A stretch of 55,968 nt of DNA. It comes from Minisyncoccota bacterium (GTDB taxonomy: Bacteria; Patescibacteriota; Minisyncoccia; Phycocordibacterales; CSBR16-193). The stretch spans positions 1 through 55,968 of the forward strand of contig JBBDHZ010000292.1 in the NCBI GenBank assembly GCA_040880645.1. Direction: 5' to 3'. The notes beneath the pieces were generated by a model. The model had not been told where the DNA came from, ran no database searches, and worked only from the letters and a program-made list of their open reading frames with translations. Of this stretch, positions 1 to 55,968 are shown piece after piece (within the stretch, counting starts at the first letter, position 1; every line of letters begins with the position of its first letter). Both the position numbers and the translations under genes were made by a program.

Positions 1-395
1 CGCACGAGGGGCATTTGTGCACGTACATATGTTTGTAGCCCGGGCCGGCGTATCGCGGGCCGATCCACGCCGCCCAAAGAATCTTCACGAACCAATCAAT
101 CATCCTCACCACATCTATCATCTCGCACCTCCTTCACAAGTCCTTCACAAGTACTGGTACCGTCGATACCTCCGCGGCACGACGAGTACTGAATAATACA
201 CCGGTAAAACTATACACTTGTTATATAACGTTGTCAATTGCGAGAAGCGCCACCTATTCCTGGACGTATGCAGTACACGCGCCTCTATTTGTACCCTAGG
301 CTCATCTCCTCGCCGAGATACTCAGTCCCTCCTCACCTTTTTTGGCAATCACGCCCCCCTTCGACGACACACACTGCCCGCTGTATACTACATTT

Positions 396-1367
396 ATGCC
401 CGAACTTCCCGAAGTACACACCACCGCAACTCAACTCAAAAACGAAGTGCTCGGGAAAACCATTACCGCTGTCTGGTCGGATTTTCACATCAGGGCCGTG
501 CCTAAAAAAGGCCAGCTCAAGGACCCGGACTTCTACACCGAATTTGCCGCCGCCGTAACCGGCGCAACCGTCACCGGTGTTGACCGCCGGGGCAAGAATA
601 TCTTGCTCCACCTTAACCCTTCGACAGGCTCGGAGCAGACCACCGGCACGACCGTGCTGATCCATCTGAAACTGACGGGGCACCTGCTTGTCGGCAGCTA
701 CCAAAAAAACGAACGCCCCGACCAAGCCGATCTTCCGGAAAACTGGCGGGAAGAACCCTGGATTCCGATCGCCGAGAAAAGCTCGCCGCTTTGGGATCCG
801 TACAACCGTTTTATTCATTTGATCTTTTGTTTTAACGACGGGACACACCTCGCCCTCTCGGATATGCGCCGGTTCGCCAAAGTGCTCCTCCTCGGCACAG
901 ACGGTCTCGCTCGATCAAAAGAGCTGACATCGCTCGGGCCGGACCCCCGCACCCTTTCCCCGCTCGAATTCCAAGAACACATTCACTCAAAACGCTCGGG
1001 GCGGATCAAAACCGTTCTCTTGGATCAATCCGTTATCGCCGGGGTGGGCAACATTTACTCGGACGAGGCGCTCTTTGCGGCACGGATCCATCCGGAAACC
1101 GATGTAACCGCTCTAACCGACGAGCAACTAACCGACCTTCGCACGGCACTCAAAGCTGTTATAGACCGCGCGATCGAAACCGGCGGCGACTCGGACGGTG
1201 ATTACCGCGATCTGTACGGCAGGACCGGTACGTTTCAAAATTTTCACCACGTTTACCGCAAAACAGGCTCCCCCTGCCCCCGAACGGGATGTTCTGATAC
1301 AATAGAACGTATCGTTGTTGGCGGCAGAAGTGCTCATTTTTGCCCGCTCTGCCAGACACCCGCCTAA
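396..1367 (+). CDS. mutM: Formamidopyrimidine-DNA glycosylase (Fpg/MutM)
   Basis: N-terminal MPELPEV, RRGK, LLDQSVIAGVGNIYSDEALF (H2TH) and a C-terminal CPR..C/CPLCQ zinc finger. Start set at ATG 396. Confidence 0.96.
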   Translation: MPELPEVHTTATQLKNEVLGKTITAVWSDFHIRAVPKKGQLKDPDFYTEFAAAVTGATVTGVDRRGKNILLHLNPSTGSEQTTGTTVLIHLKLTGHLLVGSYQKNERPDQADLPENWREEPWIPIAEKSSPLWDPYNRFIHLIFCFNDGTHLALSDMRRFAKVLLLGTDGLARSKELTSLGPDPRTLSPLEFQEHIHSKRSGRIKTVLLDQSVIAGVGNIYSDEALFAARIHPETDVTALTDEQLTDLRTALKAVIDRAIETGGDSDGDYRDLYGRTGTFQNFHHVYRKTGSPCPRTGCSDTIERIVVGGRSAHFCPLCQTPA

Positions 1368-1376
1368 CCACCGTAT

Positions 1377-1961
1377 ATGCTCCCCGCCTGGACAAGTAAT
1401 TATTTTTTCGCCGCGCTTTTTGTCGGTATGTTGACCGCCGGCGAGATTGTGCTCATCCCCGGTGTCTACCTCGGCTATATCAGCAACCTCGGCCTGCTCT
1501 CGATCCTCGGCGTGGCCCTGCTTGGCTCGATCGCCTCCGACACCTTTTGGTACTGCGCCGGCCGGTGCTTTCCGCACAAAAGCCTAAAAAAGAGCACCCT
1601 TATCAAGCGAGAAATGGAACGCGCGAAAAAACTGCGTCCGTTCTACGACAAACACAAACTGCGAATGATCTTTTACTCTAAGTTCCTGTTCGGCACAACC
1701 GTGTTCTTCCAAGTGTTGGCGGGGGCAAATCACGTCCCGTACCGCCACTATCTCCTCGCCAGCACCGGCGCGACGATTGTCTGGTTTTTGATCGCTACGG
1801 TGTTCGGCGTCGTCCTTGGTACGAGCGTTGGCGCACTCAGCGACATTGTTATCGGTATTGAAATTATTGCTAGCATCACTCTGGCCACGGTCATCCTCAC
1901 CTACGCCGCCGTCTACTGGCACCTCAAGCGAAAGCTCTCGTACTCCAGAGCCTCCCGTTAG
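1377..1961 (+). CDS. DedA/VTT-family membrane protein
   Basis: Hydrophobic helices, G..ASDTFWYCAGR and SKFLFG (DedA RF.PG-like) motifs. Confidence 0.8.
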   Translation: MLPAWTSNYFFAALFVGMLTAGEIVLIPGVYLGYISNLGLLSILGVALLGSIASDTFWYCAGRCFPHKSLKKSTLIKREMERAKKLRPFYDKHKLRMIFYSKFLFGTTVFFQVLAGANHVPYRHYLLASTGATIVWFLIATVFGVVLGTSVGALSDIVIGIEIIASITLATVILTYAAVYWHLKRKLSYSRASR

Positions 1962-2425
1962 CAGCGACCGCAGAAGAGCACAATGCCGGCAGCGACCGCT
2001 ACGTTCAACGACTCTTTCGTGCCGTGCATCGGTATCTCAACAAGCTCATTACACCGATCACGCAGCTGAGAAGAAAGCCCGTGCACTTCGTTGCCCAGTA
2101 TCCAGCAAACGCGCTCCGGTATCGAAAAATCCCTCAACGCACCGGCGCGTTCGTCTTGCTCCACGCCCACGATTTGGATTCTGTTCGTCTTGAGGCGGCT
2201 GATCACCGTCGCGGGCTGCCGCGAATACTCCCACGACACCGTCTGCTCTGCGCCGAGTGCGGTCTTGGCGATATCCTTTCGCGCCCGTCCGTGGCGATCG
2301 ATCGGGGTCGGAGTATAACCGGTCAGAAATATCTTTTCGACCCCCGCCGCGTCTGCGGTGCGGAAGATCGAGCCGACGTTGTGCGCCGAGCGAATGTTGT
2401 GAAGTACGAGATAGGTTGTTGTCAT
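1958..2425 (-). CDS. SpoU/TrmH-family RNA methyltransferase
   Basis: HNVGSIFRTADAAG, LGNEVHGLS and IPMHGTKESLNVAVAAGI SPOUT motifs. Confidence 0.93.
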   Translation of the reverse strand: MTTTYLVLHNIRSAHNVGSIFRTADAAGVEKIFLTGYTPTPIDRHGRARKDIAKTALGAEQTVSWEYSRQPATVISRLKTNRIQIVGVEQDERAGALRDFSIPERVCWILGNEVHGLSSQLRDRCNELVEIPMHGTKESLNVAVAAGIVLFCGRC

Positions 2426-2483
2426 ACGTGTAATCTTGGAGAACGTGTAAAAGTATGATATAAATTATTCTTGTAAGCAACTA

Positions 2484-2555
2484 CCCCCTATAGCTCAACT
2501 GGTAGAGCATCGGACTTTTAATCCGGCGGACTAGGTTCGAGTCCTAGTGGGGGGA
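2484..2555 (+). tRNA. tRNA-Lys(UUU), no encoded CCA
   Basis: Cloverleaf: acceptor CCCCCTA/TGGGGGG, D arm GCTC-AACTGGTA-GAGC, anticodon arm TCGGA-CTTTTAA-TCCGG, T arm CTAGG-TTCGAGT-CCTAG, discriminator A. Confidence 0.9.
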
Positions 2556-2603
2556 CATGGTAGTATAACTTTAGTGAAATCGGTTCTTTTGAAAGGAAGT
2601 CTC

Positions 2604-2831
2604 ATGGATCGCGAGGAACGAGAAAGAGTACACGAGGTTCTTGATCGGCTTCACCGGGAGGGAATTAAAGCACCAGCGTCATCACCGAAATCTCGAAAAA
2701 TCCAAGGCAGCATCAAACACCGACAGTGTCCGCGGTGCGGCTCGATGCTTCGGAGATCACGCAGCGGCGTTGCGCGTTATCATTGCGCAAACCCTGACTG
2801 CGTCCAGGGGGCGGTCCGAAAACCGCGTTAG
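2604..2831 (+). CDS. Small hypothetical zinc-ribbon protein
   Basis: AAAGGAAG RBS before ATG 2604; CPRC...CANPDC; followed by a terminator. Confidence 0.65.
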   Translation: MDREERERVHEVLDRLHREGIKAPASSPKSRKIQGSIKHRQCPRCGSMLRRSRSGVARYHCANPDCVQGAVRKPR

Positions 2832-2861
2832 CACAACCAAAATAGAGGTAATTCCTCCCTT

Positions 2862-2892
2862 AAACGCCCAAACCTGCGGTTTGGGCGTTTTT
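2862..2892 (+). terminator. Intrinsic terminator
   Basis: AAACGCCCAAACC-TGC-GGTTTGGGCGTTT followed by T residues. Confidence 0.8.
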
Positions 2893-2990
2893 AATACAAA
2901 AAGCAATTACGTGAGCTCTTCACACAAGGGTGTTGCAGACGTTAGCATGATTCTTTACAATTGGGCTATTACTTACTAACCGATACAAAT

Positions 2991-3185
2991 ATGCCAGGAC
3001 CAGAAAGCAACCCGCTTGCTAAAATCGACACCGGTAACCCACTAGACCTTAAAGAAGCAGGTGTAGATCTTGTTGCCCGCAAGGTTTACCTTCAGGGATT
3101 ACTGGACAGCAATGACGGTTTCACGGATGAGGAGCGGCAGCGTATTCAGCGCCACATTCAAGACATTGAGAAGGATGCCGCGTAG
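2991..3185 (+). CDS. Small acidic hypothetical protein
   Basis: 64-aa ORF from ATG 2991 with a helical C-terminus, ending just before a strong terminator. Confidence 0.55.
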   Translation: MPGPESNPLAKIDTGNPLDLKEAGVDLVARKVYLQGLLDSNDGFTDEERQRIQRHIQDIEKDAA

Positions 3186-3206
3186 CATCAACACGCAAGC
3201 AAGAAG

Positions 3207-3247
3207 AAACCCCGCCCAGTTCCCTGGGCGGGGTTTTGTTTTTTTTC
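3207..3247. terminator. Bidirectional intrinsic terminator
   Basis: AAACCCCGCCCAG-TTCC-CTGGGCGGGGTTT with T tract, between convergent ORFs. Confidence 0.8.
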
Positions 3248-3253
3248 TCATCG

Positions 3254-3502
3254 TTACGATGATCTGATACCGAACAAGGCGGCGGCTCGAGGGCCCTTGG
3301 AGCAATTCGGGCACCCCTCCGGAAACTCAAGGATTGCGCCGACGTAGACCCCTTCTTCCAGCTTACTACGAAGGTAGTTTGCCGTCGCCGCAGAAATTCT
3401 CCTGAAAAAGATATCTTCGGGGACCTTGTACCGGCCACATTGCGACCGACACTGAACGAAAAAGGTGCGCTGCGTCTCTTGTTTTTTCGGGGTAGTGTTC
3501 AA
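3254..3502 (-). CDS. Small hypothetical Cys-motif (probable Zn-binding) protein
   Basis: AAAGGAAG RBS before TTG 3502; CRSQC ... CPNC motifs; converges on the terminator. Confidence 0.55.
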   Translation of the reverse strand: MNTTPKKQETQRTFFVQCRSQCGRYKVPEDIFFRRISAATANYLRSKLEEGVYVGAILEFPEGCPNCSKGPRAAALFGIRSS

Positions 3503-3596
3503 ATCTTCCTTTCTTTTGCCTCCTCTATGAACCAGATCAACCCCCTGAACAACTTCCTGTAGTTTACCACAATACCTCTTATTTGTAAATATCTTG

Positions 3597-4319
3597 CTAC
3601 ACCCCCAACACGAACTGCTCCAACTGAGTTTCGAGGGTGCCCTCGCCGCGGCGGGCGCGGTGGTAGCGCTCGACGAGATCGCTGAGCAGCGCGTACAGTT
3701 CTTCCTCCGAATAGTTGTTTGCAAATCCCCGAGCTTTTTTATACGGAAACTCTTTCATCCTCGCTTCTTTAGCCGAGGCCGCTTGCCGAGCGATCGCGAT
3801 CGCCTTGAGCTGCCAGAACAGCGTCCCGTTTATCTCCTCCGGCACCTTGTGTGCCCGGAGCAGCTTATGATACTCCACCCACAAAGCCTTGCGGTCACGC
3901 CTGCCGAGCGCGTCAGCAATGGCAAAGTTGTTGACCTCCTTTTTCACGGACCCTTTCTCGTTAACGGCCGAGAACTCCTCAACCTTTTCGGCGTGTTTCT
4001 CAAATTTCTTCAACGTCGTTTTCAAAATCGCATTCTCAACCAGAATAAAAACATTCTCCGACTCACCGAGCGATCGAGCAAACGCGGAGAGAGTCTCGCG
4101 TGCTTCGGGATCATCCAGCACCTGATCGATCACGACGATGAACTTCTGATCGAACAGTCCCTGCCCTCCGCAGAGCTCTTCCAGACGGCCCGGGGTAATA
4201 TCGCCCGCTTCCAGTTTAAAAAGCTCGGCGTTCGGCCGCTTCTTCTCGAGCCCCGCGAGAAGCTGGCGCAGTTTGGCGTTTCGTTTTTGATAGTCTGAAC
4301 CGTGAAGAATGTACAGCAT
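3597..4319 (-). CDS. holA: DNA polymerase III delta subunit (short CPR type)
   Basis: MLYILHGSD start, GLFDQKFIVVI, F.IADAL and LEQFVL C-terminus; directly downstream of polA. Confidence 0.75.
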   Translation of the reverse strand: MLYILHGSDYQKRNAKLRQLLAGLEKKRPNAELFKLEAGDITPGRLEELCGGQGLFDQKFIVVIDQVLDDPEARETLSAFARSLGESENVFILVENAILKTTLKKFEKHAEKVEEFSAVNEKGSVKKEVNNFAIADALGRRDRKALWVEYHKLLRAHKVPEEINGTLFWQLKAIAIARQAASAKEARMKEFPYKKARGFANNYSEEELYALLSDLVERYHRARRGEGTLETQLEQFVLGV

Positions 4320-4329
4320 ACACACTGAT

Positions 4330-6759
4330 CTACCCGTCCACCTCCTCCATCGCCCCCCAGTTTTTCCCGATCTCCGCCTCCGCCGCCAGGGGTACGCCGC
4401 TCGTCTCGTCTTCACTCATCACCGACTCCATCGCCCGCGCGATCAGCGACGTGATCTCGTTGACGTATTCTTCCGGCACTTCATACACAAGCTCGTCGTG
4501 CACCTGAAGAAGAAGATGGGTTTTCTTCTCGTCGTTACGCTCGCGGAGCGCGTCGTCAACCCGCTTCATCGCGATCTTCAGGATGTCCGCGGCCGTTCCC
4601 TGAATCGGCGCGTTGATCGCCATCCGCTCCGCCGCCGCTTTAACCTGCGGAAGGCGCGAGTCGAGCCCTTCAAAGTACCGACGGCGTCCGAAATACGTTT
4701 CGCTGTAGCCGTTGTGGTGAGCTTGTTCTTTCAGTGTTTCAAGATACTGAGCGAGCCCGCTGAATTTTTCGAAGTAACGAGTATAGAACTGCTGAGCTTC
4801 GGCCCGGTCTGTGCCGAGATTGGTCTTAAGCGCGTTCACGCCCATACCGTAGATAATGCCGAAGTTAATGACCTTGGCTTTCCGGCGCATCTCTTTGTCG
4901 ACCTTCTCGAGGGGAACCTCGAAGACCTCGGCCGCCACGGCGGTGTGAATGTCCTCGCGATCGGCAAAGGCCTTGATCAGCTTGTCGTCGCCTGAGAGAA
5001 AGGCCGCCACGCGAAGCTCGATCTGGGAGTAGTCGAGGGCGACGAGTGTGTATCCCTGCGGTGCTATGAAGGCGTTGCGGATATTTCGTCCCAGCTCGGT
5101 GCGGATCGGAATATTCTGCAGGTTCGGATTCTGTGACGCCATCCTGCCGGTGGTGGTACCGGCTTGAAGAAACTCAGCGTGAAGACGGCTCTGTTTGTCC
5201 AGCATCGGCGGGATCGCGTCGATGTACGTTCCGAGTAGTTTAGAAAGTTCACGGTGCTGAAGGATCAGATCGATGATCTCGTGCTCGCCCGAGAGTTTCT
5301 GCAATTCCGACTCGGCCGTCGAGCGGGCGCCGGTCGAGGTCTTGCGGTGATTTTTGGGTTTGAGACCCAGCTCGTCAAACAATACCTCCCCGAGCTGTTT
5401 AGGTGAGTTGATATTAAACTCCCGTCCCGCCAACGCGTGGATCTTCTGCTCGAACCGGTCGAGTTCGCCGTGATAGGTTTGAGAGAGTTTTTCCAGGTAC
5501 GCCCGATCAACCTTGATCCCGTGCTCGTGCATACCGCGCACGATTTCAATGATCGGCTTCTCGATCTCTTCGAACACCCGTTCGAGCCCGCTTTCCTTGA
5601 GCCGGCGAAACACCTCTGCCTGCGCCTCCGGAAACGTGGTTGTGTTCGTCTGCGACAGAATGTCTTCGAGTGCGGGCGAGGTGAGCGACGAGTTCACCAA
5701 CCACAGCGCGATCGCGGTCTCGGCGAGCTCCCGAGGGTCAATGTCGTCCGCGGAGACCTGAGCCCGTTCATCGTCCTCCGCCGCCGCCCGTGCTTTCTCG
5801 TCCTCACTTGCGATCACCTCACGCAGGCGCTGTTCAAGAGCACGGAATTCAAAGCGCTGAAACACCTCCCGGGTTTTTTCAAAATCAATGCTGTCGCGCC
5901 ACTCGCGGTCCGGCAGTTCAAACTCGATCGGCGCGTCGGTTCGAATGGTAGCGAGCATTTTGGAGAACTCGGCCTCGTCTTTGTTCTCCTCAAGCAACGT
6001 CTGAATGCGTTTTTTGATCCCGGCCTCGTCAAATTTCTCCGGTGTTTTTTTGAGTGCTTTATAAATCTTCTCGATCGAGCCGAACGCCTGGATTAGCTGG
6101 GTCGCGGTCTTTGCGCCGATCCCCTGAATGCCGGGGATGTTGTCCGAGGCATCGCCGGCCAACCCTTTGTAATCAGGCAAGAGCTCCGGACCGAACCCGA
6201 AACGCTGATTCACTCCGTCCTCGTCGTACATCACCGTATCCTGAATACCTCGCTTCATCGTGTACACCCGGACACGCGTGTCGTCCACCAACTGCAGCGT
6301 GTCCATATCGCCGGACGCGATCACGATAGCAACGTCCTTCTGCCCCTTGAACTGTTCGGCGATGGTACCGAGCAGGTCGTCCGCCTCAAACCCGACCGCT
6401 TCGTACGCGGGGATACCGAACGCCGCGAATATCTCGCGGGAGTTAATGATCTGGGCGACCAGTTCTTCGTCCGCCGCTTTGCGCCCCCCTTTGTACGCGT
6501 CGTACGCTTCGTGCCGATGGGTCGGCTCCGGCAGGTCGTAACAGGCGGCGATATAGTCCGGCTCCAGATCGCCGATAAGTTTAATGAGGATGGTCGAGAG
6601 TCCGTAGAGCGCGCCGGTCGGTTCTCCTTTCGCGGTCGCAAAAGCCGGCAAGGCGTGGTACCCGCGGTGAAGAATAGCGTGCGCGTCGAGCAGGACCAGG
6701 CGCTTTTTTTGCACTGTCGCTTTTTTTTCTTTGTGGGTTTGTTTCTTTTTGGAGGGCAT
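4330..6759 (-). CDS. polA: DNA polymerase I
   Basis: 5'-3' exonuclease (LLDAH, EADD, GDASDNIPG) and polymerase A motifs (DYSQIELR, KVINFGIIYG, QVHDEL). Confidence 0.97.
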   Translation of the reverse strand: MPSKKKQTHKEKKATVQKKRLVLLDAHAILHRGYHALPAFATAKGEPTGALYGLSTILIKLIGDLEPDYIAACYDLPEPTHRHEAYDAYKGGRKAADEELVAQIINSREIFAAFGIPAYEAVGFEADDLLGTIAEQFKGQKDVAIVIASGDMDTLQLVDDTRVRVYTMKRGIQDTVMYDEDGVNQRFGFGPELLPDYKGLAGDASDNIPGIQGIGAKTATQLIQAFGSIEKIYKALKKTPEKFDEAGIKKRIQTLLEENKDEAEFSKMLATIRTDAPIEFELPDREWRDSIDFEKTREVFQRFEFRALEQRLREVIASEDEKARAAAEDDERAQVSADDIDPRELAETAIALWLVNSSLTSPALEDILSQTNTTTFPEAQAEVFRRLKESGLERVFEEIEKPIIEIVRGMHEHGIKVDRAYLEKLSQTYHGELDRFEQKIHALAGREFNINSPKQLGEVLFDELGLKPKNHRKTSTGARSTAESELQKLSGEHEIIDLILQHRELSKLLGTYIDAIPPMLDKQSRLHAEFLQAGTTTGRMASQNPNLQNIPIRTELGRNIRNAFIAPQGYTLVALDYSQIELRVAAFLSGDDKLIKAFADREDIHTAVAAEVFEVPLEKVDKEMRRKAKVINFGIIYGMGVNALKTNLGTDRAEAQQFYTRYFEKFSGLAQYLETLKEQAHHNGYSETYFGRRRYFEGLDSRLPQVKAAAERMAINAPIQGTAADILKIAMKRVDDALRERNDEKKTHLLLQVHDELVYEVPEEYVNEITSLIARAMESVMSEDETSGVPLAAEAEIGKNWGAMEEVDG

Positions 6760-6765
6760 ACCACA

Positions 6766-7242
6766 TTAGGAATTACTCGTGACCCGCTTGATGCTCCGCT
6801 CTGATTCCCCGGTCACGGTGAACTCGAGCCAGATCGTAGTGGCGGGCAGTATTTCTCTCACCTTCTCCCCCCACTCTACCACGACCAGATTATTCGGGTC
6901 GGCGATCACGTCGCTCCAGCCGAGACGGGCGAGCTCATCCGCTGACTCGAGCCGATAGGCGTCGATATGGACCAGTCGGGTGAACGGGTACAGCTCACCC
7001 TGTTTGTCTTTGTCTCGCGGCAGATCATATACCTGCTCGATCACAAACGTCGGGCTCGTGATCGGACCGGTCACGCCCAGCGCCCGAGCCAGCGCCTGGG
7101 TGAACGTGGTTTTTCCGGCCCCCAGATCACCCACAAGCGCCACCACCGTTGCGCCCGCTCGTCCGGGCGCGGCGGTCGCGGCGATATCAGCAACAAAACG
7201 CTCAGCGAAGGTCTCTAGTTGTGTACGTGACACCTGCGTCAT
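6766..7242 (-). CDS. tsaE: tRNA threonylcarbamoyladenosine biosynthesis ATPase
   Basis: GDLGAGKTTF, SPTF, HIDAYRL and VEWG motifs. Confidence 0.95.
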   Translation of the reverse strand: MTQVSRTQLETFAERFVADIAATAAPGRAGATVVALVGDLGAGKTTFTQALARALGVTGPITSPTFVIEQVYDLPRDKDKQGELYPFTRLVHIDAYRLESADELARLGWSDVIADPNNLVVVEWGEKVREILPATTIWLEFTVTGESERSIKRVTSNS

Positions 7243-7365
7243 CGGCGTATTGTACCACGGATGACCCGAGCGCGATTCGTTGACAAAATTGGCAGACGTG
7301 ATATATTATATCCAGTCATTCCGGGTTCGTTTCAACACACTTTTTGAGTTTTGAGGAGGTGCAAA

Positions 7366-8130
7366 ATGCGCATGATTTTGTCTATCGTGACCGTCTTGTT
7401 GACGGTCGGGTTTGTTTCACTTGTTTCCGTCCAGCCCGCTCAGGCAAATGACATCAAGGACTGGCTCGGCGACGATGTCGGCGAAAAGGTCGTTGATGTG
7501 GTGATCGATGAGGTCCAGCGAGAGCGCGGGCACAAGCGCCGTAAAGACGACCGGAATAATCGCACCGACAACGCCAATCGTCGCGACGACAACCGGACGG
7601 ATAACAATATCCGTGAGCGCCACGCCCGGACGGATGACCAGATTCGGTACAACGACGCCCGGACAGTCAATCAAAACGACCGGGAGAACAACCGGGCGGA
7701 TAACTATATCCTTCGTGACGATGCCGTGACAAACAACGACATCAAACGGGAAAACAATCGCGCATCAAATGACAGCGACCGGAGTTCCCAGGAACACCAG
7801 CAAGGAATCGAGCGCGCACACGTTCAAGAGAACGTGGACCAGCCCGGAGAGTCAGAACCCTCTGCGGCGGTTGGTCAAAAATGGAAAGCTCGGTACCTAA
7901 AACACGCCCGTCAGGACCAAGCGACCCCTGCAGGAAATGCTTCGACCCCGTCGGGCACTCAAACGCCGAAACCGACCGGGGCCGTTCACTCAACGCCGGC
8001 ACCGGCCAAGACATACGCCAGCGAGGCGAATGTGATTCGCCGGCGCAGGATCGAGAATGTCCGCGCGGATGACTCACCCGAACCCTCGTCTCAGCAAGAC
8101 AGGATCGTCCCCTCTCATTGGGACGACTGA
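7366..8130 (+). CDS. Secreted hypothetical protein with 11-aa N/D/R-rich repeats
   Basis: GAGGAGGT RBS, signal peptide ending AQA, upstream TTGACA promoter-like site and downstream terminator. Confidence 0.8.
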   Translation: MRMILSIVTVLLTVGFVSLVSVQPAQANDIKDWLGDDVGEKVVDVVIDEVQRERGHKRRKDDRNNRTDNANRRDDNRTDNNIRERHARTDDQIRYNDARTVNQNDRENNRADNYILRDDAVTNNDIKRENNRASNDSDRSSQEHQQGIERAHVQENVDQPGESEPSAAVGQKWKARYLKHARQDQATPAGNASTPSGTQTPKPTGAVHSTPAPAKTYASEANVIRRRRIENVRADDSPEPSSQQDRIVPSHWDD

Positions 8131-8167
8131 TCGCTGAGGGAGGTTCACCCCACAAGCTCCTTTCGAT

Positions 8168-8203
8168 GCGGTCGTACCACTCCGGTGGTGCGGCCGTTTT
8201 TTT
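8168..8203 (+). terminator. Intrinsic terminator
   Basis: GCGGTCGTACCAC-TCCG-GTGGTGCGGCCGT followed by a T run. Confidence 0.8.
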
Positions 8204-8285
8204 ATACCTACCCGCCGCCGAACACACCAAACGCTTCTCTCACTACTTGAGAAACACGCAAGCATTTTAACGACCCCCGGACCAT

Positions 8286-8384
8286 CTCCGAGATAACTCC
8301 GAGTTAACTCGGAGTTATCTCGGGGTTACCTTGAAGTTATCTTGGAGCTATCTTGAAGACGCTTTGGAAACACCTCGGAGACCG
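8286..8384. repeat. Degenerate 11-bp tandem array containing a 36-bp perfect palindrome (8288-8323)
   Basis: CTCCGAGATAA CTCCGAGTTAA CTCGGAGTTAT CTCGGGGTTAC CTTGAAGTTAT CTTGGAGCTAT ... Confidence 0.85.
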
Positions 8385-8506
8385 TTCCTCGTCTCTCCCC
8401 CCACGACCCCCGAGCAAGCTGACCGGGCGAGTATCTTGTATCCGGCTATATTCGCGTGGTGCGGTGTGTATGTTTTAGAGTGGTTTGGGCTCTTTCGTCT
8501 TCTTGA

Positions 8507-8578
8507 GCAACGGGGCGTGTGTATTCTTAAGGTGGTTGGGCTCGGGTCTGGGCCTTAAGAATACACACGCCCCGTTGC
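8507..8578. repeat. Perfect 26-bp inverted repeat with a 20-bp spacer
   Basis: GCAACGGGGCGTGTGTATTCTTAAGG (8507-8532) and its reverse complement (8553-8578). Confidence 0.9.
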
Positions 8579-8629
8579 GGCCCCCTTTATTCATTGTTTC
8601 CATCCGCGTGGCACGCTATCATAAGAGAA

Positions 8630-10324
8630 ATGATCCAGTTCAACGAAGACAAGCAGACAGAAACGCTCGATAAGCTCCACAGTCACGAAGAGGAGCGGTT
8701 CGTGAAGCGACTCGCCGCCCAGAGCGGGCTGGAGTTTATCGATCTGGGCCTGGTGAGCATTCAAGGAGATGCGCTGCGGCTTGTACCCAAGGAGACATCC
8801 CAGGAAGCCGAGCTGATACCGTTTGCCATTCTGAACGACACCCTCAGCGTCGCGATGCGCAAGCCTGACAGCGAGGCAACCCGGAACGTTCTGGCCGATC
8901 TCAAAGAAAAGGGTTACACCGTTCAGCCATTTCTGACCACCACCGACAGCCTCAAAAAGGGCTGGCAAACCTACGACGACCTCTCCGCCTCGTTCAAAAC
9001 ACGGCGCGGAACCGTCGATATCTCAAACGAGAACATCGACACGATCCGTGAGAACGTCAAAACGATCCAGGACGTTGCCAAGCTCGTGACCGACACACTG
9101 AAAAAAGACACAATGTCAAAAACCTCGGAGCTGACCGAGAATATTCTGGGCGGAGCGCTCGCTGTCGGGGCGTCCGATATCCACATCGAACCGGAGGAGG
9201 AAGCGGTCCGCCTTCGCTACCGCCTTGACGGCGTGCTCCAGAAAATCGCCGACATCGACTACGCTACGTACAAAAGTCTGATGTCCCGCCTGAAGCTGGT
9301 TTCGGGGATGAAACTTAACATAGCCAGCGAAGCCCAAGACGGCCGCTTCTCGATCGACGCCGGCGACACCGAGATCCAGATCCGCTCCTCGGTCATCCCG
9401 TCACCGGGCGGCGACTCGATCGTGATGCGTATTCTTGACCCGTCCTCGATCCAGGTAGAGCTCAAAGACCTCGGTATCCCCGACGATCTGCTCGTTATTT
9501 TCCGCCGCGAGATCTCAAAGCCGAACGGTATGCTTCTCAACACCGGACCGACCGGATCCGGAAAAACGACGACGTTGTACTCGTTTTTGCGCGAGGTGAA
9601 CTCGCCCGACGTCAAGATCCTGACGATCGAGAACCCGGTTGAGTATCACCTGGAAGGAGTTGTTCAAACACAGGTTGATCACGATGCCGGCTACGACTTC
9701 CTGGCCGGACTGCGCTCAGCAATGCGCCAGGACCCGGACATCATTATGGTCGGTGAGATCCGCGACGAAGAGACCGCCAACACCGCGATCAACGCCGCCC
9801 TGACCGGCCACCTCGTCTTCTCGACCCTGCACACGAACGACGCCGCCGGTACGTTCCCCCGCCTGATCGACCTCGGAGTGGACGCCAAGGTCATCACCTC
9901 GGCCGTGACCCTCTCGATGGCTCAACGCCTTGTACGAAAACTCTGCGAGAACTGCAAAAAAGAAGCCCCGATCGAGGGAAAAGACCGGGAAACGGTTGAT
10001 GCACTGCTCACCAGCCTGGGCGAGAAGAACGAGAAGTATCTGACCGATCTCCAGACCGAGAAAATGTGGGTGCCGGAAGGATGCGATGAATGCAACGGCC
10101 TCGGATACAAAGGACGGCTCGGTATCTATGAGGCGATCCTGGGCGATAAAGCCATCGAGATGGTTCTTCGCGAAAACCCAAGTATCCGCGAGATCTGGGA
10201 AGCCGCCAAACCACAGGGGATACCGAAGCTCGCCGAAGACGGCGTGGTCAAGGCCCTCCAAGGCATCACCTCACTTGAGGAGCTGCGCCGCGTCGTCGAC
10301 ATCGACAGCCACGATGCCGGGTAA
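8630..10324 (+). CDS. Type IV pilus/T2SS assembly ATPase (PilB/GspE family)
   Basis: ASDIHIEP, GPTGSGKTTT, MRQDPDIIMVGEIRD, STLHTN and a tetracysteine motif. Confidence 0.95.
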   Translation: MIQFNEDKQTETLDKLHSHEEERFVKRLAAQSGLEFIDLGLVSIQGDALRLVPKETSQEAELIPFAILNDTLSVAMRKPDSEATRNVLADLKEKGYTVQPFLTTTDSLKKGWQTYDDLSASFKTRRGTVDISNENIDTIRENVKTIQDVAKLVTDTLKKDTMSKTSELTENILGGALAVGASDIHIEPEEEAVRLRYRLDGVLQKIADIDYATYKSLMSRLKLVSGMKLNIASEAQDGRFSIDAGDTEIQIRSSVIPSPGGDSIVMRILDPSSIQVELKDLGIPDDLLVIFRREISKPNGMLLNTGPTGSGKTTTLYSFLREVNSPDVKILTIENPVEYHLEGVVQTQVDHDAGYDFLAGLRSAMRQDPDIIMVGEIRDEETANTAINAALTGHLVFSTLHTNDAAGTFPRLIDLGVDAKVITSAVTLSMAQRLVRKLCENCKKEAPIEGKDRETVDALLTSLGEKNEKYLTDLQTEKMWVPEGCDECNGLGYKGRLGIYEAILGDKAIEMVLRENPSIREIWEAAKPQGIPKLAEDGVVKALQGITSLEELRRVVDIDSHDAG

Positions 10325-10355
10325 CGGCGCACACAAAAGAAGTTTTGCTATAAAC

Positions 10356-10394
10356 AAAAACACCCTCTGACAAACAGGGTGTTTTGTGTATAAT
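10356..10394 (+). promoter_or_regulatory. Hairpin (possible terminator of the PilB-like gene) overlapping a sigma70-like promoter
   Basis: AAAACACCCT...AGGGTGTTTT inverted repeat; CTGACA-16 bp-TATAAT (10389-10394). Confidence 0.55.
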
Positions 10395-10413
10395 GCACTC
10401 AGTTGTAGCATTA

Positions 10414-10586
10414 CGTTGTCGTCCAGACCATAAACCTCTCAGCAACACCTTTCGCGGAGAAAGTCGGGGATATTACTCAGGAATGCTGCAGTCTCCTCTC
10501 GTACAAGCGAGAGAACCATAGGTATCCTGGCGATATACCTCAAAGCAGTACTTTGTTGCTGAGAGGTTTACGAGCTGGCTACGACG
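10414..10586 (+). ncRNA. Rod-shaped structured RNA, 6S RNA-like
   Basis: Perfect 17-bp stem 10431-10447/10554-10570, closing stem, central bubble, interrupted upper stem and apical CTCTCG/CGAGAG hairpin. G-U pairs favour the + strand. Confidence 0.55.
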
Positions 10587-10696
10587 GATCTGGGGCGCGC
10601 TTCGGCAACGGCGATTCTACCGCTTTTCTGCCGACCCCGTGCAAAGATCAACGATACCAGTATCATAATATACAGAAAAAATATTGTCAATGCTTT

Positions 10697-11695
10697 ATGA
10701 CACTCCCCGGCCCATCCTCCCCCCAACCAAGCGACGAGCACTTCCTCGACCGAACTTTGCGGCCGAGCTCGTGGGACGAGTATATCGGGCAGGCCGGCAT
10801 CAAAAACAACCTCTCGATCCTGCTCACCGCGGCGAATGAACGCAGCCAACCACCCGAACACATCCTTTTTTACGGCCCGCCGGGGCTCGGAAAAACCACC
10901 CTGGCCCATCTGATCGCCAAAGAAACCAACTCGCAGCTTAAGGTAACCTCGGGGCCGGCTATCAGCAAAGTGGGCGACCTCGCCTCCGTCCTGACCAACC
11001 TCTCGGACGGCGATATTTTGTTTATTGACGAGATCCATCGGCTCAATAAATCGATCGAGGAGGTACTGTACCCGGCAATGGAGTCAGGGTCGCTTGACAT
11101 TATCCTCGGCAAGGGACCGAGCGCCCGAACGATTCAGCTGGAACTGCCGCCGTTTACCCTGATCGCCGCCACAACCCGCGTGGCCGGTATCTCGTCTCCC
11201 TTGCGGTCGCGCTTTTCCGGCGGCACCTTCAAGCTTGAGTTCTATACCGAAACCGAGATCGAGGAGATCGTCCGTCGATCGGCGGGCATTCTCGGCATCG
11301 AAGCCACCGATGAAGCTGTTCGGGCGATCGCCAAGCGAAGCCGGTACACCCCGCGCACCGCCAACTACTTCCTCAAACGCGCCCGCGATTTCGCCCAGGT
11401 CCACAAACAGGATCTCAACGACGAAGTGGTCACCGCCGCTCTTGACCTGCTTGCGATCGATGAGTACGGTCTTTCCCGGACCGATCGCGATCTCCTCGAG
11501 ACGATCATTACCAAGTTCAACGGCGGGCCGGTCGGGCTCAACACCCTGGCCGCCGCCCTGGCCGAGGAGGAAAGTACCCTGGAGGAATTCAACGAACCGT
11601 ACCTGATCCAGATCGGCCTGATGGAACGCACCCCGCGCGGTCGCGTGGTGACCGCGGAGGCATACACACGGCTCGGACACGAGGCGCCGCGTTAG
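10697..11695 (+). CDS. ruvB: Holliday junction branch migration helicase RuvB
   Basis: LRP..WDEYIGQ, GPPGLGKTTLA, FIDEIHRL, EPYL and RTPRGR. Confidence 0.97.
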   Translation: MTLPGPSSPQPSDEHFLDRTLRPSSWDEYIGQAGIKNNLSILLTAANERSQPPEHILFYGPPGLGKTTLAHLIAKETNSQLKVTSGPAISKVGDLASVLTNLSDGDILFIDEIHRLNKSIEEVLYPAMESGSLDIILGKGPSARTIQLELPPFTLIAATTRVAGISSPLRSRFSGGTFKLEFYTETEIEEIVRRSAGILGIEATDEAVRAIAKRSRYTPRTANYFLKRARDFAQVHKQDLNDEVVTAALDLLAIDEYGLSRTDRDLLETIITKFNGGPVGLNTLAAALAEEESTLEEFNEPYLIQIGLMERTPRGRVVTAEAYTRLGHEAPR

Positions 11696-11764
11696 TAAGC
11701 GCTCTAGACAGCGCTTCCGCACGCCGTTGCCGCGATATACGCGATACGCTATACTCTCTACACT

Positions 11765-12295
11765 ATGAGCGGACACAACAAATGGAGCAAGATCAAGCAC
11801 AAAAAGGCCGCCTCGGACTCAAAAAAGAGTCAGGTATTCGGGAAATTAGCTAAACTGATCGCCACCGAATCAAAGAACGCCGCCGGCAATGTCGAGTCGC
11901 CGTCGCTCAAAGCGGCAATCGAGAAGGCCAAGAAAGAGAATATGCCCAACGACAACATCGAACGGGCGATCAAAAAAGGCCAGAGCGGCGACGCGACCGC
12001 ACTCGAGCCGGTGGTGTTCGAAACGTACGGCCCGGCCGGCGTGGCGATCGTCATAACCGGACTGACCGACAACAACAACCGCACCTCAAGTGAGATCAAG
12101 CACCTCCTCACCAAAAACGGCCTCGAGCTCGCCACGCCCGGCGCGGCGGCGTGGGCATTTGAAAAACAAGGCACCGAGTGGGTCGCGCAGACAACGATGG
12201 AGCTCTCAGAAGAGGACAAAGAAAAACTCCGGAACATTGTGACTGAGATCGAGGAACACGAGGACGTACAGGATGTCTACACCAACGCCGCGTAG
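11765..12295 (+). CDS. yebC: YebC/PmpR-family protein (short form)
   Basis: MSGHNKWSKIKHKK, NMP.DNIERAIKK, TDNNNRT and EDVQDVYTN. Confidence 0.93.
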   Translation: MSGHNKWSKIKHKKAASDSKKSQVFGKLAKLIATESKNAAGNVESPSLKAAIEKAKKENMPNDNIERAIKKGQSGDATALEPVVFETYGPAGVAIVITGLTDNNNRTSSEIKHLLTKNGLELATPGAAAWAFEKQGTEWVAQTTMELSEEDKEKLRNIVTEIEEHEDVQDVYTNAA

Positions 12296-12300
12296 TTACT

Positions 12301-12792
12301 ATGAAACCTTCCGATGCGCGCATTCTCGCCGTTGACCCGGGCTACGAGCGGCTCGGGGTCGCGGTGCTCGACGGACCGACCGGAAACGAGACCCTCGTGT
12401 ACTCCGCCTGTTTTCAAACAAAACCCTCTACCCCGCACCCCGAACGCCTCGCGCAGGTGTACCAAGAGATCATACGCGTGATCACTGCGTACAGCCCGCA
12501 CACCTTTGCCACCGAAACGCTCTTTTTTAGCGTAAACCAAAAGACCGCCCTGAAGGTCGCCGAGGCGCGCGGCGCCCTTCTCTCCGCCGCGGCGTGTGCC
12601 GGGTTACCGGTCGTGGAATTCTCACCCCAGGCCATTAAAATTGCCGTGACCGGCGAGGGTAACAGCGACAAGAAGCAGGTGACCGCGATGACGAAACGGT
12701 TGATACGCGTCACGAAGCCGGTTCAGCACGACGACGAATACGACGCGATCGCTATCGGCCTCACCGCGCTGGCATCTCCATCTCGGAGGTAG
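12301..12792 (+). CDS. ruvC: Holliday junction resolvase RuvC
   Basis: ILAVDPG, ETLFF, ARG, G.G.SDKKQV and DDEYDAIAI. Confidence 0.95.
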   Translation: MKPSDARILAVDPGYERLGVAVLDGPTGNETLVYSACFQTKPSTPHPERLAQVYQEIIRVITAYSPHTFATETLFFSVNQKTALKVAEARGALLSAAACAGLPVVEFSPQAIKIAVTGEGNSDKKQVTAMTKRLIRVTKPVQHDDEYDAIAIGLTALASPSRR

Positions 12793-12820
12793 ATCACAGC
12801 GTTGCCTCCGAGATTACCCT

Positions 12821-12841
12821 TGTGCACCTCCGAGGTGCACA
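12821..12841 (-). repeat. Solo REP-like palindrome, same family as the transposase flanks
   Basis: TGTGCACCTCCGAGGTGCACA is the reverse complement of the 21-mers at 38844 and 39614. Confidence 0.85.
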
Positions 12842-12858
12842 GCTAGTGAGACAAAAGA

Positions 12859-12888
12859 AAACCCTCGACGAGATCCCGTCGAGGGTTT
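12859..12888 (-). terminator. Intrinsic terminator for the NUDIX gene (possibly bidirectional)
   Basis: AAACCCTCGACG-AGATCC-CGTCGAGGGTTT with a T-rich tail on the minus strand. Confidence 0.75.
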
Positions 12889-12974
12889 GTGTGTTTGTTT
12901 GTGTGTGTTTGTGCGTGTGATCACGTGGCGAGTGCAGTCGCTACCAGCGCGCCACGCAGCGACATTAGCGCAGC

Positions 12975-13481
12975 TCAGATGAGATCGAAGACCGCGTGAG
13001 CGACGTCCAACCTGGCTTCCGAAAGATGAGCGAGAGCGACCTCGAGCGCGGACCGATGGTTTTCGAAGATCTGTTGCTCAGGATCTCCTCTGAGAAGGTC
13101 CCGTGCTGTTGCCCACTCCGGCGGGAAAAGCACCTTGTCTTTCTGTGGGTCACCGTACGGCGTGGTCCTTATTGTTCCCACGAGCTCGTCAAGGTCGACA
13201 AGAAAGAAGTACCTTGTGTGGGCACCGCCGGGGGTCCGGAATCGCGCCGCCTCCAGCTCCGTCATCTCACCCGATAGAGGCCCGGGAGAAAGCCCGGTTT
13301 CCTCTCGAAGCTCCCTCCAGGCCGTCTGAATCGGGAGTTCTTCAGGCTCGTTTTTCCCACCGGGGATTTTGATCTGCATTGTCCCCTTAAACCGGGTCGG
13401 CACGATCAAGATCGTGACCACGCCTCTGTGAATCCGCCAAACCACGACGCCGGAAAAATGTTCCGTGTAGTACTCCGTCAC
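12975..13481 (-). CDS. NUDIX hydrolase
   Basis: Nudix box GGKNEPEELPIQTAWRELREETGL; AAGGAGGT RBS before GTG. Confidence 0.88.
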   Translation of the reverse strand: MTEYYTEHFSGVVVWRIHRGVVTILIVPTRFKGTMQIKIPGGKNEPEELPIQTAWRELREETGLSPGPLSGEMTELEAARFRTPGGAHTRYFFLVDLDELVGTIRTTPYGDPQKDKVLFPPEWATARDLLRGDPEQQIFENHRSALEVALAHLSEARLDVAHAVFDLI

Positions 13482-13609
13482 GCTCCACCTCCTTTTGTTT
13501 TGTTCTCTTTTATCTGTTCATCAAAAACCGAGAAGCGCGTCGGAAAACGCGCAATCCCATACGTATACAACTAACATAATTTATACCACAACGAATTTAC
13601 CCCGTCAAT

Positions 13610-14830
13610 TTATTGAAGCTCAAGCCGCACAAAGATCTTCTTGCCGATCTTCAGGACCGCGCCCTCACTCACCGTGACCGCGGGGTCCTCTATCTTCTCG
13701 CCGGTGTCCGTGTTTTTGACCGCGCCGCTTTCCACCAGTCGCCGGAAGGCGGATTTTGATTCCACAAGACCGTGCTCAAGCAAGGCATCGGCAAGCGGTG
13801 TCTCCGGTTCCACGACAATAGTCGGTATCTCGATCGGCACCCCGCCCTGCTGGAACGCCCCCACGAATGACGCTTCCGCCTGATCGGCTTGTTCCTCGCC
13901 GTGATACATCCGAACGATTTCGCGCGCCAAACGCATCTTGATATCTCGCGGGTTCACGTCACCTGACTCCAACTGCGCTCGAATATCGTTCACCTCTTCC
14001 ATCGGCACAAGCGTACAATCGATGAACATCTGGGTCATCACTTGATCAGGGAGCGCCATTACTTTGCCGAACATATCGTGGGGGATGTCGTTGAGAGCGA
14101 TATATCCACCCTCGCTTTTACTCATTAGTTTCTTCCCGCTTTCGGGATGAGCTAACAACGTGGTACTGATCACGAATTTTTCCTTCTCGTTATACGCTTT
14201 TTGCAGCGTACGGCCGGCAAGCATATTAAAGGTCTGGTCGGTCCCGCCGACCTCGCCGTCTACGTCCATCGCCACGCTGTCGTACCCCTGCATCAGCGGG
14301 TACAGGAACTCGTGCAGATAGACCGGCTTGCCGCCCTTGATACGCTTCTCGAACATATCCCGCTCGAGCATATGCTGAACCGTAAAGTGCGAGGCAATGT
14401 CCACCACGTCGCCAAAGCCGAGCGGAGCGAGCCACTCGCTGTTCTGCTTGATCACGGCCGGATTCTCGGGATCAGTCAGTGAGAGGATCGGCGCGACCTG
14501 CTCTTTCCAGCCGGCGATATTCTCCTCAACCTCTTCTTTGGTGAGACGCTGACGAGCCGCCCCTTTATCGGTCGGGTCACCAATCCTCGCCGTAAAATCG
14601 CCGAACAGAATGATTACTTCGTGACCGAGCTGACGCAGCTTTTCAAGAAGAAGGAAGTTCGTAGAGTGACCGAGGTGAAGCTCGGGACCGGTCGCGTCAG
14701 CACCGACATACAAACGAATCCGCTTGCCGGACGCAAGGCGCTGGGCGAGGGCTTCTTTTGACGGCAAAACTTCCGCGACGCTGCGGGAAAGGATCTCGTC
14801 AATCTGCTCTTTATTCGTGATTACAGGCAT
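13610..14830 (-). CDS. tyrS: Tyrosine--tRNA ligase
   Basis: GADAT..LHLGH, YPLMQGYD, GGTDQ.FN, LMSKS and a C-terminal S4 domain. Confidence 0.97.
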   Translation of the reverse strand: MPVITNKEQIDEILSRSVAEVLPSKEALAQRLASGKRIRLYVGADATGPELHLGHSTNFLLLEKLRQLGHEVIILFGDFTARIGDPTDKGAARQRLTKEEVEENIAGWKEQVAPILSLTDPENPAVIKQNSEWLAPLGFGDVVDIASHFTVQHMLERDMFEKRIKGGKPVYLHEFLYPLMQGYDSVAMDVDGEVGGTDQTFNMLAGRTLQKAYNEKEKFVISTTLLAHPESGKKLMSKSEGGYIALNDIPHDMFGKVMALPDQVMTQMFIDCTLVPMEEVNDIRAQLESGDVNPRDIKMRLAREIVRMYHGEEQADQAEASFVGAFQQGGVPIEIPTIVVEPETPLADALLEHGLVESKSAFRRLVESGAVKNTDTGEKIEDPAVTVSEGAVLKIGKKIFVRLELQ

Positions 14831-14886
14831 GCTAGACTTTCTTCTCTTTTGGATTAAGGATACCATACCGTATAATAAACCCCAGT

Positions 14887-17076
14887 ATGGCACACGCAAA
14901 ACCTAAAACGAAACCCGGGGCAAGGAAGCGCCGCTTTCTCAGCTGGACCGTGGTCAAAAACACGCTCATCCTTCTTTTCGCGATCGGTATCTTTATGAGC
15001 GGTATTATCGCGATCTGGGTCTCCACACTGGAAATCCCGACTGTTGACTCCTTCCGAGAACGGCGGGTAGCCCAGTCCACCAAGATCTATGATAAAACCG
15101 GCGAGGTGCTTCTCTACGATGTCTACCGCGATTTCCAACGAACCGTGGTGCCGTTCGATGAGATCGACGCGGACATCAAAGAAGCAACCCTGGCGATCGA
15201 AGACCCGGAATTTTACCGCCACTACGGCATCAAACCGAGCGCGATCGTGCGCGCCTCGTTCGTTAACCTGGTCAACCTCCGTTTTGAACAGGGCGGATCG
15301 ACCATTACCCAGCAGGTGGTGAAAAACTCGCTCCTTACACCGGAAAAAACGATCACGCGCAAAATAAAGGAGTGGCTGCTGGCCCTCAAAATAGAACGGG
15401 TGAACACCAAAGACGAGATCCTTAATATCTATCTGAATGAATCACCGTACGGCGGAAGCCTCTACGGCGTTGAGGAAGCAAGCCAGGCGTACTTCAACAC
15501 GTCTTCAGATGATATCTCGATCGCTCAAGCGGCGTACCTGGCCGCCCTGCCGCAGGCACCGACCTTTTACCTCAACAACCCCGCCGCGCTTGAGAACCGA
15601 AAGAATCAGGTTCTGGTGGAGATGCGGCGGCACGGATATATCACCGCCGAGGAGTATCGCCTGGCTCGCGATGAATCCTACACGCTTTCCCCGACGGACA
15701 CCGCGCACATTAAGGCTCCGCATTTTGTGATGTACGTGATCAGCCAGCTGATCGAGGAGTACGGGGAGCAGACCGTGCGCCAGGGAGGCTTGCGCGTGAC
15801 CACATCGCTCAACTACGAGCTTCAGGAACCGGCTGAGGAGATCCTGTTCGAGCGCGCCCGTTCCAACGCGTCGCGCTTCAACGCCGAGAATGCCTCACTG
15901 GTGGCGATCGATCCCACGACCGGCGGTATCGAGGTAATGGTGGGCTCCCGCAACTACTTCTCGGAGAGTATTCAGGGGCAATTTAACGTCTCGACCGCCT
16001 CGAATCGCCAACCCGGTTCAACCTTTAAGCCTTTCGCCTACGCGGCCGCGCTCAGCAAGGGCTACACACCGGAAACCGTGGTTTTTGACCTCAAAACTCA
16101 GTTTTCAACCGCCTGCGCCCCTTCCAATCTCTCGAACGGCGGCGACTGCTACTCCCCCCAAAACTACGACGAACGCTTCCGCGGTCCGGTTTCGTTTCGT
16201 GAGGCACTGGCCCAGTCGATCAACATTCCCGCCATCAAGGTGCTGTATCTGGCCGGAATGGATACCACGATCGAGCTCGCCCGAGCTATGGGTGTCGAGA
16301 ACCTCGGAAATATCCGCCAGTACGGCCTGACGCTTGTGCTTGGTGGCGGTGAGGTATCGCTCCTTGATATGACAAGCGCGTACGGCGTCTTTGCCAACGA
16401 AGGAGTTCGCAACACACCCACTGCTCTGCTGAAAGTGGAGGACAGCAACGGCGAGATCTTGTTTGAACATAAAAAACGCCTTGATCGCGTGCTTGCCCAA
16501 GGGATCGCTCTGCAGATATCTGATATGCTCTCCGACAACGACGCACGAGCGCCGGCGTTCGGCCAGAACTCCCTGCTTCATTTTGCCGGCCGGGACGTAG
16601 CAGTAAAGACCGGTACAACAAACGACTACAAGGACGCCTGGATCATCGGTTATACGCCCGACCTTGCTGTTGGAACCTGGGCGGGTAACAACGACGGCTC
16701 ATCAATGGTTAAAGAGATCGCCGGCTTTATCGTCGCACCGATGTGGCGGGAGTTTATGGACGTCGCGCTCGCGGATCTCCCGGTGAAATCGTTCCCGAAC
16801 CCGCCCGAGGAAAACCGCGATGACCTTACACCGATCCTAGCCGGTACCTGGAACCACGGAGGCAGCGTCCACTCGATCCTTCACTGGGTGGATCGCAACA
16901 ACCCTCGCGGACCGGTTCCCCGAAATCCGCACCGAGACGGCCAGTACGCCCAGTGGGAATACCCGGTCCGCCTGTGGGCTGAGGAACAGGGGCACGACGA
17001 CACCACGGCCACCAGCACGAACGCGACCTCAAGTGACGACAGCGACGCAAACGATGATACCGGGGACGACGAGTGA
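14887..17076 (+). CDS. Class A penicillin-binding protein (transglycosylase/transpeptidase)
   Basis: TM anchor, IED..FY.H.G, GGSTITQQVVKN, RKIKE, STFK, SIN and KTGT. Confidence 0.95.
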   Translation: MAHAKPKTKPGARKRRFLSWTVVKNTLILLFAIGIFMSGIIAIWVSTLEIPTVDSFRERRVAQSTKIYDKTGEVLLYDVYRDFQRTVVPFDEIDADIKEATLAIEDPEFYRHYGIKPSAIVRASFVNLVNLRFEQGGSTITQQVVKNSLLTPEKTITRKIKEWLLALKIERVNTKDEILNIYLNESPYGGSLYGVEEASQAYFNTSSDDISIAQAAYLAALPQAPTFYLNNPAALENRKNQVLVEMRRHGYITAEEYRLARDESYTLSPTDTAHIKAPHFVMYVISQLIEEYGEQTVRQGGLRVTTSLNYELQEPAEEILFERARSNASRFNAENASLVAIDPTTGGIEVMVGSRNYFSESIQGQFNVSTASNRQPGSTFKPFAYAAALSKGYTPETVVFDLKTQFSTACAPSNLSNGGDCYSPQNYDERFRGPVSFREALAQSINIPAIKVLYLAGMDTTIELARAMGVENLGNIRQYGLTLVLGGGEVSLLDMTSAYGVFANEGVRNTPTALLKVEDSNGEILFEHKKRLDRVLAQGIALQISDMLSDNDARAPAFGQNSLLHFAGRDVAVKTGTTNDYKDAWIIGYTPDLAVGTWAGNNDGSSMVKEIAGFIVAPMWREFMDVALADLPVKSFPNPPEENRDDLTPILAGTWNHGGSVHSILHWVDRNNPRGPVPRNPHRDGQYAQWEYPVRLWAEEQGHDDTTATSTNATSSDDSDANDDTGDDE

Positions 17077-17178
17077 TCGTTGCGGGATACACGTATTCCC
17101 CCGGCCCGCGGCGGCGGGGGGGGGGTTTGTTGTTCGATCGCGTGCTGTGCGCGTTCACTCTGACCTGCTCTCCTCGCG

Positions 17179-17433
17179 TTACCGGATATCACGCACAACC
17201 AGTGATGTCTTAGCCTGAATCGCCGCCACGACCTCACGCCGACGCAGCATAATTTCGTTTTTCACTGCCGGATGGGCCGTGATAAATACCTGTTTCCCGC
17301 GGTATACCACCTCGCTTGGTGAAAGCACGGTCCCGATCTTGGCCTCGATCACCGCAACCGTGGCGTCTTTCACCTCGCCTTCTGTAGAAGAGAGCGCGCG
17401 GAATTTCTTGAGATACTCTTGGATGTTGAACAT
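17179..17433 (-). CDS. Small protein, probable DciA (DUF721)-like helicase loader
   Basis: Follows dnaA-dnaN; VFITAHPAVKNEIMLRRREVVAAI...VRDIR resembles the DUF721 pattern. Confidence 0.55.
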   Translation of the reverse strand: MFNIQEYLKKFRALSSTEGEVKDATVAVIEAKIGTVLSPSEVVYRGKQVFITAHPAVKNEIMLRRREVVAAIQAKTSLVVRDIR

Positions 17434-17542
17434 AGCGAGGTCGCGAGCACAAGACGAGTCGGACGGCGGCCGGAAGAAGCACGCGTTACTTTCGGGATGG
17501 AACGGATGCCCGTGTAGCCGGTCGGTCGCTCCCTATTTTTAG

Positions 17543-18646
17543 CTATCGATTCATCGGCATCACCAAATACAGAAACGATGTATCGGATACCCCGCTCATC
17601 ACCATCGGCTTGCCGGTTCCGCTGAGCTTCAGGACCACACTATCGGCAGCGATCGACTGGAAACTGTCTCGGATGTACTTATGGTTAAAGTTGATCGCCA
17701 CCGCCTCGCCGGAAAGCGCCCCGTCAAGTGTGTAGGTATTCTCCCCGACATCGCTGTTCTTGGTCTGTATCGTAAACTCCTTCTTGCCCGGATCGATCGC
17801 CACCGCGACCAAATTAAACTTATCGGTGAAGATCGTTGCCACCTTGAGCGCGGTGACCAGGTCATTCTTCAGGACCGTCGCCTCAGCCGCGAACTCGGAC
17901 GGAATGATCTGCTTGTAGTCAGGAAAGACACCGTCCACGGTCCGCGAGGTCACGTACAGCCCGTCGCCGACAAAAGCGATCTGTCCGTCGCCGATCAGCA
18001 CCTTGATATCGCCGTCGTACTCTTCGAGCATCCGGGTGATCTCGTTGGTGTTCTTCACCGGTATCAGGACGTACTCAAACGCCGGCAGCCCCGTAACCGC
18101 CACGCGCTTTTCAGCCAGACGAAACGAGTCGGTCGCGGTGAACACAAGTGAACGCTGGTCGTCGGCGGGCGCGATGTAGACACTCGAGAGCTCCGGCTTC
18201 ATACTTGACGTCGCCGCGCTGTACGAAACCGCGTTCAGCCCTTTGGCGAACGTAGCAGACGGCACCTGAAACGACGTACCGTCCTCGATCCGCGGGATAG
18301 TCGGAAAATCTTCGTGGTTGTATGTGTTGATCTTAGTCGACGTGCCGGCCGTACGCACCACCAACTGCTCCCCTTCCAGCTCAAGGGTCACGGACCCGTC
18401 TGAGACGTTCGCGAGAAACGAAGCAAGCACCGATCCGGGAACCGCTACCACACCGGGCGTACTTACTTTAACCGGCACGCTGAGCTCAACACCGAGGTCG
18501 AGATTGGTGGCGCGTATACTCAGCTGGCTGTCGGCGGCTTCAAGGAGTACGCACTGCAGTACCGGCAGGGTAACGTTTTTGCTCGTGACCCGTGTAGCCT
18601 TCCCGATCGCGCGCTCAAGTTTGTCTTTGACACATTCGACTTTCAT
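17543..18646 (-). CDS. dnaN: DNA polymerase III beta clamp
   Basis: ATNLD, ATDSFRLAE, G.FPDYKQIIP and YLVMPM; downstream of dnaA. Confidence 0.97.
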   Translation of the reverse strand: MKVECVKDKLERAIGKATRVTSKNVTLPVLQCVLLEAADSQLSIRATNLDLGVELSVPVKVSTPGVVAVPGSVLASFLANVSDGSVTLELEGEQLVVRTAGTSTKINTYNHEDFPTIPRIEDGTSFQVPSATFAKGLNAVSYSAATSSMKPELSSVYIAPADDQRSLVFTATDSFRLAEKRVAVTGLPAFEYVLIPVKNTNEITRMLEEYDGDIKVLIGDGQIAFVGDGLYVTSRTVDGVFPDYKQIIPSEFAAEATVLKNDLVTALKVATIFTDKFNLVAVAIDPGKKEFTIQTKNSDVGENTYTLDGALSGEAVAINFNHKYIRDSFQSIAADSVVLKLSGTGKPMVMSGVSDTSFLYLVMPMNR

Positions 18647-18754
18647 ACAATACATAGGTTAGTTTACTTGCCTTCCTTCCTCATCAGAAATGAACAAACG
18701 CACCTCTCCGCACCGGTGTTGCTGTTCTCGACGCAGCGCGTCCACGCGAACAAC

Positions 18755-20152
18755 CTACGACATTAACGCCCGGATCTGACTGAGCTCCTGGTGCAGCGCG
18801 GTGTCGGTCTTCAGCTCCTCGCGTATCTTCTCGCAGGAATGAATGACGGTTGTGTGATCACGTCCGCCCAGCTTCTGACCGATCGACGGATACGACGAGC
18901 TGAAATCCTCGCGCATAATATACATAATGAGCTGGCGCGGCTTGATCACCTCCTTGCGGCGGGTCTTTTGGTAGATCGCCTGCTCGTCGATATTGTAGAA
19001 GTTAGCGATCGTCTTGATAACCTCCTCGGCCGACATTGTTTTCTTCGGCTTCTCGCTGCTTTTGATCACCTGCTTAACCTCACTCACATTCAACGGGCGC
19101 CCCTTAAGTTCCTGCTGACACAGCACCGAGTTGATAATACCTTCCAGATCACGAACATTCCCCTCAACCGAAAAGGCAATGTGCTCAACCACGTCCGGAT
19201 CAAGCTCAACGTTGTTCATCTTAGCTTTCTCCCGCAGAATAGCGGCGCGCGACTCTTTATCCGGCGCCGGAATATCGACGATCATTCCGGCACTAAAACG
19301 CGACTTAAGCCGGTCCTCAAGGCCGGGGATGTAGTTCGGATGCTTATCGGACGAGAAGATGATCTGTTTGTTGTTATCGTAGAGCGTGTTGAACAAATGG
19401 AACAGCTCCTCTTGTGTTTTCTCTTTGCTCGACAGGAACTGGATGTCGTCCATTATCAAAATATCGTACTTGCGGTACTTTTCCTTAAACGGGGTCACCT
19501 TATTTGCCTGAATCGCGTTAATGTAGTCGATCGCGAATCGCTCTGAGGTCACGTAAAAGATCTTTCGGTTCGCCCCTTCTTCGTTTTTAAGCGCGTTACC
19601 GATCGCTTGAATCAGGTGCGTTTTGCCGTGCCCGGTATCGCCGTACACAAACAGCGGGTTGTATATACGACCGGGCTGCTTCACGATAGCCTGCGACGCC
19701 GCGTAGGCGAGCTCGTTGAACGGACCGACGATGAAGGAGTCAAACCCGTAGCGCGGATTCAGATTGTCTTCTTTGTTGATGTAATGCTCCTCGAGCGGCA
19801 GCTCTCCGCCGCCGGTTCCACCGGTTGTGTGAGACGCGGCGAAGCGATCGGTTACAGCGCCTCCGGTCTGTGACTGCGCCGTTCTGCTTTTCGGTTGGTT
19901 CTTGGTGATGACGTACTCGAGCGAGCGAATATCGGGCGAGAGGGTGCGGAGAATGCGGAGGATGAAGTTGTGGTACTTATGTGAGAGCCACTCTTTCACG
20001 AATGTGTTCGGTGTTGCCAGATAGATAACCCCTTCTTCTTGTTTAAGAATGTACGTGTCCTTGAACCAGGTGTTAAAGTTCGCCTTCGAGACGCTCAACT
20101 CGATCTCAACTAAGACACTACTCCACAGTTTTTTATTGTCCACAATTTCCAT
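18755..20152 (-). CDS. dnaA: Chromosomal replication initiator DnaA
   Basis: YNPLFVYGDTGHGKTHL, DDIQFL, QEELFHLFN and GGRDHTTVIHS. Confidence 0.98.
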   Translation of the reverse strand: MEIVDNKKLWSSVLVEIELSVSKANFNTWFKDTYILKQEEGVIYLATPNTFVKEWLSHKYHNFILRILRTLSPDIRSLEYVITKNQPKSRTAQSQTGGAVTDRFAASHTTGGTGGGELPLEEHYINKEDNLNPRYGFDSFIVGPFNELAYAASQAIVKQPGRIYNPLFVYGDTGHGKTHLIQAIGNALKNEEGANRKIFYVTSERFAIDYINAIQANKVTPFKEKYRKYDILIMDDIQFLSSKEKTQEELFHLFNTLYDNNKQIIFSSDKHPNYIPGLEDRLKSRFSAGMIVDIPAPDKESRAAILREKAKMNNVELDPDVVEHIAFSVEGNVRDLEGIINSVLCQQELKGRPLNVSEVKQVIKSSEKPKKTMSAEEVIKTIANFYNIDEQAIYQKTRRKEVIKPRQLIMYIMREDFSSSYPSIGQKLGGRDHTTVIHSCEKIREELKTDTALHQELSQIRALMS

Positions 20153-20253
20153 ACGCCATTAGTGTATCACATTCAAGAAGTGCTAGTAAGAAAATCACCT
20201 CGCGTGCGTTGCTGGTCATTATAGACGGTTTGTCTTTTTTCCGGCGATGCTTT

Positions 20254-20274
20254 TTGTGCACAGCCTGTGCACAA
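20254..20274. promoter_or_regulatory. Inverted pair of degenerate DnaA boxes in the dnaA-rpmH intergenic region
   Basis: TTGTGCACA-GCC-TGTGCACAA, each one mismatch from TT(A/T)TNCACA. Confidence 0.55.
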
Positions 20275-20353
20275 GATGTGTATTGGTTGTATCCCGTCAC
20301 GCCCCCGCCGCGGCCTCTTGAGCCGTTTCCCCATCTGTGATATAACAATGCAT

Positions 20354-20494
20354 ATGCAACAAGGACTAACGTACAACCCAAAGCGAAAGAAACGGGCCCG
20401 CGTGCACGGTTTTCGAAAACGTTCCCGCACAGCTGACGGCCGCGCGATCCTGCGCCGTCGACGCCGGAAGGGACGGACCAAACTTACCGTGTAA
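20354..20494 (+). CDS. rpmH: 50S ribosomal protein L34
   Basis: [18 protein letters not shown]...[13 protein letters not shown]. Confidence 0.96.
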
Positions 20495-20515
20495 TGTTCG
20501 GTGATCAGTAGTGCT

Positions 20516-20863
20516 ATGCTTTCTCGAGACCGACGACTCTCCAGCGGAATGCTTCAAGAGATGCACCAAAGCGATGACGTGAGGGTAACTCGCTCATCGT
20601 TTTTTGTTGTCCGCCGTGCCGGCGCCGAGTCCGCACCGACCCGGTTTGCCGTAATCGTCTCGGCCAAGATCGCCAAAACCGCGGTAGAACGCAACCGGAT
20701 CAAACGACGGGTCCACGGCGTCCTCGAAGACCTGCTGCCCCGTATTGCCGACGGCTCCCGCGTGGCCCTGTACGCCAAGGCCGCGGTCCGGGACACCGCG
20801 CACGCCGCGATCCGGGACGATCTCGAGACCGCGCTCAGCAACACAGGTGTTTTGCACACCTAA
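20516..20863 (+). CDS. rnpA: Ribonuclease P protein component
   Basis: RFAVIVSAKIAKTAVERNRIKRR; follows rpmH. Confidence 0.93.
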   Translation: MLSRDRRLSSGMLQEMHQSDDVRVTRSSFFVVRRAGAESAPTRFAVIVSAKIAKTAVERNRIKRRVHGVLEDLLPRIADGSRVALYAKAAVRDTAHAAIRDDLETALSNTGVLHT

Positions 20864-20991
20864 CCGAGTCGGGTGAGGGCGCACCCGGACCCGCGCGCGA
20901 CTCCCGCTTCCTTTCGAACCGCGAGGGTCCCGCATCGCCTGTCCGAGCACGGCAATTGAAAAACGCGACCGGATACGCTACAGTTGAGAGT

Positions 20992-21957
20992 ATGTTCATC
21001 GTCGATACCTTCAATTTCATTATCTACGAGCCGCTCTACAACGGCCTCGTTTTTGTTATGTGGCTCCTGCCGTGGAGCGACGCCGGGCTGGCCGTGATCA
21101 TCTTCACGGTGATTGTGCGCCTCCTTCTCTTCCCGCTCTCGCGCAAGGCGGTTCAGACCCAGATGAAGATGCGCGCTCACGAGGACGAGCTTAAGCAGAT
21201 CAAGGAAGACAACAAAGACGACCGTCAGGCGCAGGCCCAGAAAATGATGGCGTTCTATAAGGAGAAGGGGATCAACCCGTTCTCGAGCTTTCTCCTGATC
21301 CTGATCCAGCTGCCGATCATTATTGCCCTGTATCACATCTTCCTGAACGCCGGCTTGCCCGACATCGACCGGTCCCTGCTCTACTTCTTTGTCCACGCAC
21401 CGGAGACGATCACCGTCGAGCTCTTCGGACTCTCGTTCCTCTCGATCTCCGGGAAAAGTCTGGTCCTGGCCGTGACCGCCTCGGTGACGAGCTTCTTCCA
21501 GATCCGGTACTCACTGCCGCCGCTCAAGCCGAAGACCGGCGACAAGCCCAATCTCAAGGAGGATCTGGCCCGCAGTATGAATATGCAGATGCGCTATGTC
21601 TTTCCGGTGATCGTGTTCTTTATCGCCTGGAGCATCTCCGGTGCGATCGCCCTGTACTGGACAACCTCCAATCTCTTCACGCTCGGCCAGGAGCTTGTGG
21701 TTCGCCGAGAGATGCGGCGCAAGACCGCCGCCGAGGTCGCCCAAAAAGAATCAGAGAGCGAGTCCGAGAAAGAAGCTGCGGGTGTGTCTACGAGCGAACC
21801 GGCGGGCGATCCGACCGATGACTCGGCAGACGAGCCGGCGGCAGCCCCGGACACAACCAATGCTTCAAAAACCTCAGGCGACCCCTCCCCCGCCGAGGCC
21901 GCTCCCGCCCTGAATACACGCAAGAAAAAGAAACGCCGAAGAAAAAAGAACCGATAG
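20992..21957 (+). CDS. yidC: Membrane protein insertase YidC/Oxa1
   Basis: II.FT.IVRLLLFPL, YKEKGINP, LIQLPI and LYW.TSN.F...Q. Confidence 0.95.
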   Translation: MFIVDTFNFIIYEPLYNGLVFVMWLLPWSDAGLAVIIFTVIVRLLLFPLSRKAVQTQMKMRAHEDELKQIKEDNKDDRQAQAQKMMAFYKEKGINPFSSFLLILIQLPIIIALYHIFLNAGLPDIDRSLLYFFVHAPETITVELFGLSFLSISGKSLVLAVTASVTSFFQIRYSLPPLKPKTGDKPNLKEDLARSMNMQMRYVFPVIVFFIAWSISGAIALYWTTSNLFTLGQELVVRREMRRKTAAEVAQKESESESEKEAAGVSTSEPAGDPTDDSADEPAAAPDTTNASKTSGDPSPAEAAPALNTRKKKKRRRKKNR

Positions 21958-21974
21958 CCCTAACTCTCTCTTTG

Positions 21975-22442
21975 ATGAACGAGAACACCCTCCAGAACAT
22001 ACAGGCAGTCGTCGAGGAGCTTTTGCGGACGCTCGGTGTATCGTGGAGCGAGATAACCGTACACACCGAGGGTTCACGCCCGGTTATTATGATCACGAGC
22101 GACAATGCCCAGCCGCTGATCGGTACCGACGGCAGCCACCTCCAGGCTCTGAGCACTCTGGCGCATCAGATCGTACGCAAAACCCACGGACCGGAAGCGG
22201 CGATCTTCTCGATCGACGTCAACCGTTACCGCGAGCAGGCCCGCGAAGGATTAATCCGGAAAGCAGTGACGTACGCTAAGCGGGCGCGCTCCTTTAAAAG
22301 CTCAGTGGCACTGGAGCCGATGAGCTCCTACGAGCGATTTGTTGTTCACGAAGTGATCGGCGAGATGTCGGATATGGCGACTCGCTCTGAAGGAACCGGC
22401 AGCGAGCGGCACGTGGTCATCGTATACACCGGCGCACATTAA
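21975..22442 (+). CDS. jag: Jag/EloR-like KH-R3H RNA-binding protein
   Basis: LIG.DG..LQAL, IDVN.YR and LEPMSSYERFVVH; follows yidC. Confidence 0.85.
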   Translation: MNENTLQNIQAVVEELLRTLGVSWSEITVHTEGSRPVIMITSDNAQPLIGTDGSHLQALSTLAHQIVRKTHGPEAAIFSIDVNRYREQAREGLIRKAVTYAKRARSFKSSVALEPMSSYERFVVHEVIGEMSDMATRSEGTGSERHVVIVYTGAH

Positions 22443-22470
22443 AACCCCCGGCACTGCTGCCGGGGGTTTT
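22441..22470. terminator. Bidirectional intrinsic terminator
   Basis: AAAACCCCCGGCA-CTGC-TGCCGGGGGTTTT between convergent genes. Confidence 0.85.
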
Positions 22471-22485
22471 AGTTGTCTTGACGCC

Positions 22486-23778
22486 CTAGTTTGACGTACC
22501 GTCGAGGCGATAGCTCCAGAGGAACCCGTCGTTTTTGTTCGTGAAAAAGAGGTACTCCTCGTTGGGTCCGAGGAAGAGATCCACGGCGTCGATATCTTCC
22601 CGGGCACGGGCCGAGAGGTCGATCAACGGTGTGGTCTGACTGTCGGCAAGATCGAGCCGAACCAGCGCATCGGCAAAGTGAACCCGTCCCTGATACCAGT
22701 CGTCCGGATACGTCCCGGCGGGAATACTGCTCGGTACGGCGCAGTACGCAACCGCCGGAGCGGCACTGCTCCAGACACACTTCTCGGGGAGCGTCGTTGA
22801 TCCGAGGACACGCTGACTGCCGTCTTCGAGCGAACGATGGCGGAGTCGGAACCGGTTGGCGGTGCTTTCGCTGTAGAGAAACCGTGTTTCGTCCGGAGAA
22901 AGCAAGGCGGTGAGGCCGGGGATGTCCCCGAGAAGGCGCCGGAAGGTGCTGCCGGTTGTATCCAGCGTGTACAGATAACCGTTCACGCCGTGGCCGGGCT
23001 TGGTCGTCAGAGTGAGGGTGCCTTCGCTCGGCCAGTCAAGCTGCCACTCGGTGATCGGGTGAGTGAAGATCTGTCCGCGATCGCCCGACGAGCTGAGGAT
23101 CGAGAGGGCCGATCCGCCGTCGCGGAGCAGTTCGATCATCGCGAAGCGCTCACTCCCAGGAGCAGGTGCCACCTGATCGATCTGCTCCGGATAGTAATAT
23201 ACGTCAGCGGTACCGTTCGCCCCATCCGCGGCGTTTTCCTCGTTAACTACTAATAATTGCGTTACAGGCTGAAACGAATTTTGGATCTGCTGAATCAGCG
23301 CGCTGTTCTCGGTCAACCATTCTGCCCGGTATATTTGGGAGAGTGTTTCGCTGGAGATAAGGGTGAGCCCGCCCCGGCGTATACTTGCCTGCAGCACGTG
23401 ACCCTTGGCCCGATCAACGAAACGCACCGTGACGTCGCTTGAGGTACCTGCCCCTTCGGCAAACACCGTCGCCCCGGCGATCGGTGCCTCGGAGATCCGG
23501 CGGAGGGCCGGTAGAGTCTGCTGTTCAGCGTCACCCGCTGCGCCACTCGAGTCCGTTGCCGATCGGCCCTCCTCACCTTCTCCTTGGCCGAAAGCTCCGC
23601 TCGTCTGCGATCCGCCCTCGCTCGGCTGTTCCCCGGCGATCGGGAAGTAGTCCCGCACAGTCGTCACCTCGCCGGTTTCCGGATTCACCTCACCGATCGG
23701 CAGGTAGAAATACAACGCGATACCAAGCAGTGTCAGAGTGAGGAGCACTATACTGGTGATAAGAATACTTTTTTTCAT
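22486..23778 (-). CDS. Membrane-anchored protein, probable beta-propeller
   Basis: N-terminal TM, flexible linker, TolB-like strands (LSPDETRFLYS, PEKCVW, YCAVP, LFFTNK). Confidence 0.75.
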   Translation of the reverse strand: MKKSILITSIVLLTLTLLGIALYFYLPIGEVNPETGEVTTVRDYFPIAGEQPSEGGSQTSGAFGQGEGEEGRSATDSSGAAGDAEQQTLPALRRISEAPIAGATVFAEGAGTSSDVTVRFVDRAKGHVLQASIRRGGLTLISSETLSQIYRAEWLTENSALIQQIQNSFQPVTQLLVVNEENAADGANGTADVYYYPEQIDQVAPAPGSERFAMIELLRDGGSALSILSSSGDRGQIFTHPITEWQLDWPSEGTLTLTTKPGHGVNGYLYTLDTTGSTFRRLLGDIPGLTALLSPDETRFLYSESTANRFRLRHRSLEDGSQRVLGSTTLPEKCVWSSAAPAVAYCAVPSSIPAGTYPDDWYQGRVHFADALVRLDLADSQTTPLIDLSARAREDIDAVDLFLGPNEEYLFFTNKNDGFLWSYRLDGTSN

Positions 23779-23799
23779 AGGGAGACCGCTCTACTGGTT

Positions 23800-24792
23800 T
23801 TAGTCATAATCCCAGCAAATAGAGTCATTGTTTACGTTGGTTTCATTGTATCTGTTTTCCATTTGCTCGTGAATATCGTCACGGTGTCCATATTCGTACC
23901 TCTCACACTCCTCGATAGTGTTGTAAGGGCCGTACACATATGTTGTACTGCCCCCAAAAAAAGACCCTGGCTGATGTATTCTACGATAGATCTTGGGGCC
24001 AAGCGCAGGCTCAAAAGCACCATCGTATCTAGTGAGGCTTTTAGGGCCATCAGGGTCGTGCACTTGAGGTTCAAAAATTTCGATTGTTTCGTTGAACTCA
24101 AACTCCTGACCGCTGTTATCTTCTATTTTGATGGTGAAGGTAAACTCTCCTACCTCGGTCGGAGTACCGATAAGGCGTACTCCGGTGCTTGTTGATTCAA
24201 ACGAAAGTCCCGGAGGGATTTCCCCATCGGCGATCTCCGCGTCATACTCAGACACCGGATGCGAAAACACAACACCGGGAGACAGATCGTTTCGGTACTC
24301 TTCTCCCCGAAAGGCATCGTTGAAGACAACCTCTTCGATCTGAATCTCTGAAGGATCCTGCGAGTACGCCCCGGGTTGCGTGTTCTCCAGGAATCCAAGC
24401 CCGAGGATGTCCGGGTTGATCGTGTAGATAATAAGCCAGGCGGCGGAGATCAGCAACAACCCCATTACCGCACCTTTGATGCGCTCTTTCGCCGCCGTTA
24501 CCTTGCCCGGGTTGTCGCCGGCGGTCATATACTGCAGACCGCCGATCGTGATCAGCAGCACCGCCAGCACGGTCGAGAGGCTGACGATGAGCACAAAGAT
24601 GTCTTTGACGTACGACTCGATCGTCACATCACTTCCCTCCGCGACGCCGGGAATCGGAGCGAGCGGAACGTAGTCCTGGGCAGCGACGGTGAGCGGAAAC
24701 ACCAAACCGGACCCGAGCACAAACAGCAGTATAACCACCGAGATCGAGATAGAGAAACTAAAGATGAGTGATTTTCGCATACGGAGAAACAT
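23800..24792 (-). CDS. VirB2/TrbC-like pilin fused to an Ig-like domain
   Basis: Signal peptide, then LAVLLITIGGLQYMTAGDNPGKV..AKERI..AVMGLLL...WLI...INPD; IPPGLSF...LIGTPTEVGEFTFTI (He_PIG-like Ig). Confidence 0.75.
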   Translation of the reverse strand: MFLRMRKSLIFSFSISISVVILLFVLGSGLVFPLTVAAQDYVPLAPIPGVAEGSDVTIESYVKDIFVLIVSLSTVLAVLLITIGGLQYMTAGDNPGKVTAAKERIKGAVMGLLLISAAWLIIYTINPDILGLGFLENTQPGAYSQDPSEIQIEEVVFNDAFRGEEYRNDLSPGVVFSHPVSEYDAEIADGEIPPGLSFESTSTGVRLIGTPTEVGEFTFTIKIEDNSGQEFEFNETIEIFEPQVHDPDGPKSLTRYDGAFEPALGPKIYRRIHQPGSFFGGSTTYVYGPYNTIEECERYEYGHRDDIHEQMENRYNETNVNNDSICWDYD

Positions 24793-25802
24793 TAAAAAAC
24801 AATCCCGCCGCTCGTATCCTCCGAGAGCTCAAGCTGAGTCTCGGCTCGGGCGTTCTGGAACAGAGCGGTATACACGGCGCTGACCGATACATCCGCCCGG
24901 CCGGCCGCCTCGTTCTCCGGCGTCCCGACCTGAAGGGTGTGTCGGCCCGAGGCATCCGCCACCACCTGGCCGTTCACCTGCCACACGTACCGGAGCGATG
25001 AACTGGTCGGTTCGGTCACTCCGAAGAAATACGGCACGGCAACAAGACCGGTCTCCCGGGTCGAGAGCGATTCGGCACCGATGAGTGCGTTGTGCCACTC
25101 GATCCCGTACAGCGGATTCATATGATACAGCAGCACCTGCGGCGCGCTGCGCGAGAGCGTAAGGCTGTTGCTGGCACCGGCGTACCCGTCCGGACTGGTA
25201 ACCGTGACCGAAACCGATTTATCCCGAGAACTGTCGGTGGCGGGGATCGAGAGGGTCTGCCGGCCGATGCCGGACGCGGACGACAGACGTGACCCGCCGC
25301 GCGACCACTGGTACATAAGCTCGCTGGCCCGGTACGGCCGCCCCTGCGCATCGGTCAGATGCGGCACCGCCACGATGCTCCCGCCCACCCGGGGAGCGAG
25401 CAGAGCGCGTCCGCGGTACAGCGGCGGGGTGTACCCTCGCGCCTGCGCCACCAGATCAAGATACCCGGCCGTCACATCGGTTGTGGCCTGAAAAATACCG
25501 CTCGGTGTCGCCACGCTGGCTCGGACCCGGTACCGGCCCGGCTCCCGGGGGGTAAGGGTAAATCGTGAATGCCCGATCTCAGAAAGACGCTCTTCGCCGT
25601 TGACCGACCACGTAACGCGCGCGCTGGGAATATCGAGATCGTAGGTCACGATCTCGATCGTTGCGGATTTACCGACGGCAATGTGTGCCGGCCGGGCGCG
25701 CAAGACCAAGTCGCTGGCCTGAGCCTGGACAAGAAGCGTCCCGCCACAAAAGAAAGCGAGTGACGCGAGCGATACGACAGTGAGTGAGAAACGGGCAGAC
25801 AT
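24792..25802 (-). CDS. Secreted beta-rich (Ig-like) hypothetical protein
   Basis: Signal peptide, repeated W.VNG / Y.W strands, YTPPLYRGRAL and VAVPYFF. Confidence 0.75.
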   Translation of the reverse strand: MSARFSLTVVSLASLAFFCGGTLLVQAQASDLVLRARPAHIAVGKSATIEIVTYDLDIPSARVTWSVNGEERLSEIGHSRFTLTPREPGRYRVRASVATPSGIFQATTDVTAGYLDLVAQARGYTPPLYRGRALLAPRVGGSIVAVPHLTDAQGRPYRASELMYQWSRGGSRLSSASGIGRQTLSIPATDSSRDKSVSVTVTSPDGYAGASNSLTLSRSAPQVLLYHMNPLYGIEWHNALIGAESLSTRETGLVAVPYFFGVTEPTSSSLRYVWQVNGQVVADASGRHTLQVGTPENEAAGRADVSVSAVYTALFQNARAETQLELSEDTSGGIVF

Positions 25803-25837
25803 ATCGTTTGGTGTATTCTAGCACGGCGCAACCATCG

Positions 25838-26530
25838 TTAATCCCCAGATACCGCCGAGGCAGCCTTTCGGCGGGCCGCTCGTTTAATGTTCCCCCGCAG
25901 GCTTGCCTTGTGGGTGATCGAACGTATCAGATCGTTGTTTTCAAACACGCGCGTGAGGATCACGTTTATCGTGGCGGTGGGGAGTGCGGCCAAAAGCGGT
26001 ATATAGGCAAAGACAGCGGTCGCGATCCACATCACCAGCTTGCGGGTGGTCGGCACAACGCCGCTGAAGAAGTAATACGGGACGATCACAACCGTCAGTA
26101 TCACCGCCATCACCGGACTCAAGAGAGAAGAAACGACCGCAAGCGTGACCAAGATATCGGCGATATCTTTGAGGATCGCCAGCAGGAGTACCGACCAGAA
26201 TTTCCAGCCGGTGAGCTTCTTTTTAGACTTAGTGTTCGTCTGTGTCGCGGCCTTTTGCCCGGCTCGGCGAAGCCGCTGTATACGGCGGGTCTTTGCCCTC
26301 GCCCGGGTCAGGCCACGGCGGGTCGGGATGGTAACCGGTCGCGCAAAACCTCTCGATTCGGTTGAACGAGATTCCGCGGCGCGCGACTCCGGGTCGGGTT
26401 TCTTTGCTTTCCTTGAAGCGCCGGTTTCGTCGGCCTCGTTGCTCAGGCGAGGCCCCACGCCACCCGGCGCCACCGGGGCCGGTCCGGCTTTACCACGAGT
26501 GTCTCTGCTGTACGGGCGATCCTCGGCCAT
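25838..26530 (-). CDS. Hypothetical membrane protein of the secretion cluster
   Basis: Basic disordered N-terminus followed by several TM helices; abuts virB4. Confidence 0.7.
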   Translation of the reverse strand: MAEDRPYSRDTRGKAGPAPVAPGGVGPRLSNEADETGASRKAKKPDPESRAAESRSTESRGFARPVTIPTRRGLTRARAKTRRIQRLRRAGQKAATQTNTKSKKKLTGWKFWSVLLLAILKDIADILVTLAVVSSLLSPVMAVILTVVIVPYYFFSGVVPTTRKLVMWIATAVFAYIPLLAALPTATINVILTRVFENNDLIRSITHKASLRGNIKRAARRKAASAVSGD

Positions 26531-26531
26531 A

Positions 26532-28373
26532 CTAATTTATAGGTTCTTGTTCTTTGTTTGCCTCCTGATCATTAAACTCTTCTTTCGATTTCTTGATCGC
26601 CATCACCTCAGACGGATCCGAGGTGATGATCTGGTCCTCGGTGTAGCTGGCGATGACTTTGATTGCCACGTGTTTTAGGCCGGCAAAGAAGATGCCTTCC
26701 CCGACATCGGACTCCATTAGCAGGTATTTTTCTTCTTCGGTTAAATGAAAGATCTCTTGGAGTTTTTCCGCCCCGGACGGAGACTGTTTCATCAAAAACT
26801 GCATCGACGAGTTGGTGATGATCGGCAGGCCGTACGGTGATTTCAGGAAGTCGCCGACGTCCTGGGTGATCGTCGAAAGGCCGAGGTAGTACTTTCGTCC
26901 ACGCTTCGCCAGCCCCAACAGGAAGGACGCGGTGTCTTCTGATTTCATCATCCACCACGCCTCGTCGATGACCAGCAGACGTTTCTGGAGCCGGCGGCGG
27001 ATCGCGTTCCAGATATGGTGGGTCACGATATACATCGCGACCGACTTCAGCTCATCCTCCATATCTCTCAGCGAGAACACGACGAACTTTTGTTCGATGT
27101 CGACGTTCGTCGGCTGGTTCAAGAACCCGGCCCAGGTTCCTTCGGTGTACTTGGAGAGGCGCTGGGAGAGCGATTCCGCGCCCTGCATACCCGACAACAC
27201 CGTCTCGAAGTCCGACAGCAGCGGCGCCTCGACCTTGGTCAGATCGGCGTCCGGCGTAATGTCCTTCAGGGCGTACGTTTCCGTGATCGCCTTGTCGATA
27301 ATGGCGTCTTCTTCCGGGGTCAGACCACCCATCATAATACGGAACAGCCCGACCAAGTGAATAATGTTCGAGCGCAGGATGTTCGCGGTTGATTCGCCTT
27401 CGGTCGGCATCGGCAGGTCAAACGGATTAATGTGGTGCTGGGAAGTAAGCGAGATGTTAAAGTACCGCCCACCGACCGCCTCGGCCAGGTACTCGTACTC
27501 GCGCTCCGGGTCGAGCACGATCACCTCGGTGTCGAACATCAGCGACCGCAGGATCTCGAGTTTCGTCCCGTACGACTTTCCGGAACCCGATTTCGCCAGA
27601 GTCACCGAGTTATAGTTCTCAAGACTGTACCGGTCAAACAGGACCAAGCTCGAGTTGTGCCGGTTCACCCCGAAGAGAATACCGGAATCCGACGTGAGGT
27701 CGAACGACACAAACGGGAACAAACTGGAGAGCGGGGTCGAGTTCAGTTTTGAGTGCACCTCGAGCTCATCAGTTTCGATCGGTATAACGCTCCGGAATCC
27801 TTCAGCCTGCTGGAACAGCGCCGGTTTCACGTAGATCAGTTTTGCCTCAAGAATTGAGTGGATCTCGGACTCGACCTTATCGAGCTCCTCTTTGTCGTCG
27901 CCGTAGATGCTGATGTACAGCCCGACATCAAACAAACGCTCCTGGGCCTGCTGGAGTTTATCGCGCAGGTTTTCCAGGTCCTGGTACGCCGTATCGAGCT
28001 GGGGATCACGCACCAACCCCTTGTCTTCCCGCTCGTGGATCTGGCTCTGCACCTCGGCGACTTTGTTCTGAAACTTCTTGAGGATCTGGCTGGTTTCGAT
28101 CGGGTGAATAAAGATCGAAATATCAAACACTTTATCCAGATCGATCACCGGGGAAAACCAGCTCTCGGTCAGGTACCGCGGGTACGAGATGACAAACAGC
28201 GTTCGAATCATCTTGTCGCCGAGATGAAGTTCTTTCGGGGTTATCTTAAGCGCGCTCGGGGCGATGATGTCCTCGAGCTCGAGTGATTCCGCATCCATTA
28301 ACTGATGGGGGAGGATGAGATCTTCATCACGCACCGTGCTTTTTTTTGATTTTCCGAATCCAAGGATACTCAT
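26532..28373 (-). CDS. VirB4-like type IV secretion ATPase
   Basis: Walker A AKSGSGKS, LDPEREY, INPFDL, Walker B LLVIDEAW, RGRKY and ITQDV.DF. Confidence 0.92.
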   Translation of the reverse strand: MSILGFGKSKKSTVRDEDLILPHQLMDAESLELEDIIAPSALKITPKELHLGDKMIRTLFVISYPRYLTESWFSPVIDLDKVFDISIFIHPIETSQILKKFQNKVAEVQSQIHEREDKGLVRDPQLDTAYQDLENLRDKLQQAQERLFDVGLYISIYGDDKEELDKVESEIHSILEAKLIYVKPALFQQAEGFRSVIPIETDELEVHSKLNSTPLSSLFPFVSFDLTSDSGILFGVNRHNSSLVLFDRYSLENYNSVTLAKSGSGKSYGTKLEILRSLMFDTEVIVLDPEREYEYLAEAVGGRYFNISLTSQHHINPFDLPMPTEGESTANILRSNIIHLVGLFRIMMGGLTPEEDAIIDKAITETYALKDITPDADLTKVEAPLLSDFETVLSGMQGAESLSQRLSKYTEGTWAGFLNQPTNVDIEQKFVVFSLRDMEDELKSVAMYIVTHHIWNAIRRRLQKRLLVIDEAWWMMKSEDTASFLLGLAKRGRKYYLGLSTITQDVGDFLKSPYGLPIITNSSMQFLMKQSPSGAEKLQEIFHLTEEEKYLLMESDVGEGIFFAGLKHVAIKVIASYTEDQIITSDPSEVMAIKKSKEEFNDQEANKEQEPIN

Positions 28374-28402
28374 AGATCTGTATTGATACAACCACGACCA
28401 CC

Positions 28403-29068
28403 CTACTTTTCCTCCTCCGCACCGGTGGTGGGCAAATCGGTCTCCCCGGGATTAAAGGTCTGGTAAAACAGCTCGGTTATTTCGTCCGTTCCGAGACGAG
28501 CGGCCCGAACGCCGGTGCGGATCAGTCCCTGCTCCACCACCGACACCCGTGCTTCCAGCTGGCTTCGTTGCTGCTCGAACGACTGTTTATCCGCTTCTTT
28601 CTTCTCTTCGCTTGTCCCCCCTTTGCCGATCAGGCTCTTGAGCCCGCCGAGGATACCACCGCCGGAAGAAGTGCTCACCGTCGGCGTGTACGGCACGACG
28701 ACGTAAAAGTGTTTCGACATTATATTCGTTTTTGCCGTGAAGGTTTTGATGAACTCGATATATTCCTTGGTCTGAATTTTGAGCAGATCGTTGACCTGCT
28801 CCTTCTGGCGCTCTTCGAGCCGCTGAATGTACGGCCGAATGTCGAGCTCGCGTGACTGAATACAGATCTGTGTTGAAAAATCAAGCGAATTAAGAAAGTT
28901 CTGGAATTGATACAGCGTTGATTCCTGCTCCTCCTTTGACTTCAAACCGAAGTTGACCGTTGAGGTCATCAGGATCGCCCGCAGGGAACCGTTCTTCAGG
29001 ATCGCAACGTCGTCGCGAATTTCCTTGATCGGAATGAATTTTTGTGACGGGGTGCTTCGTGTTGCCAT
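28403..29068 (-). CDS. T4SS-associated protein between PrgI and VirB4
   Basis: VNFGLKS.EEQ...FLNSL pattern, similar to N-terminal segments of monoderm conjugative VirB4 systems; cluster position. Confidence 0.7.
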   Translation of the reverse strand: MATRSTPSQKFIPIKEIRDDVAILKNGSLRAILMTSTVNFGLKSKEEQESTLYQFQNFLNSLDFSTQICIQSRELDIRPYIQRLEERQKEQVNDLLKIQTKEYIEFIKTFTAKTNIMSKHFYVVVPYTPTVSTSSGGGILGGLKSLIGKGGTSEEKKEADKQSFEQQRSQLEARVSVVEQGLIRTGVRAARLGTDEITELFYQTFNPGETDLPTTGAEEEK

Positions 29069-29174
29069 AGTAAATACTGTCTCTAGTGTAGCATATCGGC
29101 GCTGTCAACAACGGCGCGGTCCGGCGCTCTGCAGCCTGCTCCTTCTTGCTGAATGCTACCGCGCATCAAAAACC

Positions 29175-29699
29175 CTACGAATCGCTCGGTCCGGTTTTTT
29201 CTGCCGCCGGCGCGGCCTGCGGTTCGTTCGCCTGCTCGTTCGTAAGGCCTCGCTGCTCCTCTTTTTCCAGCATCTCTCGCTCTTCGGTCCCGTTGCCGTC
29301 ACCGACATCGAGGTTCCAGGTCATACTCTTGAGCTTGCCCGCCCCGCCGAGACGCGGAACACCGGCGCGCACCTCTTTCTTTTCGGCCTCTTCCAGTGCT
29401 TTTTTGCTCGGTTTTTTTCGTCGCCGGTCCCAGATAAACAGCTTTGACCCGGTGGCGTAGTAGAACGCCGCCTCCAGAACCTCGATGAACGGCTTTTCGT
29501 TCACCTTGTAAAACGCCAGAGCTCCGGCAAGAAGCGCGACCGGAACAATGAGCACGATCGCGACCAGGCGGTACGGGACCAAAAACCACAGCGCGACCGA
29601 TCCGCCGACCCCGCCGGCAATGTAGATGAACTGCTTCAAGGTAAGCGGCCCGAACAGCTTGTTTTCTACCTCTATATATTGGGGGACGTGAAATCTCAT
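29175..29699 (-). CDS. PrgI-family (VirB3-like) protein
   Basis: F.VPQYIEVENKLFGPLTLKQF plus two TM helices. Confidence 0.88.
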   Translation of the reverse strand: MRFHVPQYIEVENKLFGPLTLKQFIYIAGGVGGSVALWFLVPYRLVAIVLIVPVALLAGALAFYKVNEKPFIEVLEAAFYYATGSKLFIWDRRRKKPSKKALEEAEKKEVRAGVPRLGGAGKLKSMTWNLDVGDGNGTEEREMLEKEEQRGLTNEQANEPQAAPAAEKTGPSDS

Positions 29700-29820
29700 A
29701 GTTTATGTACAGGTTTTAGTTTCCCGCTTCTACGAACGCACTTGCTTTTTGTGTACGCATTGTCGCTATTTCGGTTGTACACGGCACAACACGAGAGAGC
29801 GAGAGTCCGGCAGCGAGAAC

Positions 29821-30711
29821 CTAGCTGATCGGCTCGCGGTACGGATCCTCCACTTCCCCGTACCGTTCGTCCGGGTCGTTTGTCTCCGGCGAATCTTGCT
29901 CGATCTCACCGTCCGCGACAACATCGCGCGGACCGTGCTCCCCGTTGGGGTCTTCGATACCGGCCAGCACCTCGCCGCGCGAGAGATTGTGGTGGTCGTG
30001 ATCAGTCTCTTGAAACGAGTCAAACCCTTCGATCCGCTGGTTTGCACTTGAGGGTTTTTGCGGAACCGATCGGGCTGCGTTATCCGCGCCGCCCGCTACC
30101 GGCTCGTCATCGTCCCAGACACTGGGCGGTGTCGCGGGGGCCGGTGGCCGCTTTGCTTGCGGCCGCGGCGCCTGTGTTCGCGGCATCGCCCGTCCCCCAC
30201 GCTCCGAACCACCGAGAGAGCCTTCTTCGGCACCTCTCTCGGCGCCGGGTAGATCGCGCGGTGCAGGAGCAGAGCGCGCCCCGTCACTCTGGCGATCGCT
30301 CCCTCTTCGCGAGGACGAGAGCGCGTTGCGCGCGGCGTCCCGGGGAGACTCGGCCGCTCCGGATCTCCCGCCACGCCGGCCATCCGATGTATCCATCTCT
30401 TTGAGAAATGTGTTGGCCCGCGGATCGCGAAAGACGATCTCCCCTAAACTGCTCGCCAGCCGCGCGGCGATCTCCCCCGGAACTCCCGCCTCGCTTTCGA
30501 GCGACTTCGTGAATCGGGACATCGGACTCACCCCCATCAGGGTGTACATAGTCTGATCGACCACGTCGGTCAGTCGCTCTTCCGCGACACCGCTCGCGCG
30601 GGCAACCTGGCGTATCGTTGCCGGCGTATCCGGAGAAAGCACGACCGCCCGAACGCTCTCCGGGAGCGCTGAGACATACTCGGCGAGTTGTTGTTGTTCT
30701 TGATCTGCCAT
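29821..30711 (-). CDS. Hypothetical protein with a helical N-domain, disordered linker and C-terminal DPYREPI
   Basis: Co-oriented ORF within the secretion cluster. Confidence 0.75.
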   Translation of the reverse strand: MADQEQQQLAEYVSALPESVRAVVLSPDTPATIRQVARASGVAEERLTDVVDQTMYTLMGVSPMSRFTKSLESEAGVPGEIAARLASSLGEIVFRDPRANTFLKEMDTSDGRRGGRSGAAESPRDAARNALSSSRRGSDRQSDGARSAPAPRDLPGAERGAEEGSLGGSERGGRAMPRTQAPRPQAKRPPAPATPPSVWDDDEPVAGGADNAARSVPQKPSSANQRIEGFDSFQETDHDHHNLSRGEVLAGIEDPNGEHGPRDVVADGEIEQDSPETNDPDERYGEVEDPYREPIS

Positions 30712-30743
30712 TGCTCTGAATAATTACTCACGCTGCACTCACC

Positions 30744-33143
30744 CTAGGGTCCGCCACCTGTTCCACCACCGCTACCGGTCCCGCTTCCACCACTGCCTCC
30801 CGAAGGTCCGCCGGCGGGAGGGGTCGGCGGTTGCAACACACCTTCATTTTGAAGTGTTTTAAGGGCGTCTTCAACTCCCTTACTTTTTCCGAAGTTCTTT
30901 TTCAGGTCCTCGAGGTTCTTTCTCAGGTCCTGAAGTTCTTTGACTGCGTCCCGTTCTTCCTGTTCCGCGTCTTTTCTTATCCGGCGCGCCTGAGCATCCT
31001 GTTGTTCCGCCTGTTCTTTCCGTTGAGCCGCAGCTGTTCGATCCTGACGGGCCGCTGCCTTCTGTTGCGCATAGGAACGCTTTACATCACGAACCTGAGC
31101 CGCACGCGCACGCTGTACCGTCTGCGCTCGATCCCGCCGCACCTGCACCTCATCACGCTCTCGGCGCTTCTGCTGAAGCTCGGGGGTGTCGGCCACTGTT
31201 CCTGAAGCCAAGCTCTGTTCCTGCCCTTCCCGTTCCGCCTTTTTCTCTTCAAGCCGGCGCACTAACTCGGGGTCGGGGCCGGCCGGATTGCCACTCGCGT
31301 CGAGGACCCCTGAACGCTGTGATTCTTCTACCCGAGCTTCCAGCTCTTGCTCTTCGTTCTGTAACGCCTCGAGACGTTCCTGCATAGCGGTGCGCGACTG
31401 CTCCTCGAGATCACCGATCTCGGTGTCGACCTGAGCTATCTTTTGATCAAGCTCGGTGGCAAGGGTGCCGGCTCGATCCCTTCGTTCTTTTGTCGCGTCA
31501 ACCTCGGATCGCTGTTGGTCTCGAACGCCTTCATACCGACTCTGGCTCCTGTTTACATCGCCGTGCGCCCGGGCAATATCCGCTCCGGCAGCCCGTTCCT
31601 CCCGACGAGCGACGTTCTGATGGCCGCGCGCAAGGTTTGCCCGTTCTTGTTGGAATTCTTGTTTTCCTCTATTCTCGACCTGTGTATTTATATTTTCGAT
31701 CTTTCCTTTCCGTACCCCCTCTTCCTTCGCTGCGTCCACAGCGGATTTGCCGCCGCCGTACTTGGCCTTGGCCATTTTTTGGGTGGTAAAGCTTCGGAGC
31801 GTCGTCCCGATTCGGGAATTTCCGAGCCGTGAATCGTTTAATTTCTCCTCAGCTTTCCGGCCGAGCCGACCGATCGTGCTTCGGCCCGCAAGCCCTCCCA
31901 CACCGCGGAGCGGTCGCGAGAAAGTGCTGTTCGCCACCTTTCCTCCGATCGATCCGGTCAGTTTGGAAGAGAGAAGTATCGATCCGACAAGAAAGGCGAT
32001 GACAACGATAAAGTTTAACATCAGGATAACCATCGCCCCTCCTCCCGCGGCAACCCCGCTGATAAACCCGCCCGAGGCCTCAGAGCGAAGCGTGGTAAAA
32101 GCCGGACTGGCGACGATCTTTATGACCAAAAGCAGCATCAGGAAAAAGGCCGGAGCAAAGAAGGAGTGTTTGATCAAGGCCCCGAGCCATTTCTGTCCCT
32201 GGCCGGCGGTCTGCGGGAGGATGAACGCCGCCAAGGCCAGCGGTGAGACGATCATAAGGAACACAAGCGCCACGAAACGCAAGATAAGGAGCAGAGCGGC
32301 GGTAAGAAGCACGAAAGCCGCGATGATCATCACGGCCGATCCGGCGATCATCACAATCAATCTCGTAAAGACACTGCTCACGGCGCCGGCGAGGTGATCA
32401 CCGGCGGTGGGTTGTGTGTTGGCGTCGCCCGGCGAGTACACCTCGATGACCATCAGCGTGTCGGCGAAGATGTTAGAGATACAGCTATCGGCCTGGTTCG
32501 TGGTCGTGTCACAGCCCGAGACGTTGGGGTTGGCCGCCGCCTCGTCGCTGATGGCCTGGTGCAACTCTACCGCCAGAAAGTTGCTGAAATCAATGACCAC
32601 CTGGGTGAAAAAGAGGCTGAAGTTGATCAAGAGAGCGACGAGAATGAGATTGCGCAACAAGCCTTTGGCCTGGTTGTCGCCGCTGTTGAACATAAACTTG
32701 ATCCCGATATAGAGCAGAACAAAAATAAACCCTATGTTCGCCAGGTCCCGGAACATAGTCCAACCGGCGCTCACGACGTCTATCGCCTCAACAAAATGCT
32801 TCATATTGAGAACAACGAGCACAACGGTGCCGTTCAACAACACCCCGGCCAGCCATAAGAACCAGGACGTGATCCACAGGACGACATTGGAGAGGAAAAT
32901 AGCAGCCTTCTCTTGCGCCTTAGCCACTTCAGCGGCAATGATGTTACCCGCAACCCTACCGCCAACAGTCGCGCTCGCTTTTATGATTTGTAAAGCAAGT
33001 TCCAGATTTGACAAGCCATCCGCTTCAACCGTCTGAACCGAAACCCCCTCGGTCGGATCGACCGCAACCGGCGCGAAAACACCGATCCCGATAAGTGATA
33101 CCAGGACTCCGCCCAGAAGGAATTTTCTCAGGAATAACGGCAT
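30744..33143 (-). CDS. VirB6/TrbL-like polytopic membrane protein with a long C-terminal coiled coil
   Basis: GW..FRDLANI.FI, LI.VALLINFSLF, R...L.FL.I.SPLA....ILP......W; E/Q/R-rich tail. Confidence 0.8.
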   Translation of the reverse strand: MPLFLRKFLLGGVLVSLIGIGVFAPVAVDPTEGVSVQTVEADGLSNLELALQIIKASATVGGRVAGNIIAAEVAKAQEKAAIFLSNVVLWITSWFLWLAGVLLNGTVVLVVLNMKHFVEAIDVVSAGWTMFRDLANIGFIFVLLYIGIKFMFNSGDNQAKGLLRNLILVALLINFSLFFTQVVIDFSNFLAVELHQAISDEAAANPNVSGCDTTTNQADSCISNIFADTLMVIEVYSPGDANTQPTAGDHLAGAVSSVFTRLIVMIAGSAVMIIAAFVLLTAALLLILRFVALVFLMIVSPLALAAFILPQTAGQGQKWLGALIKHSFFAPAFFLMLLLVIKIVASPAFTTLRSEASGGFISGVAAGGGAMVILMLNFIVVIAFLVGSILLSSKLTGSIGGKVANSTFSRPLRGVGGLAGRSTIGRLGRKAEEKLNDSRLGNSRIGTTLRSFTTQKMAKAKYGGGKSAVDAAKEEGVRKGKIENINTQVENRGKQEFQQERANLARGHQNVARREERAAGADIARAHGDVNRSQSRYEGVRDQQRSEVDATKERRDRAGTLATELDQKIAQVDTEIGDLEEQSRTAMQERLEALQNEEQELEARVEESQRSGVLDASGNPAGPDPELVRRLEEKKAEREGQEQSLASGTVADTPELQQKRRERDEVQVRRDRAQTVQRARAAQVRDVKRSYAQQKAAARQDRTAAAQRKEQAEQQDAQARRIRKDAEQEERDAVKELQDLRKNLEDLKKNFGKSKGVEDALKTLQNEGVLQPPTPPAGGPSGGSGGSGTGSGGGTGGGP

Positions 33144-33155
33144 AGCGTAGAGCTA

Positions 33156-34391
33156 CTAGAAGAAGTTTGCGATTATGCTGTTGATGATGTTCTTTGCGAC
33201 ATCCATCGCGGCGTCCTCGAGCATATCGACCATATTGTCGAAGTACTCCTGAAGATTGATATCAAACAGATCGTTGATGAACGAATCAAAAGTGTCGAGG
33301 AAATCCTCTTCCAAGACCCCGCCGGTCTTCATGTCCTCTTCGATCTGGTCACACGCGGCAACCAGGTCGGCCACCACACTCTCCGCCCCGACCGACGATC
33401 CGTGCTCACCGATCTGGGTGAGCGCGTCGTCACAGAAACCGACCGCCCGGCTGAGTTTCTCCCGATTAATGTTTCCCGGAGTAATAGTTCGCTGGCCGAC
33501 GATTTCTCCGGTATCGGGGTTTTCAATAACCTCAACGTTGCCGTGATACCCCTGGTTCCAGTCAAGCTTGAGCCGCTCGGTCTCGAGCGCCGCGGCGGTC
33601 CGGCGATTCAGTGCTTCTTGAGCCTTATCGAACGCGCCGTACGGGTTGTTGTCCGGCACCTGCGTCATCGCAAACCATGAATTCCAGCCGCCCTGGCTGA
33701 AGTCACCGCCGTAAAACGCCTCTGAGTTTTGGGCGCTCCCGGTCACGTCATCGAAGGTGTAGTTGCGGTCGTAGTACGTACTGTCAAACGACGGGTTCGA
33801 CCGGCGGAGCCCTTCGGCGACCGCGTCCGAGTACGGCTCCGGCCCGGTGTCCGATGAGCCGGCGCTACCACACACGGAGAAGCCATACGACTTCTCCATA
33901 AAGCGATTGAACTCGCTTTCCGCTACTTCCTGGAAGTAGAGATCCGGCTGGTCCTCGGCGTACGGTGACTGCGTCGGACCGTTGCAGTCCGACAGATAGC
34001 GATTATCGAGGTACCCGGAAAAGCCCTTCTGGATGTCGGTCAGTGTTTCTTTGTTTTTCTCGACAAGTGCCGCCTTTGCCTCGCCTTCGTCTTCCGGGTC
34101 ACGGCGGACCTCTTTCTCGACCAGTTCACTGAGCAGGCCCACCAGCTCTTCGAGCGCGCGCACGCTTTCTGAATTAACCTGAATGTTGGCCTCGTCAACG
34201 ACCGGTACGTTCTGGTTGCCAACGACCCCGAACACGGTCGGAGCAACAGTGAAAAAACTAAGAGCAAGCGAGCCGGCAAGAAGTGCGCCCCCTAAAAATC
34301 TCGGTGAGAAGCGCCCCGCTTTCCGCTTTCCTCCGTGCCCACTTTCTTGCCCATCTTCTTGCCGGTGAATCGTGTGTGTAAATAGTGCCAT
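33156..34391 (-). CDS. Exported acidic protein of the secretion cluster
   Basis: Signal/TM segment, VPV.D, GDFSQGGWNSW...PDNNPYG and ITPG motifs. Confidence 0.75.
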   Translation of the reverse strand: MALFTHTIHRQEDGQESGHGGKRKAGRFSPRFLGGALLAGSLALSFFTVAPTVFGVVGNQNVPVVDEANIQVNSESVRALEELVGLLSELVEKEVRRDPEDEGEAKAALVEKNKETLTDIQKGFSGYLDNRYLSDCNGPTQSPYAEDQPDLYFQEVAESEFNRFMEKSYGFSVCGSAGSSDTGPEPYSDAVAEGLRRSNPSFDSTYYDRNYTFDDVTGSAQNSEAFYGGDFSQGGWNSWFAMTQVPDNNPYGAFDKAQEALNRRTAAALETERLKLDWNQGYHGNVEVIENPDTGEIVGQRTITPGNINREKLSRAVGFCDDALTQIGEHGSSVGAESVVADLVAACDQIEEDMKTGGVLEEDFLDTFDSFINDLFDINLQEYFDNMVDMLEDAAMDVAKNIINSIIANFF

Positions 34392-34469
34392 CGTGTGCCT
34401 TGTTAGATTAGTAACCGCCACCTCTGTTCGTTCTACGTTAGTATATCGCAGTTTCGGACACCGCCGAGA

Positions 34470-35294
34470 CTAGCTCTGGGCAAAACGAACACCCGACGCT
34501 TCGAGATACGCCATCATCTCCTCGTACGCATCCACGAACGTATCGGCAAAAACCGGATACGCTCCGGCATCCACCACCGCCCGGATCGGGTCTGCTTCCA
34601 TCGCCGCCATCCCCTCGGTCCGTTTAACCATCAGCGCGACGCTGTTCACCAGCTTCAGATGGGCCTCGACAGCCTGCTCCGGGGTCGGGACCTGCACAAG
34701 GTTCTGTCGGATACGCTCGTAGCGCTGGTGGATCACCGCAAGCTCGGTCAGGAGCCGCTCGCGCTCAACGGCGTCGTCGGTCTCCCGGGCCCGCTGATAG
34801 AGGACGAGTTCGGTTCCGATGGTTTCTGGATCGGCGTTTATAAACGCACCCAGAACCCGTGTTCCGTATGTCTGGATATCACCGGACGCAGTGATCGTGA
34901 GGTCATCACGTGTTGTTTTGTTGTACCGCTGAAGGTACGCGGCTATATCGTGCTGCGCCAGAAAGTCCCGGACCAGCTGTGTGTTATCCGCGGCAACCGC
35001 GGCATCGGCGTCGCTGACCGACGCGTTATTTGTCGACGCGCTCAGGTACTCACGGAACTGAACCGTGAGGGTGGCGTCCTCGCCCGACGCGTCGGGATCA
35101 AACGGCCGGTACGACTCGCCCGACGTCCCGATCCGATTCGCCGTTCCTCCCGCCCGGTCCTGCTCACCGAGCTGCGTGTCACCGCTGAAATACGTGAGCG
35201 ACCCACCGGTAGAAATAAACGTGCTAAGAATAACAAGCGCCCCCAACCCCGCAATCACCCCGACAACAATCAAAAATGTTTTACTTGGTACCAT
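34470..35294 (-). CDS. Membrane-anchored helical hypothetical protein
   Basis: N-terminal TM and a VPTPEQAVEAHLKLVNS helical domain. Confidence 0.75.
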   Translation of the reverse strand: MVPSKTFLIVVGVIAGLGALVILSTFISTGGSLTYFSGDTQLGEQDRAGGTANRIGTSGESYRPFDPDASGEDATLTVQFREYLSASTNNASVSDADAAVAADNTQLVRDFLAQHDIAAYLQRYNKTTRDDLTITASGDIQTYGTRVLGAFINADPETIGTELVLYQRARETDDAVERERLLTELAVIHQRYERIRQNLVQVPTPEQAVEAHLKLVNSVALMVKRTEGMAAMEADPIRAVVDAGAYPVFADTFVDAYEEMMAYLEASGVRFAQS

Positions 35295-35366
35295 ATACAA
35301 AGAAGTATATCAGACATTTCCCCACCCGAACCTGTTGATTACTTTCTCAGATGCTATACTTTCCGT

Positions 35367-36215
35367 ATGAATTATTTCACGCATACAAAAAGTGCTTTCG
35401 TTGTCGGTGTTGTCCTTGTCAGTGTCGTCGGGTTTTGTGTTTCTGTACCCCGCGCATCCGCTCAAGACGCAACTATGATCCAGCAGCTTCAGGCGCAGAT
35501 AGCCACTCTTCAGGCAGAGCTCGCCCAGCTCCAGGGAGGCGCACCGACGGTCACCGGCCGCCTCACGGCGGACCTCTCCCCCGGCGATCGCGGTCCGCAG
35601 GTGCGCACCCTCCAGCAGATGCTCAACGCCGTGCCGGGTATCCGGATCGCATCGAGCGGCGCCGGTGCGCCCGGCAACGAGACCGACTTTTTTGGCTCGC
35701 TCACCACACGCGCCGTGATCGCCCTTCAGGAGCAGTACGCCGCCGAGATCCTTGCTCCCTGGAACCTCGTCCGAGGAACCGGTTTCGTCGGCCGGACAAC
35801 CCGCGCCAAACTCAATGAACTGGCCGGCTCACCAGAGGGCTCCGGCACCGCTTCCGGTAGCGTTGACGTCCAAGACCCCGCACCGGTCATCGCCCGTGTC
35901 AGCCCGTCGAGCGGCACGAACGGCGACCGTATCACGATACACGGCATGCACTTTACCCCGACCGGAAACACGATCGTGACCAACCACACCAGCGCGGAAA
36001 ACCACCAGACCATAGACTCGCCTGACGGAACCACGCTGACGTTCACCCTCGACACCGATCTCGGAAACGAGCTGAGCAAGCAGTTCAGTCGTCTCACGCG
36101 AGACGGCCGGCTCCGGGTCCAGAGCCGGTTCCCCAACGCCCTGGCGTTACGTATCCTTGTCCGCACCGGCAACGGAGAGAGCAACGACATCCGCTTTGAT
36201 TATGAACCCTTTTAA
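35367..36215 (+). CDS. Secreted peptidoglycan-binding protein with an IPT/TIG-like domain
   Basis: Signal peptide, short coiled coil, LSPGDRGPQVRTLQQML...FFGSLT..AV...Q...GFVG..TRAKLN and PVIARVSPSSG..GDRITIHG. Confidence 0.85.
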   Translation: MNYFTHTKSAFVVGVVLVSVVGFCVSVPRASAQDATMIQQLQAQIATLQAELAQLQGGAPTVTGRLTADLSPGDRGPQVRTLQQMLNAVPGIRIASSGAGAPGNETDFFGSLTTRAVIALQEQYAAEILAPWNLVRGTGFVGRTTRAKLNELAGSPEGSGTASGSVDVQDPAPVIARVSPSSGTNGDRITIHGMHFTPTGNTIVTNHTSAENHQTIDSPDGTTLTFTLDTDLGNELSKQFSRLTRDGRLRVQSRFPNALALRILVRTGNGESNDIRFDYEPF

Positions 36216-36230
36216 ATACCTTCTTCCTGT

Positions 36231-37835
36231 ATGAAACTATCTTTTTCCCTTACCGTCCTCGCGTTTGTGTTCTCGGTCTCGCTGATCGCCACGGCGGTAT
36301 TTCTCGGCGGGGCACGAACGGCGGGGCACGCGCAGGATATTCCGTTCGGCGGTCGATTTACCACTATTACCGATGTCTGTTGCGACGGGACGATCGTGCT
36401 CCAGCACGAAGCCGTGCGGACGGGATTTCCAAGCGGACGGTTCAAAACAAGCTGGGGGATGGACGCCTACCGCGAGCTCTTTTACTTTCCGCTCCCGCAG
36501 ACCTGCGCCCTTGGCTTTGTCAAACCGTTCGGCTCGTGTGTAACCGTGAGCTCGCTGTGTGAGAGCTCAACCCCGACCGACTTCACCATAACCACGATCG
36601 GCACCAGCTTGCCGAGCTGCCAGTTCGCCTCCTACAGCGGTACCGTTCCGAGCGGAACCGATTCATTCGGCTCCGATACGCCGGATTCAGACGGGGGTTC
36701 CTTTAAGGACCGGGATATCAACGACTGGCCGCGCTTTGATGGCCTCGGCGAGGAGCCGGACAGCGACGCGAACGTCCTAAACCAAGACCGCGGCTCGTTT
36801 GCCGAGTCGTCGCGGCGCATTACCGACGTATCGTTCCAGTGCCGAACGGCGCGCTCAAGCTCGCTCAATGATTCGGTCTGGCAGACCGTGGCCACGATGC
36901 AGGACATTCACCCGAACGACGCCAGCCGACAGGGGCGCCTCGGCACGGTCGACGACGACGTGACCTATCGCTGGAGTTACACCGGACCGTTCGCGTCGGG
37001 CGTAAGTCAGCTTCTCAAAAGCACCAACGGTGGCTCCACCTTCTCGCCAACCGGCGTTTCGTTCGCCTCGTCCGGCATTCACCCGCGCAGCTTCATTCAC
37101 TTTGACTGGTACCAGGTGTCCCGCCGAGAAGGATACCTCTACAGCATCGCCGAGTCAGGAAATCCATCGGTCGGCAACCGCTCGGTCTACCTGATGCGTG
37201 TTCCGTACGGACAGGAAGAGAACCGCGGCGCGTACCAGATTCTGGCCAGCACCGGATCAGACGATGTCTGGACCAACACCCTGAGCCAGGGCACACCGCT
37301 CTTTACCGACACCCAGTGGATCAACGAGAACGCCCTGCCGGTGGAAGAGATCATCGCCGCGAACGCCTCGAGTATTCAGAACAACCGGCTTGTTTTGGAG
37401 GGTGGGCGTGTGGTCATCGACAACATCGAGTACGAACCCCAGATGGGCGTTATTGATGGTGACGCGAGCGTGAACCGACCGCTCAACCGCGGCCGCTCGG
37501 TCGTAACCTTCCTTCCACGCATCGGTCGCTTTATTATGATCGTTCCGCCGGTCTTTGAGAACAAGAGCGACATTTATGAGCAGTACTACTGGAGCGAACC
37601 GGACACCTGGACGGTCCTCGAGGCCGAAGAGCCGTGGGGTCCGTGGTCGGTCGTTGACGAGTTCCGGCGCGGTGGTGTCTGCGGCAACTTCGGCTCAGAC
37701 GACGATATGCTGTACCGCTACCCGATTCCGCACGTGATCGGCGACCCGGACTCTGATTCGGTCGACATCTGGACCGCGCTCGGATTCGAAAACAATTTCC
37801 GGCTCATCCGAACCAAACTGAAGCTCGGCAATTAG
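36231..37835 (+). CDS. Secreted protein: Cys-rich N-module plus DUF4185-like C-terminal domain
   Basis: Signal peptide, PFGG...CC...C...C...C; YLYS...VYLMRVP...W....PLF...SVV.F...GRFIM...EAEEPWGPWS. Confidence 0.7.
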   Translation: MKLSFSLTVLAFVFSVSLIATAVFLGGARTAGHAQDIPFGGRFTTITDVCCDGTIVLQHEAVRTGFPSGRFKTSWGMDAYRELFYFPLPQTCALGFVKPFGSCVTVSSLCESSTPTDFTITTIGTSLPSCQFASYSGTVPSGTDSFGSDTPDSDGGSFKDRDINDWPRFDGLGEEPDSDANVLNQDRGSFAESSRRITDVSFQCRTARSSSLNDSVWQTVATMQDIHPNDASRQGRLGTVDDDVTYRWSYTGPFASGVSQLLKSTNGGSTFSPTGVSFASSGIHPRSFIHFDWYQVSRREGYLYSIAESGNPSVGNRSVYLMRVPYGQEENRGAYQILASTGSDDVWTNTLSQGTPLFTDTQWINENALPVEEIIAANASSIQNNRLVLEGGRVVIDNIEYEPQMGVIDGDASVNRPLNRGRSVVTFLPRIGRFIMIVPPVFENKSDIYEQYYWSEPDTWTVLEAEEPWGPWSVVDEFRRGGVCGNFGSDDDMLYRYPIPHVIGDPDSDSVDIWTALGFENNFRLIRTKLKLGN

Positions 37836-37856
37836 CGAACGCGCCGTACTCCACAC

Positions 37857-37888
37857 AAAAACCCGCGACATCACGTTGCGGGTTTTTT
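37857..37888. terminator. Bidirectional intrinsic terminator
   Basis: AAAAACCCGCGAC-ATCAC-GTTGCGGGTTTTTT. Confidence 0.8.
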
Positions 37889-37917
37889 GTAACACGTTCA
37901 CTGATTCGATCAGGGGG

Positions 37918-38772
37918 TTAGTCACTCTTGCTCAGCGACTGCGCCAGACAGAGCCACATTCCCGCCGAGAGATCCTCGGCGCGCACTCGCGCGTCACACC
38001 GGCACCGCTCGAGTGCCGAGCGCACCTGCGCGGCAGGGTACCGGCGCGCCAGATTACCGGCAAGCTGCTTGCGTTTCTGTCCGAAGCCGAGATGAAGCAG
38101 GTTAAACAGTTCCGCTTCGTCAACGCCCCGTACCCGCTCACATGAGATCTGATCCACAACCAGGATCGCTGAGTCCACTTTGGGGGGCGGATTAAAGCTG
38201 CCCGCCTTCACTGTCCCGGCCGTTCTCGGCTCACCGTACAGCTTGACCGATATCGAAAGCAAGCTTTCTTTTCCGTCGCGCGCACCAATACGCTCAGCCA
38301 CTTCTTTTTGCACCAACAGAACCAGAGCGCTCGGTTGTATCCGGGCGGTTAAAAACCGGCGAATGATCAAACCGGTGATGTAGTACGGGATGTTGGCGAC
38401 GAGTTTGTAGGCGGACACCTCATTCGCAGCGCCGGAGGCAAGCAAAGGGAGGCGCTCGACCTGAACGTTCTCGATATCGTCAACGACAAGCGTCAGCTGT
38501 CCGCGCACCACCGCGTCCGCAAAGGTTGTGTGAAGTTCGGCGGCGAGCGCCTCGTCTTTCTCCACCGCGACGACCCGCGCCCCGGCCTCGAGAAGCGCTT
38601 TCGTGAGCACTCCCCTCCCGGGACCGATTTCGAGCACTGTTTCCCCCTCTTGAATGTCCGCGGCGTCCACGATCCGCTTAATCGCACCAACGGACGTTAG
38701 GAAGTGTTGTCCGAGTGATTTTTTCGGTTTGTTTGGCGGACTGTTTCTCGGTTTTTCCCCGTTATCTTTCAT
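37918..38772 (-). CDS. rsmA: 16S rRNA adenine dimethyltransferase
   Basis: KKSLGQHFL, LEIGPGRG.LT, VANIPYYIT, QKEVAER and F.PPPKVDSA. Confidence 0.96.
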   Translation of the reverse strand: MKDNGEKPRNSPPNKPKKSLGQHFLTSVGAIKRIVDAADIQEGETVLEIGPGRGVLTKALLEAGARVVAVEKDEALAAELHTTFADAVVRGQLTLVVDDIENVQVERLPLLASGAANEVSAYKLVANIPYYITGLIIRRFLTARIQPSALVLLVQKEVAERIGARDGKESLLSISVKLYGEPRTAGTVKAGSFNPPPKVDSAILVVDQISCERVRGVDEAELFNLLHLGFGQKRKQLAGNLARRYPAAQVRSALERCRCDARVRAEDLSAGMWLCLAQSLSKSD

Positions 38773-38843
38773 TGAGTAATTACAGCACGCCCGTCTAGAA
38801 ATTGCAAAAACCCACCCGATCGCGACCTCTCACCCCCACGTTG

Positions 38844-39639
38844 TGTGCACCTCGGAGGTGCACAAACTTCTCTTTCTTTATTCCAAGGCAAGGTCACCAA
38901 GACTGTTTGTTCGCTCGGTGTAATGCGTTATGTAATCCTGAGCATCTTTTATAAACTGATCGGGAGTGCCGTATACTGTTTTAAGCACATCCGGCTCAAC
39001 AATCGGCGAATGTCGGCCGCCAGCATACTCAGGAAAAGAACTAAAACTATCTGCCGTGGCCCACTTAATTGCATTGGTGAAACTCATAGCCGCACCTTTG
39101 ATGCCGCCTTTTGGATATCGCTCCATAACATTTTTAGCCATTACATATAACCCCACGTTACGCATATCAGCATCTGTTTTAATAAGCCGACTTTTATAGG
39201 GCCCCTGAAAAATAGTACCTGCCCCACCAAACCTTTGGTTATATGACTTACTCATACTATCTCCAAACCGTTGCATAAACTCTGATATGCCACCTTCTCG
39301 TGTCTCATTTAGGATTATGTGAAGGTGATTTTTATGGAGGGCAAAAGCGAGGACAGATGTGATCGGATCACGTACTGGCCACTCCTCCAACCAATGGAAT
39401 GGGTTTTTATTTTGTTTAGTGACGGACCGCTTCCAGTTACGTATACTGTGTGAATCGTTGAGATAATAGAGAAGCTGAGCACAGTGCCACCAGTCTGCCT
39501 GTCTGTGTAAGTATGCCATACCACGTGCGCCGCGAAGCACTATGTGATGATATGTGTGCAGGGCAATATCTGGACGTCGCATATAGCTATATTTTACCAT
39601 TTTACCATCACCCTGTGCACCTCGGAGGTGCACAGGGTG
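38844..39639 (-). mobile_element. IS200/RAYT-like element: Y1 transposase bounded by identical palindromes
   Basis: TGTGCACCTCGGAGGTGCACA at 38844-38864 and 39614-39634; the interior is visibly more AT-rich than the flanks. Confidence 0.75.
38878..39582 (-). CDS. Y1 (HUH) tyrosine transposase, REP-associated (RAYT)-like
   Basis: YHHIVLRG, LAFAL..NHLHII (HUH), ISEFMQ, YNQR...G.IFQG.YKS, YV..N and SS..EY. Confidence 0.85.
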   Translation of the reverse strand: MRRPDIALHTYHHIVLRGARGMAYLHRQADWWHCAQLLYYLNDSHSIRNWKRSVTKQNKNPFHWLEEWPVRDPITSVLAFALHKNHLHIILNETREGGISEFMQRFGDSMSKSYNQRFGGAGTIFQGPYKSRLIKTDADMRNVGLYVMAKNVMERYPKGGIKGAAMSFTNAIKWATADSFSSFPEYAGGRHSPIVEPDVLKTVYGTPDQFIKDAQDYITHYTERTNSLGDLALE

Positions 39640-39710
39640 TGGAAAGGGGTTTACTGTACGGGGTCTACTTCATCTAGGAAATTGGGGGTGGGAGTCACCA
39701 GGTGTGGGAG

Positions 39711-41723
39711 TCACCACTCGATCCGGACGATCGGGTCATCATCAAGGAGGCCGCCGGTGTTGCTGTATTCCTCCGGCTCGTCGCGCTCGGCCAGCGTGTC
39801 GTCGATATCTTCAAGAAATTCGGAAGGGAGTTGGAAATTGGTCTGGCCGAAGATCGTACGCATTCCGGCGTAGGTCAGGTACAGCTTGGCCCGGGCACGG
39901 GTCAAGGCAACGTAAAACAGTCGCCGTTCTTCTTCTTGTTCGCCGAGCTCTTCACGCGACTGAGGGAAGAGGTCCTGCTCAAGCCCAACCACAAATACCC
40001 GATCGAACTCAAGCCCTTTGGCGGCGTGGACGGTCATCAACTTCACCCCGTCCTTCTTCTCAGCCAACTGGTCCTGGTCCGACGCCAGGGCCGCGTCTGA
40101 GAGCAACATCTCGATCCCCTCTTCCGGCCCCAGCCGGTCGTATTTTTGAGCCAGGTTCGCCAGCTCGTACATATTGGCTCGCCGTTCTTCGGCATCGTCG
40201 GTTCCCTCAGCTTTAAGGGCGGCGTCGAGGCCGGATTCACGGATCACGTAGCTCACGAGCTCCGACGGGACCGCTTCCTGAGCCATTTTGCGAATATTTT
40301 CCAGGATCGCGCGGAACTTCTCCGCCGCGATCCGCTGTTTGGGGCCGAGCTCGCTGTCTTTGTACTCGATCATTCGCATCATCGTCGCCTTGCCGATCCC
40401 TCGGGTCGGGGTGTTCACGACGCGCTTAAAATCAGTGATCGACGAGGGGTTGAGGGCGGTTTTGATGTACCCGATAACATCCTTCACCTCCTTACGCTCA
40501 AAAAACCGTGTGCCGAGCACCTGGTACGGTACGTTCCGCGTAAGCATCGCCTCCTCAAGCGCACGCGACTGTACGTTGGTTCGGTACAAAACCGCGATTT
40601 CCTCGGCCGGCACGCCAGCGGCGATCAGCTTGCTCGCCTCGCTCGCGACGTACGCGGCCTCGTCGCTTTCGTTTCGAAAACCGCTCACCGCGATCAACTC
40701 ACCGCCGGTGTTTTGGGTAAAGAGACGCTTGTCCTTGCGAAATTGATTCTTCTCGATCACCTGATTGGCGGCCTGGATAATAACCTGGGTGGAGCGGTAG
40801 TTCTCCTCTAACAGAACGGTTTCGGCCTCCGGGTAATCCTGCTCAAACGTGAGAATATTCTTGATCTGGGCGCCGCGCCAGGAATAGATCGTCTGATCGA
40901 CGTCGCCCACCACGCAGATATTACGGTGTTTCTTGGCCAGGATCTGGGCGATACGGTACTGAACGTGATTGGTGTCTTGGTACTCATCGATGTGAATGTA
41001 CCGCCAGAGGTCTTGGTAGAACTCGCGAACCTCCGCATCCCGCTCGAGGAGCTGGAGTGTTTTGAGTAGAAGATCATCAAAATCAAGCGCTTTTTCGTCG
41101 GCCAGCAGCGTAGCGTACCGCTCCCAGACCTCACCGGCCGCCCGGCGCATCGGTGAATCCATCTCCTGCGCTCGGAACACATCAACATCCATCGCCTCTC
41201 CTTTGGCCCGAGAGATCATCCCGAGGATCTTGCCCGGTTCAAACTGCTTAGGGTCGTAGTCCGCCGCTTTCAGCGCGTCCCGGACCGCGCGTTTGGAGTC
41301 AGAGCGGTCGTAAATAGAGAAGTGCTTGGGAATACCTAGCCGCGCTGCGTTTGCCCGCAGAATATACACCCCGAGCGCGTGAAATGTAGAGACGAACGGC
41401 ATACCACCCGCCACCGTCCGGCCCGCTCCCGTGACCGGCTGATTCAAGCGCTGATCGGTGCTTAGCTGAAGCCCGACCCGCTCTTTCATCTCCCCCGCTG
41501 CTTTGTTGGTGAACGTAATCGCGAGGATGCTCTCCGGTGCGGTACCGTGGGCGATAATGTGAGCGATCCGCGAGACCAGTGTTTTGGTTTTTCCGGCGCC
41601 GGCACCCGCGATAACGAGAAGCGGGCCGTCGATGTGCTCTACCGCCTGTTGTTGTTGGGGATTAAGTTGAATTACAGGAGCAGCCGACGCGCCACCGGTC
41701 TCTCCGGGAGTATTTTCACTCAT
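39711..41723 (-). CDS. pcrA: ATP-dependent DNA helicase UvrD/PcrA
   Basis: AGAGAGKT, TFTNKAA.EM, DEYQDTN, LEENYRST, MTVHAAKGLEF and EERRLFYVALTRA. Confidence 0.95.
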   Translation of the reverse strand: MSENTPGETGGASAAPVIQLNPQQQQAVEHIDGPLLVIAGAGAGKTKTLVSRIAHIIAHGTAPESILAITFTNKAAGEMKERVGLQLSTDQRLNQPVTGAGRTVAGGMPFVSTFHALGVYILRANAARLGIPKHFSIYDRSDSKRAVRDALKAADYDPKQFEPGKILGMISRAKGEAMDVDVFRAQEMDSPMRRAAGEVWERYATLLADEKALDFDDLLLKTLQLLERDAEVREFYQDLWRYIHIDEYQDTNHVQYRIAQILAKKHRNICVVGDVDQTIYSWRGAQIKNILTFEQDYPEAETVLLEENYRSTQVIIQAANQVIEKNQFRKDKRLFTQNTGGELIAVSGFRNESDEAAYVASEASKLIAAGVPAEEIAVLYRTNVQSRALEEAMLTRNVPYQVLGTRFFERKEVKDVIGYIKTALNPSSITDFKRVVNTPTRGIGKATMMRMIEYKDSELGPKQRIAAEKFRAILENIRKMAQEAVPSELVSYVIRESGLDAALKAEGTDDAEERRANMYELANLAQKYDRLGPEEGIEMLLSDAALASDQDQLAEKKDGVKLMTVHAAKGLEFDRVFVVGLEQDLFPQSREELGEQEEERRLFYVALTRARAKLYLTYAGMRTIFGQTNFQLPSEFLEDIDDTLAERDEPEEYSNTGGLLDDDPIVRIEW

Positions 41724-41942
41724 ACCGGCCTATCGTAGCACATTTTCGCTATACACAATGACCGATTGACTTACCGGGTCAGTGCGCTAGAATAGCCAGC
41801 GTACTTGGAAGAAGCTTGGGAGAGACTGTGCGGGCACGAACGACTAAAGACTCGGCACATACGCACTATTGTTCGATAATTAACGCCTATTTTACCCACC
41901 CAGAAGGACCCTGATCCTCTGCATACGGACGAATCGGATCAG

Positions 41943-43043
41943 GTGACACACCGAAGTATCAGCTCATTGAGTAAAATCGCTGTGGCGGCGGCACTCATCG
42001 GGAGTTTTGGTGTTGGCGCGGTTCCCCGCTCGGTTGAGGCGGGGTTCTTTTCGTTTATCCGGGGGATGCAGGAGAAACGAGAGACAAAACCGAACTCATC
42101 CAGTAACTCATTTACCGCCATTGACCGCCCGAACAGCCAAACAATGAACCTGCTTCAGGCCCCTCGAAATGTTAACCCGGGAAGCATCGCCCAGGGTGGC
42201 GGTGATATTTTCATCATCGGAAACGAAGCGCTCTCCCCGGGAAGCCGCTCTGACGGCCCTGATCGAGACGATGTGAGTGATGATAGAGGACGTATTCGTG
42301 AGTATGTGGTGCGTGAAGGTGACTCGCTCTCTCGGATCGCCGAGATGTTTGATGTATCGGTCAACACAATCCGCTGGAGCAACGATATCGGCGCGAACGG
42401 CAACATCAGGATCGGTCAGAAGCTGATCATTCTTCCGATCACCGGTATTCAGTACGTTGTCGAGAGCGGCGACTCCCTCAGCACGATCGCCGAGGAGTTT
42501 GGAGGGGATGTGGACGAAATACGCGAATTTAACCGCCTGAATGACGACGATGTGCTGCTTATCGGGGACGAGGTGATCATTCCGAACGGCGAGATCAAGC
42601 AATCACCACAGCGATCAGGTACTCCAAGCGCTCCCGCCCCGCGCGCACCACGAACCAATCCGGCACCAAGCAGTGGATACTACGCCCACCCCGCTCCGGG
42701 CGCGATCGTGACCCAGCGAACGCACGGTTATAACGGTATTGACTTTGGAGCCGGATACGGCACCCCGATCGTAGCCTCTGCCCGGGGAACGGTTATAATC
42801 TCCCGCACTGGCTGGAACGGCGGGTACGGAACGTATGTTGTTATCGATCACGCAAACGGTACCCAGACCCTCTACGCCCACAACTCACAAAACACTGTAT
42901 CGGTCGGCCAAAGTGTTGAACAAGGTCAGGTTATTGCGTATATGGGCTCAACTGGACGCTCTACCGGAAATCACGTTCACTTCGAAGTTCGCGGAGCAAC
43001 GAACCCGTTTGCCTCGTGCGGCCTGAGAACACAGTGTCGCTAA
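41943..43043 (+). CDS. LysM-LysM-M23 peptidoglycan endopeptidase
   Basis: Two LysM repeats (YVVREGDSLS.IA); M23 motifs H.YNGID, YAH and GRSTGNHVHFEV. Confidence 0.92.
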   Translation: MTHRSISSLSKIAVAAALIGSFGVGAVPRSVEAGFFSFIRGMQEKRETKPNSSSNSFTAIDRPNSQTMNLLQAPRNVNPGSIAQGGGDIFIIGNEALSPGSRSDGPDRDDVSDDRGRIREYVVREGDSLSRIAEMFDVSVNTIRWSNDIGANGNIRIGQKLIILPITGIQYVVESGDSLSTIAEEFGGDVDEIREFNRLNDDDVLLIGDEVIIPNGEIKQSPQRSGTPSAPAPRAPRTNPAPSSGYYAHPAPGAIVTQRTHGYNGIDFGAGYGTPIVASARGTVIISRTGWNGGYGTYVVIDHANGTQTLYAHNSQNTVSVGQSVEQGQVIAYMGSTGRSTGNHVHFEVRGATNPFASCGLRTQCR

Positions 43044-43099
43044 CCCGCCCACAAAACACGCCACTCCTGCGAGTCATCCCGCTTCAACGCGGTTTTTTG

Positions 43100-43546
43100 T
43101 TATCACGTGACACAGTAGCTCTTTAAAATATCTTAAAACACGGTTATTTTGTTTAATAAACCACACCTTCCCGCTCTCAAAATACCGGACACGCATTGTA
43201 TGTATCAAAAGTATTTGATCACTTTCTCACCTAATCGTTCTCTATTCCATTCCCGGACCGGTGTTTGCGAATCCGGTAGATCACTCTCCCCAGACACCGT
43301 TCTTTGTATAGATGTTTTTAAATGAGCTCTATTATAGCTGTGGGTATGTGTAGAAGAACACTCCTACACCTTTGTTGAGCTGGTAAATAAAGATTTGATG
43401 GTGGGGATACCGATAGGAAGTTACGGGAATAGTGGGTATAACTTTTAGAAATAGAGCGCACTATCCCCGTTTTACTCTCTTCTCTCCCTCTATTATCCCC
43501 TCGAAATAAACATACAGTACCCACTTCTTCCCCGGAGTTATCCCCG
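43100..43546. other. Candidate replication origin (oriC)
   Basis: About 500-bp AT-rich non-coding gap with ~7 degenerate DnaA boxes; apparent switch from C-rich to G-rich top strand. Confidence 0.6.
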
Positions 43547-45079
43547 TTACACGGTTTGCGGGCGGTACGTGATCGCCTCATATATGTGCTCCGGCAGAAC
43601 ATCCCTACTCTCTTCCAGGTCGGCGATGGTTCGGGCTACCCGGGCGACTTTGTAGAATCCACGAGCAGAAAGATCGTAGTGTTGGGCGGTCTCGGTAAGG
43701 AGTGTGTGAGAATCGGGGTTGAAATGACCGTGTTCGATGATCTCTCGCGAGGAAAGCTCTTTATTCACCGTTGTGGCAAGACCGTGCTGTTCTGCCCGTT
43801 CGTGCATACACTCACGGGCCCGGGCAACCCGTTCTCGCAGAGTAGCGGTGCTTTCCGACGGAGTTGAGTAGTCACTGAGGCGAGAGTGGTCAACTTCGGC
43901 AACCGTGAGCCAGATATCGATCCGATCAACGATCGGTCCGGAGAGTTTTTGTTGGTAACGGGCGAGTTGATGAGCGCTGCAGCGGCAGATCTTTCCTTCG
44001 GTCCCGTAATTACCGCACGGACACGGATTCATTGCGGCAACCAAGAGGAAATTAGCCGGAAATGTGGCGTGTCCGGCGGTCCGGGCTACGGTTATTGAGC
44101 GGTTCTCGAGTGGCTGGCGCAGGGATTCAACAACTCGCCGGTCAAATTCCGGAAATTCATCGAGAAACAAAACACCGTGGTGCGCGAGCGTGATCTCGCC
44201 CGGCTTCGGCAGGGCGCCGCCGCCGATGAGTGCCGTGTACGAAGAGGTGTGATGGGGTGAACGAAACGGCCGCTCGCGTATGATCGGCTCGTCCGAGAGC
44301 TCTCCGGCAACGGAATGAATAGCGGTTATCTCCAGAGATTCCTCGAAGGTCGGCTGAGGAAGAAGCGAGCGAAAGGCTTGGGCCAGCATCGTTTTGCCGG
44401 TGCCGGGCGGCCCGCTCATCGCTACGTTGTGTCCGCCCGCCGCGGCAATCTCTAAACCGCGCTTTGCGGACTCCTGCCCGCGCACCTCGGCCATATCAAG
44501 CGACGGTACGGGAGAAGGGTTGACCGCTGTTTGGGGGGCCTCTTCAGGGCTTCGGGTCAGCTCGCCCGTGATCAGAGAAACAAGCTCGGTGAGGTTGGCG
44601 ACGCCGTACACATCTATACCACTCACCAGCGCGGCTTCTGCCGCGTTCTCACGGGGGACATAGAGTGTTGTGAAGCCGTGATCCCGGGCGTACGTAGCCA
44701 GTGACAGTGCCCCGGCGATCGGGCGGGTGCTTCCGTCAAGCGAGAGCTCGCCGGCGATACAGGCGGTGTCGGTGTCTGCCTCAAGTGTCTCGATCGCGGT
44801 TAGATACGCGACCGCGATCGCGCAGTCAAATACCGAGCCCTCCTTTTTGCTGTGGGCCGGGGCAAGCGAGACGATTACTTTGTGATTTTGTTGTTTTGGT
44901 GAAGGGTAGCCGCTGTTTTTTAAGGCGGCGGACACACGGTCGCGGGCCTCTTCAACCGCTTTATCCGGCAGTCCCACGATCGAGAACGCGTACAACCCTT
45001 GGGTAATATCCACTTCGATACGAACCGGTTGTGCTTCAAGAAGGCGTACTTGGGCGCTGTGGATTCGGGCAACATTCAT
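43547..45079 (-). CDS. comM: YifB/ComM Mg-chelatase-like AAA+ ATPase
   Basis: IVGLPDKAVEEARDRV, GPPGTGKTMLA, RPFRSPHHT, GVLFLDEFPEF and AAMNPCPCG. Confidence 0.93.
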   Translation of the reverse strand: MNVARIHSAQVRLLEAQPVRIEVDITQGLYAFSIVGLPDKAVEEARDRVSAALKNSGYPSPKQQNHKVIVSLAPAHSKKEGSVFDCAIAVAYLTAIETLEADTDTACIAGELSLDGSTRPIAGALSLATYARDHGFTTLYVPRENAAEAALVSGIDVYGVANLTELVSLITGELTRSPEEAPQTAVNPSPVPSLDMAEVRGQESAKRGLEIAAAGGHNVAMSGPPGTGKTMLAQAFRSLLPQPTFEESLEITAIHSVAGELSDEPIIRERPFRSPHHTSSYTALIGGGALPKPGEITLAHHGVLFLDEFPEFDRRVVESLRQPLENRSITVARTAGHATFPANFLLVAAMNPCPCGNYGTEGKICRCSAHQLARYQQKLSGPIVDRIDIWLTVAEVDHSRLSDYSTPSESTATLRERVARARECMHERAEQHGLATTVNKELSSREIIEHGHFNPDSHTLLTETAQHYDLSARGFYKVARVARTIADLEESRDVLPEHIYEAITYRPQTV

Positions 45080-45144
45080 ATAGATCGTACGCTCTTGTGT
45101 ATGCCAAAAAACAGATACACACAACCCGCCAGAGCGGTGGCGGG

Positions 45145-45522
45145 TTAGATCTCCTCGATATCTGCCTTGCAGGTACGGGCGGCCGGATTTGCTTCCAGTC
45201 GTTCTTCCTCGATCTGTTTGCCGCACACTGTGCAAACGCTGTAGGTCCCCTCCTCAACGCGCTCCAGGGCATCTTTGACCTCATTGAACCGGATCTCGAG
45301 CTGTTCGAGGATCGCGACGTGCTCCCCGTACTCCTCGATGTCGTCGGCCTCTTCGTTCAGGTCCGCGGAGTGCGGCTGGCCCAGGTTGGCGGCCACGGCT
45401 TCCCAGTCGCTTGGGTTGTCGGGGTTGATCCTCCCGATACGCTGAAGTTCACTAACGAGCTCCTCCATCTCGTCCTCGAGCTTGCCTTTATAGTATCCTA
45501 CGTCGATAGTGTCGTCTGTCAT
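45145..45522 (-). CDS. DksA/TraR-family zinc-finger protein
   Basis: AL.RVEEGTYSVCTVCGKQIEEERLEANPAARTC. Confidence 0.88.
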   Translation of the reverse strand: MTDDTIDVGYYKGKLEDEMEELVSELQRIGRINPDNPSDWEAVAANLGQPHSADLNEEADDIEEYGEHVAILEQLEIRFNEVKDALERVEEGTYSVCTVCGKQIEEERLEANPAARTCKADIEEI

Positions 45523-45566
45523 AGACCCAGTATATCACGGAGCAAAAGAGAGCGTCCACCCGGATC

Positions 45567-46907
45567 CTACAGCCGCCGGGCGGTGCGGTACACCGTGATC
45601 GCCCGACGCAGTGTCTCCGTATCCGGCGCGATCACGATCGTGCGCGTGTCAATAAAGAGATACACAAGCACCTCACTGCCGTCTGCTGATCGGAGAGCGC
45701 GCGCATCTTTGTTGTCAACGATCACGTCGGTTGACTGAATACTCGGCGGAATCGGTCGCGCGGTGATGATTCCGGCGAGATCAGAGGTCATCGCGGGCTC
45801 CCAGGCGAGCATTGCCGGATAGACCTGTTCGTATGACGAGGTTGTAAGAATAAGAAACGGGCTGCTATCGGCGGTAAACGCACCGACAACAAACGCATCA
45901 TCGAGGTTTCGGGCAAGAACGGCCGGCACCCTCGATTCGATGATCTCCAGGAACGACGCTGCCGGGATCTGCTCGCCTCCCCCGGCGTTTCGGGTGAACA
46001 CAAAGACCGCAACATCATTGCGTGACCCGCCGGAGTGCGCGTCGATCGCGTCTTCCAGCGCATCGATGACGGCGGCGCGGTCTTTGCCGCGAATATCGAT
46101 CGGGACGGTTGACTGGCTCAGGATCAGGGTGTCGCTCGGGGTGATCATCGGCGTTTCGTCCGGGGCGAGAAAGACCAGGTAGCCGACCACAAGAAGCGAG
46201 ACCAGTCCCGCGGTCACGAGAACAAGGCTGGTGTAAAACACAAAAAGCTGACCGAATGATCGGGTTGATGGTTGTTCGGCGGACGCATTGTCTTTGTTCA
46301 GTCTAGCTTTACGCAGTCTGGCCTGGCGAATACTCGAAAGCGACGCCCCTTGTTTCTCTACGGTCTCCCGCGCGTCGCTTTCGTAGGTCTGGATCGAAGG
46401 CATTCGCCGGCGCTGACCGGCAGCGCTCGACGCCTCCGGCGCGCGTCGATCGGTGTCGGGGGCTGTGGGCGCGGACGCAGGCTCGCGTGGTGCCACCGGT
46501 GGCGGGGAAGGTTCAGGTACGGGCTGAGAGGTGTCCGCCGGGGTTTTATTTGCAATGGTGCGCGGATTCGGCGGTGCGGACGGCGGCGCTTCTGTTTTTT
46601 GCTCTAATTCGTGTTCCGGCTCTTGTTCCGGCTCGTACTCTTCGTACTCCGGCTCGGGGCGGTTGAGTGGGGTCGGCTCGGTCTGAGGCAGCTCGTCGTG
46701 GTCAATTGGCCGGGTTTTCTCCATAGCTTCGCCCGGGCTTCCTCCACCGGCACGTGTACGAAAATCCCGTGACGGGTCCGGCGCATCGGTATTCTCCGTT
46801 TCGTCCCTCACCCTGTTCTTGGTCGTTTGTGCAGGAGCGTGTCCGCTCAGGGCCGCTCGGGCACGGGCATGATCGGGGGTGCGGCGTGGTGGGTGTGGGT
46901 CGCTCAT
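45567..46907 (-). CDS. Hypothetical bitopic membrane protein
   Basis: Long P/E-rich disordered N-terminus, one TM, and a globular C-domain (MLAWE...DVIVDNKDARAL). Confidence 0.78.
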   Translation of the reverse strand: MSDPHPPRRTPDHARARAALSGHAPAQTTKNRVRDETENTDAPDPSRDFRTRAGGGSPGEAMEKTRPIDHDELPQTEPTPLNRPEPEYEEYEPEQEPEHELEQKTEAPPSAPPNPRTIANKTPADTSQPVPEPSPPPVAPREPASAPTAPDTDRRAPEASSAAGQRRRMPSIQTYESDARETVEKQGASLSSIRQARLRKARLNKDNASAEQPSTRSFGQLFVFYTSLVLVTAGLVSLLVVGYLVFLAPDETPMITPSDTLILSQSTVPIDIRGKDRAAVIDALEDAIDAHSGGSRNDVAVFVFTRNAGGGEQIPAASFLEIIESRVPAVLARNLDDAFVVGAFTADSSPFLILTTSSYEQVYPAMLAWEPAMTSDLAGIITARPIPPSIQSTDVIVDNKDARALRSADGSEVLVYLFIDTRTIVIAPDTETLRRAITVYRTARRL

Positions 46908-47008
46908 AGATACGGGGTTACTACGTTCAAAAAACGGCTCAAAATAGCTGTCTCGCGCTTCCAAACCGGGGAAAGAAATGAAGCGCTGCTTTGCGGTGTG
47001 ATGTCCGC

Positions 47009-48367
47009 TTATTCCCCATCCTCGGGTCGGAGCGCGTCGAGCTCGGTCAGGATCTCGTCCTCACGGCTTTCCAGTTGGCGGTACTCCGGCTTGAGCCGCT
47101 CGGTCTTGAGTTCAACACTTTCAAGCTCTTGCTGGAGTTCCCAGCGTTGCTGCTCAACCTCGTGGCGCTGCCGCTCCAGCTTCCATCGCTTTCGTTCGGC
47201 ATCGGCACGGGCGGTGGTGTCGGACGAGCGCTGCTCTTCTTCCAATACCTGCTTTTTCTCGTCCTCGAGCTGCTGCTCCCGGTCGGTCAGCGGAGCAAGT
47301 TTCGTGCGGATCTTATCCCGTTTACGGGAAAACTCGATCCAGGTGTCTTCGAGCTCGCGCTTTTTCGCGGTTATACTTTCGAGCTCGGCGATCAGCTGTC
47401 GTCCGCGCTTTTCTTCTTCAAGTATCTGTATTTCTTCAGCGAGCTCGTGCTTCTGCTCCTCGATCCGCCCGATCTCTTGGTGTACGTCGTTGATCTGGCT
47501 CTCGATATCGTCAAATTGCTCGCTTGTTTCCCAGTGTTTTTGCTTAAGGTCGTGCAGTTGCTGCTCCAGCTCCCAGCGTTGATTCTCAAGCTCGTGCCGT
47601 CTCTCCCCGCTTGCGCTTGTTTCCTGCTGCTCGATCGTGCTGATCTGCTGCTCAAGAGACTCTCGCTTCTCGGTGACCGGCTGGGCTTCCTCGCTCGCGG
47701 TCTGCTTGTGTTGTTTGAGGGTAGTGATCTTTTGGGCAAGGGGGGCGACCTTTTCGTCGAGCTCTTCGATCACCTGGCGCTTTCGTCGTATCTTTCGATC
47801 AATCGACTCAATGGTATTTTCTTCCGGCGGCGGTATTTTCTCGGGTGTCGGCTGTGTGGCCGGTGGTTCGTCGGCTACCGGTGTTTCCTCCGGCGTCGCT
47901 GTGGGTTGTGTTTTTGACTCCTCGTCGGGTTCCGGAGTCTGCTTCGCTTCGGGGTGTGGTTGTTTTGGGCTAGCGGAAGGAGTTTTTTGTTCCGCGGCCC
48001 GCTCGTTTTCTTCTATCGCCGCGAGCGGGCGATCCTCAACGTCCCGGTCGCTCGTTTTCTCTTGAAACGCCTGTTCGATCTCGGCCAAACTCTTGGCGCG
48101 ACTGGTGGCGGCCGCTTCTTTTTCGCCGGTTTCGGGTGAAGGGGCGTTCGGAACAGGTTGCTCGGCCGGGGAGGTGTCCGGCGTTTTGCCGGAGAGCACA
48201 TCTCGTGCCTGGGCCTGCTGCGGAGCCTGCTCGCCGGTTGCGGCGGATCGGGCCTTCTCGAGATCGTTATAGAACGTTCGCAGCTGCTGAAGTTTTGCGC
48301 TGTTCCCGGATTTTTTCGAGGGGGTTTTTGTACCTCCGGGTTGTTGGGTGCGTTGCTCGTCTGCCAT
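47009..48367 (-). CDS. Long coiled-coil protein with duplicated RWELE segments
   Basis: E/Q/K/R heptads; ENQRWELEQQ...KHWE and ERKRWKLERQRHEVEQQRWELQQ. Confidence 0.8.
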   Translation of the reverse strand: MADEQRTQQPGGTKTPSKKSGNSAKLQQLRTFYNDLEKARSAATGEQAPQQAQARDVLSGKTPDTSPAEQPVPNAPSPETGEKEAAATSRAKSLAEIEQAFQEKTSDRDVEDRPLAAIEENERAAEQKTPSASPKQPHPEAKQTPEPDEESKTQPTATPEETPVADEPPATQPTPEKIPPPEENTIESIDRKIRRKRQVIEELDEKVAPLAQKITTLKQHKQTASEEAQPVTEKRESLEQQISTIEQQETSASGERRHELENQRWELEQQLHDLKQKHWETSEQFDDIESQINDVHQEIGRIEEQKHELAEEIQILEEEKRGRQLIAELESITAKKRELEDTWIEFSRKRDKIRTKLAPLTDREQQLEDEKKQVLEEEQRSSDTTARADAERKRWKLERQRHEVEQQRWELQQELESVELKTERLKPEYRQLESREDEILTELDALRPEDGE

Positions 48368-48496
48368 ACAAGAACATTAGTGGTGAATACGTACCGCTGT
48401 GTACGAATAATACCTGCATTGTATCACGTCTTTGGGCTGCGCTACACAGGACAGATGTGTACGAGGCGTCTTCGGACCGACGGGCGTCAGTGCGCC

Positions 48497-50611
48497 CTAA
48501 CTTTTTTTGGTGTTTTTTATAAAATCGGGATCGACAGCTTTTAGCGAGAGCTTGAGGCGGCCGCGGTCATCGATCTCTTTGATCACAACAGGCACGTTCT
48601 GCCCGACCGTCAGGACGTCCTCGACCTTCTCGATACGGTACGGGGCGATCTCGGAGATATGCAGAAGCCCGTCCGTGCCGTTACCGAGCGTGACGAAGGC
48701 GCCGAACTCTTTGAGTGTCGCCACGGTGCCGTTGTAGCGCTGCCCCACCTCGTAGACACGGGTGATCTCCTCGATATCGCGGATCGCTTGTTCTACGCCG
48801 TCGGCTTTTCCGGTGATGACAACCGTTCCGTCGTCCTCGATGTCGATCTCGGTCAGCGTGCGCTCGCGAAGGTCGGTGACCACCTTTCCGCCGGGACCGA
48901 TCAGGTCGCGTATTTTTCCGGTCGGGATCGAGATCGTCTGAATATACGGTGCATTCGGCGAGGTTTTCTCGCGCGGGGCGGCGAGTTCGGCCTCGATAAC
49001 GTCGAGGATGCGCTCACGAGCCTCTTTAGCGCGGGCGAAAGCCTCGCTCAGTATCTCCGGGGTGACCCCGTTCACCGTAACGTCCATCTGTACCGCGGTG
49101 ACCCCGTCGCGGGTGCCGGCAACCTTAAAGTCCATATCACCGTGGTGGTCCTCCGGACCCTGAATGTCGGTTAAAACCTTATACTCACGGTCGCTGTGCA
49201 TTAGCAAGCCCGAGGCGATACCGGCAACCGGTTTTGCGATCGGAACCCCGCCGTCCATCAGGGCAAGACTGGACGCACAAACCGATCCCATCGAGGTTGA
49301 GCCGTTGGAGGCTAGGGCCTCCGAGACCAGGCGGATCGTGTACGGAAAGGTATCTTTTGACGGAATAACCGGCTCGAGTGCTTTCTCGGCGAGCGCACCG
49401 TGCCCGATCATTCGTCGGTTTGCTCCGCCCATCCGTCCGGTTTCCCCTACGGAAAACGGCGGGAAATTGTAGTGATGAATAAACCGCTTGTCGCCGCGTG
49501 TCTCCATTCCCTCGAGCAGCTGCGAGTCACCTGGTCCGCCCAGTGTAAGCGCGGTTAAAATATGTGTTCCACCGCGATAAAAGATACCGGTGCCGTGATG
49601 GATCGGACTGATGCCGCCGGCCTGGGCGAAAAGCGGGCGCACCTCGTCCATTGCCCGGCCGTCGGGGCGCTTGTCGTGTTTGATCGCGCCGATATGAATC
49701 GCTTCGTTGATTTTGTCTTCCAGGTACGCCATCGCCCGGGCTCGGTTGGCGTCGGGGGCGTAGTCGGCGAGTGTCGCTTCCCACAGCCTCTCGACAGCGC
49801 TAAGGGTTGCCTTGCCCGGCTGGCCGGAGAAAACATACGAATCAAGGTCCGGCGCGATGTGTTTTTCAAACAGCACCACGATCTCATCAGGGACCGGCTC
49901 CGGCTCGATGATCCGCTTGTCGTGGCCGATCTCCGTGATAATGCGCCGCTGCCACTCCTCGAGCCGCTCGATCTCTTTGAGAGCAACACCAATCCCCTTC
50001 TCGAGATGCGCCTCGCTTGCTTCGTGAGCGCCGGTTTCGATCATCGTAACCCTGCCGCGCTGTCCGCAGACAACAAGATCGGTGTGGAACTGGTCTTGAT
50101 TGCGGAATTCGTAGGTCGGATTGATAACGAATGCACCACGCTCGTCGGTTGAGCCCACTCGAACCGCACTGACTGGCCCGTTCCAAGGGATGTCAGAGGT
50201 GCCGAGCGCCAGCGAGGCGCCGATCACGGCGAGCATATCCGGGTCTTCCTCGTCGATCGAGAGCACCATCACCACGATCTGGGTGGGGGTGCGCAGGTGG
50301 GTGTCGAACAGCGGCCGTATCGTCCGGTCGATAAGGCGCGCCGAGAGCGTGGCCTCTTCAGAGGGTTTCCCCTCGCGACGCATATACCGGCTGCCGAGGA
50401 TCGCTCCGGCGGCATAAAACCGCTCCTCGTAGTCCACCGTGAGCGGGAAAAAGTCACCGTCGGCGGGACGTTTGTCCATTACGGCGGTGACCAGGACGGC
50501 GGAGTTGCCGCACCGGATCAGGACCGAGCCGTCCGCTTGGTCGGCCAGGTCGCTGAACTCGGCGGTCACTGTCTTTTCCCCTACGGTGATCGAATACTCG
50601 TGTGTGTGCAT
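48497..50611 (-). CDS. pnp: Polyribonucleotide nucleotidyltransferase
   Basis: FFPLTVDYEER, RLIDRTIRPLF, HHYNFPPFSVGE, SNGSTSMGSVC, GDMDFKVAGT, KH and S1 domains. Confidence 0.97.
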   Translation of the reverse strand: MHTHEYSITVGEKTVTAEFSDLADQADGSVLIRCGNSAVLVTAVMDKRPADGDFFPLTVDYEERFYAAGAILGSRYMRREGKPSEEATLSARLIDRTIRPLFDTHLRTPTQIVVMVLSIDEEDPDMLAVIGASLALGTSDIPWNGPVSAVRVGSTDERGAFVINPTYEFRNQDQFHTDLVVCGQRGRVTMIETGAHEASEAHLEKGIGVALKEIERLEEWQRRIITEIGHDKRIIEPEPVPDEIVVLFEKHIAPDLDSYVFSGQPGKATLSAVERLWEATLADYAPDANRARAMAYLEDKINEAIHIGAIKHDKRPDGRAMDEVRPLFAQAGGISPIHHGTGIFYRGGTHILTALTLGGPGDSQLLEGMETRGDKRFIHHYNFPPFSVGETGRMGGANRRMIGHGALAEKALEPVIPSKDTFPYTIRLVSEALASNGSTSMGSVCASSLALMDGGVPIAKPVAGIASGLLMHSDREYKVLTDIQGPEDHHGDMDFKVAGTRDGVTAVQMDVTVNGVTPEILSEAFARAKEARERILDVIEAELAAPREKTSPNAPYIQTISIPTGKIRDLIGPGGKVVTDLRERTLTEIDIEDDGTVVITGKADGVEQAIRDIEEITRVYEVGQRYNGTVATLKEFGAFVTLGNGTDGLLHISEIAPYRIEKVEDVLTVGQNVPVVIKEIDDRGRLKLSLKAVDPDFIKNTKKS

Positions 50612-50781
50612 ATCTGCGGTCCGGCCGGCGTTTCAGAGTTCATTGTGGGGGTACGCTCGCCCGCCCGGAGCGTCGAGCACACTCACACAATGAACGTATC
50701 CTGTTGTGTCGGCGGGCGTTACCCGATAATGCGCTGATTGTAGCAGGTATCGCGGTGCTGTCTATGTGTGGCGCGCACTAC

Positions 50782-50807
50782 AAAAGCCGCTCGCAGGGCG
50801 AGCGGCT
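50782..50807 (-). terminator. Intrinsic terminator after the NYN gene
   Basis: AGCCGCTCG / CGAGCGGCT hairpin with a TTTT tail on the minus strand. Confidence 0.6.
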
Positions 50808-50830
50808 GTAGAGAGCGCGATCGGGGTGTT

Positions 50831-51352
50831 TTATCGCCCCCACCCTTTCCCCATTAGGTAGCGTTTCGGGTTCTCGTCGAGGTCGATAAAGTCATCGGCT
50901 TCCTCGATAAGTCGGCTGGAAGACGAGCGGCCGAACGAGATAACCTCGGTCTGGCAACCCTCTTTAACCCGAAGGTACTCCAGCAGCGCCGAAAAGTCAC
51001 CGTCTCCGGAGACCAGAATGATCGTATCCAGCTTGGGAGCCATACTGATCGTATCGAGGGCGATCCCGACGTCCCAGTCTCCTTTTTTGGCTCCGCCGGA
51101 GAAGACCTGAAGGTCTTTGGTCTTGGTCTCGATCCCGAGTTTTTCCAGGGCGTCGAAGAAGGTCTGCTCTTCCCCGCCTTCGGTGGCGACCACGTAGGCC
51201 ATAGCCCGGATCAGGTGGCGTCCGGCGAGGCCGTCTTTGACGATCTGACCGAAGTTTACCCGTGATTTATAAAGATGCTTCGCGCTGTGGTAGAGATTCT
51301 GAGTATCGATAAAGATTCCGACGCGTTGTTCCTTGTGTTTGATAACTGCCAT
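50831..51352 (-). CDS. NYN (LabA/DUF88) PIN-like domain protein
   Basis: IFIDTQNLY, KGDWDVGIALD, LVSGDGDF and ADDFIDL. Confidence 0.92.
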   Translation of the reverse strand: MAVIKHKEQRVGIFIDTQNLYHSAKHLYKSRVNFGQIVKDGLAGRHLIRAMAYVVATEGGEEQTFFDALEKLGIETKTKDLQVFSGGAKKGDWDVGIALDTISMAPKLDTIILVSGDGDFSALLEYLRVKEGCQTEVISFGRSSSSRLIEEADDFIDLDENPKRYLMGKGWGR

Positions 51353-51486
51353 AAAAAAAGAGAATTATAAAAACGTCCGTGACTTGCTGACAACACTATA
51401 ACTGTACCAAAGAAAAGACAAAAAAAGAAAAAGAACGCCGCATATCGGCATTCCGGTCATCCGTTCGCGGCTGCCGCTCAGGCTCT

Positions 51487-51762
51487 CTACTTCGCCTTTT
51501 TCTTGAGATTGAGCTTCTTCATAAGCTTGTTGAACCGGCGCTTGTCCTTGTGTTCAAGGTAGTTCATATGCCGCTGCCGCTTGGCGACAAGCTGAAGAAG
51601 ACCGCGGCGCGAGTGGATGTCCTTCTTGTGCGTCTTGAGGTGTTTGGCCAGCTCCTCGATCCGTTTGGTCAGGATCGAGATCTGTACCTCCGGAGAGCCG
51701 GTGTCGCCCTCGTGGGTTTTAACCTCGTCGACAAGTTTCTGCTTCTTTGTTTTCGTCAGCAT
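51487..51762 (-). CDS. rpsO: 30S ribosomal protein S15
   Basis: DTGSPEVQISILT.RI..L..HL..HKKD.HSRRGLL. Confidence 0.97.
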   Translation of the reverse strand: MLTKTKKQKLVDEVKTHEGDTGSPEVQISILTKRIEELAKHLKTHKKDIHSRRGLLQLVAKRQRHMNYLEHKDKRRFNKLMKKLNLKKKAK

Positions 51763-52123
51763 TTGCGCAATATAGCACAAGTGTATAGGCTTTGCAAGTG
51801 CCGCGGGGCCCTGTGGATGACGTGCAAGTGAGGTGTTTGAGAGAGTCAAGAAACACCTCTACGGTACAGCGGTGCTTCTCAGAGGCGTTTGGGGCCGGCG
51901 GAATCGGGTAGATTCGAGTTTGAAACAGGCAAGGAAGAGAAAAACGGAAGAAACAAGCGCGGAGCACAAGCGTAAACGGCACGGCGAAACGACCCCCAAA
52001 CCTTGACTTTTACTTTCATTTATAGTAGCGTAGCGCCAGAACGAATGTTCGTTTGTTCGTTGACGTTGCTAGGTTGCCACGTCAGCTTTTTTGTTTGGGC
52101 ATCTCTTGAAAGGAGACACGGTT

Positions 52124-53302
52124 ATGTGCAAAAACGAAAGGAAAGAAGAGACTCGGAGTGATCAGAAGGAGGCTCAGGAGGCTCGAAGTGATCCGTCGGC
52201 CGGGCAGATGTCCCGGACGGATTGGATGTGCATCGGCGCATTTATCCTTATCGCGGTGTTCCTGACCCTGGTTGGTGTTGCGATTAAGGATGCCATGACG
52301 GCAACGCGTAACGGCCAGGCCACAAATGAGGTTCTGGATCTGACTCGAAAGGAGCTCGGGTCAATCCATGAGGATCTCAGTTCCACGTTGCAGACCGCAA
52401 CGGAGGAATCCCGCGACCTGGCTCAACAGGAGTTTGAGTCGATCCGCAATGAGGTCCGAGCTGCGCTTCCGGCCACAAGGGCCGACGTTGAGGCGCAACG
52501 CCGGAAGATCGAGGGGCTCAGGGAGATTCTTGAGCGCCACGAGTACGTGGTCGAATTCGACACCGCTGAAGGGTCGCGGAACTTCTCTCGTAAGCGTGCG
52601 GCGCATCTCAGAGGTTCGATCGCCGCGGCGGAGGAGAGGCTCGCTGGGCTGGAGGCTCGAGTGGATTCCACGCCGGAATTACTTGAGAGAATCAGCCAGA
52701 TCGAAGAGAGCGGCGCGGCGACGCGAGCCCAGATCACGGAGCTCACAGAGCTCGTGAAAGGTGTTGCGGAAGGACAGAAAGGGACGAGTGAGTCCCTGGA
52801 AACCCTCCGTGGGGAGCTAGGTCTGCACGCAGATCAGCTGAATCAGATCCGCAAGGAGCTTAAAACACCGGCGCCCAAGGAAACGCCCGAACCTGCGCCT
52901 CAACAAGGAGCGCAGTCATCGACAACAGAAGCCGTCGGTTCGACAGCTCAACGTTCGGCGAGTGAGGTGGAGGAGCCTCACATGAGGGTGGTCAAGTACT
53001 ACTTCGAAAACGGTCGGAGTCAGCCGGTCAACATCGAGACCGTGCGCTTCAATCGTGAAAAAGATCGATTCGCGTACGGACATCTCAACGGTGATCGGTG
53101 GGTGTGGGTAGGGATGCCCTATCTGCACACCGCGGACGGTCCTCGGTACATGAACTGGGGCGAGTATGACCGCGGTCGTTTTCCCGGTCACACGTTTGCC
53201 TATGACTGGATCAATAAGGTCTGGTGGCACGTCGATGATCGGAGTAACTGGCATCGGTCTCAGACAGTGAAGTTCAAAACTCTTGAGGAGGCTAAGCAAT
53301 GA
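52124..53302 (+). CDS. Membrane-anchored coiled-coil protein with an aromatic-rich C-terminal domain
   Basis: AAAGGAG RBS, one TM, a long coiled coil, P-rich linker and W/Y-rich C-domain. Confidence 0.8.
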   Translation: MCKNERKEETRSDQKEAQEARSDPSAGQMSRTDWMCIGAFILIAVFLTLVGVAIKDAMTATRNGQATNEVLDLTRKELGSIHEDLSSTLQTATEESRDLAQQEFESIRNEVRAALPATRADVEAQRRKIEGLREILERHEYVVEFDTAEGSRNFSRKRAAHLRGSIAAAEERLAGLEARVDSTPELLERISQIEESGAATRAQITELTELVKGVAEGQKGTSESLETLRGELGLHADQLNQIRKELKTPAPKETPEPAPQQGAQSSTTEAVGSTAQRSASEVEEPHMRVVKYYFENGRSQPVNIETVRFNREKDRFAYGHLNGDRWVWVGMPYLHTADGPRYMNWGEYDRGRFPGHTFAYDWINKVWWHVDDRSNWHRSQTVKFKTLEEAKQ

Positions 53303-54396
53303 GGCGGACTACGAAAACCATGTTGGCAATACTTTTTCTGGTTCTTGGTGGTTGTGGATCAACCGCCTGGGTCAACGAGGCATCGATGTCTCGGCGGGAC
53401 GGGTCTCACCTTTCCGTCGAGGCGGCCGGCGCCGGCGACAGTGAGCATCGGTTCGGCTTTGCCCGGATGGTTCAGTGGGACCAAGACGGGGTTGAGTACA
53501 ACTTCGAAACCGGAGAGGTAAAGGAGGTCTGGAAGGATACGACGACCGAGTTCGTCTCGCGCGACGGTCAAGGCCCTCGAGCTCAGGTGGTGGCTGCGTT
53601 TACCGCCTTGGCTGATCGAGGTATGGCCGAAGCGGGTAGTGTCCTCTACGCCAGAGAAAAGGCGAAGCGAGGGCCGCTGTCTGTCACAAAGGTCGGCGAC
53701 AGGAACGAGACGCAAAATCTAAGCTTTCAGACAAGCTCAACAGCGTCTCCCGCCCAAATGCAGGGTGGCCAGAAGGCAACAAACGATTCGAGCGCCGGTG
53801 TGGCCGCTGACCTCTATGCTGGTGGCGGTACGGCCCTACAAAAGCAAGACCAGACGAGCGAAGGGTCACACGCCGGAGCAACGGCAGGGTCTGAATCTGG
53901 AGTTGGTGACGTATCCGCTCGATCCGACGCCGATCAGAGTCAAGGCCAGGATCAGCGGGCCACAAGCGAAGGGTCGAATCCTGACATCGCTGTAACGGCG
54001 GACGGACGTGTCAAAGTCGGTGATATTTCCAACCGGCAGGATCAGGAGCAGGGCCAAGACCAGGAATCGGTCAATGATGCCAAGGCCGACGGACGGGCCG
54101 TGCTCCAAGACGTCGCTATTCGAGGCGGTGATCAACATCAGGACCAGGGCCTGGAATCGACGAATGTCAGCGAAGGCTCCAGCGCCACCGCAGAGGCTGA
54201 TGTTGACACTGACGCTAGTGTCGGCGACGTTTCTAACCGACAGGATCAGGATCAGCGGGCCACAAGCGAAGGCTCTGACGCCAGTGCTGAGTCGCGTGCC
54301 GAAGCTGAGAACAGGAACGAGAGTTCCAATCAAAACAGTGCTGAAGGAACCGGCACAGGATCGGCTTCCTCAGGTGCTGAATCAACAAGCAACTGA
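53299..54396 (+). CDS. Lipoprotein with Q/S/D/A-rich imperfect repeats
   Basis: GAGGAGG RBS, ATGA overlap with the upstream gene, lipobox LGGC and repeats VGD(V/I)S..QDQ...SEGS. Confidence 0.82.
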   Translation: MRRTTKTMLAILFLVLGGCGSTAWVNEASMSRRDGSHLSVEAAGAGDSEHRFGFARMVQWDQDGVEYNFETGEVKEVWKDTTTEFVSRDGQGPRAQVVAAFTALADRGMAEAGSVLYAREKAKRGPLSVTKVGDRNETQNLSFQTSSTASPAQMQGGQKATNDSSAGVAADLYAGGGTALQKQDQTSEGSHAGATAGSESGVGDVSARSDADQSQGQDQRATSEGSNPDIAVTADGRVKVGDISNRQDQEQGQDQESVNDAKADGRAVLQDVAIRGGDQHQDQGLESTNVSEGSSATAEADVDTDASVGDVSNRQDQDQRATSEGSDASAESRAEAENRNESSNQNSAEGTGTGSASSGAESTSN

Positions 54397-54431
54397 CAAC
54401 AAACACATGAAGAAGGAAGGAGTTCTATCCC

Positions 54432-54464
54432 CCGCCGCGAGTCTTATACTCGCGGCGGTTTTTT
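54432..54464 (+). terminator. Intrinsic terminator
   Basis: CCGCCGCGAGT-CTTAT-ACTCGCGGCGG-TTTTTT. Confidence 0.85.
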
Positions 54465-54507
54465 ATTTCAAAATAGGACAAAATCACAGGTTGTAGTAAA
54501 GGACAAG

Positions 54508-54555
54508 TTATCCACAGGTTATGTCTTTTACAAATGTAAAAGACATTAGTATACT
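54508..54555 (+). promoter_or_regulatory. Sigma70-like promoter with an operator-like palindrome and an upstream consensus DnaA box
   Basis: TTATCCACA 54508-54516; ATGTCTTTTACA-AA-TGTAAAAGACAT 54521-54546; TTTACA-17 bp-TATACT (54550-54555). Confidence 0.65.
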
Positions 54556-54561
54556 AGGTTC

Positions 54562-54953
54562 AGTCCCAGCACACAGAAAATCAAAGAGACAAAACAAGGT
54601 GCTGAGATGTTCTTTTGTTCGTTGACAATTCACTCGCCTGACTAAAACGCACGCGAAACTGCGCGCTGCCTAGAACGGCAAAAACTGATCTCAGGAAATC
54701 GCTGCCGTCCCACGACAGCATTCCCCCCGGATCAGTTTCATATCGAAACCCCCCGATGTTCTTTCCACAAATAACGTGTGCCCCTCTCCAAAGTAAAGCA
54801 AAGAGGTTCCCTGAGCACAGATGATTTTGGGTTGCGGAACGAGCTCCTAACGGCCTCATTTACTGTGATCGCTGGAAGCTGGTTCCGCAACCTGAAACGT
54901 TGCGTGCACCTGGTCCTCAAAAGCCCCTGCCTCTCCACGGCCGGGGCTTTTTT
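54562..54953 (+). ncRNA. Candidate orphan structured RNA (~390 nt)
   Basis: Promoter, multibranch fold with G-U pairs on the + strand, terminator at 54919-54953 and no credible ORF. Confidence 0.55.
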
Positions 54954-54960
54954 ATATCGA

Positions 54961-54993
54961 TTAAGCGGCTCACAGGGTACGTGAGCCGCTTAA
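54961..54993. repeat. 13-bp inverted repeat hairpin
   Basis: TTAAGCGGCTCAC-AGGGTAC-GTGAGCCGCTTAA. Confidence 0.7.
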
Positions 54994-55110
54994 AGAGAGG
55001 AAAAACTCTTGTGTATAGCCCTATTTCTGCTATTGTCCAACGCAATCGGAGCATTTCTCCGGCAGTATTCGGTTGCGTCGGTGTTTTAGACGCAGGATAC
55101 TTTTCCGGTC

Positions 55111-55826
55111 TGTTTCACGTGTAACCATAAATACGCCTAAAACGTGCATTTTTGAACTGTTGTGTGCGAGGAGATGTTCTAGTCGCGCAACTCAAAAAGG
55201 TTACACGTGAAACAAAACACAGAAAACAGCCAGGTTACACGTGTAACCTGGCTGTTTTTCTCTGTTTGGGGTGAAAATGTTACACGTGAAACAGTACTCG
55301 AGGTGTTTCACGTGTAACAGGCTACTTTACCCAGTATTTCTTACGAATCTCCTCAAGCACCTTCTCATCTTCTTCCTCAAGCTTCTCTTTCCCCTTTTCT
55401 CCGAGCTTCTTAAGATCTTCCTCGGTCAGTTCCAGAAGGCCCTTGGCACGTTCTGTTAGGTGCTCTTTCGTGTTGCGCGACGGATCATCGAGAACTTCTT
55501 CCAGCAGGGCGTGGAGGATGTAGCCAATTTTGGGGCCCGGCTGCATCCCAAGCTCGCTCATCAGCGTGTTTCCGTCTAGGGCAAGGCTTTTTACCGATAC
55601 CGGGTCGCGCATCGCTTCTTCGATCATCGATTGATACTTGCGGAGTCGGTAGGGGCGCTCCTTGGGTCGTCCTGTTCCGATGCGGTCGCAGATACGCAGG
55701 TTCACGATCTCCTCGATATTCTCCTTGCCGATATGACTAACCAGCCGCCTGACCGCGGAAAGGGTGATTTGTTCGGGATCGGAGAAGAACATATGCCAGC
55801 GGACCAGCGTTGTTACACGTGAAACA
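55111..55826. promoter_or_regulatory. Cluster of six parS-like (ParB/Spo0J-binding) sites
   Basis: (T/G)GTT(T/A)CACGTG(A/T)AAC(A/C) at 55111, 55199, 55233, 55278, 55304 and 55811; matches TGTTNCACGTGAAACA. Confidence 0.85.
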
Positions 55827-55968
55827 AACTCCTTTGAAAAACACAGCCGTTCGAGGGTCTTCTTGGTTATCTTCGCCCCCACAACCTCGTGGCCGTGGAA
55901 ACTCCAGTCGTTCTTCTTGTGGTCCATTCGCTTGGTGGCCGGCTTGCCGATATCATGAAAAAGCGCAG
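55322..55968 (-). CDS. CCA tRNA nucleotidyltransferase / HD-domain protein, C-terminal part (5' end outside the window)
   Basis: FHDIGKPAT...FHGHEVVGA, LVRWHMF, DRIG and LALDGN.LM...PGPKIG.IL. Confidence 0.85.
   Translation of the reverse strand, partial: ALFHDIGKPATKRMDHKKNDWSFHGHEVVGAKITKKTLERLCFSKEFVSRVTTLVRWHMFFSDPEQITLSAVRRLVSHIGKENIEEIVNLRICDRIGTGRPKERPYRLRKYQSMIEEAMRDPVSVKSLALDGNTLMSELGMQPGPKIGYILHALLEEVLDDPSRNTKEHLTERAKGLLELTEEDLKKLGEKGKEKLEEEDEKVLEEIRKKYWVK

Follow-up and report, generated by a model that had tools for sequence, protein, structure and literature searches.

Does chromosome replication in this bacterium begin beside dnaA or at a distance from it? According to PMC7111523 the inflection of the GC skew frequently lies near dnaA. 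Origins at a distance from this gene are known as well, and the step by which an origin moves is rarely visible. In a contig of 55,968 nucleotides, here called the window, a preliminary description placed a probable oriC beside comM at a distance of about 23 kb from dnaA. The window is the whole of contig C292 of a Minisyncoccota assembly (G000; 292 contigs, 2,137,187 bp), and we compared it with G001, the sole other genome of the genus, with the Parcubacteria-type relatives G002-G040 and with a closed genome, G041. The strand composition, the conservation of the locus in G001 and its tandem pair of DnaA-boxes all support that placement, and on these grounds we consider it very likely that the genus has its functional, DnaA-dependent chromosomal oriC in the gap that separates comM from an M23 peptidase gene.

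Location and composition of the gap downstream of comM

The proposed oriC is a gene-free gap of 503 bp (43044-43546) between two convergent genes that both read into it, the LysM-M23 peptidase gene on the + strand (41943-43043, assigned with Pfam) and comM on the - strand (43547-45235), which encodes a Mg-chelatase ChlI-type ATPase (PF01078 at 1.3e-91, PF13541 and PF13335). Genes of the window were called with Pfam, and rpmH (~20353-20493, + strand) was read by eye. In the neighbourhood rpmH, rnpA, yidC and jag all lie on the + strand, with ksgA and uvrD and then the M23 peptidase gene and comM beyond them.

The gap had been described as AT-rich and as lying between convergent genes, and this holds, as it contains the AT maximum of the contig both in 40-bp windows (82% AT at 43122-43161) and in 300-bp windows (61% AT at 43095-43394). 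That 40-mer falls within a block (43095-43244) which is the second AT-rich block of the gap and is poorly conserved in comparison with G001. No match to Rfam was obtained in the gap at the gathering score, and at E <=1 there was just a 14.6-bit match inside comM and none in the gap. Consensus scans of 42900-43700 found no terminator and three weak promoter-like sites.

DnaA-boxes and a candidate unwinding stretch in the gap

All seven boxes of the preliminary description were recovered in place on reading the sequence. Two of these form a tandem pair beside the AT-rich part of the gap, TGTGGGTAT at 43339-43347 and TGTGTAGAA at 43347-43355, which overlap by one base and on the - strand give a pair TTCTACACA / ATACCCACA with an offset of 8 nt. 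It is the sole tandem pair (<=2 mismatches) in the 56-kb contig. Two further boxes share a right-arm orientation on the - strand, namely TGGGGATAC at 43402-43410 (GTATCCCCA on the - strand), whose 31-nt spacing to the next box is the same in G001, and TGGGTATAA at 43433-43441 (TTATACCCA on the - strand), which sits within a 17-nt stretch identical in G000 and G001. On the + strand the left-arm orientation is represented by CTATCCCCG at 43461-43469, located 28 nt from the first oppositely oriented box as is also the case in G001, and by TTATCCCCT at 43493-43501 and TTATCCCCG at 43538-43546, both identified by reading the sequence and in a scan for TATCCCC, the latter adjoining the comM stop codon and ending one base before it. 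As expected of the box cluster of an oriC, the non-coding gap thus holds seven 9-mers within 2 mismatches of the canonical TTATCCACA in two orientations, and the boxes have an AT-rich element beside them that includes the AT maxima of the contig and reaches 70-73% AT next to the tandem pair. None of the boxes in the G000 gap is within 1 mismatch of TTATCCACA.

The clustering of TATCCCC in the gap is more than chance. The window contains 9 matches compared with 3.85 +/- 1.83 expected (1 of 100 shuffles reaches 9), and four of the nine lie within the 143 bp of 43403-43545. Across the 2,137,187 bp of the assembly there are 107 matches and the gap is the only 200-bp window with 4, the next best having 2, which corresponds to a Poisson probability of 1e-10, or 1.6e-6 when corrected for all windows. 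With TTATCCACA at <=2 mismatches the gap (6 in 260 bp) merely ties with a chance cluster in a coding region of contig C23; this densest canonical-box rival (C23:24263) was rejected, as it lies inside a 402-aa reading frame. A TTATCCCC pair on contig C149 was also rejected, because its members are the arms of a single perfect palindrome located where the contig ends; the palindrome, with GGGGATAAGTCCAAT arms, occupies ~3845-3885 of that contig.

In the basal unwinding system (BUS) of the Bacillus subtilis dnaA-dnaN spacer, as set out in PMC8287927, tandem DnaA-boxes 6/7 are followed by a spacer, DnaA-trios and AT-rich DNA, and the rule given there comprises a box with <=2 mismatches, optionally a tandem second box, a spacer of <=16 bp and at least three NAN triplets. 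In the gap TTCTACACA and ATACCCACA have 2 mismatches each and so agree with the box part of this rule, including the optional tandem second box. Beside the pair lies a TA-rich stretch read on the - strand (43295-43338; 70-73% AT in 30-bp windows) in which a GC spacer is followed by TAT AAT and then by AT-rich sequence, and which is a candidate DnaA-trio region and unwinding start that can be aligned to the TAATA(A/G)TA trios of relatives. After the tandem pair of G000 the GC spacer is followed by TAT AAT and then AGA, which gives only 2 consecutive NAN triplets, so that the window itself falls short of the three in the trio rule, and in G001 a TA spacer is followed by TAT AAT AAA GAA, which gives 4. 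A strict scan for at least three (T/A)A(G/A) trios found neither the G000 nor the G001 module. The tandem pair at 43339-43355 can be aligned with GTATCCACTTATCTACA of G001 and with the tandem pairs in the dnaA-dnaN spacers of relatives, and on this alignment corresponds to the pair of boxes lying directly beside the unwinding element in those genomes. The earlier claim of tandem boxes beside the AT-rich part is therefore borne out, with the addition that they match tandem pairs in the dnaA-dnaN origins of relatives.

Strand composition switches at the gap

From base 1 the cumulative GC skew of the window declines until it reaches its minimum at 43,616, and it increases thereafter. On the left side of the gap the skew of the + strand is negative and on the right side it is positive, whichever way the genes are oriented, and it is therefore not a coding-strand effect, in agreement with the earlier impression of C-rich DNA to the left and G-rich DNA to the right. 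The right skew arm of the window is just 11 kb in length and the final 1.4 kb of the contig is negative again; the question that this short arm poses is settled by G001, in which the cumulative minimum of a 189,394-bp contig (C2) lies at 99,592, at the 3' end of comM (98,138-99,667), with arms of about -0.1 over ~100 kb on one side and about +0.1 over ~75 kb on the other. The skew of G001 passes dnaA (121 kb) unchanged. The cumulative skew minimum, which had been proposed as a check on the placement of the origin, thus maps to the gap in the window and in the long arms of G001 and not to dnaA. At ~175-189 kb of the same G001 contig the skew is negative again only 75 kb from the origin, and this reversal may reflect a rearrangement, an island or a join made in assembly.

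As a control for polarity, the same switch from - to + was found at the dnaA-dnaN spacer in G025 (123,012), G012 (69,156), G028 (208,498) and G038 (68,215), and the spacers at these four switch sites carry a tandem box pair and an AT-rich tract. The closed genome G041 served as a further calibration of polarity. Four other genomes (G004, G010, G019 and G027) have a dnaA-dnaN module and yet show their raw cumulative minimum at a distance of 3-53 kb from dnaA, either on the comM side or beyond it, and their skew is weak in this region. A weak skew can thus make the position of the minimum imprecise in this clade, and weak skew, recent change or local composition are all possibilities for these four genomes.

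The gene order and orientation of the window are fully collinear with G001, G025 and G012, and the strand bias of the same genes was compared between genomes. The 22-kb segment that separates the two sites was examined through its orthologues from rnpA to the M23 gene, whose third-codon GC skew, referred to the + strand of the window, amounts to -0.071 in G000 and to -0.195 in G001. The same orthologues give +0.165 in G025, +0.146 in G012, +0.074 in G028, +0.124 in G038 and +0.072 in G027, and values near zero in G010, G019 and G004. The same genes in the same orientation thus show opposite strand bias, as predicted by a changed direction of replication through the segment. A skew switch with the polarity of an origin is accordingly present at the gap in G000 and G001, with the skew of the orthologues reversed relative to that in relatives.

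Loss of the dnaA-dnaN origin module

Both dnaN (17543-18655) and dnaA (18755-20152) were assigned with Pfam to the - strand, and point away from the gap as the preliminary description had it; together (17543-20152) they lie 23 kb from the proposed origin and are co-directional with the leftward fork. The spacer between them (18656-18754) is 99 bp in length with 46% AT, and no boxes were found in this spacer or in that of G001 (17 bp). The flanks of dnaA had been said to have few boxes, and within 1 mismatch we found none in the spacer and none in the 600 bp upstream of dnaA in G000. One TTGTCCACA occurs inside the first codons of dnaA. The combination of boxes and an AT-rich element that marks an origin adjacent to dnaA is thus missing from G000.

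Relatives outside the genus differ clearly from this. Their dnaA-dnaN spacer is 185-343 bp in length and 57-85% AT in 29 of 29, contains at least one box within 1 mismatch in 26 of 29, and in 26 of 29 ends, on the dnaA-sense strand shortly before dnaN, in a tandem pair with three or more NAN triplets. In this module the tandem boxes are offset by 8 nt or slightly more and are followed by a short, often C-rich spacer and by runs such as TAA TAG TAG TAA TAG, an arrangement that matches the BUS as it is presented in PMC8287927. At 80 further loci dnaN was reached in 73, the other 7 ending within 280 bp; the spacer in these 73 is 142-1544 bp in length with a median of 218, none is shorter than 120 bp, and 67 have a box. 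Judged from the box scan and the spacers of relatives, the residual spacer of the window is the erased site of the ancestral origin. The earlier reading of a displaced origin is upheld as to the displacement and is refined to a lineage-specific relocation in which the ancestral dnaA-dnaN site has been erased. Coding remnants of dnaA or dnaN, sought by tblastn in both gaps as relics of the move, gave only matches with E >1.

Separately, the 200-bp rpmH-dnaA spacer contains two copies of a TGTGCACA palindrome at 20240-20290, which may be an operator of the dnaA promoter.

Conservation of the proposed new site in the genus

The convergent comM-M23 pair is present in 32 of the 40 genomes examined. 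In the 30 of these besides G000 and G001 the gap measures 0-295 bp in 23 and 561-1499 bp in 7 and has at most one box, and only the gaps of G000 (503 bp) and G001 (546 bp) have more than one. In both, following the direction of comM, GGGGATAA-orientation boxes are followed by opposite boxes, the tandem pair and AT-rich DNA, with common box spacings of 28 / 31 / 54-55 / 8 nt, and the core of the module can be aligned with the dnaA-dnaN modules of relatives. Conservation of boxes downstream of comM, another check that had been suggested, is therefore seen with the same spacings in G001, and among the 32 gaps is confined to the genus.

The strict trio scan found the dnaA-dnaN module in G010, G019, G027, G004, G025 and G028 and missed the module of G000, G001, G012, G038 and G041. 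Because of these five missed modules we adopted a signature of two boxes (<=2 mismatches) offset by 8-9 nt and followed by 50 nt of >=76% AT. It matches G001:C2 once (99,917), in the comM-M23 gap. In G019, G025, G012, G028 and G038 it matches once each and in G027 and G004 twice each, always in the dnaA-dnaN spacer, and there was no match in G010, whose module falls short of the AT threshold.

The genus is represented by two genomes only, which are kin. A search for more members in metagenome contigs using the 17-mer common to G000 and G001 gave 84 loci, of which 80 were fetched; with comM or M23 nearby in none of the 80, these were regarded as chance matches and rejected.

Box consensus and the DnaA protein

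The preliminary description proposed a shifted box consensus despite a canonical DHTTV recognition helix. The latter is confirmed, as the domain IV motifs KPRQ, SYPSIG and GGRDHTTVIH are present in all 31 DnaA sequences and are identical there to B. subtilis DnaA. We take these motifs to map to the E. coli DnaA contact residues R399, P423, D433, H434, T435 and H439. Two substitutions within domain IV are specific to the genus (positions as in G000), namely L413M, at a site where L is present in each of the 29 others, and I419S.

With regard to the boxes we counted bases at position 7 in 9-mers matching TTATNCNCA with <=1 mismatch. The base replaced by C at this position is invariant in the stringent E. 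coli box consensus. Of the 14 such 9-mers in the two gaps of the genus 10 have C and 4 have A at position 7, compared with 118 with A and 23 with C among the 160 from the spacers of relatives (Fisher 1e-5, a value that overstates the case because the two gaps are kin). The shifted consensus proposed earlier is therefore real. It does not amount to a new specificity and is better described as a shift in frequency, because 23 of the 160 boxes of relatives also have C7 and a perfect TTATCCACA is kept 11 kb away. C7 boxes (TATCCCCA) occupy one place of the dnaA-dnaN tandem pairs of G006, G007 and G012 and are also present in the left arm of G015, and the tandem pair of G001 itself is of the CCAC/CTAC type. 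From these comparisons C7 usage is a real shift within a variant already tolerated by the clade.

The only perfect TTATCCACA of the window (54508-54516, + strand) is syntenic with three tandem boxes in G001 and with a box pair in G041. In G001 (C2, 87,606-87,635) a perfect TTATCCACA is flanked by two C7 boxes in one tandem array, and a conserved DnaA-box site with a perfect TTATCCACA is thus found 11-12 kb beyond comM in G000, G001 and G041 (~198,553-198,573 in the last). Nearby are five parS-like sites (55111-55826), with 1-2 mismatches to what we take to be the parS consensus and 0.25 expected, which agree with the earlier mention of parS sites 12 kb from the origin. Syntenic parS-like clusters are present in G001 (88.7-90.3 kb), G025 (94.5-94.8 kb) and G041 (~198.2-198.4 kb), and relocation would have brought the origin from ~35 kb to 12 kb from this cluster.

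A probable second relocation in a closed genome

In the closed genome G041 (752,630 bp) the cumulative skew is lowest at 207,770 and highest at 560,530, two points 353 kb apart, and is flat over 196-220 kb with a sharp rise after. No box within 2 mismatches was found in its dnaA-dnaN spacer (~150 bp), and a tandem pair TTATCAACATATCCACA followed by 88% AT lies at 221,666 between uvrD and ksgA (module region 221,520-221,760). The third-codon skew per gene is -0.112 for 196-217.6 kb, -0.049 for the M23 gene and uvrD, and +0.275 from ksgA to rnpA. G041 therefore resembles G000 in having a dnaA-dnaN spacer without boxes and a module in another gap of the same conserved block at which the skew flips, and differs in that the uvrD-ksgA site is two genes further towards dnaA and in belonging to another lineage. 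In a tree of DnaA, which is a single gene with weak deep nodes, the family G000-G007 has a support of 0.996, the genus branches as sister to genera in which the dnaA-dnaN module is retained, and G041 groups with G012 outside the G000-G007 family. The moves in the genus and in G041 are for this reason independent on this evidence, and the uvrD-ksgA module would represent a second relocation.

Comparison with known origins

The gap resembles a BUS of the B. subtilis type in its tandem pair beside a TA-rich and then an AT-rich stretch, in the upstream boxes of two orientations and in the canonical domain IV of DnaA. It differs in lying between comM and the M23 gene 23 kb from dnaA, in that most boxes are C7, and in a NAN run of 2 in G000 and 4 in G001. 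With the relatives G002-G040 it shares the order of the module and its orientation on the chromosome, and the core T(T/A)TCCAC-TATC(C/A)ACA and TAATA-type triplets can be aligned. In those genomes however the module is in the dnaA-dnaN spacer (26 of 29), whereas the spacer of the genus, at 99 or 17 bp, is empty.

Separation of the origin from dnaA is also a feature of E. coli oriC, as stated in PMC8287927. In our case the flanking genes are other ones and the move is recent enough for collinear relatives to show the prior state. E. coli oriC lies between gidA and mioC and has two box arms of opposite orientation, and in those arms as well as in its distance from dnaA the gap is similar to it. 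In its architecture the gap would be an ordinary DnaA-type origin; what appears unusual is its history, that is a relocation within a collinear block with the old site erased. We found no description in the literature of origin relocation in Parcubacteria or Patescibacteria.

Alternative explanations

A cluster of DnaA-boxes away from dnaA can also be a site of titration, as at datA-type loci, or could regulate comM or the M23 gene, with the origin located elsewhere. All boxes of the gap are weak by the E. coli standard, and the separate conserved cluster with a perfect TTATCCACA 11-12 kb off in G000, G001 and G041 indicates that non-origin box clusters do occur in this region. Unlike a datA-type locus, however, the gap coincides with the skew switch and has an AT-rich element that a titration site would not need, the skew minimum falls on it in two genomes, no other module of tandem pair and AT-rich DNA exists on the 56-kb or the 189-kb contig, and the ancestral dnaA-dnaN origin is gone, which makes a purely regulatory or titrating role very unlikely. 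The repeats could otherwise be bound by a protein other than DnaA, or be an RNA or promoter element, with any initiation at this site proceeding without DnaA-boxes, since TATCCCC departs from the canonical box at a position that we take to be critical while the recognition residues of DnaA are unchanged. Against this, dnaA-dnaN origins of relatives also use TATCCCCA boxes, as part of the tandem pair in G006, G007 and G012 and within the left arm in G015. G001 moreover has an array in which a perfect TTATCCACA stands between two C7 boxes, its tandem pair is of the CCAC/CTAC type and Rfam has no match in the gap, and we regard the idea as highly improbable.

It may also be asked whether the skew switch is simply the boundary of a rearrangement or of foreign DNA to which the boxes are incidental. 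Such a boundary would be in keeping with the short right arm of the window and with contig C266 of G000, where switches in the skew are about as deep and go with the strand of the genes and with a regulator gene that looks mobile. Across the switch, however, the genes of the window keep full collinearity with those of G001, G025 and G012, comM and the M23 gene are adjacent in 32 of 40 genomes, the arms of G001 extend over 100 kb and 75 kb, and on each side the + strand skew has the same sign for both gene orientations, leaving an extremely small chance for this explanation. A switch on C266 was itself considered as a second origin-like locus and rejected, as it follows gene strand and has no boxes. 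Both switches of this contig (~17.7 kb and ~46.9 kb) go with gene strand, a helix-turn-helix regulator gene is located at the second of them, and an inverted or mobile segment may be involved.

Proposed mechanism and significance

If the gap is the oriC of the genus, as we favour, DnaA would bind the two oppositely oriented arms of 9-mer boxes and from the tandem pair at 43339-43355 would oligomerise leftwards, in window coordinates, onto the adjoining TA-rich stretch. The oligomer would then open the AT-rich DNA and forks would depart both ways. As to how the module reached the gap, we infer that it was probably duplicated or translocated as a whole without a change of orientation, and that the old copy was deleted afterwards. 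A broader and more tentative proposal, to which we would give a little less than even weight, is that oriC in this order is a portable cassette, the full module (two arms of boxes, the tandem pair, trios and an AT-rich element) having been copied at least two independent times, with its orientation kept, into different gaps within a single conserved 40-kb block (comM-M23 in the genus and uvrD-ksgA in G041) with the dnaA-dnaN copy erased each time, and that the boxes of the genus have drifted from A to C at position 7 with no change in the base contacts of DnaA, a drift that L413M and I419S may make tolerable.

The states before and after the move are both preserved in fully collinear genomes, and the strand composition over 22 kb is already reversed. 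These genomes offer a natural test case for how much sequence suffices for an origin, for whether relocation passes through an intermediate with two origins, and for how far DnaA-boxes drift while the recognition residues stay fixed. In practical terms, origin finders and peak-to-trough methods of estimating growth rate that are anchored on dnaA would misplace the origin in these genomes. Over 20 kb we would expect a coverage slope of about 1-3%.

Further observations on the assembly and the region

At 2.14 Mb G000 is large in comparison with its 41 relatives (0.5-1.1 Mb). Its contigs show a single mode of GC content (0.50-0.62) and one copy each of dnaA and comM. The large size may be genuine, or more than one genome may have been combined in the assembly.

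Within the window pnp (48497-50611) has no tblastn match at the syntenic place of G001:C2 or G025:C2 and is present in G012, G028, G038 and G041. A cluster of genes on one strand (22486-34421) is type IV secretion-like and encodes a T4SS pilin domain, a TraG/VirB4-like P-loop protein and a PrgI family protein. The order of this cluster is conserved in G001, G025, G012 and G041, and it is probably a Patescibacteria type IV secretion system.

Follow-up and report, generated by a model that had tools for sequence, protein, structure and literature searches.

A candidate boxA-bearing non-coding RNA gene behind a promoter block conserved within one order of Parcubacteria

Organization of the locus

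The stretch of DNA that was analyzed (the window) is a whole contig of 55,968 nt from a 2.1-Mb assembly that consists of 292 contigs and is 69% complete. Near the end of the window, at 54562-54953 on the + strand, lies a candidate non-coding transcript, the start of which was inferred 7 nt past the -10 hexamer and the end of which was placed at a T run. It is preceded by a two-gene operon (52091-54396) without a Pfam match, followed by the operon's own intrinsic terminator (54432-54468, + strand; a stem of 11 bp with 9 G-C pairs and then a T run). Because this terminator lies in between, the RNA and the operon, a possible co-regulation of which was suggested in an earlier note on this DNA, are separate units. 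The leader of the operon does contain a copy (19 of 20 nt; 52045-52064, + strand) of the boxA-like segment of the RNA described below, so that a shared handling of both transcripts is conceivable.

The promoter region lies between the two units. In order, we found an operator-like box TAAAGGACA (54497-54505), which is the inverted partner of the TGTCYTTTA boxes; the word TTATCCACA (54508-54516, + strand; around -54 to -46 from the inferred start), which we take to be a perfect DnaA-box word; an operator repeat TGTCTTTTACA (54522-54532, + strand) that has the -35 hexamer TTTACA (54527-54532) inside it; an extra operator-like copy AAAAGACA (54538-54545) within the spacer; and the -10 hexamer TATACT (54550-54555, + strand). 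The resulting promoter, TTTACA-17-TATACT (54527-54555), matches at 10 out of 12 positions.

Downstream of the inferred start, all on the + strand, the sequence can be divided into a 5' hairpin CAGCAC/GUGCUG, placed where a boxB-like stem would be expected (54567-54604); a tandem boxA-like segment, GAUGUUCUUUUG and then GUUCGUUGACAAUUCA (54606-54632); a structured core of three-way helices that is conserved within the genus and includes a long AAACUGAUCU/GGAUCAGUUU arm (54636-54759); a second boxA-like motif GAUGUUCUUUCCACA (54755-54769), identical in the same-genus genome G001; and a C-rich stretch GUGUGCCCCUCUCC(A)AAGUAAAGCAAAGA (54776-54804), conserved with G001 except for one gap of 1 nt, in which a GUGUGC is able to pair with 54569-54574. 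Then follow a 16-bp arm (54825-54897), for which G001 has a different, shorter hairpin and of which there is no second copy anywhere in the assembly of the window, and the terminator hairpin with its T6 (~54920-54953). The latter, an interrupted hairpin of 12 bp, was recovered from the MFE fold and a terminator script and is absent from the list of a simple terminator scan.

Beyond the terminator lies a perfect palindromic hairpin of 13 bp (54961-54993), and then five palindromes GTTWCACGTGWAAC (55112-55318; a sixth is found at 55812), which we presume to be parS-like. The parS-like sites are thus adjacent to the locus in the window; parS is absent from the loci of many relatives. The convergent gene for the CCA-adding enzyme (cca; 55322-55968, - strand) is represented by its 3' part and is cut by the end of the contig. 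The locus is found 11 kb from the skew minimum of the window and from a cluster of DnaA-box-like words, and in the complete genome G101 the unit is located inside the skew valley. The RNA locus itself was considered as a replication origin and rejected, as it contains just one perfect DnaA-box word; a better oriC candidate in the window is found at 43043-43547.

A structured RNA without coding capacity

There is no credible open reading frame at the locus: all ORFs are 92 amino acids or shorter and they overlap on both strands. The homolog in G001, which is 72% identical over 54500-54807, differs from the window by indels of 1, 2, 4 and 8 nt, and a coding function is therefore excluded. Folding of the + strand yielded -134.8 kcal/mol (z -5.14), a value that was reached by none of 100 shuffled sequences. 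Considering that the z-score of the - strand is close by (-4.95), the folding energy alone does not choose between the strands. The choice follows from the G-U pairs: these occupy 15 of the 90 pair cells of the window and G001 taken together and would be A-C on the opposite strand, so that the + strand is the RNA strand. The bodies of the related units described below, when compared to shuffles, had a mean z of -2.2, with 16 of 29 below -2. On these grounds 54562-54953 (+) is most likely a real and hitherto undescribed non-coding RNA gene, which is predicted to be transcribed from the promoter described above. Of the earlier description, the promoter, the terminator and the preference of the G-U pairs for the + strand are borne out.

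The novelty of the RNA was evaluated with the 4227 models of Rfam 15 at the gathering thresholds of the families. In the whole window the tRNA-Lys at 2484 was the sole match. A permissive E-value scan of 54380-55340 gave a best E of 0.038, on a parS palindrome, and scanning of 20 homologous loci recovered a single match at chance level (E 0.066). Families of the type of OLE, GOLLD, ROOL and raiA were matched neither in the window nor in those 20 loci. The RNA was also not found in the literature that we searched on boxA in Patescibacteria, on structured RNA in Parcubacteria and on 6S, SRP and tmRNA in the CPR; the motifs of the '224 candidate structured RNAs' paper are expected to be in Rfam. 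The RNA has no counterpart in Rfam and, to the extent that the literature was searched, is undescribed.

Conservation of the fold within the genus

In the earlier note the RNA was pictured as one large multibranched structure, held together by a closing helix between 54649 and 54900. The complementary words listed at the time all exist in the sequence. To what extent they pair could be judged from the comparison with G001, in which the 5' 245 nt of the RNA constitute the part that is shared within the genus. An RNAalifold analysis of the two sequences kept 45 out of 45 pairs, with 4 compensatory changes, 11 one-sided changes that were all to G-U, and no broken pairs; in a shuffle control on the pair, 35 of 500 reached the observed values. 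As the structure was derived from the same two sequences, the support for the core fold is suggestive and not statistical.

The individual helices fared differently. The 5' hairpin is retained in its layout, CAGCAC/GUGCUG in the window being CUCAGCG/CGCUGAG in G001, with one double change from A-U to G-C as judged by eye. Three sequencing runs of a single study yielded DNA contigs with the sequence of the window itself, with that of a relative similar to G001 and with a third variant, which keeps the 5' hairpin by means of a deletion of 2 nt and changed partner bases. Support from G001 extends to the long AAACUGAUCU/GGAUCAGUUU arm and the stem inside it (14+2+3 pairs), in which 1 change is compensatory and 6 lead to G-U. 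The AUAUCG/CGAUGU hairpin is also kept, yet trivially so, because it is invariant between both sequences and hence uninformative. The closing helix does not appear in the MFE fold or in the centroid fold, and G001 lacks its 3' strand; its 5' strand (54649) forms a local hairpin with 2 compensatory changes instead. The TGCC/GGCA helix is broken in G001, where an alternative pairing GCC..CUA/UAG..GGC is kept, and the window alone has the UGUGC..CCUCU/AGAGG..GCACA helix and the arm of 16 bp. Of the original proposal, then, a previously undescribed structured, non-coding RNA remains, while the single large self-contained fold does not.

An order-wide promoter block, terminator and gene neighborhood

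Outside of the genus the body of the RNA is no longer recognized. In seven further genomes, from other genera, BLAST matched nothing but the promoter, the initial 33-56 nt of the query. When the genus core was turned into a covariance model, this found no match in 32 loci that belong to other genera of the order; it recovered the two training sequences and, in addition, matches with an E of 0.68 and 3. Exact matches to a 16-mer of the core in genome and metagenome contigs were, among the matches listed, in unrelated organisms, and a BLAST search of the RNA against these loci produced only one chance match of 24 nt.

The promoter block behaves differently. Of 201 genomes sampled from the order, 72 contained the pattern TTATCCACA-N1-6-TGTCYTTTA, almost invariably in a single copy (as does the assembly of the window), and 129 lacked the exact pattern. 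The reversed pattern had no matches in the same 201 genomes, and the block was not recovered from any of ~295 genomes of other orders and classes of the phylum. In layout the block consists of TAAAGGACA, the DnaA-box-like TTATCCACA and then TGTCCTTTACA as the -35. Alignment of 35 promoters gave the consensus (TATAAAGGACA) AAG TTATCCACA GG TA TGTCCTTTACA TGTCTTTTATA ... TATAAT, with near-consensus -35 and -10 elements. According to this consensus the -35 sits inside one operator-like repeat and a second repeat is located in the spacer, where most relatives have TGTCYTTTATA or AAAGGACA in the place of AAAAGACA of the window; just upstream of the -35 repeat are the inverted copy and the DnaA-box word. 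The word TTATCCACA at 54508-54516 is the sole perfect copy on the 56-kb contig, and genomes contain 13-21 copies that are scattered and unclustered. In relatives, clusters of the operator words TGTCYTTTA/TAAAGGACA also precede leuS, ftsK and cca/UPF0102, and the factor that binds them would therefore have a small regulon.

A terminator-like hairpin with a T run followed the block in 33 of the 35 units, at a distance of 190-440 nt in 29 of those, which corresponds to RNAs of ~135-390 nt. Of the 35 units, 29 have a convergent cca gene at a distance of at most 1.5 kb, and in ten of these the terminator lies 4-57 nt from its stop codon. In 13 of the 15 genomes that have both on one contig the unit is found 29-41 kb from dnaA (34 kb in the window). 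What is conserved throughout the order is the promoter block, the 5' hairpin with a boxA-like motif, the terminator and the synteny with cca, and not the RNA body. It is this module of promoter, boxA and terminator that makes the family significant, rather than a large fold.

A boxA-like motif near the 5' end

Among the words inside the RNAs of the 35 units, only GTTCTTT with its neighbors and the terminator are widely shared. The motif, a 5' hairpin and then a boxA-like (A)UGUUCUUUG, is around tenfold enriched, an enrichment that is confined to the sense strand. There, 24 of the 35 units had the core G[TC]TCTTT (35 matches in 9160 nt), as compared to 2 antisense matches and 26 matches in 68604 nt of flanking sequence; the other 11 units had no exact core. 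Similarly, the density of GTTCT was 5.1 per kb on the sense strand versus 0.98 antisense and 0.93 in the flanks, with at least one copy in 29, at least two in 13 and at least three in 4 of the 35 units. In most, not all, relatives the motif is located 10-100 nt from the inferred start, after the hairpin. In the window GUUCGUUGACAAUUCA is found at 54617-54632, and GUUCUUU at 54609 and 54758.

The same kind of sequence precedes the ribosomal RNA genes of the lineage. In 31 genomes of the order, the 16S leader contained G-N-A/T-C-U-U-U-G-A-M-A-A at -87 to -369, mostly at -90 to -280, although the exact G[TC]TCTTT core was rare among these leaders (3 of 31). The 16S-leader boxA of locus L297 has the same sequence as the tail of the window's motif, UUGACAAUUCA. 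The RNA and the 16S leader have GUCCUUUGA in common in G001 and GUUCUUUGAAAA in genome G003. The idea that the RNA and the 16S leader within a genome generally co-vary in their boxA variant was considered and rejected, as it looked suggestive in G001, G003 and G016 and not in G034, G074, G081 and G101. The 16S leader of the complete genome G101 has a -10 TATACT, a hairpin and then GTTCTTTGAAAT / GUUCUUUGAAAU. Genome-wide the 9-mer GYTCTTTGA is not enriched in G101 (26 occurrences versus 26 for the reversed control), and the argument therefore rests on position and strand. Two protein-coding genes of G101 are also preceded by boxA-like leaders; together with the leader of the upstream operon in the window this makes clear that the motif is not specific for the RNA.

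Published boxA sequences are similar. Excerpts from two studies give the consensus GYTCTTTAANA for gamma-proteobacteria (PMC5725501) and AUGAUCUUUGAAA, immediately after a small 5' hairpin, for B. subtilis (PMC13753749). Both the sequence and the layout of hairpin and boxA fit a leader with boxB and boxA as in rrn operons. The candidate RNA thus appears to have a boxA close to its 5' end that resembles the rRNA boxA of the lineage, as well as a hairpin just upstream of it. An rRNA does not follow: there is none in the window, and the terminator (54920-54953) is followed by a convergent gene.

Relation to known systems

Given these features, we would file the RNA provisionally under boxA-bearing non-coding transcripts. 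The leader of an rRNA operon is the closest parallel. In both, a strong promoter precedes a short 5' hairpin, behind which a boxA-like sequence follows in the initial 10-100 nt, and this sequence is similar to that of the lineage's 16S leaders and to the published consensus of E. coli and B. subtilis. The RNA differs in that no rRNA or other gene follows before the intrinsic terminator after 135-390 nt, in that the motif is often repeated, and in that the DnaA-box/operator block is absent from the 16S promoters examined. The parts of PMC5725501 and PMC13753749 that deal with boxA outside of rRNA operons describe it in the suhB leader and in the leaders of CRISPR arrays, including long untranslated transcripts. 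There, however, it serves a downstream gene or array, with or against Rho, whereas here nothing is located downstream and Rho was not found in 21 genomes. The RNA also resembles protein-sponge sRNAs of the CsrB/RsmZ type, in which a control site conserved upstream is combined with repeats of a short motif, a variable and poorly conserved body and a terminator, and which are recognizable mainly by promoter and motif; yet the motif is boxA-like and not GGA, and only the 13 units mentioned above have at least two GTTCT copies. With OLE, GOLLD, ROOL and raiA it shares a sizeable structured RNA in uncultured or unusual bacteria, but those families have cores that are conserved across wide taxa, while this body is conserved within the genus only.

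Alternative explanations

One alternative is a trans-acting small RNA, which we consider unlikely. In this case the C-rich UUCCCCCCGG, the loop AAACCCCC and GCCCCUCUCC would remain unpaired and would base-pair with purine-rich ribosome-binding sites, similar to sRNAs of the RsaE/RoxS type, which pair with ribosome-binding sites via C-rich stretches. All three stretches are kept in G001, the last being nearly invariant, two of the three are unpaired in the predicted folds, and a UUCCCAC follows the boxA-like motif in several relatives. However, such stretches are not general in the 35 units, in which the commonest 7-mers are boxA-like and terminator words; moreover, no sRNA family of Rfam was matched, and 390 nt is long for an RNA of this kind.

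The poor conservation of the body could also indicate that it matters little and that the unit acts in cis. A Nus-modified polymerase would then in part read through the terminator, antisense into parS and cca, and tune cca expression or the loading of ParB. The convergent position of cca in 29 of 35 units, with ten terminators within 57 nt of the stop codon, is in line with such an arrangement, as is the interference of the rrn antitermination complex with intrinsic termination that is described in a passage of PMC13753749. Nevertheless, 33 of the 35 units retain strong terminators, the bodies exceed chance in their degree of structure and within the genus are conserved with compensatory changes, and parS is missing at many of the loci. 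In addition, the region from dnaA to the locus is syntenic, so that the adjacency of cca may be merely an inherited gene order. A role in cis is, in our view, quite unlikely.

A further reading holds that the DNA is the conserved entity, a DnaA-box/operator control site near the replication origin, and that the transcript is a by-product. The promoter block is indeed far better conserved than the transcript, and the locus is origin-proximal by its distance to the skew minimum, by its position in the skew valley of G101 and by the adjacent parS. Yet the block comprises near-consensus -35 and -10 elements in the 35 units, followed by sense-specific motifs and a terminator; the G-U pattern and the compensatory changes point to selection on a + strand RNA; and there is a single DnaA-box word in place of a cluster. 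We regard it as decidedly improbable that the DNA site is all that matters.

The absence of a recognizable 6S RNA in the order would leave a niche for a functional equivalent, an open-promoter mimic that binds RNA polymerase. The 6S model RF00013 was not matched in any of five near-complete genomes of the order, and the gene described here is, like that of 6S RNA, a stand-alone, single-copy gene of a housekeeping type with a strong promoter. The 6S family gave no match at the locus up to an E of 10, and none up to an E of 0.5 in the 20 homologous loci; the lengths range from 135 to 390 nt; and 6S RNA has a rod-like fold with a large central bubble, whereas for the RNA of the window and for 28 relatives the MFE and centroid folds are predicted to be multibranched or to consist of a 5' hairpin with a string of separate hairpins. 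This makes an equivalence to 6S RNA very unlikely.

Finally, that one of the universal RNAs (RNase P RNA, tmRNA or SRP RNA) is present here in a highly diverged form can practically be dismissed within the reach of the models and programs applied, despite a size similar to that of the first two and the lack of a detectable SRP RNA anywhere in five genomes. RNase P RNA, normally present in one copy per genome, is encoded on another contig of the window's own assembly (101.5 bits), and its model (RF00010, bacterial type A) was not matched at the locus and was matched elsewhere in 8 of 8 relatives. Likewise, for tmRNA (RF00023) ARAGORN found none in the window, and it was present elsewhere in 5 of 5 relatives. 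The SRP RNA models RF00169 and RF01854 were each without a match in five genomes of the order, but the proteins were not found either: the Ffh M domain was recovered in none of the five, an SRP-type GTPase was not found in four of them, and the complete genome G101 has no ORF with a DT[AS]GR motif. An SRP RNA is thus not expected. In this respect the earlier note, which had seen no hallmarks of these RNAs at the locus, was correct.

A possible connection to Nus factors and DnaA

The reading that in our opinion best accommodates the above is that the family constitutes a stand-alone non-coding RNA gene of one order of the Parcubacteria/Paceibacteria, organized like an rrn leader, loaded with NusB and S10, and transcribed from a promoter under the control of a DnaA box and an operator. 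It is a tentative reading, to which we assign a probability of roughly 0.4. A sigma-70-type promoter lies within the conserved block, in which the presumed DnaA-box word is flanked by TGTCYTTTA/TAAAGGACA boxes, inverted and direct, that overlap the -35 and the spacer; this promoter would drive a transcript of 135-390 nt. This transcript would open like the leader of an rRNA operon, with a 5' hairpin and then one to three boxA-like (A)UGUUCUUUG sequences, and would stop at an intrinsic terminator, in many cases one directly next to the end of the convergent cca reading frame. NusB (NusB-NUDIX in G001) and S10 may bind the boxA on the nascent RNA, as they would on the 16S leader, so that a Nus-modified polymerase makes an RNA which afterwards carries NusB and S10. 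The body would be a fast-evolving set of hairpins, and the RNA would act through protein binding, either by titration or by delivery of NusB/S10. Its output may be set by DnaA together with a putative operator factor that binds TGTCYTTTA (TGTCCTTTA). While the anatomy of the gene, the pattern of its conservation, the enrichment of the motif and the strand were observed directly in the sequences, transcription as such, the binding of Nus factors, the control by DnaA and the titration role are deduced, and binding of DnaA to the promoter block is an assumption. One to three motifs per RNA is a small number for a sponge.

Of the candidate partner proteins, NusB was found in 20 of 20 relatives, always as an open frame of 297-335 amino acids; a search of the assembly of the window, at 69% completeness, did not recover it. 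In G001, the single genome checked in this respect, it is a NusB-NUDIX fusion of 315 amino acids adjoining RNase III. The textbook purpose of boxA is to block Rho. Given that the RNA-binding domain of Rho was found in none of 21 genomes, boxA cannot serve against Rho here. Besides the interference with intrinsic termination mentioned above, the other known roles of the Nus complex are a faster elongation and the folding of RNA.

A more specific version of the proposal takes the RNA as a new class of regulatory RNA, an 'orphan rRNA leader', in which boxA decoys capture NusB-NUDIX and S10 to an extent that is set by DnaA and the operator protein, so that the production of ribosomes would be coupled to the state of replication in bacteria with tiny genomes and without Rho. 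This version is speculative and probably does not hold as formulated.

Implications

The Parcubacteria are uncultured, have very small genomes and are organisms whose regulation is almost unknown. A promoter/operator block that is single-copy and specific for one order would provide a handle for fishing out the protein that binds it, and a stand-alone RNA that resembles an rRNA leader with nothing behind it offers a testable handle in turn. For structure-first discovery of RNAs the case contains a caution: the fold as predicted from a single sequence was mostly lineage-specific, and the informative conservation resided in the promoter and a short motif. The NusB-NUDIX fusion may act on RNAs that bear a boxA. 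If the RNA does bind Nus factors, the use of boxA would extend from a signal that precedes a gene to a free-standing RNA; and if it does not, the family would still represent a new RNA gene that is absent from Rfam.

Operator boxes and promoter-block copies at other genes

The operator-like boxes that form part of the promoter block of the RNA (window 54562-54953, plus strand) were not confined to this gene. In several genomes, clusters of TGTCCTTTA(TA)/TAAAGGACA boxes precede leuS, ftsK and cca/UPF0102 (loci L283, L284, L286, L288, L285, L287, L290 and L291), and the perfect DnaA-box word TTATCCACA was often found near them. The clusters at leuS, ftsK and cca/UPF0102 look like the regulon of a DNA-binding factor. 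Additional copies of the promoter block were also observed. In G042 a second copy (L038, G042:C20) drives a type IV pilin-like ORF and not a non-coding RNA, in G003 two units lie in tandem, and G102 carries two divergent copies.

DnaA boxes and the candidate replication origin

The perfect word TTATCCACA occurred in 13-21 copies per 0.6-0.8 Mb genome in five members of the order (G001, G101, G038, G071 and G132), as compared to 1-11 copies per genome for its reversed control. The copies were dispersed and did not cluster; one of them, in G038, precedes the tmRNA gene by ~78 nt. Within the window, a candidate replication origin could be delineated at 43043-43547 on basis of a cluster of DnaA-box-like words (8 per 600 nt with at most 2 mismatches, versus 1.27 expected), the presence of TTATCCCC/GGGGATA repeats and the coincidence with the GC-skew minimum of the window (42-44 kb). 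The dnaA gene is found 23 kb from this candidate origin, and no DnaA-box cluster was detected upstream of dnaA in the window.

Between yidC and the origin region, a minus-strand gene cluster (window 22486-34421) encodes a TraG-like P-loop protein and a T4SS pilin, together with many ORFs that lack Pfam matches. This cluster may represent an integrated conjugative or secretion module.

Signal recognition particle and rRNA genes

Neither the small nor the large SRP RNA model, nor the Ffh M domain, yielded a match in the same five order genomes (0 of 5 in each case), and the SRP54 GTPase family gave only weak, P-loop-level matches in one of them. Among 60 genomes of the phylum such weak matches were found in 30 (all at or below ~26 bits) and none in the other 30, and no ORF bearing the DT[AS]GR motif was found in the complete genome G101. 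Either the SRP pathway is truly absent, or the searches have a blind spot.

The rRNA genes of G101 (L423) are unlinked, with 16S and 23S-5S on the same strand ~9 kb apart, and a group II intron domain match adjoins the 16S gene. Interrupted 16S genes were observed in several members of the order.

boxA-like leaders and the NusB-NUDIX fusion

The boxA-like segment of the RNA has counterparts in the leaders of other genes. The leader (window 52003-52090) of the upstream operon, whose genes have no Pfam match, carries GAAUGUUCGUUUGUUCGUUGAC, which matches this segment at 19 of 20 nt. G101 has similar hairpin-plus-boxA arrangements at two places: one lies upstream of a secreted-protein gene (479.9 kb), the other ahead of a long leader (161.7 kb).

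None of the 21 genomes searched (G000-G020) yielded a match to the Rho RNA-binding domain. The NusB of G001, a member of the same genus, is a 315-aa NusB-NUDIX fusion (L439:1118-2065), immediately followed downstream by RNase III. The NusB matches of the 20 relatives fell without exception within open frames of 297-335 aa. A possible role of a NUDIX domain that is tethered to a reader of boxA is to process RNAs with a boxA at their 5' ends.
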